DNA of 64,000 nt, taken from positions 18,280 to 82,279 of the forward strand of contig CAZAMP010000007.1 in assembly GCA_964486455.1 (NCBI GenBank). The letters are read 5' to 3'. Position 1 is the first letter of the stretch. Each line of letters begins with the position of its first letter. The translations under genes were made by a program, and so were the position numbers. The notes beneath the pieces were generated by a model. That model saw only the letters and a program-made list of their open reading frames with translations. It was not told where the DNA came from and did no database searches. Shown here piece after piece: positions 1-64,000 of the stretch. This DNA is from an uncultured bacterium (GTDB lineage: Bacteria; Eisenbacteria; RBG-16-71-46; CAZAMP01).

Positions 1-14
1 AGGTCACCGTCGGC

Positions 15-1472
15 GTGCTGGTCCTCACGCTGCTGACCGTGCTGGGCCTGCAGACGTTGCGATTGACACACATCCGCACCAGAGCGGAGACCGTGGCGCG
101 CCAACTCTCCGAAATGGCGGTCGTGGCCGACAGGGAAATCTCTTTCGTCGAGGCACCCTCCACCCCCGCGCTCGAGTTCGGGCGCGGCAGCTTCACCTTG
201 AGCGCCTGGGTGCGGATGACCGGCAGAGCGGACCAGCCGGTCATCATCATGGACAAGCGCATTCCGCCGTACCACTTCTCGCGCGGGTTCGTCATGTTCG
301 TCTATGCTGACCGGCTCGGTCTCCAGATTGCTGACGGCGTGCGCGTGCATGCCCATCCATCAGGGACGCCCACGCAGACGACCGGCAGCACCTTCCACCT
401 CGGCCGAGGCGACCTCGGGGACGGCGCGTGGCACCACGTGGCCGCGTCCGTACACCGCGACACGCTGGATGCCTCACAGAACAACGTGACGCTCTACGTC
501 GACGGCGAGCCGGACTATGTCAGCTCCGCAAACTACGTGCGCACCGGCGATGTCTCCTGTCCGGCCCCGCTGCGCGTGGGTGTCGAGTGCGACGGCTTCC
601 AGATCGCAAGACCGTTCACGGGATCCATCCGTCATCCGCAGGTCTTCGGCCGTGCCATCGGCGCCGAGGAGATGCGCCGTCGCTTCGCGCAAGGACACGA
701 GTCACTCAACACAGACGTGTATCACCTGCCGGAGTTCACGATCGCCGACGGCGACTCCATCGCCATTCCACTCGTGATCGAGAACCTCGGGTCGCGTCCC
801 GCATCGTACACGTGGACCGCCTCGGGCCTTCCTGGTGACAACGGGCATCCGCCGCTCAGCCGTTTCGAGCCCGCGTCCGGAAATGTCATCCTCGCCCCCG
901 GACCTTCGTCGGTGGCAATCACTATCGGAATGAGCGCACGAGAAATTGCCCGTTCCGGCTCGGGATCGTTTCAGGTGTCGGTCGTGAACGTCGAGTCGCT
1001 GGAGCCGGTCATCCGATCCGGACAGGTGATGACCGCCGAATGGGCGCGCCAAAGAGGCGTTGAGCCGACCCCGCCTTACGCGCCCAATCTGCGACAGAGT
1101 GGGACACTGGAGGAATCCGAGCTCGATTCCGGGATCCCACTCGCCCTGGAGGTGCGTGTCCGGCCGAACGGCTTCATCACCGATGCGTCGGTCGCCTTCG
1201 ACGTCGGCCTTGCTCCGCGACCGATGCGCATGGAGGTCGTCGCGCTCAGCGGCGAAGTGATTCGGAGCGTCGATCTCGGCACGATGTCGATCGGACAGCA
1301 CTCCGTGGCATGGGACGGACGCGATGACGACGGCAACCGGGTGCCGAGCGGGCACTACGCCATCGACATCATCGGCAGGCGCTCGATCACCCGATGGGAC
1401 CCGGATGGCGAGGAATGGATCCGCCCCGAAGAGTCAGGAAGCATCACCACCCGAGTTGTCTATCTCCCCTAG
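15..1472 (+). CDS. Secreted LamG (concanavalin-A-like lectin) domain protein with C-terminal T9SS-type/FlgD Ig-like sorting domain; GTG start at window edge, possibly 5'-truncated
   Basis: Hydrophobic N-terminus (VLVLTLLTVLGL). LamG-like block (FTLSAWVRMTG...HHVAASV...VTLYVDGEP). C-terminal ~65 aa (MEVVALSGEVIRSVDLG...VAWDGRDDDGNRVPSGHYAIDI) matches the sorting domain shared by six other proteins here. Confidence 0.6.
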   Translation: MLVLTLLTVLGLQTLRLTHIRTRAETVARQLSEMAVVADREISFVEAPSTPALEFGRGSFTLSAWVRMTGRADQPVIIMDKRIPPYHFSRGFVMFVYADRLGLQIADGVRVHAHPSGTPTQTTGSTFHLGRGDLGDGAWHHVAASVHRDTLDASQNNVTLYVDGEPDYVSSANYVRTGDVSCPAPLRVGVECDGFQIARPFTGSIRHPQVFGRAIGAEEMRRRFAQGHESLNTDVYHLPEFTIADGDSIAIPLVIENLGSRPASYTWTASGLPGDNGHPPLSRFEPASGNVILAPGPSSVAITIGMSAREIARSGSGSFQVSVVNVESLEPVIRSGQVMTAEWARQRGVEPTPPYAPNLRQSGTLEESELDSGIPLALEVRVRPNGFITDASVAFDVGLAPRPMRMEVVALSGEVIRSVDLGTMSIGQHSVAWDGRDDDGNRVPSGHYAIDIIGRRSITRWDPDGEEWIRPEESGSITTRVVYLP

Positions 1473-1695
1473 GGCATTGACGTTAGAGCCCTCTCCGCAG
1501 CGAGCCGCGGTCAGCGTCCGCCGGGCGATCCGAAAAAACTCCTCATACGTTGCGACTACCCCACCCAGATCTCGCTTCACTGATCACCGGGGCGGAAGGC
1601 CCCGTCCATCAGATGTAACACGAGGCTCATGTCGGGCGCCGACGTCGACACGTCTGGCCGACCGTCCGCTGATTTGACGAAGAGGAGGAATCAAC

Positions 1696-2562
1696 ATGCG
1701 GTACTCATCGATCATCCTGTGCGTGGGGTTGACGCTCGCGTCGGTCTCGCCCGCGTGGGCGGTGGAGTCCGGCGACAGCCCACCCGCCCCGTTCTATGAG
1801 GCCACCGGCCAGATCGACATCGTCTGGGCCGTTGAAGAGTTTCTGGGCGACGACACCTTCGCGATCACGGGGATCCCCGGTGGGGCTACCGTGGAAGCCG
1901 CCTTCTTCATCTCGGAAACGTGGGATGACACGACCGCCATATCCAACAGCATCGACCTCGTCTTCAACGGCAGCGCCTACGGAAGCGTGGATGCCGATGT
2001 CATGGACTACACGGAAGAGGAAGGCGGCCTCGACCTCGCCGGATACGTGGTCGATGTGACGGCCGATGTGTCCGGCGATGGTTCCTACCCCTTCACCGTC
2101 ACTCCCAACCAGAGCGGAAACGGCGCGATCGGGCATCTGCTCGTTGTGGTCTACGAGCACGAGACGAACCCCCTGAATTTGATCAAGATGAACGTCGGCG
2201 CCGAGGCCATCCGCTGGGCCAGTTCAACCACCGAGTTCCTCGACATCCCCGGCGGCGACGGCGAGCTGCACATCTTCACGGAATCCGACAACGGGGGCGG
2301 TAGCGAGGGTGAGGAATCGATCGCTCTCAACGGTTCCGTAATCCTCGGAGGACCGGACTCCGGCATCTTCGACAGCAACCAGGGGTGTTGCACGTCCTAC
2401 TTCGAGCTCCCCGTCACATTGCTCGAAGGCTACAACACCGTGACACTCACCACCGGTGAGGACCTGTTCGGGTGGCACTTCGCCGCGCTGGTCGTCGAGA
2501 CGACGGGATCAACGGCTACCCGGTCGGTGTCGTGGGGCGCGGTGAAAAACAGGTTCCGGTAG
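1696..2562 (+). CDS. Secreted hypothetical protein (signal peptide)
   Basis: RBS agaggagg 7 nt upstream of ATG. Signal peptide MRYSSIILCVGLTLASVSPAWA. No recognisable catalytic motif. Confidence 0.55.
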   Translation: MRYSSIILCVGLTLASVSPAWAVESGDSPPAPFYEATGQIDIVWAVEEFLGDDTFAITGIPGGATVEAAFFISETWDDTTAISNSIDLVFNGSAYGSVDADVMDYTEEEGGLDLAGYVVDVTADVSGDGSYPFTVTPNQSGNGAIGHLLVVVYEHETNPLNLIKMNVGAEAIRWASSTTEFLDIPGGDGELHIFTESDNGGGSEGEESIALNGSVILGGPDSGIFDSNQGCCTSYFELPVTLLEGYNTVTLTTGEDLFGWHFAALVVETTGSTATRSVSWGAVKNRFR

Positions 2563-2635
2563 GCCCGCTCACGGCCAGTACTAGCATTCTCAATCCAGAC
2601 TGATCACGAATCGTGGCCGGAGGAGGAGACGTACG

Positions 2636-5341
2636 ATGTCTCATAGTTCCGTACAGACGACGCAGTTGATCCGACGGACCCTTATCACGATCGCACTCCT
2701 GGTGGGTGGAGCTGCGGCCGCGATCGCCGACCCATGCGAAATCGTGATCCGAACCGGACAGGTCGGGGGCGCCCCAGGCGACCCCACGGTCGGCGGTTTC
2801 GACGATTGCTTCCGCGTCTACGAGAGCACATCCTGTGCCGCCCCGCTCTCGGGCGCGCCGTTTGCGGCGACTGATTTCGATGCCGCGGCGACCAGTGCGA
2901 CATTCGCGCAGGTGGTCGAATCCGTGGCCCCTTGGCTTCCTTCCCTTGGCTCAGATCCCGATGCGCGTTGGATCCACTCACGACGAAACGCCTCGGGCTA
3001 CGGCGCCGCCGCTCGCTCCGTGCTCTACGCGTGTCGGTTCGAGCGACCGGCCGGCTGCACGGAGGCCGACATCACGGTTTCATGGGCGGTGGATGACCGT
3101 CTAGGTGATCCCGCCGGCGATCCCAACCCGATCGGTGTGTACATCAACGGCACCGCGCTCTCGCCCTCCTTCTCGGGTGGTGACTACACCGCCGAGTACT
3201 CCGCGTCGGTGTCCAGTTACCCACTCCTCCCGGGCGTGAACTGGCTCTACGTGTATCAGCGCGACATGTCATGCGGCTACGCCGGGCTGATGCTCAGTGC
3301 GCGCATCCGCTGTCCCGACACGGTGGGTGACATCTACGGAACGAAGTACTGGGATCAAGACTGTAATGGAGAGCGCGACGCCGGAGAACCGGGGCTCTCC
3401 GGGTGGGATATCACGGCATCCGGCGACAGTGACTACGTGACGACGACGGACGCGGATGGCAACTACTCCTTCGTCGGCCTGCCGGGCGGGACCTACACGG
3501 TCTTCGAGACTACGGTATCCACGTGGATCGTCACGGAACCCGTCGACGGCACGTACACGGTGACCGTGGGATGCGATCCGATCGAGGACCTTGATTTCGG
3601 CAACTGTCTCTGCGACACGCAGCAGGGTCCTGACACACCACCGTGCCTCGACGCGTGGTATCCGCTGGATGAGGGCTCGGGCACGATCGCCGCCGACCTT
3701 GCATCCGGCAACACCGGCTTTCTCGTCGGCGATCCGGCCTGGCAGACCGACGGCATGGTTGGCGGCTCACTTTGGTTTCCAAGCCCGTACGACTACGTCG
3801 AGACCGCAGCCGGCCCCTCGCCGAGCTTTGGTGACGGCAGCTTCGCGGTATCCGGGTGGTTGCGCATCAATGATTCCACGTACGGAACGGTGCGCGCGTT
3901 GCTCGACAAGCGCGTCTCGACGACCGGTTTCTATGTCTATCTCGATGACGGGATGCTGAGTCTCGAGATCCGTACGCCGGGAGGTACGTCGAACTACGTC
4001 GCGACCGGCGGCACCTACTTGAACGACGGCGAATGGCACCACTTTGCCGTCGCGGCCTGTCGTAACCCGAGCGACCCCACCGACCCCTTGACCAACAGAG
4101 TGACGCTCTACGTCGATGGCGTTCCCGATGCAACGCCGTGGACGGGAGCCGCCGTCCAGATGGGCAACGTCACCAACAACGCGCCGCTGCGCTTCGCCCG
4201 CGAGAGCGGCGGTTTTCCAACGGACTTCCCGCTTCACGGCGAGCTTGACGAGGTCATGCTCTTCAGCTGCTGCCTCGACGACGACGATATCCTCATTCTC
4301 GCTGGCGGCGACGAATTCGCCACCACCACCGTCGCGGTACCATCGGTCCTGAGTGTGACGGGCACGACCGCCACGATCCCGCTCGAAATCTGTAACTACC
4401 TCGGTACGCCGCAAGACTACACCTGGACGATCGCGGGGCTCCCGTCGGGCGGCGGCTGCACCATCGACGGACCGACCGTCTTCTCCCCGCTCGCCGGAAC
4501 GCTCACGCTCCCCGCCGGCCCCGCCTGCGAGGTGATCGACATCGAGGTGGAAGCTCCAGGCGATCTCGTCGCCGGCGAGACGGCCTGCTACGGGGTCTCG
4601 GTGCAGCAGGTCGGGACCGGAGAGTGCTTCACCACGACCGGAACGCTCCAGCCGTCCGGCATCATCGACGTGAGCACTGACGACCCCGTCGTGGAGCTGC
4701 CCACTGGCGTGGGGACACTCGTCGATATCCTGCTCACGAATAGATCACAGGACCCCGTCTTGCTCGATTATGAACTCCACACATGGTCCCGCGGTCATGA
4801 CGGCCCAAGTCCGGTCATGAGCCTGAACGGCATGCCGGCCGGCATCCCGGTCATCGGCGATGTGGAGATCGACGCCGGCGCTTCCGTGCCCGTCACGGTG
4901 CGTGTGACCATGGAAGGCTACGAGCCCTTCAACATCAACGAGCTCCGGTTCGTGGCGGATCTACACGAGCTCGGCCTTCCGATCCCGGTTCACGCCGTCA
5001 TCGTGAAGTCCGAGCACATGGGGGGCACGCTGGCCGTGCCGGAAACCGGCCAAGTCGCGGAGCCGGGCCCCCTTCACGTGGGGATCACGCCGAATCCGTT
5101 CTCGACGGGCACCACGGTCCTCTTCGAACTCGATGAAGCAAGCGATGTAAGGGTCGAACTGTTCGATGCGGCCGGGCGTCTCGTTCGCGATCTGCAGACG
5201 GGCATGCTGAATGCCGGATCGCAGACGCTGACCTGGGATGGCCGTAGCGCCGCCGGGCACCAAGTCCCGAGCGGTGTGTACTGGGTGCGTGTCGCGGCGG
5301 GTCAGCGCTTGGGCGTGGAGAAGGTTCTGATACTAAGGTAG
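2636..5341 (+). CDS. Large secreted protein: SdrD-B/Cna-B-like repeat + LamG domain + C-terminal T9SS-type sorting domain
   Basis: RBS ggaggaggag. Signal peptide. Cna-B-like segment YWDQDCNGERDAGEPGLSGWDITASGDSDYVTTTDADGNYSFVGLPGGTYTV. LamG-like segment FAVSGWLRIND...VTLYVDGVPD. C-terminus VRVELFDAAGRLVRDL...LTWDGRSAAGHQVPSGVYWVRV. Confidence 0.65.
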   Translation: MSHSSVQTTQLIRRTLITIALLVGGAAAAIADPCEIVIRTGQVGGAPGDPTVGGFDDCFRVYESTSCAAPLSGAPFAATDFDAAATSATFAQVVESVAPWLPSLGSDPDARWIHSRRNASGYGAAARSVLYACRFERPAGCTEADITVSWAVDDRLGDPAGDPNPIGVYINGTALSPSFSGGDYTAEYSASVSSYPLLPGVNWLYVYQRDMSCGYAGLMLSARIRCPDTVGDIYGTKYWDQDCNGERDAGEPGLSGWDITASGDSDYVTTTDADGNYSFVGLPGGTYTVFETTVSTWIVTEPVDGTYTVTVGCDPIEDLDFGNCLCDTQQGPDTPPCLDAWYPLDEGSGTIAADLASGNTGFLVGDPAWQTDGMVGGSLWFPSPYDYVETAAGPSPSFGDGSFAVSGWLRINDSTYGTVRALLDKRVSTTGFYVYLDDGMLSLEIRTPGGTSNYVATGGTYLNDGEWHHFAVAACRNPSDPTDPLTNRVTLYVDGVPDATPWTGAAVQMGNVTNNAPLRFARESGGFPTDFPLHGELDEVMLFSCCLDDDDILILAGGDEFATTTVAVPSVLSVTGTTATIPLEICNYLGTPQDYTWTIAGLPSGGGCTIDGPTVFSPLAGTLTLPAGPACEVIDIEVEAPGDLVAGETACYGVSVQQVGTGECFTTTGTLQPSGIIDVSTDDPVVELPTGVGTLVDILLTNRSQDPVLLDYELHTWSRGHDGPSPVMSLNGMPAGIPVIGDVEIDAGASVPVTVRVTMEGYEPFNINELRFVADLHELGLPIPVHAVIVKSEHMGGTLAVPETGQVAEPGPLHVGITPNPFSTGTTVLFELDEASDVRVELFDAAGRLVRDLQTGMLNAGSQTLTWDGRSAAGHQVPSGVYWVRVAAGQRLGVEKVLILR

Positions 5342-5416
5342 TTCACGGCTGCGCCGTCTGCAGAACGTGGGCGGCGCGGCGTAGATCCCACGGTTATCCA
5401 CACAGGAATGCGTCGC

Positions 5417-5445
5417 AGGCGGCGAGAATCGAACCCGCCGCCCAA
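5417..5445. terminator. GC-rich hairpin (GGCGGCG..CGCCGCC, 7-bp stem) between convergent gene ends; T-arm-like (GGGTTCGATTCTC on minus strand)
   Basis: Perfect 7-bp inverted repeat with 11-nt loop, 14 nt after the stomatin stop and 76 nt after the + strand gene stop. No U-tract, as expected at high GC. Confidence 0.4.
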
Positions 5446-5458
5446 ACTCGTCACGAAG

Positions 5459-6217
5459 CTAGCTCTCGCCGCCCTTCTTCTCCATGAACGGTCGGAACAG
5501 ATCGACCGGCACCGGCATGAGGATCGTCGAGTTGTTCTCGCTCGCGACCTCCGTCACCGTCTGGAGAAACCGAAGCTGAACGCCTACCGGGTTCTGGCCG
5601 ATGACTTCCGCTGCTTGGGCCAGCTTCGCGGACGCTTGGAATTCACCCTCGGCATGGATGATCTTCGCCCGCCGCTCGCGCTCGGCCTCCGCCTGACGCG
5701 CCATCGCCCGCTGCATTTCCTGCGGAAGGTCGACGTGCTTCACCTCGACGGTGCTCACCTTGATCCCCCACGGATCGGTCTGCCGGTCGAGGATCCCCTG
5801 CAGCCGTTCGTTGATCTGCTCCCGCTGAGAGAGTAGATCGTCCAGCTCGATCTCGCCGAGGACGCTCCGGAGCGTCGTCTGCGCAAGCTGCGACGTGGCG
5901 AAGAGATAGTCCTCCACCTCGACGACCGCCTTGTTCGGGTCCATGACACGGAAGTAGATGACCGCGTTGACCTTCACCGACACGTTGTCGCGCGTGATGA
6001 CGTCCTGGGGCGGCACGTCCATGGCGATCGTTCGAAGGCTGATCTTCACCATTCGATCCACGATCGGGATCAGGATGATGAGCCCCGGCCCCTTGCTGCC
6101 GATGATGCGCCCGAGCCTGAAGATCACGCCCCGTTCGTATTCCCGCAGGACCTTGATCATCGCGGAGAGCAGACTGATCCCAAGAAAGATCAGAACACCT
6201 ATCACGACCACAGGCAT
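5459..6217 (-). CDS. SPFH/band-7 family stomatin-like protein (slipin)
   Basis: N-terminal TM helix followed by an SPFH core ([62 protein letters not shown]). Coiled-coil C-terminus. Strong RBS agaggagg. Lies 12 nt downstream of nfeD. Confidence 0.85.
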
Positions 6218-6229
6218 GACTCACCTCCT

Positions 6230-7552
6230 CTATGCCGGCTCGCCGCCGGTCGTCGGCTCGTCCGATCTCTGAACGATCAAACGCATTCCACGTACTTGCA
6301 TCACACGAATGGACTCACCCTCACGGATCGACTGAACGCTCTCGGCGTCCCAGTATTCTCCGTGCAAGAACACCTTCCCGAGCGGATCGAGGTCCCTCAT
6401 GACCTCCCCGATCTCGCCGACGAGACCTTCCACGCCCGTCTCGGGCTTGCGACGCTGCGCGAGAAGCCCCTTAGAGACCGCGAAGAAGAAGAATGCGACC
6501 GTGAAGAGAACGGTCGGTATGATCACCGACCACGAAACCTTGAAGAGCGGTCCAGCCCGCTCCAGCAGCATGATCGATCCGAGAATCATGGCAGTAACCC
6601 CACCTAAGGTTAACAACCCATAGCTGGGTATCTTGATCTCCGCGATGAAGAGCGCGATGGCAAGGAGAATCAGCAACACGCCCGCGTAGTTCACGGGGAG
6701 CGTGTGGAGCGCGTAAAGCGCGACGATGATGCAGATCGCGCCGACGACGCCGGGCACGATGCTCCCGGGGTTCGAGAGCTCGAAGATGAGACCGTAGATT
6801 CCCAGCAGAAACAGTATGTATGCCACGCTCGGGTCGGTCACCACATTGAGAAACCGGTCCCGGGCGCTGAGTTCGATGCGAACGATAACCGCGTCGGCCG
6901 TCTCGAGCGTAACCTCGTTGCCGGCTACCTCGACGACCATCGAATCCACAGCAGCGAGAAGTGAGTCGATATTAGTCGCCATGAGATCGACGACGTTCAT
7001 CTCGACGGCTTCCTCCACCGTGAGCGACTTGCTTTCGCGCGCGGCAAGCTCAACCCACTCCACGTTTCGGCCGCGAAGCTTCGCGACGGCCTGAAGCTCT
7101 GCCACCCAGTCGTTCATCGCCTTCTCGCTCACGACCGAGTCGGGGATGGATCCTTGGATTCCCACGACGTGCGCGGCGCCGATGTGCGTGCCCCTCGCCA
7201 TCGCGGCCACGTGGGCCGAGATGGTGACGAGGACACCGGCGCTCGTGGCCCGCGAGCCTTCGGGTGATACGTAGACGATGACCGGGAGGCCGGCGTTCAG
7301 GATGGTCTTCGAGATCTCGTGAACGGATTTGAGCAGCCCGCCGGGCGTATCCAGTTCGATGATGAGTGCCTCGGCACCCTCGGCCTCGGCGAGCGCGATG
7401 TTCTTTTCGATGTGACGCGCGGATACGGGGTTGATGACACCGTGAACCGTGATGACGTGGACTTCGCCCGCCGCCCACGCGGGGCCGGTGATCGCAGCGA
7501 TCAGAGCGAGTGCGGGAAGAATGAATCGGCCAAACATTCTCGCGACGGTCAT
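6230..7552 (-). CDS. NfeD-family membrane-bound serine protease (stomatin operon partner)
   Basis: Start refined to the internal ATG with RBS ccaggagg; the ORF-track upstream extension is low-complexity. Signal peptide. ClpP-like protease domain (GVINPVSARHIEKNIALAEAEGAEALIIELDTPGG). Multi-TM block. C-terminal OB-fold (GEYWDAESVQSIREGESIRVMQVRGMRLIV). Confidence 0.8.
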   Translation of the reverse strand: MTVARMFGRFILPALALIAAITGPAWAAGEVHVITVHGVINPVSARHIEKNIALAEAEGAEALIIELDTPGGLLKSVHEISKTILNAGLPVIVYVSPEGSRATSAGVLVTISAHVAAMARGTHIGAAHVVGIQGSIPDSVVSEKAMNDWVAELQAVAKLRGRNVEWVELAARESKSLTVEEAVEMNVVDLMATNIDSLLAAVDSMVVEVAGNEVTLETADAVIVRIELSARDRFLNVVTDPSVAYILFLLGIYGLIFELSNPGSIVPGVVGAICIIVALYALHTLPVNYAGVLLILLAIALFIAEIKIPSYGLLTLGGVTAMILGSIMLLERAGPLFKVSWSVIIPTVLFTVAFFFFAVSKGLLAQRRKPETGVEGLVGEIGEVMRDLDPLGKVFLHGEYWDAESVQSIREGESIRVMQVRGMRLIVQRSDEPTTGGEPA

Positions 7553-7580
7553 GACCGGCACCTCCTGGTTGTCCCGCAGT

Positions 7581-8852
7581 CTACTCCACTCGAACGCTAT
7601 CCAGTATGTTTTCCGCCGAAATCGCACCCGCCGGCCAGCCGCGCGCAACGAGCACCAGATCCTCGTGGCGAGACACCGCGACGGGCTCACCGGCGAAGAT
7701 CGAATCAACCGCGGCGGTTGCCGCCTTCGTGAACTCCTCCGCGTCGCTCTCTTGGTCCCAGATGGACGCCCAGAGAAAGGCCAATCGTCCATCCGCGTGT
7801 TCGTAGGTATCAACGCGGTCACCGTCCCATCCGGCAGCGGCGGGTGCGGCCACCAGCTTCGACACGCCGCCCTCGAGCCATATCCGCATGATGAGCTCGC
7901 CCAGGCTGTTCGTCTCGACCCGCGACCAGCCGTCCGGGAGATCGACATCGTCGAGCGCTACCGTCCGCGGAAGATCCGGCTCGTCGAAATACTTCTCCGG
8001 ATGAAGGATCTGCTCGGTGGAAACAGGAGGTGAGGTGAACAGGCTGTCGACCGCCGGCCACTTCTCGCGGAAGTACGCCTCCCCCACGAAGGTCATTCCA
8101 TCGGCATATGAGAAGAGAAGCGGGGTGACGATGTAGGACGGGCTGTCCGAGAGCGACGGCATTCCTGGCATTCCCTGCTCGGCCATGCTGTACATCGTGC
8201 CACGCATGAGCGTCATCATTGGTTGGGTCAGCTCCATGCCCATCTCGCCCATGGCGAAAAGCTGCATGGCGAGCGTGGCATCTCCTTCGACGATGGATTT
8301 GGCCGCCACGAGGCGATCCTCGTTCGAGTAGTCCTCGATGGGAAGATTGAGCAAGCCGAAGTGCTGATCCTGAAGCGCGTGCACGAGCTCGTGCGCAATC
8401 ATCGCCCGTTCGCTCTGCTTGATGAGTGCGGCCAGCGGATCGTCCGGAGCGAACTCCACCATGAAGAACTTGCCGCGCCTCGGGTCGTAGAACCCCGCCA
8501 CCTGTTCGCTGAAGAGCGCTTTCCAGCCGTCGCGGAGATCGAAACCATCCGGGACTAGCCCCAGCGCGCGGCATCGCTTGCCGATGGGGACCACCAGGCT
8601 ATCCGGCGCCTCGACCGCGATCATGGAATCGAGCGTGGCCGTGAACTCCGATCGGGTGATCCAGGCAACCTCCAACGGCTTGCGGATATCGAGGCTGCGG
8701 AGCTCGGCCACTTCAGAGAGGAATGCGGCCGCGTCCGTGCGGCCTTCCGGCACGGAACCCCCCGTGGGGGCGGCATCGGTGGCGGCACGGATCTCATCGA
8801 CCCCGATCACGAGCAGAAGACCGATCATGGACACTGAAAACAATCGGCGCAT
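7581..8852 (-). CDS. Secreted putative zinc metallopeptidase (HExxH, gluzincin-like)
   Basis: Start refined to MRRLFSVSMIGLLLVIGV (signal peptide, RBS gggggag). HExxH motif in IAHELVHALQDQHF, with a downstream Glu in VEGDATLAMQ. Family not resolved. Confidence 0.5.
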   Translation of the reverse strand: MRRLFSVSMIGLLLVIGVDEIRAATDAAPTGGSVPEGRTDAAAFLSEVAELRSLDIRKPLEVAWITRSEFTATLDSMIAVEAPDSLVVPIGKRCRALGLVPDGFDLRDGWKALFSEQVAGFYDPRRGKFFMVEFAPDDPLAALIKQSERAMIAHELVHALQDQHFGLLNLPIEDYSNEDRLVAAKSIVEGDATLAMQLFAMGEMGMELTQPMMTLMRGTMYSMAEQGMPGMPSLSDSPSYIVTPLLFSYADGMTFVGEAYFREKWPAVDSLFTSPPVSTEQILHPEKYFDEPDLPRTVALDDVDLPDGWSRVETNSLGELIMRIWLEGGVSKLVAAPAAAGWDGDRVDTYEHADGRLAFLWASIWDQESDAEEFTKAATAAVDSIFAGEPVAVSRHEDLVLVARGWPAGAISAENILDSVRVE

Positions 8853-8955
8853 TGCACTCCCCCATCGTGGAAAGCCCCAGAGGCCGGATGATACACTCTC
8901 GCGGTTTGGCGCCTCCAGGTGCATGTCACTAACTACCGTCAGGAATACGTGTACG

Positions 8956-9702
8956 ATGATCGAGGTCCAGGAACTCATCAAGGATTTTCCGGGATCGCGG
9001 GGACGGTCGGTCCGCGCGGTCGGCGGCGTGAGCTTCACGTGCCGGCCCGGCGAGATCTTCGGTCTCTTGGGACGAAACGGAGCGGGAAAGACCACGACGC
9101 TCCGAATCCTCGCGACGATCCTCTCCCCGACCGGCGGGTCCGCGCGCATCCTCGGTCATGACGTCACCGCCGATGGGGAAACCGTGCGCAAGAGCGTCGG
9201 GTTCCAGACGGGCGACACACGCCTCTATGACCGTCTCTCCGGTCGGGAAGCGCTTCACTACTTCGGCGCACTCCAGGCCATGCCCGACGACGCGATCACG
9301 CGGCGCGTCGCGACACTCACCGATCAGTTCGAGCTTGCGGCGTTCATCGACCGGCGCATCGGGACCTACTCGAGCGGCCAGAAACAGCGCGTTTCGCTGG
9401 CCCGCGCGCTCCTACACGATCCACCGGTTCTCCTCCTGGATGAGCCGACGGTCGGACTCGACATCTTGGCCGCCCGCGAAACGCTCGAATTGGTGAGTTC
9501 ACTTCGTGACGAAGGCCGAACCATCCTCTTCTCCACTCACATTCTCTCCGAGGTCGAGCGGATCTGTGACGTGGTCGGGGTGATCGATGCCGGAAACCTC
9601 CTCGCGTGCGACCGGCTGGATGCCATTCGCCGTCTCGCCGACGGCAATCTGGAGAACGCGTTCATCGACCTGATTCGCGGAAACACGGAGGCCCGCCCAT
9701 GA
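8956..9702 (+). CDS. ABC transporter ATP-binding protein (ABC-2/NatA-like)
   Basis: Walker A GRNGAGKTT. ABC signature YSSGQKQR. Walker B LLLDEPTVGLD. H-loop STHIL. Start chosen at MIEVQELIKDF. Confidence 0.85.
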   Translation: MIEVQELIKDFPGSRGRSVRAVGGVSFTCRPGEIFGLLGRNGAGKTTTLRILATILSPTGGSARILGHDVTADGETVRKSVGFQTGDTRLYDRLSGREALHYFGALQAMPDDAITRRVATLTDQFELAAFIDRRIGTYSSGQKQRVSLARALLHDPPVLLLDEPTVGLDILAARETLELVSSLRDEGRTILFSTHILSEVERICDVVGVIDAGNLLACDRLDAIRRLADGNLENAFIDLIRGNTEARP

Positions 9703-10850
9703 ACGGCCGGGTGATTCGGACCGTCTGCATCAAAGAGCTTCGCGACGCGATCCGTGATCCACGATCGATCCTCTACCTCGTCGGCCTTCCGCTCATCTTC
9801 TATCCGGCGCTGCTCCTGATCCTGGAGAAGATCGGTAGTCAGGGCGGCACCGATATCATGAGTGCTCCCTACCGCGTCTCCATCACCCGGATCGAAGAGT
9901 CGCCGACGCTCACGGCGGCGTTCATGGACGCGGATGACATCTTCACCATCCCTTCGGTCAACCCCTGGCTCGGTGTCGTCCACGGTGAAGCGCACGTGGG
10001 GATCGAACCCTGCGAGCAATTCGAAGCGGCGGTCGCCGCCGGTGAGAGCCCGGTGCTGACACTCTACGTCGACCTGACGCTGCCGGTCGCGCGCGAGGCG
10101 TTCGAGCGGGCCCACGAGATCGTCTCGGAATGGCGGGCGGCGATGGGCGGAGAGGACGCGGTCTTTGAAATCGAGGAAGTCGTGTTGGGGCACCCCGGCT
10201 CGGACCTCGGATTCATGGTGGGGCTCTTCCCGTACTTCCTCGTGGTGCTCATCCTCGTCGGCGCCGCGCACATGGCGATCGACATCACGGCCGGCGAGAA
10301 GGAGCGGCGGACGCTCGAAACGTTGCTGGTGACCCCCGCGCGTCGGCTACAGATTCTCCTGGGCAAGGCGACCGCTACGGTGATCGCGGCGATGAGCGCC
10401 GGAGTGGTCGGGATGGCGGGCTTTGCGATGGCGATCGCGCTCGCCAAGCCGCTCACGGGCGGCACACCATTTCTGCTGTCGCTGCCGCCGCACGCGTTCT
10501 GGATTCTGGGTCTGGGCAACCTGCCCGCCGCGTTCTTCCTGAGCGCGATGTTGCTCGCGCTCGGAACATTTGCGCGCTCGAGTCGCGAGGGCCAGACGTA
10601 CGCCGCCTATCTTCAGATGCCCCTTCTCTTGCTGGCCCTCATCGCGACCTTCATCCCGCCCGATCCGAATCCTCTTCTGTATCTTGTGCCCCTCCTCGGC
10701 ACCAATCTGATCCAAAAGGAGTATCTCATCGGGATCGGCGATCCATGGCATGCGGCAATGGCCGTGGGTGCTACGCTGCTCCTCGGCGCGCTGCTTGCCG
10801 TACTCGCCGCCCGAATGTTCTCGAAAGAGCGTGTCCTATTCCGGGAGTAG
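9699..10850 (+). CDS. ABC-2 type transporter permease
   Basis: ATG overlaps the upstream stop (ATGA). About 6 predicted TM helices; periplasmic loop after TM1. Coupled to the ATPase. Confidence 0.7.
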   Translation: MNGRVIRTVCIKELRDAIRDPRSILYLVGLPLIFYPALLLILEKIGSQGGTDIMSAPYRVSITRIEESPTLTAAFMDADDIFTIPSVNPWLGVVHGEAHVGIEPCEQFEAAVAAGESPVLTLYVDLTLPVAREAFERAHEIVSEWRAAMGGEDAVFEIEEVVLGHPGSDLGFMVGLFPYFLVVLILVGAAHMAIDITAGEKERRTLETLLVTPARRLQILLGKATATVIAAMSAGVVGMAGFAMAIALAKPLTGGTPFLLSLPPHAFWILGLGNLPAAFFLSAMLLALGTFARSSREGQTYAAYLQMPLLLLALIATFIPPDPNPLLYLVPLLGTNLIQKEYLIGIGDPWHAAMAVGATLLLGALLAVLAARMFSKERVLFRE

Positions 10851-10879
10851 ATACCGCGAATAGACACGCCGGAGGAATC

Positions 10880-12112
10880 ATGAAGCGCGACATAATGAAA
10901 ATCATGGAAGAGAAGAACATCGATGCCCTCGTCGTGAGCATGGACGAGATCCAGAACCCGATCTGGGAGTACGTCACGAACTGCGAGCCGCTCACCCACG
11001 GGCATCTCGTCTGGAAGCGTGGGGAAGAGCCGGTATTGATCCATGCAAGCATGGAGCGTGACCAGGCCGCGGCGGTCGGCTACCCGACCCAGCCGCTCAG
11101 CGAATTCGACCTCCGCGAGATCACCGATTCGGAATCGGATCCGCTTCAGGTCGCGATCAAAATGCGGAAGCGGATTCTCGAGCGATGCGGTGTCGCGGGC
11201 AAGGTAGCGTTCTACGGCACCGGCGACGTGTCGCGCACGTATCACGTCATGAAGGCGATCGACGGGCGGAACGGCATCACGATCGCGGAGGATTTCTCTC
11301 CGTCGGTCTTCGACCTCGCGCGCATCACAAAGGATGAAGACGAGGCCGAGGCGGTCCGGCAATCCGGTGTGCCGGTCTATGCGGCTCTTCAGAACGTCGT
11401 CGACTTCTGCAAAGCGCTTCGCCGCGAGGGCGAAACGCTCAAGACCGCCGACGGGGCCGTCCCGACGATCGGCGACCTCAAGACGATCATCCGTACGACC
11501 CTTCAGGACGCGGGCTACCAGGAAGACCGCGGCCACAGCATCGTCTCGCAAGGGAGGGACGCCGGCGTTCCCCACAACATCGGGAACCCGGCCGATCCGC
11601 TTCTCCCCGGCAAGACGATCATCATCGACATCTTCCCGGCACCGATGAGCGGCGGCTACTACTTCGACGTCACGCGCACGTTCGTGATCGGCGACGCCGA
11701 CGCGGAAGTGCGGAAGCTCTACGACGATGTGAAGGACTCGCTCGACCTCTGCATCGGCATGCTCAAGGTCGGAACCCCCACTCGGGACCTGCAGGTCGGC
11801 GTCTGCAAGTTCTTCGAAGGCCGCGGTCATCCGACGGTCGGTAGCGATCCGAAGGCCGAGAGCGGCTACATTCACAGTCTCGGTCACGGCGTCGGTCTCC
11901 AGGTGCATGAGCGGCCCTACTTCGGGGACTCTGCGGCGAACAAAGACGTCGTCGAGCCCGGCCACGTCGTGACGATCGAACCCGGCCTTTACTATCCCGA
12001 GAAGAGCATGGGGATTCGCCTCGAAGAGATCATCTACATCCGGCCTGACGGTACGCCGGAGATCCTCAGCACCTTCCCGCTGGACATGGTCATTCCGTGT
12101 CAGGAGGGGTGA
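10880..12112 (+). CDS. M24 family Xaa-Pro aminopeptidase/prolidase-like metallopeptidase
   Basis: RBS ggagga. Pita-bread fold motifs: DIFPAPMSGGYYFDVTRTF, HSLGHGVGLQVHERP, and the ligand residues in VVTIEPGLY...EEIIYI. Confidence 0.8.
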   Translation: MKRDIMKIMEEKNIDALVVSMDEIQNPIWEYVTNCEPLTHGHLVWKRGEEPVLIHASMERDQAAAVGYPTQPLSEFDLREITDSESDPLQVAIKMRKRILERCGVAGKVAFYGTGDVSRTYHVMKAIDGRNGITIAEDFSPSVFDLARITKDEDEAEAVRQSGVPVYAALQNVVDFCKALRREGETLKTADGAVPTIGDLKTIIRTTLQDAGYQEDRGHSIVSQGRDAGVPHNIGNPADPLLPGKTIIIDIFPAPMSGGYYFDVTRTFVIGDADAEVRKLYDDVKDSLDLCIGMLKVGTPTRDLQVGVCKFFEGRGHPTVGSDPKAESGYIHSLGHGVGLQVHERPYFGDSAANKDVVEPGHVVTIEPGLYYPEKSMGIRLEEIIYIRPDGTPEILSTFPLDMVIPCQEG

Positions 12113-12401
12113 TCAGCGAGACGAGTCCGGGAGCTTGAAAACCCCATTTTCAATTGTGCAGATCTCTGCTTATCAGCTTTCTTACAACGAGTTACAGGGC
12201 GACCAGCCTGCGGTCGCCCCGACGGCCGACCCCTTCTACCGGTTGGTAAGCACCGCTCCGCCCATACGCCGCTAATCCGATGGTCCACCACGGCAGATAG
12301 ATCTAACAAGGAAACCACAATCTGTTCCCTCGGCCGTCAGGGAACAAGATTCCCTCTGACCTATCCCCCCGGGTCGTTCGTGCGAATCTACGGAGGCAAT
12401 C

Positions 12402-13208
12402 GTGCGTGCATCACCGACCGCCGCCATGCTCGCGTTCGTCATCGCCCTACTACTCAGCGCGACCCCGGTCGCCGCAATGACGATCGGATACTACGACGGA
12501 ACGCGGGAGGCCTGGGGCTTCAGCGGAAACAACTATCTGTCGGATGCCAAGCAGTGGCTCACAGACCAGGGACATACCCTCGTCGCGACCAGTCGCGCCG
12601 ACGCGTCGTTCCTGAGTGGTGTCGATGCCTTTTACACGGGCCTCGTGCGCGACACCTACTTCGAGGACGAGCTCGACGCGTTCGAGGAGTTCGTCGGCGG
12701 TCAGGGCGGCTTCCTGTTCGTCCAGCAGGACTGGGGGCCGAACAACCATTGGCACGCGGCGGCTCAACAACTACTCGGTCGCTGGGACATCGGCACGGAA
12801 GGCTCGCACAACAGCAGCCAATTTCAAACGGTGGGAACCAGCGATTGGGTCTCCGATCCCAACGCGGTGGCCGCGTTCTCAGGCGCGTACCATGCGGTCA
12901 TCACGTCGGGTGAGGAGCAGGCCGGCTACGAGCGGCTGGCTCACGACACGGCGGACCGCTCGGTCCTCGGCGTCTTCGACGCCGGCGCGGGACGCTCGAG
13001 CGACGTTCTCGTCTCGACCGACATCAACATGTGGGACAACAGCTACGGATGGACGGATGCCGGGAGCCGCGATCTCTGGGCAAACATCTGGCAGAACGCC
13101 GAAGACCAGACGAACGAGGATCCGGTGCCGGAGCCGGCGACACTGATGCTTCTGGGCGCGGGACTGGTGGGCTTCGCCGCGGGAAGAATGCGCCGGCGGA
13201 AGCCATAG
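12402..13208 (+). CDS. PEP-CTERM sorting-domain protein (putative exosortase substrate)
   Basis: GTG start with RBS ggagg. Signal peptide. C-terminus PVPEPATLMLLGAGLVGFAAGRMRRRKP is a canonical PEP motif + TM + basic tail. Confidence 0.7.
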   Translation: MRASPTAAMLAFVIALLLSATPVAAMTIGYYDGTREAWGFSGNNYLSDAKQWLTDQGHTLVATSRADASFLSGVDAFYTGLVRDTYFEDELDAFEEFVGGQGGFLFVQQDWGPNNHWHAAAQQLLGRWDIGTEGSHNSSQFQTVGTSDWVSDPNAVAAFSGAYHAVITSGEEQAGYERLAHDTADRSVLGVFDAGAGRSSDVLVSTDINMWDNSYGWTDAGSRDLWANIWQNAEDQTNEDPVPEPATLMLLGAGLVGFAAGRMRRRKP

Positions 13209-13399
13209 TCGACGCGCGCCGCCAGAAGACAATCCACGGAACCAACCGCTAGTACCGGTCGGCCTGCCTCCAGCCCCCTCGGCCGACCGGGCCTCCGCAC
13301 TACTCATGACACGTTCATGCTAGAATAGTCCCAAGTCTGACATCTCTCGAGCGGTATCCATTTCGGGTCATCCACTCTCCGAACCACCGGGAGTCCAAG

Positions 13400-15718
13400 A
13401 TGAAAACCACGCCCTATATAGGGATCGCGTCTTCAGCCCTCGTCGTCGCCCTTGCGGCCCTTTGCTGCGCCGGCGTCGTAATGGCATCACCCGACGTGAC
13501 CGGGTCTCGGGTCGAGGAGAATCGGGTCATCGTCACATTGGAATCGGGTGAGTTCGAGTTCGTTCCGGCAAGCGATCCGACGGGCGACACGGAGCGGATC
13601 GAGATGAAGTCGTTTGGTCGGATTCAAGTCCCCGGCCAACCGGCACTGCCGATGCAGCGTTTCCTCGTGGCACTGCCGCCCGGCGCCCGGGCCACGTCGA
13701 TCGAGATCCTCGGCTTGACGAGCCGCGACATCGGCGACCATCACCGGATCGCCCCCGCCCCGCCAATCGCATTCCTGGGAGACATGCCGGGCTGGGATGA
13801 CGCCACGCAACGCGTGAGGGATGAATGGCAGGCCGAATACGATGCGGTGTATCTCAACGGCGCCACGTTTCCCGCCGAGGCGGCATGGCTCGCCGCGAAG
13901 GGTAGCTACCGGCAGGTCGCGTACGCGTCGGTCGCGTTCTGCCCGTTCACATACCACCCACTTTCGGGGCGGATCGAGCACCACGCGGGGATCGAGATCG
14001 CGATTCACTTCGAGACGTCATCCGCCGATGCGCCACGCATCGCCCCTGACGCCATAACCGAAGCCCGCGCGGCAGACCTCTTCTCCAACTACGCGACGGT
14101 GGCCGACCTCTATCGGACGGGCGGAGATGGGCCACCATCCCCGGACGACACATACGACTTCGTCATCATCACGACGGACGCCTGCTTGGGCGCGCTCAAC
14201 GCATCCGACTTCCCGGCGTGGAAGGCCGACCGCGGCTACTCCCTTCGCACGCTGCTCACGACCGATCCGGAGATCGCGAGTCAACCCGGCGTCGATCTAG
14301 CCGAGAAGATTCGAAACTGCCTTCGGAGCAACTACCTCCAGTGGGGCACGCGCTACGTCCTCATGGTCGGCGACTACGCCGAGGTGCCGATGCGGATCTG
14401 CTACCCGGACCCCGACTTCCACGTCTACGACCCCTGGGATCCCGGCCTCATCGCGCCCGGAACGCCCACGGACTACTACTTCGCCGACCTCTCGTACGAC
14501 GACGATGTTTCCTGGGATTCGGACGGGGACGGCTACCACGGCGAGTACGGTCACGACGATCCGGATTTCCTGGCGGAAGTGTCGGTCGGCCGCATCCCGG
14601 TGAACTCGGGGTCTCGCATCGTCTATTCCCTCAACAAGCTCGTCGCGTTCGAGCAGGATACCGGCGCGTGGAAGCGAAACGTCCTTCACGGCGGTAGTAT
14701 TCTCTTTTTCGAGAACCAGAACGGCAGCGGCTATCCGTTCATCGACGGGGCGTCGTGCCTCGACTCGATCGAGGTCGGGCTGATGGACGGTTTCTCAATC
14801 ACCCACTTCACCGAGCGCGCGGGGATCGTGCAGTCGCTCTACGACTGGCCGGCGATCACGGAATACAGTTTCACGAACGCCTGGGGAACCGGCCAGCACG
14901 CGGTCGTGAACTGGTCCGGCCACGGATGGCCCGACGGCGCCTACCGAACGATCTGGGCCTGGGACGACGGCGATGGGATTCCAGAGCACGGAAACGGCGA
15001 GCTGCAGAGTCACCGCTTCATCGGCCTCGGCTCGGGCAACATCGATGACGACCATCCGTCGATCGTCTTCGCGATCTCGTGCAACGTCGGCTATCCGGAT
15101 CCCAATCCATACGGAAACCTCGGCATCGACCTTCTGACCCTGCCCGGCTGGGGCGCGTCGGCGGGCATCGTCAGCTCCGCGCGGCCCGCGGCCATCTCCG
15201 GCGACTGGCGTAACGACCCGGGCGGAACGGAGCAGATTTGCTACGACTTCAACCGATACCTGCTCGTGGAAGCGGAAAGGGTCGGCGACGCGCTCTATGA
15301 CGGCAAGTTCAGCGCAACGAGCGAGTACGGATGGGACCGCGTTTACGAGTACATGAACCTCTACAACTTCAATCTGTTCGGGGACCCGTCGATGGATATG
15401 GGCGCGGCAACCGTGGGCGTGTCGGCGGACACGGAAGCCGACGTCGCGATCCTCGGGCACGGCATGCCGAACCCGTTCGCGGCGGTCACATCGGTGCGGT
15501 TCACGCTGCCCGCGGCCGGGACGCTTCGCGTGAGCGTTCTTGACGTCGCGGGGCGCCATGTCGCCACTTTGGCCGACGGTCGGTTCGACGCGGGATCGCA
15601 TGCCGTGATGTGGGACGGAACGAACGATCGTGGTGAGCGGATCGCCGCCGGCACATATTTCGTGGTCGGTGACGCCGCAGGACGGCGGATCGCCCGGAAG
15701 CTGGTGCTGCTCCCGTAG
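13400..15718 (+). CDS. Secreted peptidase C25 (gingipain-like) family protein with C-terminal T9SS-type sorting domain
   Basis: Signal peptide. C25-like segments YVLMVGDYAEVPM, His in NWSGHGWPDG, Cys in VFAISCNVGYPD. C-terminus LRVSVLDVAGRHVATL...VMWDGTNDRGERIAAGTYFVV. Confidence 0.55.
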   Translation: MKTTPYIGIASSALVVALAALCCAGVVMASPDVTGSRVEENRVIVTLESGEFEFVPASDPTGDTERIEMKSFGRIQVPGQPALPMQRFLVALPPGARATSIEILGLTSRDIGDHHRIAPAPPIAFLGDMPGWDDATQRVRDEWQAEYDAVYLNGATFPAEAAWLAAKGSYRQVAYASVAFCPFTYHPLSGRIEHHAGIEIAIHFETSSADAPRIAPDAITEARAADLFSNYATVADLYRTGGDGPPSPDDTYDFVIITTDACLGALNASDFPAWKADRGYSLRTLLTTDPEIASQPGVDLAEKIRNCLRSNYLQWGTRYVLMVGDYAEVPMRICYPDPDFHVYDPWDPGLIAPGTPTDYYFADLSYDDDVSWDSDGDGYHGEYGHDDPDFLAEVSVGRIPVNSGSRIVYSLNKLVAFEQDTGAWKRNVLHGGSILFFENQNGSGYPFIDGASCLDSIEVGLMDGFSITHFTERAGIVQSLYDWPAITEYSFTNAWGTGQHAVVNWSGHGWPDGAYRTIWAWDDGDGIPEHGNGELQSHRFIGLGSGNIDDDHPSIVFAISCNVGYPDPNPYGNLGIDLLTLPGWGASAGIVSSARPAAISGDWRNDPGGTEQICYDFNRYLLVEAERVGDALYDGKFSATSEYGWDRVYEYMNLYNFNLFGDPSMDMGAATVGVSADTEADVAILGHGMPNPFAAVTSVRFTLPAAGTLRVSVLDVAGRHVATLADGRFDAGSHAVMWDGTNDRGERIAAGTYFVVGDAAGRRIARKLVLLP

Positions 15719-15765
15719 GACCGTCGGCCGGAGGGGATGGCAAACCCGGAGATGGTCCGCTAGAA

Positions 15766-16923
15766 TTGGTACATAGCAGGCTGACGAAGCGCCTGCGAAA
15801 GGGGGACGCGATATACGACACCGCTGAAGCGTACGCTCCCGAGCGCGCGCTGCTGGTCGGTGTGACCCGAACCACCGAGCCGAGCAACAACCACCTCGAC
15901 GAACTCGCCCAGCTCGCCTTGACGGCCGGCGCCGAGGTCCTGGATCGGATCGTGCAAAACCGCCGAACACCCGATCCCGGGACCTTCATCGGCAAAGGAA
16001 AGGTCGAGGAACTCAAGCGGGCGGTTCGGCACCATGGCGCCAACCTGGTCATCTTCGACGATGACCTGACGGCGGCTCAGGTCCGCACGATTGAGCGCGA
16101 AGTCGATGTGAAGATCATCGATCGTAGCGCTCTCATTCTCGACATCTTCGCCCGCCACGCGCGCACCCGCGAGGCCAAGCTTCAAGTCGAGCTGGCGCAG
16201 CTTCAGTACCTGCTCCCTCGACTCACCCGTCTGTGGACGCACCTCTCTAGAACCGGCGGCGGGATCGGCACGCGCGGTCCCGGGGAAACGCAGCTCGAGG
16301 TCGACCGGCGGCGGATCGGCACACGGATCTCCAGGCTCAAGAAGAAACTTGAGGGGGTCCGTGTCGAACGCGAAACACAACGCAAGCAGAGGGGCGCATC
16401 GTTTCGCGTGTCGCTCGTCGGATACACGAACGCGGGGAAGTCGACGCTGTTCAACGCGCTGACGCGCGCGGAGGTGCCCGTCGCCCCAATGCTCTTCGCC
16501 ACGCTCGACACCACCACGCGAAAGCTCTATCTCAGGGACGGCGTCTCCCTCCTTCTCTCGGACACGGTCGGGTTCATCCGGAAGCTACCGCACCATCTCG
16601 TCGCGTCGTTTCGATCGACGCTCGAGGATGTGACGGAAGCCGATTTGCTGCTGCATGTCGCCGACGCGTCGAGTCCGCAGCTCGGCGATCAGATCGAGGC
16701 GGTCGACACCGTGCTCAAGGAGATCGTCGCGAACAGCGTGCCGCAACGAATCGTGCTCAACAAGACCGACATGATCGAGGACAACGATCAGATCTATGCG
16801 CTGCGGGCGCGCTTCCCAGACGCGACGTTCCTTTCCGCGCTGGATCGATCCCACGTCGAGGTCCTCCGGGGTCAGTTGGCCGACGCGTGGGAAGCCTGGA
16901 GCAAAGAGACCACAAGCGCTTGA
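15766..16923 (+). CDS. hflX: GTPase HflX
   Basis: HflX N-domain (ALLVGV...LVIFDDDLTAAQVRTIERE...IIDRSALILDIFARHARTREAKLQVELAQLQY). G-domain GYTNAGKST, DTVGF, NKTD. TTG start as given by the track; the exact start is uncertain. Confidence 0.85.
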   Translation: MVHSRLTKRLRKGDAIYDTAEAYAPERALLVGVTRTTEPSNNHLDELAQLALTAGAEVLDRIVQNRRTPDPGTFIGKGKVEELKRAVRHHGANLVIFDDDLTAAQVRTIEREVDVKIIDRSALILDIFARHARTREAKLQVELAQLQYLLPRLTRLWTHLSRTGGGIGTRGPGETQLEVDRRRIGTRISRLKKKLEGVRVERETQRKQRGASFRVSLVGYTNAGKSTLFNALTRAEVPVAPMLFATLDTTTRKLYLRDGVSLLLSDTVGFIRKLPHHLVASFRSTLEDVTEADLLLHVADASSPQLGDQIEAVDTVLKEIVANSVPQRIVLNKTDMIEDNDQIYALRARFPDATFLSALDRSHVEVLRGQLADAWEAWSKETTSA

Positions 16924-16977
16924 TACTCGGACAACGAAGAAATGAGTACGTGAATGCCGGCGATCGGGAGGCGAACG

Positions 16978-17592
16978 ATGCCACGGTTTCTTGTCCTTTT
17001 CGCGCTGGTGGTGACGGCCGGGCCCGTTGCCGCCGGAACAGCTAGTCCGGATACCCTTCCGCCCCTCCCATGCTTCGTAACAACTGACTGTTTGCGGCTG
17101 GCTCCCGATGGCTCATTCGAGCTCTTCGCCCGGATCGAATACGGCTACGATTGTGAGCCGATCCCCAACACGGAGGTTCGTGTCATCTTCAGTGCCTCCG
17201 CGGAGGAAGCTCTCTACTGGTGTCCCGGACAGGAGCACCCGGTCATCACCGGCACAACGAACTCGGATGGCGAGGTGACGTTCAACATCCGGGCGGGCGG
17301 TTGTTTGGATCTGCCATACGCAATCATCGTAGAGGTAGATCCTGGTGCGATCACGGTCGACACGTACGACCGGGTGGGTTCGCCAGACATGCATTCCGAC
17401 AACCCGCCGCGCGTCGGCGATGGGGATGTCGATCTAAACGACTTCGTCGTGTTCTCGTCGCGCTTCCTGGAAGAGGATTACTGCGCCGACCTTCACGACA
17501 GCACACCCCCCCTCGACGAGCGGTGCGATGAGTTCGTTGATTTGGACGATTTCGTCGTGTTCATGCGCAGTTTCCTCCAAGGCTGCCGCTAG
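16978..17592 (+). CDS. Secreted hypothetical protein with dockerin-like Ca-binding repeats
   Basis: RBS gggagg 6 nt before ATG. Signal peptide MPRFLVLFALVVTAGPVAAG. C-terminal paired repeats GDGDVDLNDFVVF / DEFVDLDDFVVF resemble dockerin/EF-hand repeats. Confidence 0.5.
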   Translation: MPRFLVLFALVVTAGPVAAGTASPDTLPPLPCFVTTDCLRLAPDGSFELFARIEYGYDCEPIPNTEVRVIFSASAEEALYWCPGQEHPVITGTTNSDGEVTFNIRAGGCLDLPYAIIVEVDPGAITVDTYDRVGSPDMHSDNPPRVGDGDVDLNDFVVFSSRFLEEDYCADLHDSTPPLDERCDEFVDLDDFVVFMRSFLQGCR

Positions 17593-18683
17593 CCCGCCCG
17601 ACTCCGCTCGAGCGCGCGGCCGAGGCACTCCAGCCCCTCTCGGACCGTTTCGAGAGGGGCCCCGAATCCCAGCCTGAAGGCGCTCGAGTCCCCGAAAAAC
17701 TCCCCGGGCACGATGACCACCCTGTCCGTCCGAAGTAGATCGTCCGCAAACGACTTTGCCCGAAAGCCGGGCCGCGTGACGCGAGGAAATCCGTAGATCG
17801 TGCCGACCGGCCGCACCCATTCCAGGTCGTCGCGCCGCTCGATGAACGCGTCGACCTCGGGGAGCACCAGATCGACATGCGCACGCGTACGCCGGTCCAG
17901 CTCGTCCAGGCGCGGGAGAATGCGCCGCATCATCTCGATCGTCGGTCCCGGCATGACCACGAGAATGTGGTCATTGAAGAGATCCAGCCGCTCGACGACA
18001 TCCGGCGCGCCGATGATCCACCCGGCCCGGAGCGGGCCGAGCCCGTAGACCTTGGTCAGGCTGAAGAGACTCACGACTCTGTCGGACAGGGTGGCGAGCG
18101 GCGGTTCCTTCCCCTGCGCGTCGTAATCACGGTACAGCTCGCTCGCGACAACGAAGATGTCGTGCGGCTGGGTCACCCGCAGGATCTCCCGCATCTCCTC
18201 GTGCGTGACGCGCGCGCCGGTGGGATTGTGCAGATTGGTGAAGATCAGGCCGCGGGTCCTCGGCGAAATGGCGGCGGCGATCGCCTTGGGATCGAGTCGG
18301 TATCCGTTCTCCGGACGTCGCGCGACGGGCTTCGGCGTCGCCCCGACCGCCTCGACCACGCGCTCGAGCGCCTCGTAGCCCGGGGTCTCGACCAGGACCT
18401 CATCGCCCGCGCCGAACATGGCGGCCACGCTCAGATAGAGCCCGTAGCTCGCGCCGGGACAAGCAAAGACCCGGTCGGGGTCCACTCCCTCGCGATCGGC
18501 GATGGCCGCGATCAGCGCGTCCCAGTCGCCGAACCCCGCGTTGGTCCTGAGATCGATCGCCCAATCGTCCAGGCCGATCACGGCGGGGTCGGGTCGTTCG
18601 ATCTCGCTCGCGCCCAGATTGATCCGCGCGGACTTGAAAGTCTCTTTCGCCCAGCGCATGTACGCGAAGCGCGTAAACTCCAT
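17589..18683 (-). CDS. Pyridoxal-phosphate-dependent aminotransferase (class I/II)
   Basis: Strong RBS ggggaggag. PLP-lysine motif SLTKVYGLGPLRAGW. Fold-type I pattern (TNLHNPTG, VVASELY). Confidence 0.8.
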   Translation of the reverse strand: MEFTRFAYMRWAKETFKSARINLGASEIERPDPAVIGLDDWAIDLRTNAGFGDWDALIAAIADREGVDPDRVFACPGASYGLYLSVAAMFGAGDEVLVETPGYEALERVVEAVGATPKPVARRPENGYRLDPKAIAAAISPRTRGLIFTNLHNPTGARVTHEEMREILRVTQPHDIFVVASELYRDYDAQGKEPPLATLSDRVVSLFSLTKVYGLGPLRAGWIIGAPDVVERLDLFNDHILVVMPGPTIEMMRRILPRLDELDRRTRAHVDLVLPEVDAFIERRDDLEWVRPVGTIYGFPRVTRPGFRAKSFADDLLRTDRVVIVPGEFFGDSSAFRLGFGAPLETVREGLECLGRALERSRAG

Positions 18684-18697
18684 GGCTCCTCCCCGCG

Positions 18698-18726
18698 TTG
18701 ACAGCCCCCTGACGCGTTGCTAGCGT
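18698..18726 (+). promoter_or_regulatory. Candidate sigma-70 promoter (TTGACA-17 nt-TAGCGT) for the 18775 gene
   Basis: Perfect -35 hexamer at 18698-18703 and a 17-nt spacer. The weak -10 TAGCGT lies ~48 nt upstream of the ATG. Confidence 0.3.
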
Positions 18727-18774
18727 TCGACGGGGCGACGAACCACTTGACCGCATAACGATGACGGAGGCGCG

Positions 18775-19212
18775 ATGAAGAAGCTAGTGGTCCTTGTCAT
18801 TATTCTCGTGGTGGGCTTCATCGTCGGATTCCTTGCGGGCGGCGGTGACGAAGGCGAGCTCCGGGAGCGGATCCAGGGCGAGATCCAGGAGAACCTGGAC
18901 TCTGTGACCCGGGATCGCAACATCCAGAAGGTCGAGAACCAGATCTGGCGAGCGATGGACAAGCTCCGGGACGCGGATCTCGATGCCTCGGCGAACAACT
19001 TCGGCCAAGCGAAAGAAGCGATCCGGCGCGTTCTCGACCGGCTGGAAGAGGCGTACAAGGCCGCGGCGGGGAACGAAGAGCTGCAGGCGAAGCTCGACGA
19101 GATCCGGACGCTACTCGAATCGGCGAGGGAAGATCTCACCAACCTCCGCGCTGAGGGCCGTGACAAGATCGAGCAGGCGATCAATGATCTCGATCGCCTC
19201 ATCGGGGACTAG
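18775..19212 (+). CDS. Small membrane-anchored coiled-coil protein (hypothetical)
   Basis: RBS acggagg. N-terminal TM helix KKLVVLVIILVVGFIVGFLAGG followed by heptad-rich charged helix. Confidence 0.5.
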   Translation: MKKLVVLVIILVVGFIVGFLAGGGDEGELRERIQGEIQENLDSVTRDRNIQKVENQIWRAMDKLRDADLDASANNFGQAKEAIRRVLDRLEEAYKAAAGNEELQAKLDEIRTLLESAREDLTNLRAEGRDKIEQAINDLDRLIGD

Positions 19213-19248
19213 CGTAGCGCGGTCGCGCACCCGAGAGGGATCGACTTC

Positions 19249-21111
19249 ATGACACGAGTCCGAGAGCGGTGTGGGTCGTCGATCCTCGTCTTCGCCGTCG
19301 CGCTGGCGCTGCGCTTTCTGCACCTCATCGCCTTCAGGAGGCTGGCGTTCTATGAGGCGCCGTTCGGCGATTCCCTGTCGTTTGCCCGCGAGGCGGCCCG
19401 CCTGCTGTCGGAGGGACCGTTCTCCAGCGCGCTGCCGTTCTTTCAGGGCCCGCTCTATCCAGCGGTCCTCTCGATCGTTCGGGGCATCGGCCTCCCCCTG
19501 ACGGCGACGTTCTGGATCCAGTGCGTGACGGGAGGTCTCTCGGCCGTCCTCGTGGCCGTGCTGGCGAGGCGCGTCGCGGGGGAGCGCGCCACGGGAGAGC
19601 GCACCGCCCTCCTGGCCGGACTCCTCTACGCCGCCTATGACGCGGCGATCTTCTTCGATGCGGATCTCCTGGCGATCTCGGTCGTCGTGACGCTCGTGCT
19701 CGCGGGGTTGGTGGTCCTTCAACGGGCCTGGATGGACGAGTCACCGGGCAGGGTCGCCCTCGTGGGGGCCGGGATCGCGATGGGGCTCGCCGCCTGGGGC
19801 CGCCCGAACCTTGCCCTCGCCGTCGCCGCCCTGATCGCGTGGCCGCTCGTTCGGAACCGGGCAGCGGCGCGGAGACTGCTCCCGTTCAGTGTCGCCGCGG
19901 TGATCGTGATGCTGATCCCCATGGCGCGGAATCTCGCCGTGAGCGGGGAGCCGGTCTTCATCGCCAGCGGCGGCGGCGTGAACTTCTACATCGGGAACCA
20001 TCGCGGCGCGAACGGCGTGTTCCGGGTCCCGCCCGAGTCCGGGCTCATCAACGCCATGGAGATCGAGCGGCTGTCGCTGGAAGTGGCGGCGAAGGAGACG
20101 GGACGAGAGCTGTCAGCGTCGGAGGCGTCGGCCTACTGGTTTCGCCGGGGACTGAACGACCTGACGGAGGACGTGGGGGCGGCGGCCCGGCTGTATGGGC
20201 GCAAGATGCTGCTGCTCTTCAACCGGCACGAGATCCCGAACCATCTCGACCTCGACTTCGTCAGGCTGTACTCACCGCTGCTGCGCTGGGACCCGGTTCG
20301 CGCATGGCTTCTCATCAGTCTGGGGATCGCGGGGCTCATCCTCTTCCGGAAGAACCGCGCGTTGTCCCCGCTCCTCGTCTTCACGATCGCCGGCGCGGTC
20401 AGCATTCTACCGTTCTTCGTTACCGCCCGGTTTCGGCTGCCGCTCATGCCGGGCCTGGCGGTGGGCGCGGCCTTGTACGTCGATGCCCTGATCTCGCGCG
20501 GACGCGCCCGTCCGACAGCGCGGCGGATCGTCTCGGCGGGACTCGTCGGAGCCGCGGCGCTGGCGCTGAGCCTCCTTCCGCTCGTCAGAAGCGGCGACCA
20601 CGCGGCCGCCCACGTCAACCTGGGGGCGCTCCATGCCGACCTCCAGGAGGTCGAGCGCGCTGAGATGGAGTTTCGTCGGGCGCTCGAGTCCAACCCACAT
20701 GAGCCCCGGGCGCTCGACAACCTCGGGGCCTTGGCGCTCCGCAGGGGTGACCCCGCCGCGGCGCTGCCCTGGATCGAGCAATCGCTCGTGGCGGATGCTC
20801 GCTCGTTTCGGGCCTGGGATCACCGCGGGATCGCGCTGGCGATGCTGGGACGTTACGACGAGGCGATTGAATCGTTCGAGAGGGCGCTCGAGATCTTCCC
20901 GGAGTGGCCGGAGGGTCGGCAGAACCTGGGCCACACGTGGCAGACCTATCTCGCGGAGTGCGAGAAAGTGGCGACGGAGGCGGGACTGGTGAACCTGGAC
21001 ACACCTGAGGAACGCGAGGCTCTCACTAAGCTGTTGTCAGATAAGGGATTTCATCGCGCGGCGGCGCTCATGCGGAAACGAGCGGCGAGTGACGATCGAT
21101 CCGGCGACTAG
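19249..21111 (+). CDS. Polytopic membrane glycosyltransferase-like protein (GT39/PMT_2/ArnT-like) with C-terminal TPR repeats
   Basis: About 10 TM helices with an N-terminal loop FYEAPFGDSLSFAREAARLL, typical of PMT_2. C-terminal 150 aa are TPR-like (HVNLGALHADLQEVERAEMEFRRALESNP...). Confidence 0.55.
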   Translation: MTRVRERCGSSILVFAVALALRFLHLIAFRRLAFYEAPFGDSLSFAREAARLLSEGPFSSALPFFQGPLYPAVLSIVRGIGLPLTATFWIQCVTGGLSAVLVAVLARRVAGERATGERTALLAGLLYAAYDAAIFFDADLLAISVVVTLVLAGLVVLQRAWMDESPGRVALVGAGIAMGLAAWGRPNLALAVAALIAWPLVRNRAAARRLLPFSVAAVIVMLIPMARNLAVSGEPVFIASGGGVNFYIGNHRGANGVFRVPPESGLINAMEIERLSLEVAAKETGRELSASEASAYWFRRGLNDLTEDVGAAARLYGRKMLLLFNRHEIPNHLDLDFVRLYSPLLRWDPVRAWLLISLGIAGLILFRKNRALSPLLVFTIAGAVSILPFFVTARFRLPLMPGLAVGAALYVDALISRGRARPTARRIVSAGLVGAAALALSLLPLVRSGDHAAAHVNLGALHADLQEVERAEMEFRRALESNPHEPRALDNLGALALRRGDPAAALPWIEQSLVADARSFRAWDHRGIALAMLGRYDEAIESFERALEIFPEWPEGRQNLGHTWQTYLAECEKVATEAGLVNLDTPEEREALTKLLSDKGFHRAAALMRKRAASDDRSGD

Positions 21112-21700
21112 TCACACCGCCCCTGCCAATCCGTACCATGCTTCACATGTCAGCAGGACGTATCCCCTAACCCACGTCCGCGGGCAATCGCTCGGCACCG
21201 GCGTCGCCTGATATATACGAATTCCTTCGGTACCATGGTTGCCCCAAGTGCTTGAAGTAGAGGCAGTTGAGCAGGCCTCTCTCCCCGGGAAATAGACCAA
21301 TGTAACCTGCTCCATTCAAACACTTTACGGCTTCCGCGACATCGAGATTCAGCCAACATGCTCAAGGGAGGAGCCCCCTGGTCCGTGTGAGACTCTCCGG
21401 GGTTGTGAGCTATCTGCTGTCCGTTGCCCGATTCGACCGAGCTGGCGGGCGTACTTGGACTGGGGAATCGCGCCGCTGGGGGAACCGATGGGGAAGACGG
21501 AAGGGGTGGCATGGACCCCCACCGCCCCCCGCCCGTGTGCGGACGGGTCAGAAATCAGTGGATCGCGCGCGTGAGATGTCTTATAATGATACAGGATTGC
21601 GCCCCCTGGGACTCGTGTGGGCTTCGTCACCTAGTAGTACGCTGGTGGTTCGGTCCCTTGAAGCCTACGGTCTCCTGGGGGGCCTTATTATGCCCTTCGT

Positions 21701-22543
21701 TCAACCCCGCGACACTTCGTCCAGCGTCTCGATGGATCGAATCCGATCCAGACGAAACCGAAGACGAGTCTTCTTCAGGTGACAGTATCCCTCAACATGA
21801 AAAGCGGCCAGAACCTCGGGCTCAAGCCGTCGCCGTCTCTCCCCACCCGCGCGCGACGCGTAGACGATCTCCACCATCTTCTTCTCGTCGATCGCCCGAC
21901 GTAGCTCTTCCGCGATATCCCGCAGCACGGCGGGCGACACGGACGGGGGATGGCGCCTTGCCCCGAGCCGTTCGAGCGTGACCTCCGCGCCGTCCTTCCC
22001 CAGCTCCTCTGCGAACCGCAAGAAGACCCGGGCGGTCATCTCCGCGTCACCGAGGGCCCGATGGGATTCTGCTTCCGTGATCCCGAAGGCGCGGACGACG
22101 TCGATGAGGCGATGTCCCGTCGTGCTGTCCGCCCGATGGCGCCTTGAAAGCTCCAGGGTGTCGACCGTCAGGTTCCGGAGCGGCGGGAGCTCGAGCGCGG
22201 CAAGCCGGGCCTGCAGAAAACCCATGTCGAATCCCGCGTTGTGCATCACCAGTGTGGCGTCGTCGACGAACGCCAGGAACTCCGGCAGCGCCTCGTCGAA
22301 CGGTCGGCAATCCGCGAGCATCTCGTCGGTGATGCCGTGCACGGCTGCGGCCACCTCGGGCATCGACTTCGACGGCTTCACCAACTCGGCCACGTGGCGT
22401 CCGGCCTCGCCGGCCACGATCTCCACGAGCGCGTACTCACAGATTTCGTCGCCCAAGAGCGGCCTGAGTCCGGTTGTCTCGAAGTCGAGAACGACGAACC
22501 GTTCATCGCGATACGCGCATTTCTTCTTTCCTCTTCCTCGCAT
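21701..22543 (-). CDS. DEDD (DnaQ-like) 3'-5' exonuclease fused to a C-terminal WYL-like domain
   Basis: Exo I VVLDFETTG, Exo II HNAGFDMGFL, Exo III HRALGDAEMTARVF. C-terminus EIVYASRAGGERRRRLEPEVLAAFHVEGYCHLKKTRLRFRLDRIRSIE matches the WYL pattern (..YL.AyC...R.FRldRI). Start taken at MRGRGKKK. Confidence 0.65.
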   Translation of the reverse strand: MRGRGKKKCAYRDERFVVLDFETTGLRPLLGDEICEYALVEIVAGEAGRHVAELVKPSKSMPEVAAAVHGITDEMLADCRPFDEALPEFLAFVDDATLVMHNAGFDMGFLQARLAALELPPLRNLTVDTLELSRRHRADSTTGHRLIDVVRAFGITEAESHRALGDAEMTARVFLRFAEELGKDGAEVTLERLGARRHPPSVSPAVLRDIAEELRRAIDEKKMVEIVYASRAGGERRRRLEPEVLAAFHVEGYCHLKKTRLRFRLDRIRSIETLDEVSRG

Positions 22544-22565
22544 TGTTCTACCATAGCACATCGAA

Positions 22566-23408
22566 ATGGGACGCAGGATGACGATCCATCGGGGCGGGCG
22601 AAGGGTCGTGCTCGACGAGCACGACTTCGAGGCATGGGTGCGCGCTGGACGCGTTCCGGCCGACACGTGGATCAATTCGCCGACGTACACCAAGGGACGC
22701 GAAATCCGCGCGGACGAGCTGGAGGTGTACCACCTCTGGCGGCCGGATCCTGAGGAGAAGCGGCCGGCCACACGTCCATCCGTACTCTCGGCGATCTATC
22801 TGCAGCGGCGCGTCTCGGTCACGGAAGTGCTCCTTCTCGCGAACCTGATCACCTCCGGGATCCTGCTCTGGATCTGGCGCGCTTCATACCCGTTCGCTCT
22901 CCACGACTGGACCCGGCAGCTCAAGTTCGCGATCAGCGCCTGGTATGACTTCCCCAGGTTGATCCAGCCGACGTTCGTGCACGCGAGCCCCGCTCACCTG
23001 TTCGGGAATCTCCTCTACCTGTTCGCGTTCGGCGCCGTCGTGGAGTATGCCTTCGGCGCCTGGCGGGCGGGCGCGATCTACGTGCTCTCGGCCTATGCGG
23101 GCGCGATCGCTTCGTATCAGCTGCTCGATTCATCCGGGGTCTCGGTCGGGGCATCCGGCGCCGTCTTCGGCATGATCGGGGCCACCGTCGTCTACCTCAT
23201 TCGCCACCGCCGCGACTTCCACGACGCGATGGGCTGGCGCGTGCGGCGGATCTTCATCCCGCTCGTGCTCGCCGTGACGGTTCATTCCCTCTCGTCCGGC
23301 AATCTCTGGGCCCACGCGGGCGGACTCGCCGCAGGAATTCTCTTCGGCCTACTCCTCGACCGCCCGCTTCCCCCACCCGCCGGCGACGGCGCGTTGAACG
23401 AATCGTGA
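22566..23408 (+). CDS. Rhomboid family intramembrane serine protease
   Basis: 6 TM helices. Catalytic GASGAVFGMIG (GxSG) and a His in AHAGGLAAG. Confidence 0.75.
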   Translation: MGRRMTIHRGGRRVVLDEHDFEAWVRAGRVPADTWINSPTYTKGREIRADELEVYHLWRPDPEEKRPATRPSVLSAIYLQRRVSVTEVLLLANLITSGILLWIWRASYPFALHDWTRQLKFAISAWYDFPRLIQPTFVHASPAHLFGNLLYLFAFGAVVEYAFGAWRAGAIYVLSAYAGAIASYQLLDSSGVSVGASGAVFGMIGATVVYLIRHRRDFHDAMGWRVRRIFIPLVLAVTVHSLSSGNLWAHAGGLAAGILFGLLLDRPLPPPAGDGALNES

Positions 23409-23469
23409 CGATGGCGTAAGATTCCATCCAACAACGCGTTTCGCCCCACACCTTCGATCGGAGGTCCCC

Positions 23470-25266
23470 ATGCTGCCCTGCCCCCCTCGGCGTCAAACGA
23501 TGAAGCTCCTGTGCTGGCTAATGCTACTGACCGTCATCCCCGTGTCCCAAGTGCTCGGAACATCCCCCGCACCCGATCCCGAACCGATGAATCCGACCGA
23601 GTGGGAGGACTGGCTGAGTGGTGGTCCCGAGGACCGGCTCCCGATGCCACCATCGCTCGGGCCATGGAATTACGTCCGCGAGTTCAATCAGATGGTGGAT
23701 TTCTTCGCGTTCTGGCAGCTCTTCGATCCGGACTCCTCCAACCACGGGGGAATGATCGAGGCCGAGGCCGGTCCGCTGGGTAACGTCATCCAGACGGACA
23801 ACACGCTCGAGGCGATCTGGTGTTGGTCACGCTTTCGGGAGTTCACGGGTCGCGACACCTACGACGTCAATACCGAGGCGGCCTGGATCTACTGCCGGAA
23901 CTTCCCGGCGTGGATGGAGGAGGGCGGTGGCCAGGACTACTACCGCGTTCACAACTGCGCCTGGGGACTCACGGCGGTGCTCATGTACGAGGCGGCGACC
24001 GGCGACATGTCCTATTCCGGCTACGCCGACACGTGCGCCCAGTACATCGTCGATCATCCGCTCAACATCTATGACGGAACCGTCTGGCAGCAGCGGCTGG
24101 ACAGCTTCGTCAAAGGGTGGGCCGCAGGGAATCTCTATCTGTTCGGTGAGGCGCGGGGCAACGCCACTCTCATGGCCGAGGCCGTCACCCAGGGAACGGA
24201 CGTCTTCAACTGGCTCAATTCCAACCCGCAGGTGAATCTCACGCTCGAGTACTGGGCGATGAGCAGCGGCACCTCGATGTGGGGGGTCTGTAACTCCGTG
24301 TTTCGTGACGACCCGGTCCTCGGCCAGACCTGGTGCGCGGCCAATGCCGGCTACATGGATGTCTGGCAGGAGTGGTACAGCGTGCCCGGCTACGACTGGG
24401 ACTCATCGTGGAACGTGGCCTACTGCAACGCGCATTTCGCCGTCTGGGACGTGACCGGGGACGATACCTACTGGAACAACGGCGCGCTGATCGCCGACCT
24501 GCTCCTCTCTCTGGACACCGACGATGACGGCGGGATCGTCGCCAACACGCACGATCCCGTCACCGAGGACATGACCTGGGTGTCGTGCTACCTGGTCAAG
24601 ATGGGCGTGGATCGATTGATGGGAAGCGTTTCCGATCACGACACGGGCACACTCCGCTTCGTGGGGATCAACGACGGCGAGACCTTCGAGGTGGATACGC
24701 CGATCCCGGTTCGCGTGATAGCAACGAACTACGGGCTGAACGATGAGTCCGGCGTGGAGCTGCATCTCGCCGGCGATGCCGGGAGCGACATGGCCATCGT
24801 GGATCTCGACTTCGCCGAGCTGGATTCCACCACATTCGTCGAGGATTGGCTCCCCGGCACGGTCGGCTCCTATACGCTCACGGCGTGGACCGAGATGGCC
24901 GGCGACGCGGACGCGACGAACGATACGATCTCGGTAACCTTCGATGTGACACCGGTCGTCGGGGTCCCGAATGCCGGCGACCCCGCTGGCCCGATCAGCC
25001 TGGTGAGGGCAACTCCGAACCCATTCCAGGCGTCGGTCGTGATCCACTTCAATCTCGAAACCGACAGTGGTGTCATGCTCGAGCTGTTCGACCTGAACGG
25101 GCGGCTCGTGCGACGAATAGATGCCGGGCGACCAGCCGCGGGCAACGGGACGATCGCATGGGACGGTCGGGACACTGACGGCCGAACCGTCGCGCCGGGT
25201 CTCTATCCGTATCGGTTGAGCGCCGGGAACCAGGCGAGTAGCGGGAAGATCGTCAAGGTGAGGTAA
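23470..25266 (+). CDS. Secreted Trp-rich (possible six-hairpin/alpha-alpha-barrel) protein with C-terminal T9SS-type sorting domain
   Basis: RBS ggaggt. Signal peptide. C-terminus VMLELFDLNGRLVRRI...IAWDGRDTDGRTVAPGLYPYRL. The N-terminal family was not identified. Confidence 0.5.
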   Translation: MLPCPPRRQTMKLLCWLMLLTVIPVSQVLGTSPAPDPEPMNPTEWEDWLSGGPEDRLPMPPSLGPWNYVREFNQMVDFFAFWQLFDPDSSNHGGMIEAEAGPLGNVIQTDNTLEAIWCWSRFREFTGRDTYDVNTEAAWIYCRNFPAWMEEGGGQDYYRVHNCAWGLTAVLMYEAATGDMSYSGYADTCAQYIVDHPLNIYDGTVWQQRLDSFVKGWAAGNLYLFGEARGNATLMAEAVTQGTDVFNWLNSNPQVNLTLEYWAMSSGTSMWGVCNSVFRDDPVLGQTWCAANAGYMDVWQEWYSVPGYDWDSSWNVAYCNAHFAVWDVTGDDTYWNNGALIADLLLSLDTDDDGGIVANTHDPVTEDMTWVSCYLVKMGVDRLMGSVSDHDTGTLRFVGINDGETFEVDTPIPVRVIATNYGLNDESGVELHLAGDAGSDMAIVDLDFAELDSTTFVEDWLPGTVGSYTLTAWTEMAGDADATNDTISVTFDVTPVVGVPNAGDPAGPISLVRATPNPFQASVVIHFNLETDSGVMLELFDLNGRLVRRIDAGRPAAGNGTIAWDGRDTDGRTVAPGLYPYRLSAGNQASSGKIVKVR

Positions 25267-25301
25267 GGATTGAGGAATCGGGGCGTTGGGAGGAGACGAA
25301 G

Positions 25302-26105
25302 ATGAAACGGATCATCGGCCTCGCGGTTTTGTGCTTCATCTGTGTTTCCGGCGTGGCCGGCGGCCAAACTCAACTCCGGCACGCCTGGGCGGCCGCCGAA
25401 GCCGGCGACGGATATGACAAGCTCGTCGAGCTTGACAGCCTGGAGGTCTACACGGGAGGAATCTTCGTCTCTGTGGAGGGTGGCATAAACGCCTGCATTC
25501 AAGGCCACGGGGCCATCCTCGATCTCATGGCATCGAACATCTACGTGTCGGGAATCGGCAATCACCTGGACATCAACGGCTGCGTGATCATGAATGGGGG
25601 AAATCTATCCACTGGCGCTGGGCTCTACTACGACGACTATGGCAGCGGTCACGTCAGCAACTGTGTGTTCTACGGAAACCGCACCGGACTTCAGATGGAG
25701 GGCGTCGTCGTGGCCGACAGCAGCAGCATCTGCAACTGCATTTTCATGGAAAACTCGGAGTGGGGTGCCATTCTCGATGACGAGGACACGCCACCCCTAT
25801 TCAACTGTGCGGCCTGGATCAACGCCGCCGGAGATTACGCACTCTGGTGCGGCTGCGATACCACCGACCCGTTTGACTACTACCCCAACCCCGCGGACAA
25901 CTGCCTGGTGGATGATCCGGATTTCGTGAACCCGTCGACCGATCCGAGTACGTGCGACTTCCATCTGAATGAGGAGAGCCCCTGCATCGGCGCCGGCGAC
26001 CCGCTGGGCACCGACATCGGGGCCTATCAGGAGTGGGCGGTGCCGACGCGCCCGAGCAGCTGGGGACGCATCAAAGGGATGTACCGAGGCAACGGGAGCC
26101 GCTAA
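25302..26105 (+). CDS. Secreted protein with parallel beta-helix (PbH1-like) repeats
   Basis: RBS gggaggag. Signal peptide. Repeated N-C-[VI]-F/I-.-.-N motifs (NCVFYGNRTGL, CNCIFMENSEWG). Confidence 0.5.
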   Translation: MKRIIGLAVLCFICVSGVAGGQTQLRHAWAAAEAGDGYDKLVELDSLEVYTGGIFVSVEGGINACIQGHGAILDLMASNIYVSGIGNHLDINGCVIMNGGNLSTGAGLYYDDYGSGHVSNCVFYGNRTGLQMEGVVVADSSSICNCIFMENSEWGAILDDEDTPPLFNCAAWINAAGDYALWCGCDTTDPFDYYPNPADNCLVDDPDFVNPSTDPSTCDFHLNEESPCIGAGDPLGTDIGAYQEWAVPTRPSSWGRIKGMYRGNGSR

Positions 26106-27596
26106 TCAAAAGCGTGCGCGGGCGGAGACCGACGTGATCGTCGCGTCACTCTCGTCCAGATCGATCTGATCCTCGCGGATCACCTGGTGGAGTATCGATA
26201 ACCGAAGCTCGTCCAGCGTGAACGAAAGCTCCCCGAGCCCGATCCAGCGCTCTCCCGACCGGTAGTCGCAATCGCATCCCGATTCCCGCACGATATCCGT
26301 GCGCTCGAACTGCGCTCCCGCGAGGATCTGCCATCCCTTGCCCATCTCCGCCGACACCTGGAAGCTCGCCGTGAGCTCGCTGTCGAGGAGCGTGAGATCT
26401 TGGGGATCGGCTGACTCCGGCTCGATAGGCTCGAGCCGCCGGACGAACGTGTCAACGGTTAGCGGGCCGCGCTCGGCGGTCACGCGCGCACGTAAGCCGG
26501 AGCGGTTGCCCAGGTAGGTGAGCGCGCTGTACGGCGCCGAGAAATGCTCCTCGAATCGAAGATAGGCAAGCCGTACACCGATCGTGCGCGCCGCGAGCAC
26601 CGCGTGCGCGGTGGCGCGGAAGCCGTTCGACCATCGCGTGCGTGAGGCGTCCCCACGGTGATCGTCGCGCTGCGCGGTCCGCAGCCACTCACCCTCGAGC
26701 GTTGCGAACCGGGCGATCGGAACACGGGCGTCCAGTCCGAACGCCGTGTTCATCATCGCGAAGCAGAGCGGATCTGTTTCGACGGTCGGGCAACCCGGGT
26801 TGCGGGGATCGTCGCGGACGTGCATGACCGTGGCGCCGACACGACGAAACGTCAAGCTCGCGTCGTGGAGCTGAGAGTAGACGGCGCGACCGGCGTAGAG
26901 GTCTTGGTGGTGCTGAAAGGTGTCCTCGTCGAAGATCGGAAGCCCGGGAACCCTATCGAGCGTCGCTTCCTTGGGCCGCGCGTAGAGAACGGTCCAATCG
27001 AGACCCTCCCCTACGGTGCCGCCGGCTCGCGCGCCTTCAAAGGTGAGATCGGGCCCGGGCTCCTCGAGGCTTTCGATCAGGACCGCGGCCGTGGTTCCCC
27101 CGCAGACGCCGCACGCCCGTTGCGTCCCGCCGAGCGCGATATCGGCCATGTCCCAGCGCATGAGCGTGAGCGGCGTGAAGTGAACGTCGTAGTAGCCGAT
27201 GCGGCCGTGAACGTTGCCGTATCGCATCGCGACGAACGCGCTACCCTCCGGGCGAGAGAAATAGTGCGGGCCCAGGAGCAGTACGTTATCCGGTTCGTTG
27301 CTGACGCGAAGAAGACCGCCCGCGGTGACGTGCCGATTGACCTGTCCCTCGACCGTGAGGAAGAACCGGTGGAAGAACGAGGTCTGGGGTTTGAGCGCTT
27401 CCCCGTAGATCCCGGTGAGAGAGGGCCCGTCAACATCGACCTGGAGCCAGCGCGCGCGGACGTCGCCAGTAACCGTGATCCGGTCGTCGATCCCCGCGGC
27501 CGCATCGTTCGGGATCACGTTGCCGGCGACCACGAGGAACGTGAACGCGAGGATCGCCATGAGGACAGCATGCGTGCTGGGCGACCGCCTACTCAT
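26106..27596 (-). CDS. Putative outer-membrane beta-barrel protein (signal peptide, C-terminal Phe)
   Basis: Start chosen at MSRRSPSTHAVLMAILAFTFLVVAG, overlapping the upstream stop by 8 nt. Alternating amphipathic strands. Terminal ...ARARF. Confidence 0.45.
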   Translation of the reverse strand: MSRRSPSTHAVLMAILAFTFLVVAGNVIPNDAAAGIDDRITVTGDVRARWLQVDVDGPSLTGIYGEALKPQTSFFHRFFLTVEGQVNRHVTAGGLLRVSNEPDNVLLLGPHYFSRPEGSAFVAMRYGNVHGRIGYYDVHFTPLTLMRWDMADIALGGTQRACGVCGGTTAAVLIESLEEPGPDLTFEGARAGGTVGEGLDWTVLYARPKEATLDRVPGLPIFDEDTFQHHQDLYAGRAVYSQLHDASLTFRRVGATVMHVRDDPRNPGCPTVETDPLCFAMMNTAFGLDARVPIARFATLEGEWLRTAQRDDHRGDASRTRWSNGFRATAHAVLAARTIGVRLAYLRFEEHFSAPYSALTYLGNRSGLRARVTAERGPLTVDTFVRRLEPIEPESADPQDLTLLDSELTASFQVSAEMGKGWQILAGAQFERTDIVRESGCDCDYRSGERWIGLGELSFTLDELRLSILHQVIREDQIDLDESDATITSVSARARF

Positions 27597-28146
27597 CGTC
27601 CGTCTCCGCGGCCTCACGAGCGTCGGCGATCTCGAGCGCGCTCGTCCAGATCGAGTCGATCGACTCGGGATGATCATAGTGGACGAGATGGACGACACCT
27701 TTGCCGTCGATCAGAAAGCAACTGAAGCTCAGGTTCCCCGCCGACATCGCCTTCGCGACTGAGCCGGACGCATCCCAGAGATTCAGGAAGGTGAGCTTCG
27801 TGCCTTTCACGAGCCGCCGGGCGTCCCCGATCTTCTCGTCGTCATTCACAATTCCGACGACGTGAAACGGAAGGGAGTCGGCCCGCGACGCGTGCCGCCC
27901 CATCTTCACCACATCCGCCATGCAATCCGGGCAGTTCGTGTTCCAGAGGATGAGAAGCGACCAGCCGTTGGCGGCGAAGAGCGAGTCGGAGGCGAACGAG
28001 CCGTTCCCGTGGAGATCGGGCAAACGGAACGAGGGTGCGGTGTCCCCCTCGTTCAATGCCCAGGCGACGGTCCCAGACAGCATCGTCAGCGAGACGAGTG
28101 CCGCGAAGACCCCGACCAAGAGGGTGATGCGATATCCCGACTTCAT
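27589..28146 (-). CDS. TlpA-like thiol-disulfide oxidoreductase (thioredoxin/redoxin family)
   Basis: RBS aggag. N-terminal membrane anchor. WNTNCPDC active site. Redoxin-fold context. Confidence 0.75.
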   Translation of the reverse strand: MKSGYRITLLVGVFAALVSLTMLSGTVAWALNEGDTAPSFRLPDLHGNGSFASDSLFAANGWSLLILWNTNCPDCMADVVKMGRHASRADSLPFHVVGIVNDDEKIGDARRLVKGTKLTFLNLWDASGSVAKAMSAGNLSFSCFLIDGKGVVHLVHYDHPESIDSIWTSALEIADAREAAETDDE

Positions 28147-28184
28147 AGCACACTCCTACGCAAAGCATAGCGGGCGCGTGATCC

Positions 28185-28802
28185 ATGTCAATGGATCTGC
28201 TAGCATGCCGCATCATTGATCCATCACCGGGCCTGAACATGAAGTTACTCATCGTCACAGCATCGAGCACCGGCGCACGCGCCGACAGTCGAACGGACGC
28301 GCTCATCGAGTCGTATCGATCGCGCGGCCATGACGTCGCGCGCGAGAATTCGGGTCGAGCGGCGGGCGCGATCATCAAGGACAACTGGTTTGATCTCGTC
28401 GTCGAGGATCTCACCGACGATCCGCTCCATGTGGCGAAGTGGGTGAAGCGGCGCCCGGTCCTCGTGCTTCCTCCAGATCTCTTCCCGGGTTCGTCTGCCG
28501 GGCACGCCGCACCGGACTACCTCGGCTCGGGGTTCGTGGCGAAGCGGCGCGCCCGCTGTTACCGGAACTGCTTCTTCGTCGTCCCGGATGAGCCGGGCGC
28601 CGGGGCGCTCGTGTCGTTCGGCGTTGAGTCCGAACGGATCCAGGCCATCGAACCGATGCTCGGCCGCCTCACGGGCCCCTCCACCGACGCACTCCCGGCG
28701 CCGGCGCTCGATGAGACCAACGCCGCGCGCTGGCGCCAGGTGATGGAAGGCGTTTACGAGTTCAGCCTCGAGATCATCGAGAATCACCGCGCGTGGTACT
28801 AG
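28185..28802 (+). CDS. Hypothetical protein (weak receiver-like N-terminal segment)
   Basis: No RBS and no clear motif. MKLLIVTAS...FDLVVEDL loosely resembles a CheY-like fold. Start ambiguous between 28185 and 28239. Confidence 0.35.
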   Translation: MSMDLLACRIIDPSPGLNMKLLIVTASSTGARADSRTDALIESYRSRGHDVARENSGRAAGAIIKDNWFDLVVEDLTDDPLHVAKWVKRRPVLVLPPDLFPGSSAGHAAPDYLGSGFVAKRRARCYRNCFFVVPDEPGAGALVSFGVESERIQAIEPMLGRLTGPSTDALPAPALDETNAARWRQVMEGVYEFSLEIIENHRAWY

Positions 28803-28920
28803 GCCGGCTTTGCCAGCTCCCCATCCCCTGGCCTCAAGAAGCTTCGCATGTGCGAACGGGAAGGGGGCGGTGAGCACCGCCCCCTCCATGGAATAGCTCT
28901 CTTGTCTCAGCCACTTCCCG

Positions 28921-30990
28921 CTAGTTCACGCGAACGATCTTGCCCGACTCCTCATACCCGGGACCGCTGAGACGGAATACGTACACACCCGCCGGCATCG
29001 CGATGCCGCGATCGTCGGTCCCGTCCCAGCTGACACTTCCAGCCCCGGCGTCGAGCTTCCCGCTGAACAGAGTGCGCACCAGTGCGCCGTTCGGCGAGAA
29101 GACACGGATGGTCGCCTCACCCGCGGACGGCACTGAATAGCCCACGACCGACGACGATCGGAACGGATTCGGAGTGGCCACCAGGAACAGCGTTGCAGGC
29201 GCGATGCTCGGGCCCTCGACGCTCACGACACCTGTCGGATCGGTCGTCGTGAACCTGATGGCTCGGCCATCGACGAGGCCGTGCGCGCCGCCGTTCAACA
29301 CGCCGTTGTAGACGTACTCGAGCCCGATCGTCCCCGTGTTGTTCTCCATTCCCACGCTGCATTGATCCGGGAGACTCACGGTTTTGTATTGAACGATGAT
29401 CTCTCCGTCACCCGTGGGCGTGGGATAGTGGGCAGGGTCAAAGAAAATGAACTGGAACGTCTCGGGAAGTCCCTCGTCGTTGGGATCGGCATGCTCCACG
29501 CCGCTGAACTCGATGACGAACCGGTCGTTCGCTTCGTCGAAGTACGTGTAGACCTGGCCACTTCCCTCGGCGGTTGGGTTCAGGTCGGCCCAGAACCCGG
29601 CAACGATTCGATTCGGGCCCTCCGAATTGGGGAACCCCGTGTTGGGAATGCCCAAGCCGCCTACGATTCCCATGCCGACGAAGCCGTTCGAGTGGAGCGT
29701 GATCCGATTGAAGGAGTCCCCGTAGTAGCTGAAGTCGAAGGGGAGAAATGGCGCGGCTCCTTGATTGTCGCCCAGCGTGACCAAGTCGCCGGATCCGCCC
29801 AGGTTCGGATCGATCTCGATCCAGTCGTACACAGGTGCGGTCGGATAGTCGTCCACATCTTCATAGGCGTAGTAGCCGTAGGCATCGTGACCGATCGGGT
29901 GTCCGGGCGATCCGGAGCGTACGAAGATGTGAAAGTCGTCCTGATATGCGCGGCCGTTTGCGTTCACGGTCAGCGTGATCTCGGCCTTGTATCCCCACGG
30001 CGCCGACTCGACAAATGAAACGGTGAACGGGTCGGCACTGTTCTCCCCGCTACCGCCTGACGGAATGTCGGGCCAGCTTCCGGACGCATCCTCAATGGTC
30101 AGGTACTCGTCATCGGTCGTGAGCGTGCCGGTGATGTCCGTTCCGGGTCCGATGTTGAGATTGGAGAGCAGCAGTGTGATCTCGGCGGATTCCCCGGGGT
30201 CGAAATAGCCGTTGCCGTCTCCTCCGGCGGAGTCGTCCACCGATTGGCCATCCACGACAAACTGCGGATCGTCCAACCTGAAGTAGACGCGACCCGCTTG
30301 GTACACCTCTTTGGTGTTGTCGTTTTGGATGAACACAACGCACTGCAGCTCATCCTCGACCCACTCCGGATGATAGGTGAATGTCTCCGTCCGTATCTCC
30401 GGCACACCCGGCGCGAAGGTGGTCTCTTCGCCATACACATCGGGGAAGAAGTCACGCATCGTGTGGTTTTGTGGGTTGTCGTTGTATACGAGCCCGTCCT
30501 CCAGGATCACGAAGTGCAGCGTTCCGGTTACCGGCGTGCCTGTGTCGTTCGTGATCTCGGCGGTGATCGTGCCCGTCGTGTCGGTCAACATCTCACCTGT
30601 GACGATCAGCTCGAGCGGGCTCTCGACTTCATAGCGACTGAGCATCATCGATTCCCAGGGGAGACTGTGCTCGCCGTCGATGATGCCGTCGATGTAGACG
30701 TGCGGGGTGTAGTCCGCGCCGTAGTACTCAACTCGGTGAGTGTTCTCGTCGACGTTGTGCAGATAGTAGGGGTCTGAGCTACTCGGCCACCACGCGTGGT
30801 AGCTCAGGACGATCGTTTCGCGCGGATAGGCTTCTGCGATTCCGTCCAGCACACGGCTGGATGCGACGCAGCCGCCTCACGCCACGTTGGTCATGTACTC
30901 GATGAGAACCATGCGCTGCGCGGCCCCGGCCGACATGGCTGTCGCGGCAAGGAGCGCGAGGGAGAGCCCGATGACGATGTGGCGATTCAT
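28921..30990 (-). CDS. T9SS-type cargo protein with N-terminal thioredoxin-fold U/CxxC module; reading frame interrupted by an in-frame TGA at 30877-30879 (candidate selenocysteine, or pseudogene)
   Basis: Strong RBS GGAGGAGG and ATG at 30990. Signal peptide MNRHIVIGLSLALLAATAMSAGA, then beta-strand MVLIEY, then TGA-GGC-GGC-TGC (U-G-G-C). The next 643 aa stay in frame and end in the shared sorting domain IRVFSPNGALVRTLF...VSWDGTDDRGIAMPAGVYVFRL. Confidence 0.5.
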
Positions 30991-31150
30991 TGGTGGACCT
31001 CCTCCAGGTAGCTACCCTAAGGGGAATACTCCGATCCGGATGTCATATTATCTCACGCCCGCCAATCGTGGACAACTCCGCCCCAGTGACCCGTGCAGAC
31101 CGTGTGGGCGACTCTTAACAGAAAATGCCGAGCCCAAGCGTTGTCGCTTA

Positions 31151-31450
31151 CGTCCGCCGAGGGCTGGAGACCGAAGGCTCGACACCGAAGGACGAAAGCG
31201 CAGGGCGGACGGTTGAATGCAGGTGGCTGAGTCGGCTCAAGCAAGCAAGTGCGCCTCCGAGCCCTACGTCAACGAGCGAAGCACCGGGCGACATGCCTCG
31301 CCCCGACCACACCCTCCTGCCGCGCGAGGGTGGCCGGTTTTCCGAAAGGCGACTTCGCAGGAGCGAGGCGAAGATCACCCGCCGAGGGCTTGCGGCCGGA
31401 GGCTCTGCGCCGAAGGCGCAAGGGCGACGGTGGAAAGCCCTCGGTGGGAA
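31151..31450 (+). other. Candidate structured RNA / repeat-containing intergenic element
   Basis: Part of a 560-bp intergenic region between co-directional genes. Purine-rich top strand. CCGCCGAGGGCU occurs twice (31154, 31378). A 13-bp helix CCCGCCGAGGGCU/AGCCCUCGGUGGG encloses GCGCC-GAA-GGCGC. Several GNRA/GAA-capped hairpins. No plausible ORF. Confidence 0.25.
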
Positions 31451-31552
31451 GCTGAGCCGAGCGGGCGAGGAGCCGACGGAAGGTCGGCCATCCTCGCGCG
31501 GCACACGGACGCGTGGACCGGCTAGAAGCAAGACGTCCGGGGAAGAGCGAGG

Positions 31553-33343
31553 CTAGTTGAGATAGAGCGTTAAGCGATCCCCGGGATGGATCAGCGACGA
31601 ACGACTCCCCATCCCGTTCCACTGGCGGATGTTTCGCACCGTGGTCCCGTAACGCGACGCGATGTCCCACAACGTCTCGCCATGCGCGACGCGATGCACG
31701 ACCGCCTCGCCCACCGAGAGCGTACGAACGGTGAGCTTCTGCCCGGGCCGAAGCAGGTTCTTCCCGCCGAGCTGCCCGTTGAGGGAGCGAAGCGTGGTGA
31801 CCGTGAGGCCGTACTGCCGCGCAATCGACCACAAGCTCTCGCCGCGGCGGACCGTGTGAGACAGGAGACCACCCGGCTCAGGAGAGGAGCTTCGGGTCGG
31901 CTTGGCCTTCGCCGGCGCCGGCGCCGGGCCGCCCGCGAAGAGCGTGAGCGTCTGGCCGGCACGCACACGATGCGCGTTCGGGATGTCATTCCACTGCTGG
32001 ATGGCACGAACCGACGTTCCGTAGCGCCGTGCGATCGAACTCAACGATTCACCCCGACGGATGCGATGAGTAACCCGTTCCCCTGGCGCGAGAAGCGATG
32101 CGAGCGCATCGCTCGGGTCCCATCGCCCACTCGGAATGAGAACCGTCTTCCCTTGGCGGATCATCGTCCGCCGACCCATGCCGTTCGCCTGCTGAATCGC
32201 GGAGACCGTGGTCCCGTAGCGCATGGCGAGATGCGAGAGCGTCTCCCCGCGCCCAACGACGTGACGCTGGTAAAGCATGCGATCCTCAGGCGGGATCGCC
32301 GCCAACGCCGTGGCGAACTGCTCCTTCGAGCCGGTTGGGATTCGAATCTCATACGGATGATGCCCGGGGGGCGTCTGAGACGCGAGGAGCGCCGGATTGA
32401 GCGCGCGAATGACGCTGGACGGCACGCTTGCGCACTCGGCGATCACGTCGACGTGCGTCACGCTTTCGACCTCGATCGTATCGTACTCGATTGGATCGTC
32501 CGGATGGAACTCGAGCCCAAAGTCATCAGGCTGCTTCGAGAGGATGATCGCGGCCAGGATGGCCGGAACGTAGTTGCGGGTCTCGCGCCGGAGCATCCGC
32601 GTGCGCGCGAGTTTCCAGAAGTCGTCCGTGCCGGCGCGACGCAAGCCGCGCTTCACTTTGCCCTCACCGGCGTTGTATGCCGCCATGGCGAGGTGCCAGT
32701 CGTCGAACAGCTCGTAGAGGTCCTTCAGGTAGTGCGCAGCAGCCCGCGTTGAGCGCTCCGGATCGAGCCGTTCATCCACGTAGGAGTTGCAGAGAAGTCC
32801 GTATCGTTTCGCCGTGCTGCGAATGAACTGCCACATCCCGATCGCGCCCGCGCGCGATCGGGCGTTGTAGCGATAGGCGCTCTCGACGTGCGCCATGTAC
32901 GCGAGGTCGAGAGGCACGCCCTCCTCGATGAATACTCGCCTAATCATCGGCATCACGAGGCCCGAACGCCGAACGGCGCGCTCGAACCAGCTCGCCTGCT
33001 TGCCGGAGTACCTGTCGATGAAAGTGAGAACGCGATCGTTCATGTCGATCGGGACGTCGAACGTCACGACCTCTTCTTGCGCCTCGAGACGCTCACGCCC
33101 CTTGGCGAGCGAGCTGTCTGGGAGCGTCGGGATGTCTTCCAGCAATGTGTCGAGCGGAGATGCGACCGTGATGAATTCGAAGAGGCTGTCCGGGTGTGTC
33201 GCGAGCGTATCGATCTTACCGACCGGTCCGCCGGCCGACGGCTCGGAACCATCCAAGACATCGGTCGAATGTTGCACGTGCGGTGCACAACCAATCGTAA
33301 GGATGATCGCGGTGAGAGCGCAGAGGCGCCAGCCATTGATCAT
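31553..33343 (-). CDS. mltD: Membrane-bound lytic murein transglycosylase D-like (SLT domain + 4 LysM repeats), lipoprotein
   Basis: Lipobox LTIGC. SLT motif ESAYRYNARSRAGAIGMWQFI. Four LysM repeats (GETLSHLAMRYGTTVSAIQQANG, GESLSSIARRYGTSVRAIQQWN, GESLWSIARQYGLTVTTLRSLN, GETLWDIASRYGTTVRNIRQWN). Confidence 0.8.
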   Translation of the reverse strand: MINGWRLCALTAIILTIGCAPHVQHSTDVLDGSEPSAGGPVGKIDTLATHPDSLFEFITVASPLDTLLEDIPTLPDSSLAKGRERLEAQEEVVTFDVPIDMNDRVLTFIDRYSGKQASWFERAVRRSGLVMPMIRRVFIEEGVPLDLAYMAHVESAYRYNARSRAGAIGMWQFIRSTAKRYGLLCNSYVDERLDPERSTRAAAHYLKDLYELFDDWHLAMAAYNAGEGKVKRGLRRAGTDDFWKLARTRMLRRETRNYVPAILAAIILSKQPDDFGLEFHPDDPIEYDTIEVESVTHVDVIAECASVPSSVIRALNPALLASQTPPGHHPYEIRIPTGSKEQFATALAAIPPEDRMLYQRHVVGRGETLSHLAMRYGTTVSAIQQANGMGRRTMIRQGKTVLIPSGRWDPSDALASLLAPGERVTHRIRRGESLSSIARRYGTSVRAIQQWNDIPNAHRVRAGQTLTLFAGGPAPAPAKAKPTRSSSPEPGGLLSHTVRRGESLWSIARQYGLTVTTLRSLNGQLGGKNLLRPGQKLTVRTLSVGEAVVHRVAHGETLWDIASRYGTTVRNIRQWNGMGSRSSLIHPGDRLTLYLN

Positions 33344-33387
33344 GGACTCACTCCATGGAACCCACGCGGCCCGGGATCAGACACGGG

Positions 33388-33417
33388 AAGCGCGGAGAGT
33401 ACTTAGGGGTTTTCTCT
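33388..33417 (-). promoter_or_regulatory. Candidate promoter for mltD (TTGACA-17-TACTCT on minus strand)
   Basis: Perfect -35 (plus-strand tgtcaa at 33411-33416), 17-nt spacer, weak -10, about 45 nt upstream of the ATG. Confidence 0.3.
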
Positions 33418-33686
33418 CTGTCAAGCCGACGTCGTCGCGAGGCAAGACCGGCGATTTCACTACTCCTCAGTCTCGGCCGCCGGTTGAGCGTTGCTTAGCC
33501 GTCGGCACGGGCTGAGTTCAGCCACCTCTCACAAATGGCTGAAAACACGCAAAAAAGCGAAATCCCCACCGTGCGGGTAGGGATGATTCGTATGTCGTTC
33601 TTTTCGCTGGGCTCAACTTCACTGCCAACCGGTTGTCGTGGAGAGACGACACTCGCAGTCGAACATCACACACTGACTGGCGGAAT

Positions 33687-34070
33687 CTAGTGCGCGTAGT
33701 CCATGGGATCCACGCCGACTTGTGGCTCGGCGTGCACATCCCGGCCGGGATCGAACGCGAGCTCCTCGAGCTTCCGCTCGTAGGCGTTCATGATCGTCTC
33801 CTCGAGATACCGCCGGTAGGAGCGGTTGATCGGGTGGCAGACGTCTGTGTGTTGCCCGGAGGGATTCCGTCGGGTCGGCATGGCGACGAATGTCTTGCCG
33901 GCGGCGTGGATGATCTTCACGCCATGGACGACAAAGTTGTCCTCGAACACCACCGTGATGAATGCCTTCAGTCTGTCCTCACTGACTGGCTGGACGTTAA
34001 CCTCGGTGATTGCCGGTCGATACGTCGTCACGACCGCTCCCCTTTCGCTCCCCGACCAGTCCGAACTCAT
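33687..34070 (-). CDS. spoVG: SpoVG family protein
   Basis: Strong match to the SpoVG core: KAFITVVFEDNFVVHGVKIIHAAGKTFVAMPTRRNPSGQHTDVCHPINRSYRRYLEETI. The start may be the downstream GTG (VTTYRP). Confidence 0.8.
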   Translation of the reverse strand: MSSDWSGSERGAVVTTYRPAITEVNVQPVSEDRLKAFITVVFEDNFVVHGVKIIHAAGKTFVAMPTRRNPSGQHTDVCHPINRSYRRYLEETIMNAYERKLEELAFDPGRDVHAEPQVGVDPMDYAH

Positions 34071-34304
34071 CCCTCATTCCTTTCGTAGCGTTCAACCATC
34101 TCGCTGTCACAGCCGCTCGGGTCGCGGAAACCATCATTGCCTGCCATGCAAGCCGTTACCAGTAGATGCTCTACATTGGTTAGGCTATACTGACACAATC
34201 AGAAAGTCAATCCGCAATCGAATGCACTATTGGGCGTCTAACGCCATCCACATTCGGCATTCGATCCACCGTTCGACATCCAGATTCATACTGCAGCCTG
34301 GAGG

Positions 34305-34733
34305 GTGCCAATGAAGTACCGCTCGCTCGGACCGAACCACTATCTCATCCGTCTCCTCAAAGGAGAAGCGGTCGCGGCCACCCTCATTCGGTTTGCACAA
34401 GAACACGAAATCAGCTCCGGTCAGGTTACGGCAATTGGCGCACTTGAGAATACCGAGCTTGGGTTCTTCGATCGCGACGAGAAGAAGTACCTCACCAAAC
34501 GCTTTCCTGACGTTAACGAGCTCATCTCGCTCGTGGGCACCGTCCCATGGGTGGACGGTTCCCCGTTCTTTCACCTTCATGCGTGTCTTGGCGGGCGTGA
34601 CTACGAGGCGGTCTGCGGGCATTTCATCGAGGCGACGGTCGCCATCACGGTCGAGGTTACGCTGATTGCCACGGATGTGCGCGTCGAGCGAGCGCTTGAT
34701 GAGGACATCGGGTTGAATCTGCTCGACATCTAG
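34305..34733 (+). CDS. PPC/DUF296 domain protein (putative DNA-binding)
   Basis: RBS ggaggg. DUF296-like pattern: HYLIRLLKGEAVAATLIRFAQEHEISSGQVTAIGAL...FFHLHACLGGRDYEAVCGHFIEATVAITVEVTL. Confidence 0.6.
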   Translation: MPMKYRSLGPNHYLIRLLKGEAVAATLIRFAQEHEISSGQVTAIGALENTELGFFDRDEKKYLTKRFPDVNELISLVGTVPWVDGSPFFHLHACLGGRDYEAVCGHFIEATVAITVEVTLIATDVRVERALDEDIGLNLLDI

Positions 34734-35102
34734 CCTCGGAGACGCGGCGGGCCGTCGAACACACGTCACGCCGTCGGCGGGTCGACACCCACGCGGTGGC
34801 CCCATTGCCTGAAACCCCGCATGGACGCGCAAGTTCCGGTCGTCCGGTCCGCCGCACACGGTGGCACGTGACCTGCACTGTATGCGGATGCCGTGCGGGA
34901 GCGTGGTTGCCGCCTCGCGAGCCCGCTTCCGCGCGGCGCCCCCTCAAGCAACCTCAGGACATACCTCAGGCGTCCCGCGTACGAAGCCGGCCTCCGTCCG
35001 GGAGTTCCACTTTCACAGATCCGCCGGAGTCCGTATAATCCGAGTAACCCACTCGTCCCTTATCCCGTGCTTACCGGACAACAGTGAAGATTGGAGGCCT
35101 GC

Positions 35103-36842
35103 ATGGCGTCTCGGAAGGCGAACGTCCGCCTTACAAGACGAGTATATGCCTGGGGTATCCTGAGCCTATTGCTGTCATCGGTCATCTGGGGATGCGAAAA
35201 GAACCCAACATCCGCCCCGGTTGAACCGCTACCGCCGAGCGGTCTATTCATCGAGTACGCATGGTCCGACAGTGTTCGCCTCTGGTGGCTACATGACACG
35301 CCGGGGGCGGAGGGCTTCGAGGTCGGCATTCGGCCCGAAGGCGAAGGGGTGGAGACCATCGAACTGTCCGCCGGCGCACGAACGTTTCTCGGCGACGGGA
35401 TCGACACTACCAAGGCCACGCGCTTTCGCGTGCGCGCGAGCTACGGTGATGAATTCAGCGGCTACGCGGAACCCGCGGTCGTGGATCCCGACATACTTCG
35501 CCCCAATTCGTTCTTCGTCCGATCGGTGAACGATTCAGTCGAGCTGAGCTGGAACCCGCCAGACTACACGCAGTTCGACGGCTTCATCTACCACCGTATC
35601 CTCCAGCATGGCGCGAGTTGGGAAATGAATGAAACTGTCGAGTTCGACGCCACCGGCTGGGAGCGGATCAACCGATACGACGAGACCGCGCCTGACGGAG
35701 AGGCTCCGGGCGACCGTCTCGCCTACGTACTGAGCACACGGTGGGGCGACTACAACTCGGCGCCACTTCGGTCCGATGATCTAGTCTGGTCGCTGCCGGC
35801 GCTTCAGGATCACATGACGGGCGGCGTGAGGGAGCACGATGCAGGACGTCTCGCCTTCTTCGATGACATTTCCCACGTCGTCATCGTGACGGAGACCGCC
35901 GCGAGCACGCGGCTACAGGTCCTCGAGGTGCGGACCGCGCATCCGTTCTGGACGGAAGTGGCCCGAATCGAGGGCGACAACGGCAGGCAGGCCGGCTGTC
36001 TCGTGGACGAAGACCTCCTGATCGTCGCCCACGGCGCGGCCTCCGGTGACAGCACCGCATTCATCACCTACTCTCTTCCGCACTTGACCTCTCTCTGGGA
36101 AGCCGACACGGACGGAGTCGTCGCCGACGTCTGGAACGCGCACACGCCGGGCACGGTCGCGGTGATCGAGAACGACGCGTCTCTGGTGCGGATCTTTGAT
36201 CCGACCGACGGTAGCAGGACGCAAGCGATCGAGTTCGACAATCCGGTCGCGTCGCTCGCGTTCATCCCTCCCTCTCGTGACCGGCTGGCCCTCGCGGAGT
36301 ACCGCGACACGCAGATAGACACCGAGTGCAGGGTCGTTCTCAAGGAAAGCTCGGATGGGACTACTCTCTGGGAATCCGAATGGACCCCCTACGCGCCGCT
36401 TCTCGGGCGGGAAGGTCTCGTCGTCTCACCCACGGGTGCATTCATCGCGATGACGGTCGAGCGACGGACGGTCGTCACCGAGTCGGATATGTCGGTTCAG
36501 ATCTTCCGCACCGAAACGGGCGAGTCGATCGGAACGGTTCCCGGTCGCGCATTGACCTTCCGCACGGACGGGAGCACTCTTATCGTCATCGACCCGGACC
36601 GAGGTAACCTTGCCGCCTACTCGATTTCGGCGGACAGGATCTCCGCTCCTGAGTCGTTCGGACGCCCCAACACGCAGGGAGGTGTAATACCCGCTGGGGA
36701 GAACACTCTCTGGACGATGCACTCCGACGGATGGCTGCGCAAATGGACTCTCGAGAGAACATGGACGCAGTCGTTCGCGGTCAAGGGGCTGATGCCGTCG
36801 GAGGCAGACGTGCCACGCTCTTGGATAGAGGGACTCCAATGA
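35103..36842 (+). CDS. Hypothetical lipoprotein (FN3-like + beta-propeller-like regions)
   Basis: RBS ggagg 5 nt before ATG. Lipobox SSVIWGC. FN3-like segment (PSGLFIEYAWSDSVRLWWLH...GFEVGIRPEG). No catalytic motif. Confidence 0.5.
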   Translation: MASRKANVRLTRRVYAWGILSLLLSSVIWGCEKNPTSAPVEPLPPSGLFIEYAWSDSVRLWWLHDTPGAEGFEVGIRPEGEGVETIELSAGARTFLGDGIDTTKATRFRVRASYGDEFSGYAEPAVVDPDILRPNSFFVRSVNDSVELSWNPPDYTQFDGFIYHRILQHGASWEMNETVEFDATGWERINRYDETAPDGEAPGDRLAYVLSTRWGDYNSAPLRSDDLVWSLPALQDHMTGGVREHDAGRLAFFDDISHVVIVTETAASTRLQVLEVRTAHPFWTEVARIEGDNGRQAGCLVDEDLLIVAHGAASGDSTAFITYSLPHLTSLWEADTDGVVADVWNAHTPGTVAVIENDASLVRIFDPTDGSRTQAIEFDNPVASLAFIPPSRDRLALAEYRDTQIDTECRVVLKESSDGTTLWESEWTPYAPLLGREGLVVSPTGAFIAMTVERRTVVTESDMSVQIFRTETGESIGTVPGRALTFRTDGSTLIVIDPDRGNLAAYSISADRISAPESFGRPNTQGGVIPAGENTLWTMHSDGWLRKWTLERTWTQSFAVKGLMPSEADVPRSWIEGLQ

Positions 36843-38473
36843 AACGAATCGATACGCGACTTCCCGTCGCCGGCCTTGCCGCCGTCCTCGCGGTGACAGG
36901 GTGCACGACGGATGGAACCATCACCATCGAGAATCAGACGTCCACCGAGTTCGTTGGAACGTTCGGCAATCGCGGCGTCGCCCTGTCGAGTTTCGAGTAC
37001 ATCACCTTCAACCAGAAGATCGGAACGCGGTTCTTGCTCTTCGGACCGGACGAGAAAGAGGTCATTCTCTCGGGAGAAGGATGCACGCGAACCCCGATCT
37101 CCGTCCTGATCACGCTCAAGAACAGCAGCGAGGTCCGCTACGCCATCAAGCCCGACGCGGTCTGTCTTTCCGTCGCGAACAACGGGGTCTTCATCGTCGA
37201 CGCGGTCTACTTACGGCAAAGCGGCACGAGCGATTGGGGCGAGAACCGACTGTCGGGGCTCCTTCCCCAGCAATCCAGCACATCTTGGCGGATTGCACCC
37301 GGGCTGTACGACTTCCTCGTAACGGACACCAGCGGGGATTCTACGATCGTCGTTCCCGAGTGGATCGAAGTTCCCATCTTCGACGGTCCCGACACGACTT
37401 GGCGGTCCCAGATGGACACGTTGTTCGCCGGCCGGGTCGAGTTCGTCGTTCACCCCGAGGATGATGATCCCGACGTCACGGAGATCGGATACGTCGAGGG
37501 AACTACGGACGTCGTGGGGCAGATCGACTTCGGTGATGTCAGAGTGATCGTCAAGGACGCCGTCACCGAAGACCGGGTACACAGCGTCGCGGTCGGATAC
37601 TTCTTCGGCTACGGCTACGACGTGTTCATCGCCACACCCGGCGGTGGTCACCTCCCGCGGGTTGTCATCCGCGACCTGAGCGCGCTTCGCGGCATCAAGA
37701 CGCTGCCGGACCAAACCGTGGAGATCGCGCTGACACCCGTGCTGGGCGGGGCCTCGGACTACGTCGTCGAGCCCGTGGACGGAGCGGATCTCGCAGCCTG
37801 GAATCGATTCCTCCGTGAAACCTGCGCGACCATCCGATGCTTCCCCAGCGGATCCGACAGCCTGCTCTTCTATCAGGGCACGTTCGAGGCCTCGACCGTT
37901 TTCGTCGACGGTCCGAGCTGCGATCGAAAAGCCGCCCTCATGCTCCCCGGGGATGAGGCCGGCTCGATCGAGTCCTATCTTGCCTACTTCACGGAAGCGT
38001 CCGCGGCGTCGATGTGGAACGACACGCTCGAGGAAATCGTGACCGGCTCGGAGAGCGGCCCGAACCTCGATCTCTTCGCCTTCGACGACGTGACGTGCGC
38101 CTCGCTGGAGATCGCCGTCGCCAGCACACCGCCCACGCTCGAAGACCCCTCCATCGACGTACAGACTCAATCCGTAACGTTCAGCGTGAGCGGAAGCGAC
38201 GAGATGGATTACCCGTGGTTCTTCGACATCACCGATCCCACCGTTTCGTGCGCGGACAGCGTGTCGGGGCTGGACCTTCTCTATCTCGTCTCCGTGCAGG
38301 AAGAGCTGGGCGTCATCGAGCCCGACACGCTCGGCAGGAATCACGGCGGTGAGATCGACAGCACGTTCACGTTCACACCCGGCTCGTACTCGGCCATGTT
38401 TCAGGTGATCGACGACACGGGTGTAAATGTGGATGCGACGGAGTGGATTCCGTTCGAGGTCCCCGGGCGGTAG
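36839..38473 (+). CDS. Hypothetical lipoprotein
   Basis: ATGA overlap with the upstream stop. Signal peptide + lipobox LAVTGC. Acidic beta-rich body. Confidence 0.5.
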   Translation: MKRIDTRLPVAGLAAVLAVTGCTTDGTITIENQTSTEFVGTFGNRGVALSSFEYITFNQKIGTRFLLFGPDEKEVILSGEGCTRTPISVLITLKNSSEVRYAIKPDAVCLSVANNGVFIVDAVYLRQSGTSDWGENRLSGLLPQQSSTSWRIAPGLYDFLVTDTSGDSTIVVPEWIEVPIFDGPDTTWRSQMDTLFAGRVEFVVHPEDDDPDVTEIGYVEGTTDVVGQIDFGDVRVIVKDAVTEDRVHSVAVGYFFGYGYDVFIATPGGGHLPRVVIRDLSALRGIKTLPDQTVEIALTPVLGGASDYVVEPVDGADLAAWNRFLRETCATIRCFPSGSDSLLFYQGTFEASTVFVDGPSCDRKAALMLPGDEAGSIESYLAYFTEASAASMWNDTLEEIVTGSESGPNLDLFAFDDVTCASLEIAVASTPPTLEDPSIDVQTQSVTFSVSGSDEMDYPWFFDITDPTVSCADSVSGLDLLYLVSVQEELGVIEPDTLGRNHGGEIDSTFTFTPGSYSAMFQVIDDTGVNVDATEWIPFEVPGR

Positions 38474-38541
38474 AGATCGATCGTTCGACGTCGAAGATCG
38501 ATGCGTCCGCCCGGGTCATGATGTCAGCGATGGACGCGGGG

Positions 38542-40890
38542 CTACCGGCTCCGCGCCGCGTCGAGACCGCTCGCGAGCCGCGAGAGCCGCGCGTCGCGCT
38601 CAGACACGAACCGTTCGATACCTTTCAGAATCCACTCGGGAGAGAGACGCGCCTCCCCGATCACCTCGTCGACCGATCCACCGGTGCGCCAGCGATTGTC
38701 CCAGTCGGACGTCATCGCATACTCCTCGGCCACCTTGTGCGGGAGCCAGTCGTGCATCAGCCTGAGGCTTCGGTTCGAAATGACCGTGGAGTCGACCCAA
38801 TCACCGTCCGAGATGATCTGCTTCCGGTAGTCGGGCGTCTGCGCCGCGAAGAGCTGCGGGCTCACGGCGGCCACGATCTTCACGTTCAGCCCCGCCTTCT
38901 CCAGCTCGGGGAGCACGCGTAGGACGTTGTAGGTGGACATCGTCCCCTGAACGAAGATCGTCCCCATCGCTTTCTTGTCCGGCGCGTAGTCACGGATGAT
39001 GTACGCGCCCTTGGCCGCTTCGAAGTGCGAGGCCATTCCCATCGCCTTCCGATCCGGAATCTCGACCGGCGGACGCGTGAGGTGAAGCGCGATGATCGGG
39101 GCCGGCGCCTTCATCGCCGCGGCGATGGTGACGGGAACCTCGTTGTATTCCCACGGATGCAGATCGATGACCTGCCCATCCGGGAAGAGCTGCGTGACAC
39201 CCGGCGCGAAGATGCCGAAGTGCGTGCGGCTGTCTTCCGCGGTCTCGGGACCCGAATGGCCGGCGACCCAGAGCACCTTGCCGCACTTGAGATCGCAGTC
39301 TTGCGTGAGTTGCGAGAAGAGTCGCATCGGGCCGTACTTGAGATAGACAAACGATCCGTACGTCGAGCAGGTCGAGCAGAAGCCGTTGAACTCCTTCTCC
39401 GGATCGTCCGCGAAGTTCACCGTAGCGAGCCCCGTGCAGATCCCCGCGTTCGTGAACTCGGTAATCTCCTGCGGCAGAAGCGCCCCTTCCGGGTTTGATT
39501 CACGCTCGTACACACCGTATCCAGCGAAACCGTCGAAGCCCTTCGCGAAGCCGCTGATGTTCGTCGAGTCCGCGAGGTCGGCGCTCATCGCGAGAAAGAG
39601 CGGACGACCATACTTCTTCGCCGACCACGAGTTCACCCACGCGCCCCACGTCGAGAGCGCCGCGCGGTTCGGAGCCTTCTCACCCGGCTTCTTCCACATC
39701 GTCTCGGGATAGGCTTTGAAGTCATACAGCTCGTCATCGCTCAGCGGGTTCTTGGACGCGTCGAAGCGCATGGACGGCATCTCTGAGGGAACACTGTCGC
39801 CGATCTCGACGAGGCGGTCCGCGAGATACGTCACCAACGCTTCATCGTTGCGCAACACGTCGAGCACGCGACTGAAGTTCGTCTCCGCCTGCTTCATGAG
39901 CTCATCGCGGCCTTCAGGCGCGGGCTCGCCGAAGCCCTCGAGCTTGACGCCGTACTTCTCGACGAACGGGCGCTTCGTCTCCCAGAACGTTTCGGAGTTC
40001 ATCTTGTGGGCGGCGCCGTGGCTCTTGTTGCCCGTGACGATGTACTCACGTCCCTTGATCGTCTTGCCGAACGTGATCCCCGGCCGGCCCTTCGGATGAT
40101 CACCGAACACCATTTCCAGAATCGCGCGCGTCATGTCCGGCCACTCGCTGCCGCTCTTCGCCTCGTGAACGTGCCAGCCGTACGGCTCGAACCACTCACG
40201 CGGCGTGCCGTGAACGACGCTGGAGATGGGTTGGTTGTCGATGCCGAAATCGTTCCAGTCGAGAAGGTAGTAGAGATTGTCCAGGCCGAGACCGTAGGCG
40301 CTGTTCTTGGTCTCGTGGATGGCGCCGGCCGTCATGCCGCCCTCACCCTCGAGCGCGAAGACCTTCACGCCGTCCGCGCCCGCGCGCTTGAGCGCCATCG
40401 CCATGCCGGCGGCCGGGGGCGAGCCGTGTCCCGACGGACCGGTGTTGAACTTGATGAAAAGCGACTTTCCGGCCATCTCGACGTGCCCGGGAAGCCCGCC
40501 GTTGTTGCGAAGCGTCAGGAGATCTTCCCACGTGAGCGTGCGCTCGGGGCCACCGTCGACCTTGTACTTGTCGTCGCCGGTCTTGGCGTGCAGCACGCGG
40601 AGCGCCTCGTTGAACATGGCGAACACGGCGTAGAAAAGAGGTGCGGTGTGGCCGGCCACGAGAACGAAACGATCGCCGTATCGTTTCTCGGGCTTTCTAA
40701 TGTCCCACCGCATCGCGCCGGATAGCAGCGTGGCCACCATCGCGTGCACCTTCGACCGGCTGCCGCCGGGGTGACCGCTCTGGCGATAGTTCAGCATGAG
40801 GTCGATCAGCTGATCGACGACGTCCTTGATGACCTCCCACTTCTCGAAGTGCTTGGCCTGCTCCTGATAAAGCGTCTCCACCCGATCCAT
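38542..40890 (-). CDS. Transketolase-family thiamine-diphosphate-dependent enzyme (~780 aa; phosphoketolase/transketolase-like)
   Basis: N-terminal ThDP-binding signature SGHPGGSRSKVHAMVATLLSGAMRWD...DRFVLVAGHTAPLFYA. Mg/ThDP motif LEGEGGMTAGAIHE. Longer than a canonical transketolase. Start refined to the second ATG for RBS spacing. Confidence 0.6.
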   Translation of the reverse strand: MDRVETLYQEQAKHFEKWEVIKDVVDQLIDLMLNYRQSGHPGGSRSKVHAMVATLLSGAMRWDIRKPEKRYGDRFVLVAGHTAPLFYAVFAMFNEALRVLHAKTGDDKYKVDGGPERTLTWEDLLTLRNNGGLPGHVEMAGKSLFIKFNTGPSGHGSPPAAGMAMALKRAGADGVKVFALEGEGGMTAGAIHETKNSAYGLGLDNLYYLLDWNDFGIDNQPISSVVHGTPREWFEPYGWHVHEAKSGSEWPDMTRAILEMVFGDHPKGRPGITFGKTIKGREYIVTGNKSHGAAHKMNSETFWETKRPFVEKYGVKLEGFGEPAPEGRDELMKQAETNFSRVLDVLRNDEALVTYLADRLVEIGDSVPSEMPSMRFDASKNPLSDDELYDFKAYPETMWKKPGEKAPNRAALSTWGAWVNSWSAKKYGRPLFLAMSADLADSTNISGFAKGFDGFAGYGVYERESNPEGALLPQEITEFTNAGICTGLATVNFADDPEKEFNGFCSTCSTYGSFVYLKYGPMRLFSQLTQDCDLKCGKVLWVAGHSGPETAEDSRTHFGIFAPGVTQLFPDGQVIDLHPWEYNEVPVTIAAAMKAPAPIIALHLTRPPVEIPDRKAMGMASHFEAAKGAYIIRDYAPDKKAMGTIFVQGTMSTYNVLRVLPELEKAGLNVKIVAAVSPQLFAAQTPDYRKQIISDGDWVDSTVISNRSLRLMHDWLPHKVAEEYAMTSDWDNRWRTGGSVDEVIGEARLSPEWILKGIERFVSERDARLSRLASGLDAARSR

Positions 40891-41128
40891 CTTCATTCCC
40901 CTCGTGACGCCTGTACCGGCTATGTCGATATGTGAATGGTCGTTCGACGGACCCTATACGCGCCCCGCGCGGCTGGGCACAGGGCTTGGAATGATGGCAG
41001 GTTTCCGCGATCCGGGCAAGGGTGAGTGCGGGCCACATCGGACCTGGGCCGCCCCGAATCGGTGGGGTATGCTGCCGTCGATCGGCCGGAGCGAACGCGC
41101 ACGTCGCACGAGAAAGGAGGCGGTTCAC

Positions 41129-42055
41129 GTGACTGATAACTCGACACGCCGCACATGGATAGCCATCGCCGCCGGGGGGCTCCTGTTCGTTGTCTTCTGC
41201 GTCATCCTCTGGCTGGCGGGCTTCTTCGACTTCAGCGGATCGGCCGAAAGCGCGAAGATCGTCACGTCCGCGCTTGCCCTCGTGGGTGGCCTCTTCGGAT
41301 CCATCATTACCAGCGTCAGCATGCTGCTCAAGCACTCGCTGGACGAACGCAACGCCGCGCTCAAATCCGAAGCCGAAGACCGACTGAATCTCGAAGCCGC
41401 GATCCAGGCCGTGAAGCTCTTCAGCACGAGCTCCGGCGAAAGGGTGCCGGTGGTGCAACGGGCAGGCGCTCTTTTCGCGCTGTCGAGCCTCCGCCGCTAC
41501 GAGCTCGCCACGAACCTGACCGGCGAACTGCTCTCCAATGATCAGCTCACCGCGAGCAGCGCGGCCCACATCCTCAATCGCGCGCTGCTTTCGGGGGAAC
41601 GACGCGTGCAACACGAGGCGATCGGTATCCTTGAACAGAACGCCGAAAAGATGCTGACCGAGGGTGGAGCGTTCGAGTTCCCGCCGTGCCTTTCAGGTTG
41701 GGAGATGAGCCTCCCGATCTACGTGCGAGAGTGGGCGATGATCGCGCTGGGTCGCGTGCTCGTGGCCCGGCCGCGAGGGGAGTGGGGTGCCTTTCACGTC
41801 AACGGCATTCTGGCGGCGTACGGTCTGGGCTGGCTCAAGGAGACGGAGCAGCGTCTCAAGATCGACATCGGGATCCTTCTGCGGAGCATCCTCCGCGCCT
41901 ACCCGGACGTCGGCGAGCTCTATCATCCTCAGAGAACGATCGATATCGAGCAGATCCGTCAGGATGTGGAGTCGCTGCCCGAAGATCCCGTGGGTGCCGC
42001 GACCGTCGATGTGGTCCGAAGCATCGACGACTGGATGGCGCAGGAGGACGCCTGA
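41129..42055 (+). CDS. Hypothetical membrane protein (2 N-terminal TM helices + cytoplasmic/periplasmic helical domain)
   Basis: GTG start with RBS aaaggagg 8 nt upstream. The ORF-track extension upstream has no RBS or signal. TM helices WIAIAAGGLLFVVFCVILWLAGFF and IVTSALALVGGLFGSIITSVSML. Confidence 0.5.
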   Translation: MTDNSTRRTWIAIAAGGLLFVVFCVILWLAGFFDFSGSAESAKIVTSALALVGGLFGSIITSVSMLLKHSLDERNAALKSEAEDRLNLEAAIQAVKLFSTSSGERVPVVQRAGALFALSSLRRYELATNLTGELLSNDQLTASSAAHILNRALLSGERRVQHEAIGILEQNAEKMLTEGGAFEFPPCLSGWEMSLPIYVREWAMIALGRVLVARPRGEWGAFHVNGILAAYGLGWLKETEQRLKIDIGILLRSILRAYPDVGELYHPQRTIDIEQIRQDVESLPEDPVGAATVDVVRSIDDWMAQEDA

Positions 42056-43518
42056 TGATTCCGGATTTCCTGACCGACCGTATGGCAGTTGCCGTTGCCG
42101 CGATACCGCTCCTGCTGGGCCCACACCGCTCTGCCGCAGAGGAAGTCACCGCGCCCGACATCACGTTCGGCGATCTGATCGCCAGCACAACGTATATACC
42201 CGGAACGCTGATCATCGAAGGAGACGGCGAGCCGTGGACGGAGCGGGTCGAGCCCGGCCTCGCCTCCGCCTTCAGGGACGACGAGCGTGCTTACCGCGGG
42301 CTCGTGGGCGTCACGTTCTTCGTGAACAAGCCCGCGGAGGTGACGTTCTGCTGCTACCCGTCTCCGGACGCACACGTGCGAGATGAGATCTACGATTGGA
42401 TCCGCCGGGAATCGCTGCCGCGAATGGAACATGCGGAGTTCGCGCTGGCGGTCCAGTTCGCGATCAACGGCGGGGACACTCTCCAGATCCCTGAGGATTT
42501 CCCGTGCGCTTTCGAGCTCCCGTTCGAGCGGCGACTTCGCCAATTCACGGAGATGTCGTTCGCCGACCGCCATGAGTTCCTGGCGTCCTGGGCGAAACGA
42601 GAGGTGCTCCCGGCAATCGGTCACGCCATGGCAGGCGTAGATGACCGTTTCGAGGGAGTGTTGGCTTTCGCCGAGATACTGAGGAATACCGATCCGGTCG
42701 ACGACATCGATGTGGAGGCGTTGACGGACAGCTCCTCGACATACTGGCGTGCGCGATTAGAAATGGCCCTGGAGGACCCGTCGATTGTCGGCGCGAGGGT
42801 GTTTCTCCACTTGTCGCGTGGCGAGATCGACCTGGCGAAGCGTGTGCTGGTTGTGGTCAACCCATCCGCCTGCAAACCCTGTCTCGCATCCGAGTACTTG
42901 GTTGAGCTGCAGACGCTCCTCGCCGTCTACTCCGACGGGTTGTCGACGATGATCTCACTCGGAATCGACGAGTTCGATCGCGGCGAGCTCCAGGCCGCCA
43001 TCGATCGCTTTTCGAAGATCACCGATATAGCGCCGCGATGTGCCCGGGCGTGGCACGAGTATTATCTCGCGTACGGCACGAAACATGGGGACATAAACGC
43101 ACTCCATGACGAGTACGTGGCGCGCGTCTACGGTTCAGACCCCCTGTTCCCCATTGGCATGGTGGTGTCGACCGGCGAGGAAGCCTTCCGCCTCGGACGG
43201 CGGATCCGGTCCCAGGAGCTGTTCGCGGATCCCGACTCGTTCGCCGCGCACGTGCTGGAGTATGGAGACATCGCTCTCGACCTCGGCGCAATGGGGCAGG
43301 CTGCGGAACTCTACTGGGAAGCGTTGCCGTTTCAGTCCGAGGAGACCGGTTGGCGAGCGATCGACGGGCTCCTGTACTGTCTGGAGCAGCTAGGCGTCAG
43401 GGATCTCCACGAGAACTTCCGGGGTGACCACGAGGAGCGTCTGCGAAGGGTCGAAGCATCCCGTCGCAGCCGCATGGAAAGTAGCATCATGTACCAGGCC
43501 ATGGAGAAGAAACGCTAG
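42055..43518 (+). CDS. Hypothetical secreted protein, translationally coupled to the 41129 gene
   Basis: TGATG overlap. RBS caggagga. Signal peptide MIPDFLTDRMAVAVAAIPLLLGPHRSAAEE. The C-terminal third is helical-repeat-like. Confidence 0.5.
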   Translation: MIPDFLTDRMAVAVAAIPLLLGPHRSAAEEVTAPDITFGDLIASTTYIPGTLIIEGDGEPWTERVEPGLASAFRDDERAYRGLVGVTFFVNKPAEVTFCCYPSPDAHVRDEIYDWIRRESLPRMEHAEFALAVQFAINGGDTLQIPEDFPCAFELPFERRLRQFTEMSFADRHEFLASWAKREVLPAIGHAMAGVDDRFEGVLAFAEILRNTDPVDDIDVEALTDSSSTYWRARLEMALEDPSIVGARVFLHLSRGEIDLAKRVLVVVNPSACKPCLASEYLVELQTLLAVYSDGLSTMISLGIDEFDRGELQAAIDRFSKITDIAPRCARAWHEYYLAYGTKHGDINALHDEYVARVYGSDPLFPIGMVVSTGEEAFRLGRRIRSQELFADPDSFAAHVLEYGDIALDLGAMGQAAELYWEALPFQSEETGWRAIDGLLYCLEQLGVRDLHENFRGDHEERLRRVEASRRSRMESSIMYQAMEKKR

Positions 43519-43553
43519 CGCGGAAGAATGAGGATGCCCACCGCCGGTGAGGC

Positions 43554-46500
43554 TCAATCGGTTTCGCGTGCCGCTTCCACCTTCGCCAAATCGGCCGGCC
43601 TGAGGCCCAGCAGCCTGCGCCCCCCCGCGATCGCGTCTTCCAGAATCACGTAACCGACCGGGACCAGGACGAGCGTGATTCCGGTGGCGAAGATAATCCC
43701 CCATCCCAGGCTGATCGCCATCGGAATGAGGAAGCGCGCCTGCATGCTCTTCTCGAGCAACATCGGGGTGAGGCCCGCGAACGTCGTGATCGATGTCAAC
43801 GTCACCGGACGGAACCGCCGTTGCCCCGCTTCGATCACGGCGTCCCGGAGTGGCAGCCCGCGACGGCGCGCGCGATTGATGAAGTCGGTGAGGATGAGCG
43901 AGTCGTTGACGACCACACCCGAAAGCGCCACGACACCGAAGAGGCTCAGCAGGCTCAGGTCCCATCCCATCGCGAGGTGACCGAGCACGGCGCCGACGAT
44001 TCCGAACGGTATCGCCGACATCACGATCAGCGGCTGCAGGTACGAACGAAACGGAATCGCGAGCAGCGCATAGATCATGAAGAGAGCAAGGATGAATCCC
44101 CGGCCAAGGCTCGCGAGCGACTCGCGCTGGTCCTGCTGTTGCCCCTCCATCGAGATGTTCAGCCCGGGATAGTCGCTCGTGAGCATCGGGAAGATGGTCT
44201 CGGCGAGATGCGCGAGCACCTCGTTTGAGTTCGTGCGCGCGGGGTCCACGTCGGCCTGCACGCTCACGACGCGCGCGCGATCGGCCCGATTGATCGCCGC
44301 GTAGCCGGGGCCGAGCGTTACCTCGGCAACGGTCGCGAACGGAATCTCGACGCCGTCCGGCGTGCGGATCCGCATCGACTCGATGTTTCCGAGGCTCCGG
44401 CGCTCGTCGGTCGGATAGCGGACCATCACCTTCACCTCGTCCCGAGCCCGCTGGATCCGGAGCGCCTCGTCGCCGTAAAACGCCTGGCGCACCTGGCGCG
44501 CGAGATCGTCGAGCCTGATGCCCAGAAACTCCGCCTCCGGCTTGAGCGCAAGGCGGAGCTCCGTCTTGCCTTCCCGAAACGTGTCGCTGATGTCGCTGAT
44601 GCCGGGATAGTCGGCCAGCTCTGTCTTGATGTGGTCGGCGGCGGCGATGAGATCGTCGGTACGCGGGGATGAAAGCTGGATGTCGATCGGGTTCGAGCCG
44701 TGAAAGAGATCCGAGCTGAACTTGAGCGCGCTCACGCCCGGGATCTCGCCGACGGCCCGCCGCCAGCGCCTCGCGATGGCGATGCTGGAGATGTCGCGAT
44801 CCTCTCCGAAGAGAAGCTGCAGGTTGATCTCACCGACGTTGGAGCCGCTCTCGACCGCCGACCCCCCCATCGGTCCGAAGCGGCCGGCGCTTCTCGGCTG
44901 AGAGCCGACGACGGCATAGACGTGTTGGTAGAGTCGCGGGGCGTCCTCGGGACGTGACGCGGCAAAGTGCGCCTCCACCTCGTCGAGAGATCCGACGATC
45001 TGATCGAGGACCGCCTCTGTTTCGGTCGCCGGCGTGCCCTCGGGCATGGTGAGGGCGACGACCACGTTATCGGCGTCCACCTTCGGCATCAGCGTGAACT
45101 TGATGAAGCCGCCGGCGAAGAGCCCGACCGTGACGAGAAGAAGAGCGAGCGACGTCGCGAGCACGATGTAACGACGTTCCAGCGCCCACGCCAGGGTGCG
45201 CGTATACGGCTCGCGGATGAACCATCGCATCCAATCCTGAAAGCGATCCTTTGAGCGGAAAAAGACCCACTGCTTTCGATCGGTTCGTCGGACGATCCCC
45301 GTCACCGTGAGGTGCGCGGGGAGAATCAAGAGGCACTCCACAAGTGACAGCGCGAGCACGGCGATCACCACGATCGGGATATTGCGCATGACCTGCCCCA
45401 TCGTGCCCGTGACCGCGGTGAGCGGGAGAAACGCGGCGATGGTGGTGAGCACGGAGAAGATGACCGGCGTCAGCACCTCGACTGTCCCGTCGACCGACGC
45501 CTTGAGCCGCCCCTTCCCCAGCTCCTTCTGCGTGAAGACGTTCTCACCGACGACGATGGCGTCGTCGACGACGAGACCGAGCGCGACGATGAACGCGAAG
45601 AGTGAGATCATGTTCAGTGAGACGCCCCACTGCGGGATGAGCCAGAACGCACCGAGAAAGCTGATGGGAATCCCCAGCGCAACCCAAAACGCCAAACGAA
45701 ACTGCATGGCCATCGCCAGCACGATGAACACCAGCACGAGACCGATCGACCCGTTTCGGGTCAGAAGATTCAGGCGGTCCTGGTAGATCTTCGAGCGATC
45801 ACCCCAGATCGAGAGCGAGACGCCCTCCGGAAGCATGCCTTCCGCTTCGGCGATGTACTCCTTCACCGATGCGGCGACGTCCAGAACCGACTCCTCGCCG
45901 ACTCGAAACACCTGAACGATCGAAGCGGGCTTGCCGTCGAAGCGGCTCCGGTTCGCGACGTCCTCGAACCCGTCGATGATCGTCGCGATCTCGCCGAGCC
46001 GAAGCTTGGTGCCGTCGGGACGCGTCAGCAACACGACGTCGGCGTACTCCTCGCCCGTGTACTTGCGTCCCTTCGTGCGGACGAGAATCTCGCCACCGTC
46101 GGTCTTCACCTCGCCGCCGGGCATGTCGATGCTCGCCCGGCGAGCCGCGCGCGTGATGTCGCCGAGGCTCAGGCGATGACGGCGGAGCGTCTCCTCGGAC
46201 ACTTCGATGGAGATCTCGTAGTTACGCACGCCCGCGATCTCGGCCTTCGTGATCTCCCGGCGCTTCGTGAGATCGTCGCGCACGCGTTCGGCCAGCACCT
46301 TGAGCGTTCGCTCCGGCGCGTCGCCGTAGACGACGATGTTCACGACCTGATTGACGCGGAGCGAGAGACTGACCTCGGGTTTCTCGGCATTCTCGGGAAG
46401 CGTCGTAATCCGGTCGACCGCGCTCTTGATGTCGTCGAGCACGCGGTAGGCGTCGGCGTCCTCCCGGAGCTCGATCACCACGCTGCCCATACCCTCGAGC

Positions 46501-46754
46501 GCGACCGATGTCACGCGTTCGACGCCGTCCACCTCATTGACGGCCTCTTCGACGACGAGGCAGATCCCCTGCTCGACCTCTTCCGGGCCGGCACCGAGGT
46601 AGGGCACGCGCACGGAGACCATGTTGGTGAGAAGCTCGGGGAACACCTCTTTGCGGATGCCGATCGTGCTCATGAACCCGGCCACGACAATGAGGATCAT
46701 GAGCAGGTTCGCGGCCACGTGGTTCGCGGCGAACCACGACACGACGCGGTTCAT
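43554..46754 (-). CDS. RND efflux transporter permease (HAE1/AcrB family)
   Basis: 1066 aa, 12 TM, two large periplasmic loops. Conserved AcrB-family blocks (e.g. ALGLVVDDAIVVGENV). Confidence 0.9.
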   Translation of the reverse strand: MNRVVSWFAANHVAANLLMILIVVAGFMSTIGIRKEVFPELLTNMVSVRVPYLGAGPEEVEQGICLVVEEAVNEVDGVERVTSVALEGMGSVVIELREDADAYRVLDDIKSAVDRITTLPENAEKPEVSLSLRVNQVVNIVVYGDAPERTLKVLAERVRDDLTKRREITKAEIAGVRNYEISIEVSEETLRRHRLSLGDITRAARRASIDMPGGEVKTDGGEILVRTKGRKYTGEEYADVVLLTRPDGTKLRLGEIATIIDGFEDVANRSRFDGKPASIVQVFRVGEESVLDVAASVKEYIAEAEGMLPEGVSLSIWGDRSKIYQDRLNLLTRNGSIGLVLVFIVLAMAMQFRLAFWVALGIPISFLGAFWLIPQWGVSLNMISLFAFIVALGLVVDDAIVVGENVFTQKELGKGRLKASVDGTVEVLTPVIFSVLTTIAAFLPLTAVTGTMGQVMRNIPIVVIAVLALSLVECLLILPAHLTVTGIVRRTDRKQWVFFRSKDRFQDWMRWFIREPYTRTLAWALERRYIVLATSLALLLVTVGLFAGGFIKFTLMPKVDADNVVVALTMPEGTPATETEAVLDQIVGSLDEVEAHFAASRPEDAPRLYQHVYAVVGSQPRSAGRFGPMGGSAVESGSNVGEINLQLLFGEDRDISSIAIARRWRRAVGEIPGVSALKFSSDLFHGSNPIDIQLSSPRTDDLIAAADHIKTELADYPGISDISDTFREGKTELRLALKPEAEFLGIRLDDLARQVRQAFYGDEALRIQRARDEVKVMVRYPTDERRSLGNIESMRIRTPDGVEIPFATVAEVTLGPGYAAINRADRARVVSVQADVDPARTNSNEVLAHLAETIFPMLTSDYPGLNISMEGQQQDQRESLASLGRGFILALFMIYALLAIPFRSYLQPLIVMSAIPFGIVGAVLGHLAMGWDLSLLSLFGVVALSGVVVNDSLILTDFINRARRRGLPLRDAVIEAGQRRFRPVTLTSITTFAGLTPMLLEKSMQARFLIPMAISLGWGIIFATGITLVLVPVGYVILEDAIAGGRRLLGLRPADLAKVEAARETD

Positions 46755-47938
46755 CGGCGCTCCTCCGCGACGTCGGCCACGCGGACTCTCATGCCGTCAA
46801 CCGGCGCTTCGATGCGACTCGTCACGATTCGTTCTCCGGGCGACAGCCCCGTGGAGACGATGGCGTCGTGAAGTCCGGCGCGCGCCACCTCGACGGGTCG
46901 GATCGCGAGCGTCGTGTCGGCGCTGACCACCCACACGCGCCCACGGTCACGAAGCGCGCTTCGCGGAATCGCCACCGTTTCGGGAATCGAGCGTCCCTCG
47001 ATCCGTACTTCCACGAACATCCCGACCGCCAGCGGCGGCCGGCCCCCTTCGAGGCGATACGGGTCGTCCACTTCGATGATGAGCGCCACCATGCGACTTC
47101 TCTCGTCGACACCGGCTTCGGCTCGGGCCACGCACCCCTCCCAGCGATGGCGCCGACCGGCGAAGTCGGCGCTGACGACGGCGCGGCTCCCCAGGCTCGG
47201 CGGATGGAACCCGCCGTCGGGGCCGACGCGCGGCGTGGGAACCTCGATCCAGGCGAGATCGCCGTCGGGAACGGGGACGCGGATTTCAGCGGTTTCGATT
47301 CCATGGATCTGCCCGACGGCGGCTCCCATCGGAACGAATTGCCCGTCGTCAACGTTGGATCGGAGCGTGAGACCGTCGAACGGCGCGCGAATCTCGGTTC
47401 GCTCGAGATCGAGCTTCGCCTTGGCCAGCGCCGCCCGTGACGCGTCCAGATTCGCGCGTGCGAGGCCGAGCTGCGGCTCGTGCCAGGCGAGCGGTGGGGC
47501 GCTTTCCCTGCCGGATCCTTCGAGCGCCGTCCATTCTTCCCGCGCGATCTCAGCCTCCTCCTCCGCCCGGGACAGCTCGAACTCCATGCGGCTGACCTGC
47601 GCTCGGGCGGCCGCGAGCGCGGCCTCATAATCCGTGGCTTCGAGCTTGAGCAGCATGTCTCCTTTTCGAAACGCGCCGCCGGCGCGAAAACTCCCGGAAA
47701 CGGTGATGGCCTTCCCCGCAACCTGCGCGACGAGTGAGATCTCCCGCCGCGCACTCACCGTCCCGCTACCGACAACGTCGCCACGCGGTGTTTCCGCCGA
47801 GACCGTGATGATCTCCACGATCGGGGCCGGCGGCGTGCGCGCCATGCGGTGTGGAGGGCGGCGACTCTTCTTCAGGGCAACAAAAAACGCGATCCCGACA
47901 ATGAGGATCAGAAGCGGTATGAGGATCCGTCGGATCAT
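46751..47938 (-). CDS. RND efflux membrane fusion protein (periplasmic adaptor subunit)
   Basis: Start refined to MIRRILIPLLILIVGIAFF. Coiled-coil hairpin and lipoyl/beta-barrel pattern. 4-nt overlap with the RND gene. Confidence 0.8.
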   Translation of the reverse strand: MIRRILIPLLILIVGIAFFVALKKSRRPPHRMARTPPAPIVEIITVSAETPRGDVVGSGTVSARREISLVAQVAGKAITVSGSFRAGGAFRKGDMLLKLEATDYEAALAAARAQVSRMEFELSRAEEEAEIAREEWTALEGSGRESAPPLAWHEPQLGLARANLDASRAALAKAKLDLERTEIRAPFDGLTLRSNVDDGQFVPMGAAVGQIHGIETAEIRVPVPDGDLAWIEVPTPRVGPDGGFHPPSLGSRAVVSADFAGRRHRWEGCVARAEAGVDERSRMVALIIEVDDPYRLEGGRPPLAVGMFVEVRIEGRSIPETVAIPRSALRDRGRVWVVSADTTLAIRPVEVARAGLHDAIVSTGLSPGERIVTSRIEAPVDGMRVRVADVAEERR

Positions 47939-49419
47939 GGGCGTGCTCCGTTCGAATCGGCGGCGAGGGCGGCGAGCGCCTCGGTGTCCCATCCGCCCCC
48001 GAGGGATTGGATGAGTGAAACGCGGGCGAGATGCTGATCCCGCTCCGCGGCGATCAGGTCGGATTCGGCGGCGAACTGCCGGCGCCGGGCGTCGAGCATG
48101 GTGAGGATCTCCCCGACCCCCCGGGCGTAGCGCGACTCGGCGAGGTCCGCGGCCCGGCGGGCGTGCACGGCGCCGTCCTCGAGCGCGCTCCGCCGTCCCC
48201 GAAGGTGTGTTTCCGCCGTGAGCGCGGCCTCGACTTCCCGAAACGCGTTCAATACCACGGCCACGTAGCGTGCCGTCGCGGCGCGCCGGCGCGCATCCGC
48301 CGCGCGGACGGCCGCGAGCTTGGCTCCGCGGTGGAAAAGAGGTTGAACGACCGACGCGGCCAGTGTCCAGACGCTCGTCGCATCCTTCATAAGCTCACCC
48401 AGGTCATCACTTCGCCACCCGCCCTCTCCCGTGAGCGCGATGCGCGGCAAGAGATCCGCCCGGGCCACACCGACTCCGGCCGTCGCCGCCATGAGCCGAT
48501 GCTCCGCCGCGCGAACATCCGGCCGCTCTTCGAGAAGCGTCGCCGGCAACCCCGTGGAGGGACGCGGGATTTCGCGCGGCGACCATCCGGAGGTGACAAT
48601 GGCTCCCGCGGGATATCGGCCCACGAGCACTTCCAGCTCCTGACGCGTCTTCTCGAGCGCCTCCTCGACCTGCGCCTGACGCGCGCGGGCGCCGGCCAGC
48701 GCGGCCCGCGCGAGATGCATGTCGATAGGTCCGACCAGCCCACGCGAGTAACGCGATTCGACGAGAGAGACCGTTCGCTCGTGCGACGCGATCGTCTCGA
48801 CCCCCAACGCGACCTGCGCTTCGAGACTTCCCACCCGCAACCAGCCACCGACGACGCCGGCCACGAGACTGCGCGCGACGGCCCGCCGGTCTTCCTCGCT
48901 CGCCATCAAGCCGGCCAGTGCGACGCGCTGGTTGTCGCGGAGCTTGCCCCAGAGATCCAGCTCCCACGACGCCGACGCGACGAGGGCGTACTGGTCGGTC
49001 TTGAACTTCTTGTCCGAGATGGGGAATCCGGAGCCCCCGAGCCCCATCCCAGTGAGACTCCGCTCGCTTCTCGACGCGCTCGCCGTCGCATCCACGCCGG
49101 GCCAGAGCGGTGCCTTCGCCTGGGTCGCGAGCGCGCGGGCCTCGAGCACGCGCGCCACCGCCGACTCGAGCGTCGGACTGGACCAAAGCGCTTCGACGAC
49201 GAGACTGTCCAGAGCTGCGGCGTCGAACGCCGTCCACCAGGATGTAGAAGGGGCAGGAAGGGCCACCGTGGTGCTCTCGGCACGAATGAAGGTCTGCCGG
49301 TCATCACCCGGGACTACAGGCCGCTCGTGGCGAGGCGATAGGCCGCAACCGGCCGTGGCCACGAGCATCAGGGTGAGCATCAATGCATGGAAAGGTCGCC
49401 ACGATGAGAGTGTGATCAT
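47935..49419 (-). CDS. Outer-membrane efflux lipoprotein (TolC/OprM/NodT family)
   Basis: Start refined to MITLSSWRPFHALMLTLMLVATAGC (lipobox) with RBS ggggagg. Two OEP repeats. 4-nt overlap with the MFP gene. Confidence 0.8.
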   Translation of the reverse strand: MITLSSWRPFHALMLTLMLVATAGCGLSPRHERPVVPGDDRQTFIRAESTTVALPAPSTSWWTAFDAAALDSLVVEALWSSPTLESAVARVLEARALATQAKAPLWPGVDATASASRSERSLTGMGLGGSGFPISDKKFKTDQYALVASASWELDLWGKLRDNQRVALAGLMASEEDRRAVARSLVAGVVGGWLRVGSLEAQVALGVETIASHERTVSLVESRYSRGLVGPIDMHLARAALAGARARQAQVEEALEKTRQELEVLVGRYPAGAIVTSGWSPREIPRPSTGLPATLLEERPDVRAAEHRLMAATAGVGVARADLLPRIALTGEGGWRSDDLGELMKDATSVWTLAASVVQPLFHRGAKLAAVRAADARRRAATARYVAVVLNAFREVEAALTAETHLRGRRSALEDGAVHARRAADLAESRYARGVGEILTMLDARRRQFAAESDLIAAERDQHLARVSLIQSLGGGWDTEALAALAADSNGARP

Positions 49420-50108
49420 CGTGCAGCCTCCCCACCGGCAAGCCCCGGCAGCCCTCCCGCCGTGAGACGCGCGACGTGCGTCGTCACATGGTCGATGTAG
49501 GCGTCGAGTGGAAGCGTGACCCACGGCGCCGTCAGTCCGCCGTGGACCGGTTTCTCGCCGTTCTCGCGTTCGGCGATGTCGAGCTGTTGGCGCAGGTGGA
49601 CGAAGTGAAGCGCTTGCGCCACCGCGCACACGATCACGAACGAAGTCTCAGCATCGCCCAGACCGGGGCACGCCTCCGCGAGCGCGGCCTGATAGACGGC
49701 GTGAATCGGGTGCACGTGGGTTCGAAAGATCTCGCGGACGACCGGGCGTGGGTTCTGAAGCTCCGCGGCCAGAAGCAGCATGAAGTCGTATCCGCCGGGC
49801 CCCTCTGTCATCCCGCGAAGATGGGCTCCGACGAGTGCCGCGATGATCGTCTCGGCGAGCGGCGACCCGTCGGCCGCCGCGCGGACTTGATCCAGATCGC
49901 GCCGAAGCGCCGTCGTGCGAAGGCCGAGCCCGCGTTCGATCACCGCGACGTAGAGGTTTTCCTTGCCGCGAAAGTAATAGCCCACCGCGGCGAGGTTGGC
50001 GTCGGCCGAGGTCGCGATATCGCGTATGGTGGCCCTCTCGTAGCCGCGGTGGGCGAATAGATGTTCAGCCGCGTCCAGGATCCGGTCCCGCGTCTCCTGT
50101 CCCGACAC
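49416..50108 (-). CDS. TetR/AcrR family transcriptional repressor
   Basis: GTG start with RBS ggaggg; the ORF-track extension runs into the AT-rich operator. HTH RDRILDAAEHLFAHRGYERATIRDIATSADANLAAVGYYFRGKENLY. Confidence 0.75.
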   Translation of the reverse strand: MSGQETRDRILDAAEHLFAHRGYERATIRDIATSADANLAAVGYYFRGKENLYVAVIERGLGLRTTALRRDLDQVRAAADGSPLAETIIAALVGAHLRGMTEGPGGYDFMLLLAAELQNPRPVVREIFRTHVHPIHAVYQAALAEACPGLGDAETSFVIVCAVAQALHFVHLRQQLDIAERENGEKPVHGGLTAPWVTLPLDAYIDHVTTHVARLTAGGLPGLAGGEAAR

Positions 50109-50136
50109 GTGCCCTCCGGAGAACCTTGCCGTTCTC

Positions 50137-50200
50137 TTGTTTGAAACAATCGTATGACTTATGCAGTCATATGAATAATACAATCGCAAGTTTCAAACAA
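50137..50200. promoter_or_regulatory. AT-rich promoter/operator island upstream of the tetR-efflux operon: nested inverted repeats
   Basis: TTGTTTGAAAC (50137-50147) and its perfect complement GTTTCAAACAA (50190-50200) flank a 17-bp palindrome ATGACTtatgcAGTCAT (50154-50170). TATTAT / TTGAAA promoter-like hexamers lie on the minus strand. Local GC is far below the window average. Confidence 0.45.
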
Positions 50201-50355
50201 GTGATTATTTCCGTTGGTTGTGGTCCGAGGAATGTGTCCGAGTAGATCGAACTCATTGCGAGCGAAGGCATTGGGGGGCAAGAAACGGTAAATGCTTCAA
50301 CTATAAATGATTGCGGAAGTTGCGGCGACCAGACACAGTCTTCAGACCACAGCGG

Positions 50356-51420
50356 TCACGCGGCTTTGCGGGATGCCGATTCGAGCATACTGTCGAAGAA
50401 CCGCTGCATGCGCATCTCGACGATATCCCCGGGCGCCGGCAACGCGATGATCTCCCGGATGGAGAGCGCGCTCAGGTCGAGGATGTGCTCCTTCTCCGGT
50501 GACTCGATGATGTAGAGCACCGGCAGATCCTTGCCCTTCGGATGGCGTCGCAGCCGCTTCAGCGTGGCGATGTTGATCGAGGCTTCTTTCGAGGGTTGGC
50601 CGTCGCCCCGGCAGCCGATCACCGCGAAGGCGACGTTGTGGTTCACCATGTCGCCCAGGACGTTTCGGATGTCCTCCACGACGACGAGCTTCACATTGCG
50701 TTCACATGCCAGACCGCGGGCCGCGGCCTCTTGCTCCGGATTGAACGCGACGCCGAGGACGGTCAGTGACGGATCACCGCCCATGACGGCCGGCGAAGGG
50801 CCGGGCGCCTCGCCCCCGGCTTCATTCAGATCCAGACCGGTGACATCGTGCACAAACGATTGTGACATAACGAGATATGTCGTCTCCTGGGTTCCGTCAG
50901 CCAGGCTGCAGTCCATCGTGAAGCAGACCAAATCGGTCTCCGGAAAGACCGCCGAAGGATCCCATTCGGCTGTCATTCCGAGGGTCCCGTAGCTCGCCTG
51001 GAGCGAATGGAGAGAGCTTTCGGTGAGCGCGACGGTCAGCCCGGAGGCAATATGCGCTCCGAATCCGCCCAGCGCCTCTTCCTCCTCCACATCCAACCTG
51101 TCCGAGTTCAGCCGCTCGGCGGCCTCGCTATCCGAGAGCCCCCGCGCTACCGAGGCGATGGCAATGCCGGCCTTGATCGGGCACACGAACACGACGTTTC
51201 CGTCCACGTCCCCCCGGACCTCCACGAGGATGTAGGCGGCACCCGATTCCCTGAGGAGTTCGTCCTGGTCACGATCCAGGTGAAAACCCTGGAAGCCCGT
51301 CAGCTCCAGTCCCTGCCCATCGCCGCCGGCAAGCTGTTTGCGGGCGGAATCCATGGCTGTCTGGATGATCGGGGCCAGCTTGGCGTTGTCACCGTCTCTC
51401 AGACGTTTGGCGTTGTCCAT
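50356..51420 (-). CDS. Hypothetical protein with CheC/CheX-like and receiver-like segments
   Basis: The N-terminal part resembles CheC/CheX phosphatase folds (AAYILVEVRGDVDGNVVFVCPIKAGIAIASVARG). The C-terminal part is receiver-like (KLVVVEDIRNVLGDMV...DLPVLYIIESPEKEH). Weak, pattern-level only. Confidence 0.35.
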   Translation of the reverse strand: MDNAKRLRDGDNAKLAPIIQTAMDSARKQLAGGDGQGLELTGFQGFHLDRDQDELLRESGAAYILVEVRGDVDGNVVFVCPIKAGIAIASVARGLSDSEAAERLNSDRLDVEEEEALGGFGAHIASGLTVALTESSLHSLQASYGTLGMTAEWDPSAVFPETDLVCFTMDCSLADGTQETTYLVMSQSFVHDVTGLDLNEAGGEAPGPSPAVMGGDPSLTVLGVAFNPEQEAAARGLACERNVKLVVVEDIRNVLGDMVNHNVAFAVIGCRGDGQPSKEASINIATLKRLRRHPKGKDLPVLYIIESPEKEHILDLSALSIREIIALPAPGDIVEMRMQRFFDSMLESASRKAA

Positions 51421-51661
51421 CTGGTCGTCCGGAACCTCTCACGGTAGGGTGGGTACCCCGTAGGTGCCCAATGCGGATCTTCCGATCCGGCCTCACAGGT
51501 AAATAATCGGACGAAGACGTCGAGCCTTGAGGTTATTGGGACCTTTCGGTCGGAGTCTCCGAGCGTGGTGGACGGATCGCCCCCGCCCGCCTAAAATAGA
51601 CGGCCGTCTATCAACTAGAACGATTTGCCGACGCCTGTCTGGACAGAGGAGGCTGGATTTC

Positions 51662-53662
51662 ATGACGCGAGAGATGCTCCGCCGGCTGGCTCGCGGGTTC
51701 TTCATCAGCACAATCGCCGGGGCGGCATTCTTGGCCGCCGGTTTGCCCGGCGGTCCCGTGCCGGCCCTCGCATCCGGCGACGACGCCGCAGGTTGGCCCG
51801 ATGCCGGCGGGCAGGCGCTCGATCCGGTCAGCATATCCGCAACGGTCGACCGCAGTGACGTACCGAGCGGTGGGTCTCTCGAGCTGACGATCACGATCGA
51901 GATGGAGCACGGGTGGCACATCAATTCGAACGCGCCACTCGAAGACTGGCTCATCCCGACGGAGTTGGTGGTCGACGCGCCCGATTCGTTCTCGCTGACC
52001 GCAGTCACGTATCCGGACCCGGAGATGATGCGCTTCGAATTCTCAGACCAGGACGTCGCCGTCTACGAGGGACGAGCGGTCGTCTCGGCCGAGGTTCGAC
52101 TCGGCGCGGGGTTGGCGGAAGGTCCCGTGGCGCTCTCCGGCGCCCTGCTCTATCAAGCGTGCAACGATCAGACATGCCTTCCCCCCAACGAGAAGACGTT
52201 CAACTTCGCGCTGACGGCGTTGGCGGCGTCCGGCGCGCTACAGGCGACGGGCACCCCGATGGCGGCGACTGACGCGGAGGACAAGAGCGTCACCGCCAGG
52301 CTCTCGTCATCACTCGCCGACAACTTCGGCAACCCGTTCATCGCCATCATCCTCACGCTTCTAGCGGGTCTGCTTTCGGCCGCCACGCCGTGTGTCTACC
52401 CGATGATCCCCATCACGGCCCGGATTCTGATGGGACGCGGGGGCGATAGTCCGGCGCTCGGCCGGGCTCACGCCTTCATGTATTTCCTGGGCATCATTCT
52501 CGTGTACATGATCCTCGGCACGATCGCCTCGATCACAGGCGGTGGGTTCAACGAGGTGATGCGCATCCCGGTCGTGATTCTCGCGATCGCGATCATCTTC
52601 GCGCTTCTCGGCCTCAGCATGCTGGGTCTCTTCGAGATTCAGATTCCCGAATCCATCGCGTCGCGTGTAGACAGCGGTACGTCGAAACGTTCCGGCCTCT
52701 TCGGCACGGTGCTAATGGGGGCGGGCGCGGGACTTATCGTGTCGCCATGCGTCGGACCGGTCGTGATCTTCATCCTGACACAGATCGCAGCATCCATGGC
52801 GGCGGCGGAAGCGGCGGGCGGCGGGCTCTCATCGTCGGCAAAGGTCGTCTACGGTTCGTTCCTGATGGCCGGCTTCGGCGCCGGGCTCGGCGTGCCGTTT
52901 CTCATCGTCGGCCTCTTCTCGACGAAGCTTGCCAAACCGGGACCGTGGATGACGGCCGTGCGCGTCGCGCTGGGGCTCGTGATCCTCTACTTCTCGTACG
53001 ACTACTTCCACAAGTCGCTCGCGACAGCCGGTGTAGAGCGCGCGTTCGCGAACGCGATCGTGATCGGCGCGGTGCTCGTCTTCCTCTCGGTGCTCTGGGG
53101 AGTCTTTCGGACGAAGATCGAGCCGGGGCCCCACGCGGGATGGCACAAGGTCAAACACGCCTGCACGATCATCATGTTGGTCACCGGGATTTTCTTTCTC
53201 TGGACGGGTCTCAGCCGATCCGGTGTCATCCCCGGCGGGACGTCCGGTGTAACGTTGACGGCCGCGCCGGCCGGAGTAGCGGAGGACGTGGAGGATTCGC
53301 ACGGGCTTCTCTGGCAACGCGACTTCGCCAAGGCGCAGGAGATGGCCCGAGGCCGCTCGCTTCCGATCTTCGTCGACTTCTACGCGCACTGGTGCGCGAA
53401 CTGCAAAGTTTTCTCGCACCAGGCGGCCGAGGAAGGCCCCCTTCGGGACGCACTGGAGAGCGTGGTGCGGGCGAAGATCTATGACACGGATGACGTCTTC
53501 AAGACGTTTCAGAACGATCCGCGCTACCCGGAGCTCAAGCGGGGTCTGCCGTTCTTTCTGATCCTCTCGTCAGATGGAGAGCCGCTCTGGAAGGGCACCG
53601 ACTACAAAACCCACGACGTGATGATCAGCCAGATTTCGCGCGCAATCGAGGCCGAGACGTAG
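51662..53662 (+). CDS. dsbD: Thiol:disulfide interchange protein DsbD (DsbD-alpha + CcdA-like TM core + thioredoxin-like domain)
   Basis: RBS gaggagg. Signal peptide. N-domain with LYQACNDQTC. TM core with AATPCVYPMIPI. C-terminal thioredoxin fold FYAHWCANCKVF. Confidence 0.8.
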   Translation: MTREMLRRLARGFFISTIAGAAFLAAGLPGGPVPALASGDDAAGWPDAGGQALDPVSISATVDRSDVPSGGSLELTITIEMEHGWHINSNAPLEDWLIPTELVVDAPDSFSLTAVTYPDPEMMRFEFSDQDVAVYEGRAVVSAEVRLGAGLAEGPVALSGALLYQACNDQTCLPPNEKTFNFALTALAASGALQATGTPMAATDAEDKSVTARLSSSLADNFGNPFIAIILTLLAGLLSAATPCVYPMIPITARILMGRGGDSPALGRAHAFMYFLGIILVYMILGTIASITGGGFNEVMRIPVVILAIAIIFALLGLSMLGLFEIQIPESIASRVDSGTSKRSGLFGTVLMGAGAGLIVSPCVGPVVIFILTQIAASMAAAEAAGGGLSSSAKVVYGSFLMAGFGAGLGVPFLIVGLFSTKLAKPGPWMTAVRVALGLVILYFSYDYFHKSLATAGVERAFANAIVIGAVLVFLSVLWGVFRTKIEPGPHAGWHKVKHACTIIMLVTGIFFLWTGLSRSGVIPGGTSGVTLTAAPAGVAEDVEDSHGLLWQRDFAKAQEMARGRSLPIFVDFYAHWCANCKVFSHQAAEEGPLRDALESVVRAKIYDTDDVFKTFQNDPRYPELKRGLPFFLILSSDGEPLWKGTDYKTHDVMISQISRAIEAET

Positions 53663-53825
53663 CCCGGAAGCGCATTGCACCATATCATCCATCGGTGGCC
53701 GGCCGATTTGCGCCACTCCGCACCTCAATAGGGCAGCTTCCGCCTGTTTCTGTTAGAATCTAGCAAGACCCGGCTGAAGACTCTCCCCCATCTCGGCTGA
53801 AGGCTCAGAGCAGGAGTACGCACCC

Positions 53826-56800
53826 ATGAGAACTCCGTCATCGTCTGCTTCCTATCGCGTCCTGCTACCGCTCTTTTCGTGTCTCCTGATCGTCCTGGCG
53901 ACTCCGACCGCGGGCTACGAGCTGCGACTCAACTGCGGAGGCGGCGCGTATACGACGGTTGGCGGTAAGCACTACCAAGCCGATCAGGCCTACGTACCGG
54001 GCTCAGGCGGCTACACGACATTCGGCTTCGCGGACGACACCTGGCAAACGGTCGGCGGCACGCCGGACGTCCCCCTCATCGAAACGCTCCGCGGAAACTG
54101 TGCCTACCGCTTCGATGTACCGGACGGTCCGTATCTCGTCACGCTTCACATCTGTGACTTCTGGAGTCACGGCCCCCGTCAGAACCAGTATGACGTTCTC
54201 TTCGACGGCGTCGAGGTCATCAGCGATCTGGACTGCTTCGAACGGGCGGGAAAGAACTTCGCGCAGATCTTTCGCTTCAACGTCGACGTGACCGACGGTG
54301 ACATCGACATCACGTTCCACATCGACCAGCGCCATACCTACATCGGTGCCATCTCCGTCGAGTCGCGCACACCCGACGGCGACGCGCCCGCCCCGCCGAC
54401 GGGGGCGGTCGCGTACGGCAGCTATGAAAAGAACTCCGTGAGCTGGGACGACCACGACGAAGACGACGTCGCCGGATACAACATCTATCGCAAGGTTGAG
54501 CCGAGCGGACCGTGGATAACCATGACAGACGAACCCGTTCAGGTTTCCTTCTACCACGACCCCTGGGGCATCCCGGGCTTCGAGTACCGCTACGGCATTC
54601 GCGCCGTCGACGCGTACGGCAACGAAGGAGACATGACCGAGACGAACTCGGTGATCACGCTGGCTATCACCGAGTCGACGCTCCCGCTGTACGAAATCTT
54701 CATGAACCTCAACGACTTCGACGAGCTGAATTCCGACCAGGGCGTCACCGGCGACGACTACTTCCCGGCCACGTTCGTTCACGACACGCAGGTGTTTCAG
54801 AACATCGGCGTGCGCTATCGCGGCAACGTGATCCGCAAGCTGCCAAAGAAGTCGTGGAAGGTCCGCTTCAACGAGAATGAGCTGTTCGACGGCGCAGAGC
54901 GAATCAACCTGAACAGCGAGTGGCCCGATCCGACGCTCCTGCGCGAGATGCTCGCGTACAACGTCTACGACGCCACGCGCGTTCCGTACTCCTGGAACCG
55001 ATACATCAACCTGATGGTGAACGGTGACTACTTCGGCCTTCACAACAACATCCAGCAGGTCGACCAGGTGTTCCTCATCGATAATGACCTCGATCCGGAC
55101 GGAAACCTCTACAAGTGCTTCTCGAATCTGAGCGTGCTGCCGAATCCCGAAGACTACATAGAAGCGTACGAGAAGAAGACGAACGAGGGAGAGGGCCACG
55201 ACGACATCATCGCGTTCATCGAGCTGCTGAATTCCGTAAACGCCGCTACGTTCTACTCGACATTCGCTCCCATCCTGGACATCGAGGAGGCGATCGAGTG
55301 GTATAGCGTGAACGTCTTGCTCAGCAACTGGGACTTCACCATGAAGAACTACTACATGTACCACGATCTCGCCGATGACTACTGGACGATACTCCCGTGG
55401 GATATGGACTTCAGCTTCGGAAAGCATAACATCCTCGACAATCAATTCGATCCCGACGGATCGTTGATAATCGGATCGGGGCACAGGCTCGCGTTTCGCA
55501 TCATCTCGACGCCGGCGCTCCGGAGAAAGCACGCCGAGAACCTCATCCGCTTCGCGCGCGGGCGTTTCTCTTCCGAAACCATGGATCCCAAGATCGATGA
55601 AGGTCACGCGGCCCTCTACGGCGACGCGTTGATGGACATGATCAAGAACGGTTGGGACGACAACAGTATGTTCCTCGACGGTCCGGACGGACTGAAGGGT
55701 TACGTGACCGGCCGATGCGCGTACATCGAGGCGATCGCGCCGTCGCTCATCAACGACGACGGGCTCGTGATCAACGAGTTCATGGCGCGAAACGCTTCGA
55801 CCATCATGGACGAATCATCCGAGTACGAAGATTGGATCGAGATCTACAACGGATCCCCCGACACCCTCGATTTGACAGGGATGTTCCTGACCGACGATCC
55901 GCTCGATTCGATGAAGTGGGAGATCCCGGCGCTGGAGCTTCTACCGGCGGGCTACGCGCTCTTCTGGGCGGACACCGACACGCTTCAGGGTCCGCATCAC
56001 ACGAACTTCAAGCTGGCCGGCGGCGGCGAATGGGTGGGTTTGTTTGCGTCGGTCGCTGACGGAAACGTGCCGATAGACTTCACGCGCTTTGGAGCACAGC
56101 AGTACGACGTCTCCATCGGTCGTACTCCCGACGGCGACCTCTACTGGACCGCGTACGGAAACCCCTCCCCCGGAGGGCCGGCGGGCGGCGGGCCGAATCT
56201 TCCTCCGGCGATCACGGGCACGACGCACGTGCCGACCTGGCCCGGAGAAGAGGACTCCGTACTCGTGACGGCCACGATCAACGATGATGATGGACTGGTC
56301 GAAACGCTTCTCTTCTACGACGCGGGCGCCGGCGCCGACAGCCTGATCATGTTCGATGACGGACTACACGGTGACGGCGGGGCCGACGACGATGTCTATG
56401 GCGCCACGATCGAGCCGCTCCCGGATGGAACCAGCGTGGACTACTGGATCCGGGCGACCGACGGATTGTCCGTTACCGCGACCGATCCACCGGGGGCGCC
56501 GGATTCCACACACTTCTACCAGGTCGCGTACGTATTGCCGCAATTGTCCATCAACGAGTTTCTCGCCGACAACGAAACCGTTAACCAGGACGAAGCGGGC
56601 GAGTACGACGACTGGGTCGAGATCTACAACGGCGGCGCGGGCACGGTGAACCTGGGCGGAATGTATCTGACGGACGACCTGGCCGATTCCACGCAATGGA
56701 CTTTCCCCGACACCACGCTGGGGCCGGGCGGTTTCTTGCTGGTCTGGTGCGACAACGACCTGGGACAGGGACCACTACACGCCAACTTCAAGCTCGGCGC

Positions 56801-58064
56801 GAGCGGAGAAGAGATCGGCTTGTACGATCGCGCGGTGTACGGTGGTGGTCGAATCGACACGATCGTCTTCGGGCAGCAGCTCGCGGACATTTCATACGGA
56901 CGCTATCCGGACGGCGCGGACACGCTCCAGTTCTTTCCCATCCCGACGCCCGGATCATCGAACGCGCCCGGGAACTTGCCTCCGCATATCAGCGATACGT
57001 GGATCACTCCCAACCCACCACCACCGAATTACTCCGTGCTGCTTACGACCGAGATCATCGATGACTCGGCGCTGTTGCAGACGCTCGTCTATCATGCCGT
57101 CGACGACGGCTCACCCGACTGGTCATCGAGCATTCTCTATGACGACGGAAGCCATGGTGACGGTCTTCCCGGCGACAACGTCTACGGGACCGCGCTGCCG
57201 CCGAACCCCGACAGCACCGTCGTGCTGTTCTACGTCTTCGCGGAAGATGAGCTGAACGTCACATCGACCGATCCGCCAGACGGGGCCGCGGATCCCTATC
57301 GCTATCTCGTGGGGTACGATCCGCCCGCGATCTCGCTGAACGAGATTCTGGCCGACAATCGGACGACGAATCAGGATGAGGCTCTCGAGTTCGACGACTG
57401 GGCAGAGCTGTTCAACGCGTCGAGCGACACCGTTCAGCTCGGCGGGATGTATCTCACGGACAACTTCGCGAATCCGCGCCTGTGGACTCTGCCCGACACG
57501 TCGATCGCGCCCGGCGAGTTCCTGTTGATCTGGACGGACAACGATCCAGAGCAAGGCGCGCTTCACACGAACTTCGGGCTCAGTGCGCTTGGTGAGGAGA
57601 TCGGGCTGTACGATACGAGCGACTACTTCTTCGCGGTGATCGACACGTTCTCGTTCGGACCCCAGATGCCGGACACGTCGTACGGCCGCTATCCGGACGG
57701 ATCGGAGAACCTCGTCTTCATGGATACGCCGACGCCCGGCGGATCGAACATGGTGATCGCCGTCGTCGAGTCGCCGTTCATGGCGCCGGTCTTCGCCATG
57801 GCGCCGACCTTCCCGAATCCGTTCACGACGATCGCGAAGATTCGCTACTCGCTGGACGGAACGGGACCGATCAGACTTCGCGTCTATGACGTACGCGGCC
57901 GGCTCGTCCGCACGCTCGTAGACGGCCCCGGCACTTCCGGGCACCACCGGATCGTGTGGAATGGTCTGGACGACCAGGGGCTTCGTTCCGCGCCGGGCGT
58001 CTACTTCGTCGAGCTACGCTCGGACGGCCGGCAGCTCGCGAAGAAGCTCGTGCGACTTCGGTAA
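53826..58064 (+). CDS. Giant secreted protein: malectin-like + FN3 + CotH kinase-like domain + three lamin-tail (LTD) domains + T9SS-type sorting domain
   Basis: Signal peptide. Malectin-like LRLNCGGGAYTTVGGKHYQADQAY. CotH block INLNSEWPDPTLLREMLAYNVYDATRVPYSWNRYINLMVNGDYFGLH. Three LTD repeats (INEFMARNAS...EDWIEIYNG, INEFLADNETVNQDEAGEYDDWVEIYNG, LNEILADNRTTNQDEALEFDDWAELFNA). C-terminus IRLRVYDVRGRLVRTL...IVWNGLDDQGLRSAPGVYFVEL. Confidence 0.7.
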   Translation: MRTPSSSASYRVLLPLFSCLLIVLATPTAGYELRLNCGGGAYTTVGGKHYQADQAYVPGSGGYTTFGFADDTWQTVGGTPDVPLIETLRGNCAYRFDVPDGPYLVTLHICDFWSHGPRQNQYDVLFDGVEVISDLDCFERAGKNFAQIFRFNVDVTDGDIDITFHIDQRHTYIGAISVESRTPDGDAPAPPTGAVAYGSYEKNSVSWDDHDEDDVAGYNIYRKVEPSGPWITMTDEPVQVSFYHDPWGIPGFEYRYGIRAVDAYGNEGDMTETNSVITLAITESTLPLYEIFMNLNDFDELNSDQGVTGDDYFPATFVHDTQVFQNIGVRYRGNVIRKLPKKSWKVRFNENELFDGAERINLNSEWPDPTLLREMLAYNVYDATRVPYSWNRYINLMVNGDYFGLHNNIQQVDQVFLIDNDLDPDGNLYKCFSNLSVLPNPEDYIEAYEKKTNEGEGHDDIIAFIELLNSVNAATFYSTFAPILDIEEAIEWYSVNVLLSNWDFTMKNYYMYHDLADDYWTILPWDMDFSFGKHNILDNQFDPDGSLIIGSGHRLAFRIISTPALRRKHAENLIRFARGRFSSETMDPKIDEGHAALYGDALMDMIKNGWDDNSMFLDGPDGLKGYVTGRCAYIEAIAPSLINDDGLVINEFMARNASTIMDESSEYEDWIEIYNGSPDTLDLTGMFLTDDPLDSMKWEIPALELLPAGYALFWADTDTLQGPHHTNFKLAGGGEWVGLFASVADGNVPIDFTRFGAQQYDVSIGRTPDGDLYWTAYGNPSPGGPAGGGPNLPPAITGTTHVPTWPGEEDSVLVTATINDDDGLVETLLFYDAGAGADSLIMFDDGLHGDGGADDDVYGATIEPLPDGTSVDYWIRATDGLSVTATDPPGAPDSTHFYQVAYVLPQLSINEFLADNETVNQDEAGEYDDWVEIYNGGAGTVNLGGMYLTDDLADSTQWTFPDTTLGPGGFLLVWCDNDLGQGPLHANFKLGASGEEIGLYDRAVYGGGRIDTIVFGQQLADISYGRYPDGADTLQFFPIPTPGSSNAPGNLPPHISDTWITPNPPPPNYSVLLTTEIIDDSALLQTLVYHAVDDGSPDWSSSILYDDGSHGDGLPGDNVYGTALPPNPDSTVVLFYVFAEDELNVTSTDPPDGAADPYRYLVGYDPPAISLNEILADNRTTNQDEALEFDDWAELFNASSDTVQLGGMYLTDNFANPRLWTLPDTSIAPGEFLLIWTDNDPEQGALHTNFGLSALGEEIGLYDTSDYFFAVIDTFSFGPQMPDTSYGRYPDGSENLVFMDTPTPGGSNMVIAVVESPFMAPVFAMAPTFPNPFTTIAKIRYSLDGTGPIRLRVYDVRGRLVRTLVDGPGTSGHHRIVWNGLDDQGLRSAPGVYFVELRSDGRQLAKKLVRLR

Positions 58065-58097
58065 GACGTCAACGAAAGACATCCTCTGGCAAGAAAA

Positions 58098-58128
58098 GAG
58101 CGGGGCATCCCGGTGTGGGATACCCCGC
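58098..58128. terminator. Bidirectional intrinsic terminator hairpin between convergent genes
   Basis: AGCGGGG-cAUCCC-ggugu-GGGAU-a-CCCCGCU: 7-bp outer and 5-bp inner stem. Flanked by gaaaag (5') and ttcttc (3'). Confidence 0.5.
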
Positions 58129-58155
58129 TTCTTCACGCTAGGCTTTCGCGTTTCG

Positions 58156-58839
58156 TTAGTGCGGCCGCACCTTGCCTTTTGCCGCGCCGCCCCCCGAAGC
58201 ACCCGGTGCAACCTGTCCCGGCTGCTTCATCTTCACGGGCTCGTCGGACGTGCCGGGCGCCGAATCCATCGGCTTCAGCTCCTGCGTCGCCTGGATCCGT
58301 TCGACGAAGTCCAAGCCGGCGACCTGACCCATGACGCTCGCCGGCGCTTCGAAGGCGACCACTCTCCCCTCCGCGCTACCGAGCGTGACACCGAGGGCCT
58401 CGAGCATGGCGCGATGCTCGTCCGTCGCGTCGCCCTTGAGGAGCGCAGTCGCGCCCATGGCCGACGTCTCCTCCTTGGCAAGCGCGCCGAGCATTTGCAT
58501 GCGAAGCATCGAATCGAACTTCGTCGCGGCGTCCTTTCCACAGAAGAAGCCCGCGCTCTCCACACCCGTCGCGGCCGCGGCCGCCAGGAACCCCGTCTTG
58601 GATCCGGAGACCATCTTGAATCCACCCGCTTCACCGACAACGGATAGTCCCGCGGCTTCGACCGCCGCCGTGAGATCCGTCCCTTCGGCCGTGTGGATCA
58701 ACCAGACCGCTTCGTCGGCGGCAACCATGGTTCCGAGACGACCCCGCGTATCGTCGTCCACGCTCACCGGGACGTCCTCAGGCACCGCACAGCCCATGCC
58801 GATGAGGAGCACCAACAGGGCAAACAAGCCGTATCGCAT
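58156..58839 (-). CDS. Hypothetical lipoprotein
   Basis: Second ATG chosen for RBS spacing (gaggag). Signal peptide + lipobox LLIGMGC. Ala/Gly-rich. Confidence 0.5.
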   Translation of the reverse strand: MRYGLFALLVLLIGMGCAVPEDVPVSVDDDTRGRLGTMVAADEAVWLIHTAEGTDLTAAVEAAGLSVVGEAGGFKMVSGSKTGFLAAAAATGVESAGFFCGKDAATKFDSMLRMQMLGALAKEETSAMGATALLKGDATDEHRAMLEALGVTLGSAEGRVVAFEAPASVMGQVAGLDFVERIQATQELKPMDSAPGTSDEPVKMKQPGQVAPGASGGGAAKGKVRPH

Positions 58840-58868
58840 CGCCATTCTCCTCTTCGAGTGAAAGACCG

Positions 58869-61811
58869 TTACTTCAAGAGCGTCATGCGCCGCGTGATCT
58901 GCGACTCCGGTGTCGTCAGCCGATAGAAGTAGTTGCCCGACGCAAGCTGGCGACCCATGTCATCGCGACCGTCCCATGTCACGTTGTTCATTCCGACCTG
59001 ACGAAGTTCGCTCACGAGCGTGCGGACGACGCGGCCGCTCAGGTCGAAGACCTCGAGCTGCACGTGTGCTTCGGCATCCAGAACGAAGCTGATCGTGGTG
59101 CCCGGGCTGAACGGGTTCGGGCTGTTCCACGTGATGTTCGCCCGCCCACCGGCAAGCGCGCCGTCCATCTCGACCACGATCGGTCCGTACATCTTCGAAC
59201 CGCTCTGCAGGATCTCCTCGAGCCAATAGAAGTAGGTCCGTCCGGATCTTGCCGTGCGGTCGATGAACTGACTCTCTTCGATCGTCAGATGATCGTTGTG
59301 AAGCGCCTGATACGGACCCTCGGCCGCCGTGGCACGTGAGACCACAAAGCCGATCGTGTTCGCGGAGTCCGTCACGCGCCAGCGGATGAGCACGCTTCCG
59401 TCGGGCTGGACCCGTCCGGTGAAGCTCTCGAGATCGACCGGTGTGGCATCAAGCGCGCCGTCGGCATCGAGGAGCCCGTGCCCGAACCATGGGTTCCAGT
59501 TGCCGAGGCTCGATTCCGAAGCCGTGATACGAACGTCGTCGAAGAACCAAGAGTCGGCGTCGGTGCCCTGGTAGACCCATCCCAGCTCGACGGTTTGCCC
59601 GGTGTAGGCGGAGAGATCGATTCCCGTCTCGTGTACCCAGTCATCGGGAACCGTTGGGTAGTTGCCAATCTCCGCCGCAAGGTACGTCCGAACGGTCGTG
59701 AACGCGCCCCCGCCGGCCTGCCGGATGCCGACCGTGTGTGGGGAGTCGGCCATGTTCGGCGACTCGAAACCGTGCCAGTAGTCGAGCGTGATCGTACCGC
59801 TTGCAGGAAGCGAGATCGGCGGCGAGATCATCGTCTCGATCTGGTTCGCGCCCGATCCGCTTTGCAGACAGTACGCACTGTTGTCCGGGCTGTGCGACCG
59901 ATAGGTGCCGATCGTCCACGTGTTGCCCTGGTCACCCTCGTCGAGCGCAAGCCAACCGCTCAATCCGCTTTCGAAGTCGTAGCTGTAGACATCGGTCATG
60001 ACCGGCCGCGAGACTCCCCAGGGTCTCGCGCTCCACGCGAGGTAGTTCTGGATATTCTCGGGCGTCGCGTTCGGCGCCGTCTCGAGCAGAAGCGCCACAA
60101 CACCCGCCACGTGCGGCGCCGCCATGCTGGTGCCCTGGAGGATGTGGTGCTTGCCGTCGGGAGCGACCAGCTGCGAGTAGTTCGAAGCATCCTGCGACAG
60201 TGCGGCCATGATCTCAAAGCCGGGCGCCGAGACCTCGGGTTTGTGGCGTCCGTCACGCGTGGGTCCGGGGCTCGTGAAGGGAGCGGCTTCACCAACCTGC
60301 ACCGCGCTCCATGATCCGAGCCACCAGTCACCGACGCAGAGCTGCCCGCCCGAGTTCGGCCAGCAGATGCGTGAGACGTACGCGCCGACGGCCACGGCGT
60401 CCTCCGCGGTCGAGGGTTGCGCGATGAGGTGCGTGTAGTCCGTGTCAATAATCATGCTCGACGCGTTGGAGCCACCCACGGCCCATCCATGAACCGCGCC
60501 GCTGGTCGCGTCGGTGAACGAGAACGTCCACGTGCCGGGGGCGACGGGATTGTCGAGAATCGAGTAGTCGCCGAGCAGCACGAAGATCCGCTTGTCACCG
60601 TTCTCGCCGTCTATGCCCTCGTACGCATTGTCGATCCAGACCGAGCCGTCACCCGTGCCGTCGTCCAGGTACTGAACACCTTGGGTGGGCGGGAACGTGT
60701 GCTCATCCCCGGTCGGTCCTTCGACCGTGATCACGACGTCATCGGAGCCCTCGTACCAGATCTCGAACACGACAAACGTGTCGAGGCCCGTGTCGCGGGA
60801 AACGGTGACGTTGATGCGCCGCGAGAAGCTGCCGGAACCGGAGAAGTGGATCGGATCCTCGCCGCTGTTGCCGGCGGCGACGACCGGGATGACGCCCGGC
60901 CCGCCGACGCCGTCGAGCGCGATCTCGAGGTTCGAGGTGCCGTCATGGGGACCGGAGTGATTGCCCAAGCTCATGTTGATCACGGCGGGCATTCCCAGTT
61001 CGTTCGCCTTGGTCTTTATGTAGTTCATTCCCGCGATGATGTCGCCATCGGCGAAAGAGCCCGTGCCGTCGTTGAACGCCTTGTAGAAGATGATGTTCGC
61101 TTCCTTGGCAACGCCGGTGTAGACGCCGCCCGACTCGCCGCCGTTACCCGCCGCGGTCGCCGTCACGTGCGTGCCGTGGCCGTCGTAGTCGTGCTGGTTT
61201 ATCGTACCCATGCCGTCCAGCGCGTCATTGATATCGGCCTCCGTGTACTCCGTTCCGCCGCCGGCGATGTCATACAGGTACTTGATCCGTGTGTCGCCGT
61301 TCGGAAGAAGGAAGTCGCCGTGTTCCCAGTCGATGCCGGTGTCGATCACGCCGACGATCACGCCGACGCCCGTGTAGCCCGAGGACCAGGCTGCATCGAC
61401 GTCGCTCATGGGAATGCTCTCGTCGAGCAGCGGATAGGAATGCTTCGAGGAGGAAACCCGGAGCACCTCGGGGCGCGCCGCCAGCGCCGTAACCTGTTCA
61501 ATCGGAAGCCAGGCCGTCCAGACCCTCTCCCCCTTCACGCCGATACGAACGCCCGGGATCTCGTCGAGACCGGCCGGGACACCGTCGACGAGCATCGTCA
61601 CGCCGACGCGGAGAACACCATCGTCGCCCTCTCTCGAGCTGAGCAACGGAGATTCCTTGACCGCCTCATCCGTAGCGTCGGCAATCAAATGAAGTCGCAA
61701 GACCGAGTTCAGCTTCTTCGCGATCTCTGGACTCAGGTCAACCGCCCATCCCGGTGCGGCCAGAAGCAACAGCAGGAAGGCGACGAGACCTGAACTAAGT
61801 AGGCGGGACAT
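58869..61811 (-). CDS. Subtilisin-like serine protease (peptidase S8) with C-terminal T9SS-type sorting domain
   Basis: RBS ggggagg. Signal peptide. Catalytic triad blocks VIDTGID (Asp), HGTHVTATAAG (His), GTSMAAPHVAGVVALL (Ser). C-terminus VQLEVFDLSGRVVRTL...VTWDGRDDMGRQLASGNYFYRL. Confidence 0.8.
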   Translation of the reverse strand: MSRLLSSGLVAFLLLLLAAPGWAVDLSPEIAKKLNSVLRLHLIADATDEAVKESPLLSSREGDDGVLRVGVTMLVDGVPAGLDEIPGVRIGVKGERVWTAWLPIEQVTALAARPEVLRVSSSKHSYPLLDESIPMSDVDAAWSSGYTGVGVIVGVIDTGIDWEHGDFLLPNGDTRIKYLYDIAGGGTEYTEADINDALDGMGTINQHDYDGHGTHVTATAAGNGGESGGVYTGVAKEANIIFYKAFNDGTGSFADGDIIAGMNYIKTKANELGMPAVINMSLGNHSGPHDGTSNLEIALDGVGGPGVIPVVAAGNSGEDPIHFSGSGSFSRRINVTVSRDTGLDTFVVFEIWYEGSDDVVITVEGPTGDEHTFPPTQGVQYLDDGTGDGSVWIDNAYEGIDGENGDKRIFVLLGDYSILDNPVAPGTWTFSFTDATSGAVHGWAVGGSNASSMIIDTDYTHLIAQPSTAEDAVAVGAYVSRICWPNSGGQLCVGDWWLGSWSAVQVGEAAPFTSPGPTRDGRHKPEVSAPGFEIMAALSQDASNYSQLVAPDGKHHILQGTSMAAPHVAGVVALLLETAPNATPENIQNYLAWSARPWGVSRPVMTDVYSYDFESGLSGWLALDEGDQGNTWTIGTYRSHSPDNSAYCLQSGSGANQIETMISPPISLPASGTITLDYWHGFESPNMADSPHTVGIRQAGGGAFTTVRTYLAAEIGNYPTVPDDWVHETGIDLSAYTGQTVELGWVYQGTDADSWFFDDVRITASESSLGNWNPWFGHGLLDADGALDATPVDLESFTGRVQPDGSVLIRWRVTDSANTIGFVVSRATAAEGPYQALHNDHLTIEESQFIDRTARSGRTYFYWLEEILQSGSKMYGPIVVEMDGALAGGRANITWNSPNPFSPGTTISFVLDAEAHVQLEVFDLSGRVVRTLVSELRQVGMNNVTWDGRDDMGRQLASGNYFYRLTTPESQITRRMTLLK

Positions 61812-62037
61812 TGAAACCTCCCCGTCGAATGCCCGTGAGAGCTGATCACATTTTCGTGTCGTGGCGCGACCAACGTCGTTGCGGCAATCTAATCTATTGC
61901 GGTGACGCCTTCAACGACGTTGAGAGATGGTTCTCTCAGTGGGCGTTTCGAGGCGTTGAAAGGCCATTGGGACATTCCGATCACGATGATCGGAACTTCT
62001 GGCGGGCGACGCGTGTGGCAACGCAGTGGGAGGTTTC

Positions 62038-62649
62038 ATGCGAGTTGTCCTACGTGCAGTTCTGGTGCTCGGTGCGATGATGGCGATCGTGGGGTGTGAG
62101 TCAGGATCTGAGCCTCGCATCTTCCCGCCGCCCATCCTTCCACCGCCACCTCCGGACCTCACAAGCCCACAAGGCGTCCTCATCAGCTTTGAGATCGCCT
62201 ACCGCTTCAAGGACATCGACGGCTACGCGGCTCTGATCCACGACGACTTCGTCTTCAAGCCCTCCGAGCACTCGCCCGTCGAGTTCGATCAGCTGAACAG
62301 AGCTCAGGAGCTTGCCGCTACCGACTCGATGTTCAAGTTCGTGATCGACATCGAGATTCGAATCGACCAAGGACCTGTCGAGGACTCCACGCACCCCGAC
62401 TACCCGGCGTCGGAGGGCTTCAAGATGATGACGGTGCCGTCCGCCTACATGGCCATCGAGTCGCGCGATGAGGTCGACGGCTCCCCTGTCACGGAACTCA
62501 TGAACGGCGATCCGACCTTCTTCGTGTTCGCGCCCGACTCTTCCGAGAACCCCGTTACGTGGCAGATCATCTGTCACGATGAAGGAGCGGCTTCGGATTC
62601 GACGTGGTTCTGGAGTGTATTCAAGGAGCGCTATCTGCCGGCGCCGTGA
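62038..62649 (+). CDS. Hypothetical lipoprotein (Pro-rich linker)
   Basis: RBS gggagg. Signal peptide + lipobox MMAIVGC. PPPILPPPPPD linker. Confidence 0.5.
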   Translation: MRVVLRAVLVLGAMMAIVGCESGSEPRIFPPPILPPPPPDLTSPQGVLISFEIAYRFKDIDGYAALIHDDFVFKPSEHSPVEFDQLNRAQELAATDSMFKFVIDIEIRIDQGPVEDSTHPDYPASEGFKMMTVPSAYMAIESRDEVDGSPVTELMNGDPTFFVFAPDSSENPVTWQIICHDEGAASDSTWFWSVFKERYLPAP

Positions 62650-62664
62650 GACTATGTGGCGAGA

Positions 62665-63015
62665 CTAGAAGATGAGAACCTTATCTGCCCAGAGCGTCCA
62701 GTCGGTAAGCTCCGCCAACGTGCTCTTGTGACATCCTTCCGCCAGCTCTTCCTCGCGGATGCCGCGCTCGTCCATGCACGTGACGCACACGCCGATCGTG
62801 GCACCCTGATACGACATACCCGAGAGCATCTCCTCGATCTGCGGCACGCCCTGAGCCACCTTCTGATCGCGCTTGGCGCAGACCGCACCGTCCCCAAAGA
62901 GAAAGACGCGAAGCTCGGTCTCCTCTCGCTCCCCAATCGAGCGCGCCAGCTTGAGACCGTTGTAGCTTCGTTGAGAACCGTACGGTGGGGCGTTGATGAT
63001 GACGAGGATCTTCAT
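62665..63015 (-). CDS. DsrE/DsrF-like (YchN-type) sulfur-relay family protein
   Basis: MKILVIINAPPYGSQRSYNGLKLARS...GATIGVCVTCMDERGI pattern of the DsrE family. 116 aa. TAATG overlap with rsmG. Confidence 0.65.
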   Translation of the reverse strand: MKILVIINAPPYGSQRSYNGLKLARSIGEREETELRVFLFGDGAVCAKRDQKVAQGVPQIEEMLSGMSYQGATIGVCVTCMDERGIREEELAEGCHKSTLAELTDWTLWADKVLIF

Positions 63016-63698
63016 TACGACAGACCTTCTTTCGATGTCATACGGATCACCACGCCCGGATGCCATTCCGGCTCGAGCGCCGAGACGTTCGACAGATCGT
63101 CGAACCGTTCGCGGAGTCGCGCCAGCGTTTCTTCCACCGTGCGGCGCGGCGCGAAGACGTGCGCTTCGCCGCCGGGCACGATGAGCCCGCGCACCATCGG
63201 CCAGATCTCATCAGGCGGGGCAACCGCGCGTGCGGTGACGATGTCGTAGCGCGCGGCGTGATCCGGATCCTTCGCCAGCAGTTCGACACGCTCGCGGAGG
63301 ACGCGAATGTTCGCGTGCGGACGCGCGGCGCGATCGAGAAAGAGGGCTTTCTTCCGGATGGATTCTACGAGGCACACCGACCACGCCGGCCGCGCGATGC
63401 CGATGACGAGCCCCGGGAAACCACCGCCGGACCCGACATCGAGCAGCTCAACCGACTCTTCGGCAAGGAACCGCTCGGCGAGTAGCGGCGCGAGGCTGGG
63501 ACCGACGTGCTTCTCGACAACAGCACCGAGTTCTTTCCGGCTGACGAGATTGATTCGTTCGGACCAGTCGATGAGAAGCGTGAGGTAGTCGGTGAGGTGC
63601 GCGGTGGCGGAGTCCGGCAGCGTCACGTCTGCAGCGGCGGTCCGTGTTACGAGATCGGAAAGCGCCGAACGTAGCGAGTCGGCCGACGGTGCGGTCAC
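63015..63698 (-). CDS. rsmG: 16S rRNA (guanine527-N7)-methyltransferase RsmG
   Basis: SAM motif LLDVGSGGGFPGLVIG. GidB-family blocks (LIDWSERINLVS, IVTARAVAP). Confidence 0.8.
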   Translation of the reverse strand: MTAPSADSLRSALSDLVTRTAAADVTLPDSATAHLTDYLTLLIDWSERINLVSRKELGAVVEKHVGPSLAPLLAERFLAEESVELLDVGSGGGFPGLVIGIARPAWSVCLVESIRKKALFLDRAARPHANIRVLRERVELLAKDPDHAARYDIVTARAVAPPDEIWPMVRGLIVPGGEAHVFAPRRTVEETLARLRERFDDLSNVSALEPEWHPGVVIRMTSKEGLS

Positions 63699-64000
63699 GA
63701 CGTTTCGTCGCCCCCGCCTTCGGTGAGGCGGTCCCCCAGCTCGGCGATCTTTCGCCAGAGCGTCGTTCGAGAAACGCCCAGCCGATCGGCCGCCTTCGCG
63801 CGACTCCCACCCTCGGCCTCGAGCGCGTCACGTATCTCTTCCACGCTGAGCTTCTTCTGCGGCCGGCCGCGTTTGCCCTGCATGCTCTTCGGAACGCGGC
63901 GACGGAGGGTTACGGGTGCGAACACGCGGAGTTCCTCGATCCGCTGGAGAAACGCCATCGGGAGATCCTCGGGACGTAGCTCACGTCCGCCGGAGATCAC
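63695..64000 (-). CDS. C-terminal fragment of a sigma-54-dependent (Fis-type HTH) transcriptional regulator; N-terminus beyond window
   Basis: Fis-like HTH GGSRAKAADRLGVSRTTLWRKI at the C-terminus. 4-nt overlap with rsmG. Confidence 0.5.
   Translation of the reverse strand: MISGGRELRPEDLPMAFLQRIEELRVFAPVTLRRRVPKSMQGKRGRPQKKLSVEEIRDALEAEGGSRAKAADRLGVSRTTLWRKIAELGDRLTEGGGDETS

Follow-up and report, generated by a model that had tools for sequence, protein, structure and literature searches.

The predicted selenoprotein gene and its in-frame UGA codon

The window, the whole 64,000-nucleotide stretch of DNA analysed here, carries on its minus strand a complete predicted selenoprotein gene (28921..30990), the translation of which comprises 689 codons, with selenocysteine (Sec) at codon 38, and a TAG stop. 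The gene starts with an ATG at 30990-30988 and its true stop, the TAG, lies at 28923-28921. The Shine-Dalgarno sequence GGAGGAGG, read directly on the minus strand (30998..31005) 7 nt upstream of the ATG, is the ribosome-binding site claimed by an earlier reading of this DNA made from the letters alone (the sequence-only reading). The single in-frame TGA of that reading was found at 30877..30879 (minus strand), where it is the predicted Sec codon 38 and the first position of a U-G-G-C motif; it falls in an alignment column of TGA and Cys codons and aligns with the annotated U of the GOS_C family. The TGC at 30868..30870 (minus strand) encodes Cys41, the predicted resolving cysteine of the UxxC motif, which is invariant in all homologues examined. 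The context given earlier, MVLIEYMTNVA-[TGA]-GGC-VASSRVLDGIAEAYPRE, was read as stated. The 643 codons said to follow the TGA had to be corrected to 651 sense codons, 643 being the length of the ORF that begins at an internal GTG at 30852.

Public gene calls divide the gene into a 37-aa and a 643-aa ORF. In the NCBI, JGI, ENA and Logan records, it is shortened to an unnamed 643-aa product, with loss of the signal peptide and of the catalytic residue, and the Sec-type relatives of the window gene suffer the same truncation in public records. All public gene callers agree in this respect with a reading in which the UGA terminates translation, leaving a 37-aa leader peptide and a 643-aa protein initiated at GTG 30852, perhaps the relic of a Sec-using ancestor whose machinery has since been lost. 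We consider such termination quite unlikely: no Shine-Dalgarno-like sequence precedes the GTG at 30852 that the gene callers take as the start; the 643-aa product would be devoid of the signal peptide, of strand beta1 and of the catalytic residue, yet would keep a secretion-type C-terminal domain; and a bacterial SECIS (bSECIS) hairpin that agrees with all the published criteria, described below, is intact.

The TGA was base-identical in at least five independent assemblies. The 231 nt around it were 100% identical across JGI, Logan and ENA assemblies, which derive from different samples, and the entire selenoprotein gene was identical in one more JGI sample (JGI 3300007510). A sequencing or assembly error at 30877-30879, which has in its favour the a priori possibility inherent to metagenome assembly and nothing more, is therefore extremely improbable, the same codon being present in 36 other genes as well. 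The GC3 around the TGA was 0.89 upstream and 0.78 downstream. Among the TGA-interrupted frames of the window and its flanks, the selenoprotein frame was the only one to show a coding-type composition on both sides, which indicates that the interruption is beyond chance. A systematic scan of the window and flanks for further TGA-interrupted genes gave no credible case, and no second selenoprotein gene was visible on the contig. The earlier proposal that TGA is not generally recoded in this DNA was borne out, 9 of the 27 confident window genes terminating in TGA.

The Sec/Cys column and the downstream hairpin

A first word-index protein search gave only 2 relatives, and more came from profile-based and DNA-pattern scans. 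An alignment of homologues had been suggested as a check on the UGA codon. In 141 homologous genes, drawn from collections of genomes and metagenomes, the codon aligned with the window TGA was TGA in 37 and TGT or TGC in 104, with no other codon found, so that the column holds Sec or Cys only; the Cys three residues further is invariant across the homologues. The carriers were WOR-3, Zixibacteria, Gemmatimonadota, Ignavibacteria, Calditrichia and others. The 36 Sec-type genes other than that of the window, distributed over several phyla, all have a Shine-Dalgarno sequence, a signal peptide and the motif R.V..E..TN..U..C, and a hydrophobic leader is located about 12 residues ahead of the U in 37/37 Sec-type genes. 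UGA-containing orthologues with both flanks of the UGA conserved are present in other organisms. The relatives are mostly 350-460 aa in length, and the branch that leads to the window protein is long.

We identified a candidate bacterial SECIS hairpin at 30845..30861 (minus strand), with a stem formed by UCCAGC (30861-30856) and GCUGGA (30850-30845) and an apical loop CGUGU (30855-30851), located 19-35 nt after the U of the UGA. The four published bSECIS criteria are a stem of 4-16 bp, a loop of 3-9 nt with a G in the first two loop positions, a distance of 16-37 nt from the UGA and an MFE <= -7.5 kcal/mol (PMC13188914). The window hairpin agreed with all of them, with a stem of 6 bp, the 5-nt loop CGUGU, a spacing of 21 nt and an energy of -8.5 kcal/mol, and exhibited a G-U at loop positions 2-3. 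The same criteria were passed by 25/37 Sec-type genes compared to 2/104 Cys-type genes, and TGA-type genes alone had a conserved hairpin, which lies some 20 nt behind the TGA and shows G-U in its loop. For group B (11 genes, that of the window included), 86.4% of the cells of the hairpin were paired, compared to 6-41% in slid controls. Covariation in this group amounts to essentially one compensated pair, which may reflect a single evolutionary event or two: 7 genes have G-C at pair 23-31 and 4 have A-U, the Leu codon CUG having changed synonymously to UUG. Taken as simple stems, several of the group B hairpins are weak (-4.2 to -4.8 kcal/mol). In the same way, the group A hairpin (24 genes) was 97.6% paired, compared to 14-31% in controls, with two compensated pairs. 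The third-codon-position identity at codons +6 to +12 was 0.92 in group A and 0.82 in group B, compared to 0.39 and 0.43, respectively, elsewhere in the same genes; Cys-type controls gave 0.37 at codons +6 to +12 and 0.37 elsewhere. At codons +6 to +10, the third positions are invariant.

The hairpin initially put forward, GCGGCUG-cgucgcauc-CAGCCGU, which starts 4 nt after the UGA, is physically present but did not hold as a bSECIS: it is too close, its spacing of only 8 nt failing the criteria, and it is not kept among the relatives. The two hairpins are mutually exclusive, since the UCCAGC element overlaps the 3' arm of the one proposed earlier. Rfam gave no family on the window at gathering thresholds, and none on 30780-30920 at E up to 10. 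The fdhF-type SECIS of E. coli is likewise a hairpin shortly after the UGA, the small apical loop of which exposes a G-U, and the loop of group A, GGUCUU, is similar to the GGUC loop of fdhF. Compared with the fdhF element, the window hairpin has the loop CGUGU, with no bulged U evident, and this loop lies a few nt farther from the UGA.

No selA, selB, selD or tRNA-Sec was found in the 64-kb window, in the 10-kb flanks on each side or in any of the loci fetched. ARAGORN, applied to the window and to 19 loci, detected neither a tRNA nor a tRNA-Sec, and a contig walk by four exact-protein look-ups revealed no selA, selB or selD, nor any of the known selenoprotein families. That no Sec machinery was found on the contig would fit a nonsense pseudogene, a decaying gene whose former Cys codon has become TGA by mutation; a single base change turns TGC or TGT into TGA, and the N-terminal part is annotated publicly as a separate 37-aa ORF. 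Such a decay is nevertheless highly improbable, given that 37 distinct genes of several phyla have TGA in this column, that the coding composition is kept on both flanks with the frame open for 651 more codons, that the TGA-type-specific hairpin is conserved with its synonymous sites nearly frozen, and that all assemblies examined agree in the sequence of the gene, which has no further lesions. The UGA might also be recoded otherwise than as Sec, by near-cognate read-through (Trp or Cys) or by a lineage-specific UGA reassignment, and the insertion of Cys would fit the Cys-only homologous column too. We regard this as very unlikely: UGA is a normal stop in the nine window genes mentioned above and occurs internally in no other gene, the position, loop composition and energy of the hairpin agree with the bSECIS model of the SelB type, and GOS_C, a homologous family, has been curated as a selenoprotein.

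In our judgement, the gene at 30990-28921 very probably encodes a 689-residue exported thioredoxin-fold selenoprotein, with UGA codon 38 decoded as Sec via the downstream hairpin, and we infer that Sec is inserted in the window's organism. The element responsible for reading UGA codon 38 as selenocysteine would be UCCAGC-CGUGU-GCUGGA and, following the bacterial SECIS model, SelB with Sec-tRNA(Sec) would be placed on the apical loop while the ribosome is at the UGA.

Domain organization, export and neighbouring genes

The protein would be organized as a thioredoxin fold, an Omp28-type beta-sandwich, a stretch of about 370 residues and a FlgD_ig / T9SS type A beta-sandwich. A predicted Sec-type signal peptide, judged by eye and with an approximate cleavage site, covers about codons 1-24 (MNRHIVIGLSLALLAATAMSAGAA; 30919..30990, minus strand), and the homologue model likewise shows an N-terminal helix (8-19) ahead of the domain. 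The thioredoxin-fold domain, approximately residues 26-125 (30616..30915, minus strand), was assigned from a profile match to 1fo5 and from the AF2 model of a homologue. Its elements follow the order beta1, U38xxC41 starting alpha1, beta2, inserted helices, the TP96H cis-Pro loop, beta3-beta4 and alpha3. In the 1fo5 thioredoxin profile alignment, CPHC falls on U/CxxC and the cis-Pro on TPH. For the Cys-type homologue P0009, 38% identical to the window protein, AF2 gave a model with a pLDDT of 90.8 and a thioredoxin topology, comprising the elements E31-37, C41xxC44 with H42-57, E62-68, H77-93, P99, E100-103, E107-110 and H113-124. The top PDB match of this model was HBP35 of Porphyromonas gingivalis (5y1a; E 1.3e-15, 348 aligned columns). 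The thioredoxin fold postulated by the sequence-only reading is upheld by the 1fo5 profile, the P0009 model and the HBP35 match, and its placement of Sec at the nucleophilic position of UxxC is supported by this fold together with the Sec/Cys pairing and the Sec-specific hairpin; Sec would occupy the N-terminal nucleophilic position of U-G-G-C, at the start of helix alpha1.

The Omp28-type beta-sandwich extends over approximately residues 126-236 (30283..30615, minus strand), with model strands at 130-246. The window protein scored 48.4 bits with Pfam PF11551 (Omp28) over residues 88-234, above the gathering threshold of 34.9, and matched the profile of PDB 2r2c (Omp28) with an E of 9.7e-6. 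The middle region of about 370 residues (237-605; 29176..30282, minus strand) has no family assignment, Pfam giving no match at E up to 0.01, and is missing from most relatives. Residues 606-689 (28924..29175, minus strand) form a C-terminal beta-sandwich domain of the sorting type, FlgD_ig / T9SS type A-like in Pfam and TIGR04183. This domain scored 43.6 bits with Pfam FlgD_ig, above the cutoff of 27, and 21.7 bits with TIGR04183 (Por_Secre_tail), narrowly under the cutoff of 23. Above this latter cutoff were the relatives, at 35-44 bits, and three other window proteins, at 27.5-34.7 bits. The claim of a secreted, T9SS-sorted protein thus stood in part: the FlgD_ig match and the other T9SS-type cargo of the window speak for it, against the score of the protein's own tail under the TIGR04183 cutoff. 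The T9SS assignment of the tail is plausible from these profile scores, and the export route would be the Sec translocon followed by T9SS. Core T9SS genes were not seen on the contig, and the match of the C25 peptidase at 13400-15718 to PorU was limited to its tail, with 34 bits compared to 420.

The downstream neighbour (27589..28146, minus strand) codes for an exported TlpA/ResA/DsbE-like redoxin of 185 aa with a CPDC motif, identified by Pfam AhpC-TSA and Redoxin and by NCBIfam as DsbE/ResA-like. A redoxin of the TlpA/ResA/DsbE type adjoins the Omp28-related gene in 42 fetched loci, and that of the window is likely the functional partner of the selenoprotein. A DsbD-type membrane disulfide reductase, with Pfam DsbD_N, DsbD_TM and Thioredoxin_7 domains, is encoded at 51527..53662 (plus strand); its product scored 195 bits with NCBIfam DsbD, under the cutoff of 330. 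It is a possible electron source for periplasmic redoxins. Either this DsbD or the TlpA-like redoxin next to the gene might relay electrons to the selenoprotein. Pfam gave no matches for the neighbours at 26106-27560, 28191-28802 and 25302-26105. The 484-aa neighbour in the window was considered as a DUF6029 homologue and was ruled out, BLAST similarity being absent.

Relation to known families and wider significance

The closest known selenoprotein is GOS_C, described as a hypothetical protein by Zhang & Gladyshev 2008 from marine surface-water reads, with many Cys homologues and a predicted SECIS directly downstream (PMC2398784). Its motif is given as UxxC (PMC13188914) and it now corresponds to NCBIfam NF045500, 'Omp28-related selenoprotein', curated as a selenoprotein. 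Like the window protein, GOS_C has a thioredoxin-like fold followed by an Omp28-type domain, and in both the same beta-strand leads into a UxxC motif that holds the only Sec (VEDFTGLN-U-PYC-PAAS compared to IEYMTNVA-U-GGC-VASS in the window). BLASTP places window residue 38 on the U of GOS_C and C41 on its C, and the alignment establishes at the sequence level that the U position is homologous to that of the known GOS_C selenoprotein family. The two differ in that the window protein is only 22% identical to GOS_C and is 689 aa long, about 370 aa of which form an extra region. In the tree, GOS_C branches far from the clade of the window. Members of this clade came from MAGs with the labels Zixibacteria, Gemmatimonadota and Ignavibacteria, and the window's organism is Eisenbacteria-like. 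With the NF045500 cutoff at 200 bits, the window protein scored 44.9, its Sec-type relatives 26-70 and genuine GOS_C reads 337-434. Membership of the window protein in NF045500 was rejected on this score. The secreted Omp28-related UxxC selenoprotein is hence an already known kind (GOS_C, 2008), to which the window protein is distantly related, its own clade being separate and un-annotated.

HBP35 shares with the window protein a signal peptide, a CxxC thioredoxin-like domain, an Ig-like beta-sandwich and a T9SS-type C-terminal domain, an architecture and fold that agree on the homologue model, and its C48/C51 fall on the U/CxxC column by ungapped coordinate offset in the profile match. The thioredoxin activity of HBP35 requires C48 and C51 (PMC2907840), and one report describes the protein as surface-anchored and T9SS-dependent (PMC3120885). 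It differs from the window protein by having Cys in place of Sec and no extra 370-aa region, and the sequence similarity is marginal (E 0.041); hemin binding is not implied for the window protein. By analogy, the most likely function of the window protein would be that of a thiol-disulfide (selenol-thiol) oxidoreductase of the cell envelope or surface, with HBP35 as the closest characterised analogue.

The Omp28 family (PF11551, the NF033782 lipoprotein, PDB 2r2c) resembles the beta-sandwich half of the window protein, and 'Omp28-related outer membrane protein' is the NCBI name of the Cys-type relatives. The window protein differs from it, scoring 39.6 bits with NF033782 compared to a cutoff of 150, and the solved chain 2r2c aligns to the beta-sandwich half only (profile positions 93-224). 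As its leader has no lipobox Cys, the window protein is not a lipoprotein. Other exported thioredoxin-fold selenoproteins with UxxC or CxxU motifs include DsbA-like proteins, TlpA-like UGC proteins, the redoxin family, SaoT and others (PMC13188914). They share with the window protein the replacement of the catalytic Cys by Sec, abundant Cys homologues and a bSECIS in the coding sequence after the UGA, but their domain context differs from its Omp28 sandwich with a T9SS-type tail, and a close relationship in sequence is not detectable. Our literature search found no paper joining Omp28 with a selenoprotein and none usefully joining T9SS with one; the 2026 selenoprotein review (PMC13188914) does not mention Zixibacteria, Gemmatimonadota, Eisenbacteria or Ignavibacteria.

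More tentatively, the window gene could represent a large un-annotated clade (groups A and B, 37 Sec-type genes) of cell-surface selenoenzymes, carried outside the outer membrane via T9SS-type or other C-terminal sorting signals, with TlpA-like redoxin and DUF6029 partners and two lineage-specific SECIS classes; we hold this broader picture to be possible and rather doubtful. If it were true, selenium-based redox chemistry would take place on the bacterial surface, where no obvious reductant exists. Knowledge of Sec decoding itself is unchanged by the finding. What the comparison brings is a tie between the long-orphan GOS_C family and the characterised HBP35, a T9SS-anchored surface thioredoxin, and a conserved partnership with a TlpA-like redoxin and DUF6029; together, these provide a testable functional hypothesis for the GOS_C family, which has stood without an assigned function since 2008. 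Pipelines equipped with a profile of the clade and with both SECIS consensus hairpins would be able to find dozens of selenoproteins in poorly studied candidate phyla of the FCB group.

The in-frame UGA and its column in homologous genes

The window gene was read on the minus strand from an ATG at 30990, after the SD-like sequence GGAGGAGG (31005-30998). Its translation starts with the hydrophobic leader MNRHIVIGLSLALLAATAMSAGAA, followed by the stretch QRMVLIEYMTNVA-[TGA at 30879-30877]-GGC-VASSRVLDGIAEAYPRE, in which the TGA is codon 38. Past the TGA the frame stays open for 651 more codons up to a TAG stop (28923-28921); the 643 codons counted in the sequence-only reading correspond to the ORF from an internal GTG at 30852. 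The deposited NCBI, JGI, ENA and Logan records of 28921-30852 (minus strand) hold only this unnamed truncated 643-aa product, and the N-terminal 37 aa are annotated in public records as a gene of their own. Upstream, a gap of about 560 nt (30991-31552) with spurious high-GC ORFs only lies between the gene start and an SLT/LysM gene (31553-33343).

A read or assembly error at the TGA was excluded, since the same bases were found in independent JGI, Logan and ENA assemblies: the locus is present in at least 10 independently assembled contigs, every assembly compared has the same 231 nt around the TGA (100% identity), and the entire gene is identical in one further JGI sample. As the sequence-only reading had held, TGA is not generally recoded here; it is the normal stop of 9 of the 27 window genes and is internal in none of them. 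Among all TGA-interrupted frames of the window and its flanks, only the window gene showed coding composition on both sides.

A word-index protein search returned two relatives, both called N-terminally truncated with a tiny ORF in front; when the junction was translated through, U-P-Y-C and U-G-S-C appeared in the same column as the window U. Pattern scans yielded 61 loci in GTDB species genomes and another 63 in metagenome contigs; a tblastn script then read out, for every gene, the codon in line with codon 38 of the window gene. This codon was TGA in 37 distinct genes (Sec-type), TGT or TGC in 104 (Cys-type) and any other codon in none; Cys or Sec at this position in relatives is what the sequence-only reading had named as support. 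The cysteine three residues further is invariant, and every Sec-type gene has an SD sequence and a signal peptide, with U about 12 residues past the leader.

The Sec-type carriers are labelled Zixibacteria, Gemmatimonadota, Ignavibacteria or "uncultured bacterium"; Cys-type genes were found also in WOR-3, Calditrichia, Kapabacteria and Bacteroidota. Some MAGs contain a Sec-type gene together with a Cys-type paralogue (L021 and L024 in CAZHVC01, L022 and L026 in JBBIRK01, L015 and L018 in CAZNLH01), and the motif of the Cys-type locus L083 (TGC) is almost identical to that of the Sec-type L021, so a Sec/Cys switch has happened recently. In a rough NJ tree the Sec-type genes fell into a single large clade in which a few Cys forms are nested, the usual pattern of Sec/Cys interchange. 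Two or three Sec-type paralogues lie in tandem in a Zixibacteria MAG (L020, 4719-8266) and in two unlabelled metagenome contigs (L093, about 2900-6000; L071, 216-2019), and every copy has a UGA and a SECIS hairpin of its own. One Cys-type gene (L108, about 308-997) has an in-frame stop about 14 codons past the CxxC (…SNPVLNAYL*), in a column different from the Sec site, and may be a pseudogene or carry a sequencing error.

Thioredoxin fold, putative anchoring domains and known relatives

The window protein matched Pfam Omp28 (residues 88-234, above threshold) and FlgD_ig (residues 622-675), with about 370 extra residues that have no Pfam family match. Searched against solved structures, the family profile matched M. 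jannaschii thioredoxin (1fo5), with its CPHC aligned on the U/CxxC and its cis-Pro on the TPH of YYGADYTPH, as well as Atu2684 (2axo); the second half of the profile matched P. gingivalis Omp28 (2r2c). We modelled P0009, a Zixibacteria Cys-type homologue 38% identical to the window protein, from a 65-sequence alignment. The model (pLDDT 90.8) exhibited a classical thioredoxin fold with the CxxC at the start of alpha1, followed by a beta-sandwich and, after a linker, a second one at the C-terminus. The codon column, the 1fo5 alignment and this model support the earlier placement of Sec at the nucleophilic position of a UxxC motif.

The top PDB match of the model was HBP35, the P. gingivalis surface thioredoxin (5y1a, E 1.3e-15, 348 of 350 columns). 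Thioredoxin activity of HBP35 depends on C48 and C51 (PMC2907840), which by coordinate offset in the profile match fall on the U/CxxC column, and the protein is described as secreted and glycosylated via the Por/T9SS system (PMC3120885). The proposal that the window protein is a T9SS cargo is plausible: it is favoured by the FlgD_ig match in the tail, but the C-terminal domain reached 21.7 bits on TIGR04183, just under the 23-bit cutoff, which three other window proteins pass. C-terminal modules vary among the Sec-type relatives. The majority end in a T9SS type A tail, L033 carries an IPTL-CTERM sorting signal (27.2 bits, above cutoff), and several (L021, L022, L031 and L037) seem, as judged by eye, to finish with dockerin-type GDxNGDG repeats. 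The thioredoxin-Omp28 unit thus seems to be a module joined to varied anchoring devices.

The top NCBIfam matches, NF045500 "Omp28-related selenoprotein" and NF033782 "Omp28 family lipoprotein", were both far under cutoff. NF045500 corresponds to GOS_C, a family of 74 Sec and 312 Cys sequences with a Trx-like fold, a conserved UxxC, SECIS-like elements and a function then unknown (Zhang & Gladyshev 2008, PMC2398784); this kind of selenoprotein was therefore already known. GOS_C reads from the 2008 supplement scored 337 and 434 bits on NF045500, the window clade 26-70 bits; GOS_C and the window protein align U on U with 22% identity. The window gene is in a distinct clade missed by the curated model, and genes of this clade were truncated in the public records checked. 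Our literature search found no paper tying Omp28 to selenoproteins, and "type IX secretion" and "selenoprotein" co-occurred only in unrelated work.

A conserved hairpin downstream of the UGA

Folding of the 63 nt from the UGA or Cys codon gave stronger structure in Sec-type than in Cys-type genes, and lining up all Sec-type sequences revealed two hairpin classes (positions counted from the UGA). In group A (24 genes) the hairpin is CUGAUCU-GGUCUU-AGAUCAG at +20 to +39, with 97.6% of cells paired versus 14-31% when the 3' arm was slid, and with compensatory changes from U-A to C-G and from C-G to U-A. Group B (11 aligned genes, including the window gene) has C-C-(A/G)-(G/A)-C, N-G-U-G-N, G-(C/U)-U-G-G at +20 to +34, with 86.4% of cells paired versus 6-41% in slid controls; its pair 23-31 is G-C in 7 genes and A-U in 4, the 3' change being a synonymous CUG to UUG Leu substitution. 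Third-codon-position identity over codons +6 to +12 was 0.92 in group A (0.39 elsewhere in the same genes) and 0.82 in group B (1.00 over +6 to +10; 0.43 elsewhere), compared to 0.37 in Cys-type genes, both there and elsewhere. These identities show selection on the RNA in Sec-type genes.

The bSECIS model asks for a stem of 4-16 bp, a loop of 3-9 nt with a G within its first two positions, a UGA-to-loop distance of 16-37 nt and an MFE of -7.5 kcal/mol or lower (PMC13188914). With a strict script, 25 of the 37 Sec-type genes satisfied it versus 2 of the 104 Cys-type genes. The window hairpin UCCAGC-CGUGU-GCUGGA (30861-30845; 6 bp stem, 21 nt spacing, -8.5 kcal/mol) is among structures that satisfy it. 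The sequence-only reading had instead proposed a hairpin at positions 5-11/21-27. This one was 62% paired in relatives, no better than controls (155 of 500 shuffles did equally well), and its loop starts just 8 nt past the UGA; since its 3' arm overlaps the conserved 5' arm, the two hairpins are mutually exclusive.

The data show a real UGA in the catalytic position of a thioredoxin fold that is equivalent to Cys, and downstream of it a conserved bSECIS-type hairpin specific to Sec genes; the window gene is very probably a genuine selenoprotein gene. The core interpretation of the earlier reading was right and its hairpin wrong.

In the group A locus L095 (2615-2668), a U36 to C change disrupts the consensus stem and permits an alternative hairpin, CUGGUC-UUA-GACCAG, burying the GGU loop; it may be a SECIS variant or a weakened SECIS. 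The RNA downstream of the UGA in L045 (6055-6110), a Sec-type gene in a MAG labelled Puniceispirillum, fits either class poorly (best simple hairpin 4 bp, loop GUU, -3.2 kcal/mol), and its contig may be mis-binned.

Gene neighbourhood and proposed pathway

In bacterial Sec decoding, the hairpin loop recruits SelB, loaded with GTP and Sec-tRNA(Sec), while the ribosome is at the UGA, and Sec would be inserted in this way here. The signal peptide would direct passage through the Sec translocon, and the C-terminal domain T9SS export and surface attachment. Sec38 would attack substrate disulfides, forming a selenenylsulfide with Cys41; re-reduction, if any, might proceed during the periplasmic stay via DsbD and the adjacent redoxin. 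Neither sel genes nor a tRNA-Sec turned up in the window, its 10-kb flanks or the fetched loci.

This redoxin, an exported TlpA/ResA/DsbE-like protein (AhpC/TSA; 27589-28146, minus strand), lies directly downstream of the window gene. The gene neighbourhood is conserved: 42 fetched loci, of both Sec type and Cys type, have such a redoxin beside the Omp28-related gene (for example L001, 1015-3045), and in 31 a DUF6029 protein (about 490 aa) adjoins it. The 484-aa neighbour in the window (26106-27560) matches no family and is not a DUF6029 protein. The DsbD-type reductase lies at 51527-53662 (plus strand; Pfam/NCBIfam); its match reflects the shared DsbD core and gives no evidence for a second selenoprotein.

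The best named relatives of the window HflX are "Candidatus Eisenbacteria" (about 60% identity), and on this single marker the placement is tentative. Large exported proteins with a terminal FlgD_ig or T9SS type A domain are also unusually frequent in the window (2636-5341, 13400-15718, 23470-25266, 53826-58064 and 58869-61811); one is a C25 peptidase (gingipain family) with its propeptide, another an S8 peptidase carrying a choice-of-anchor J domain, and a third a Malectin/CotH/LTD protein of 1412 aa.
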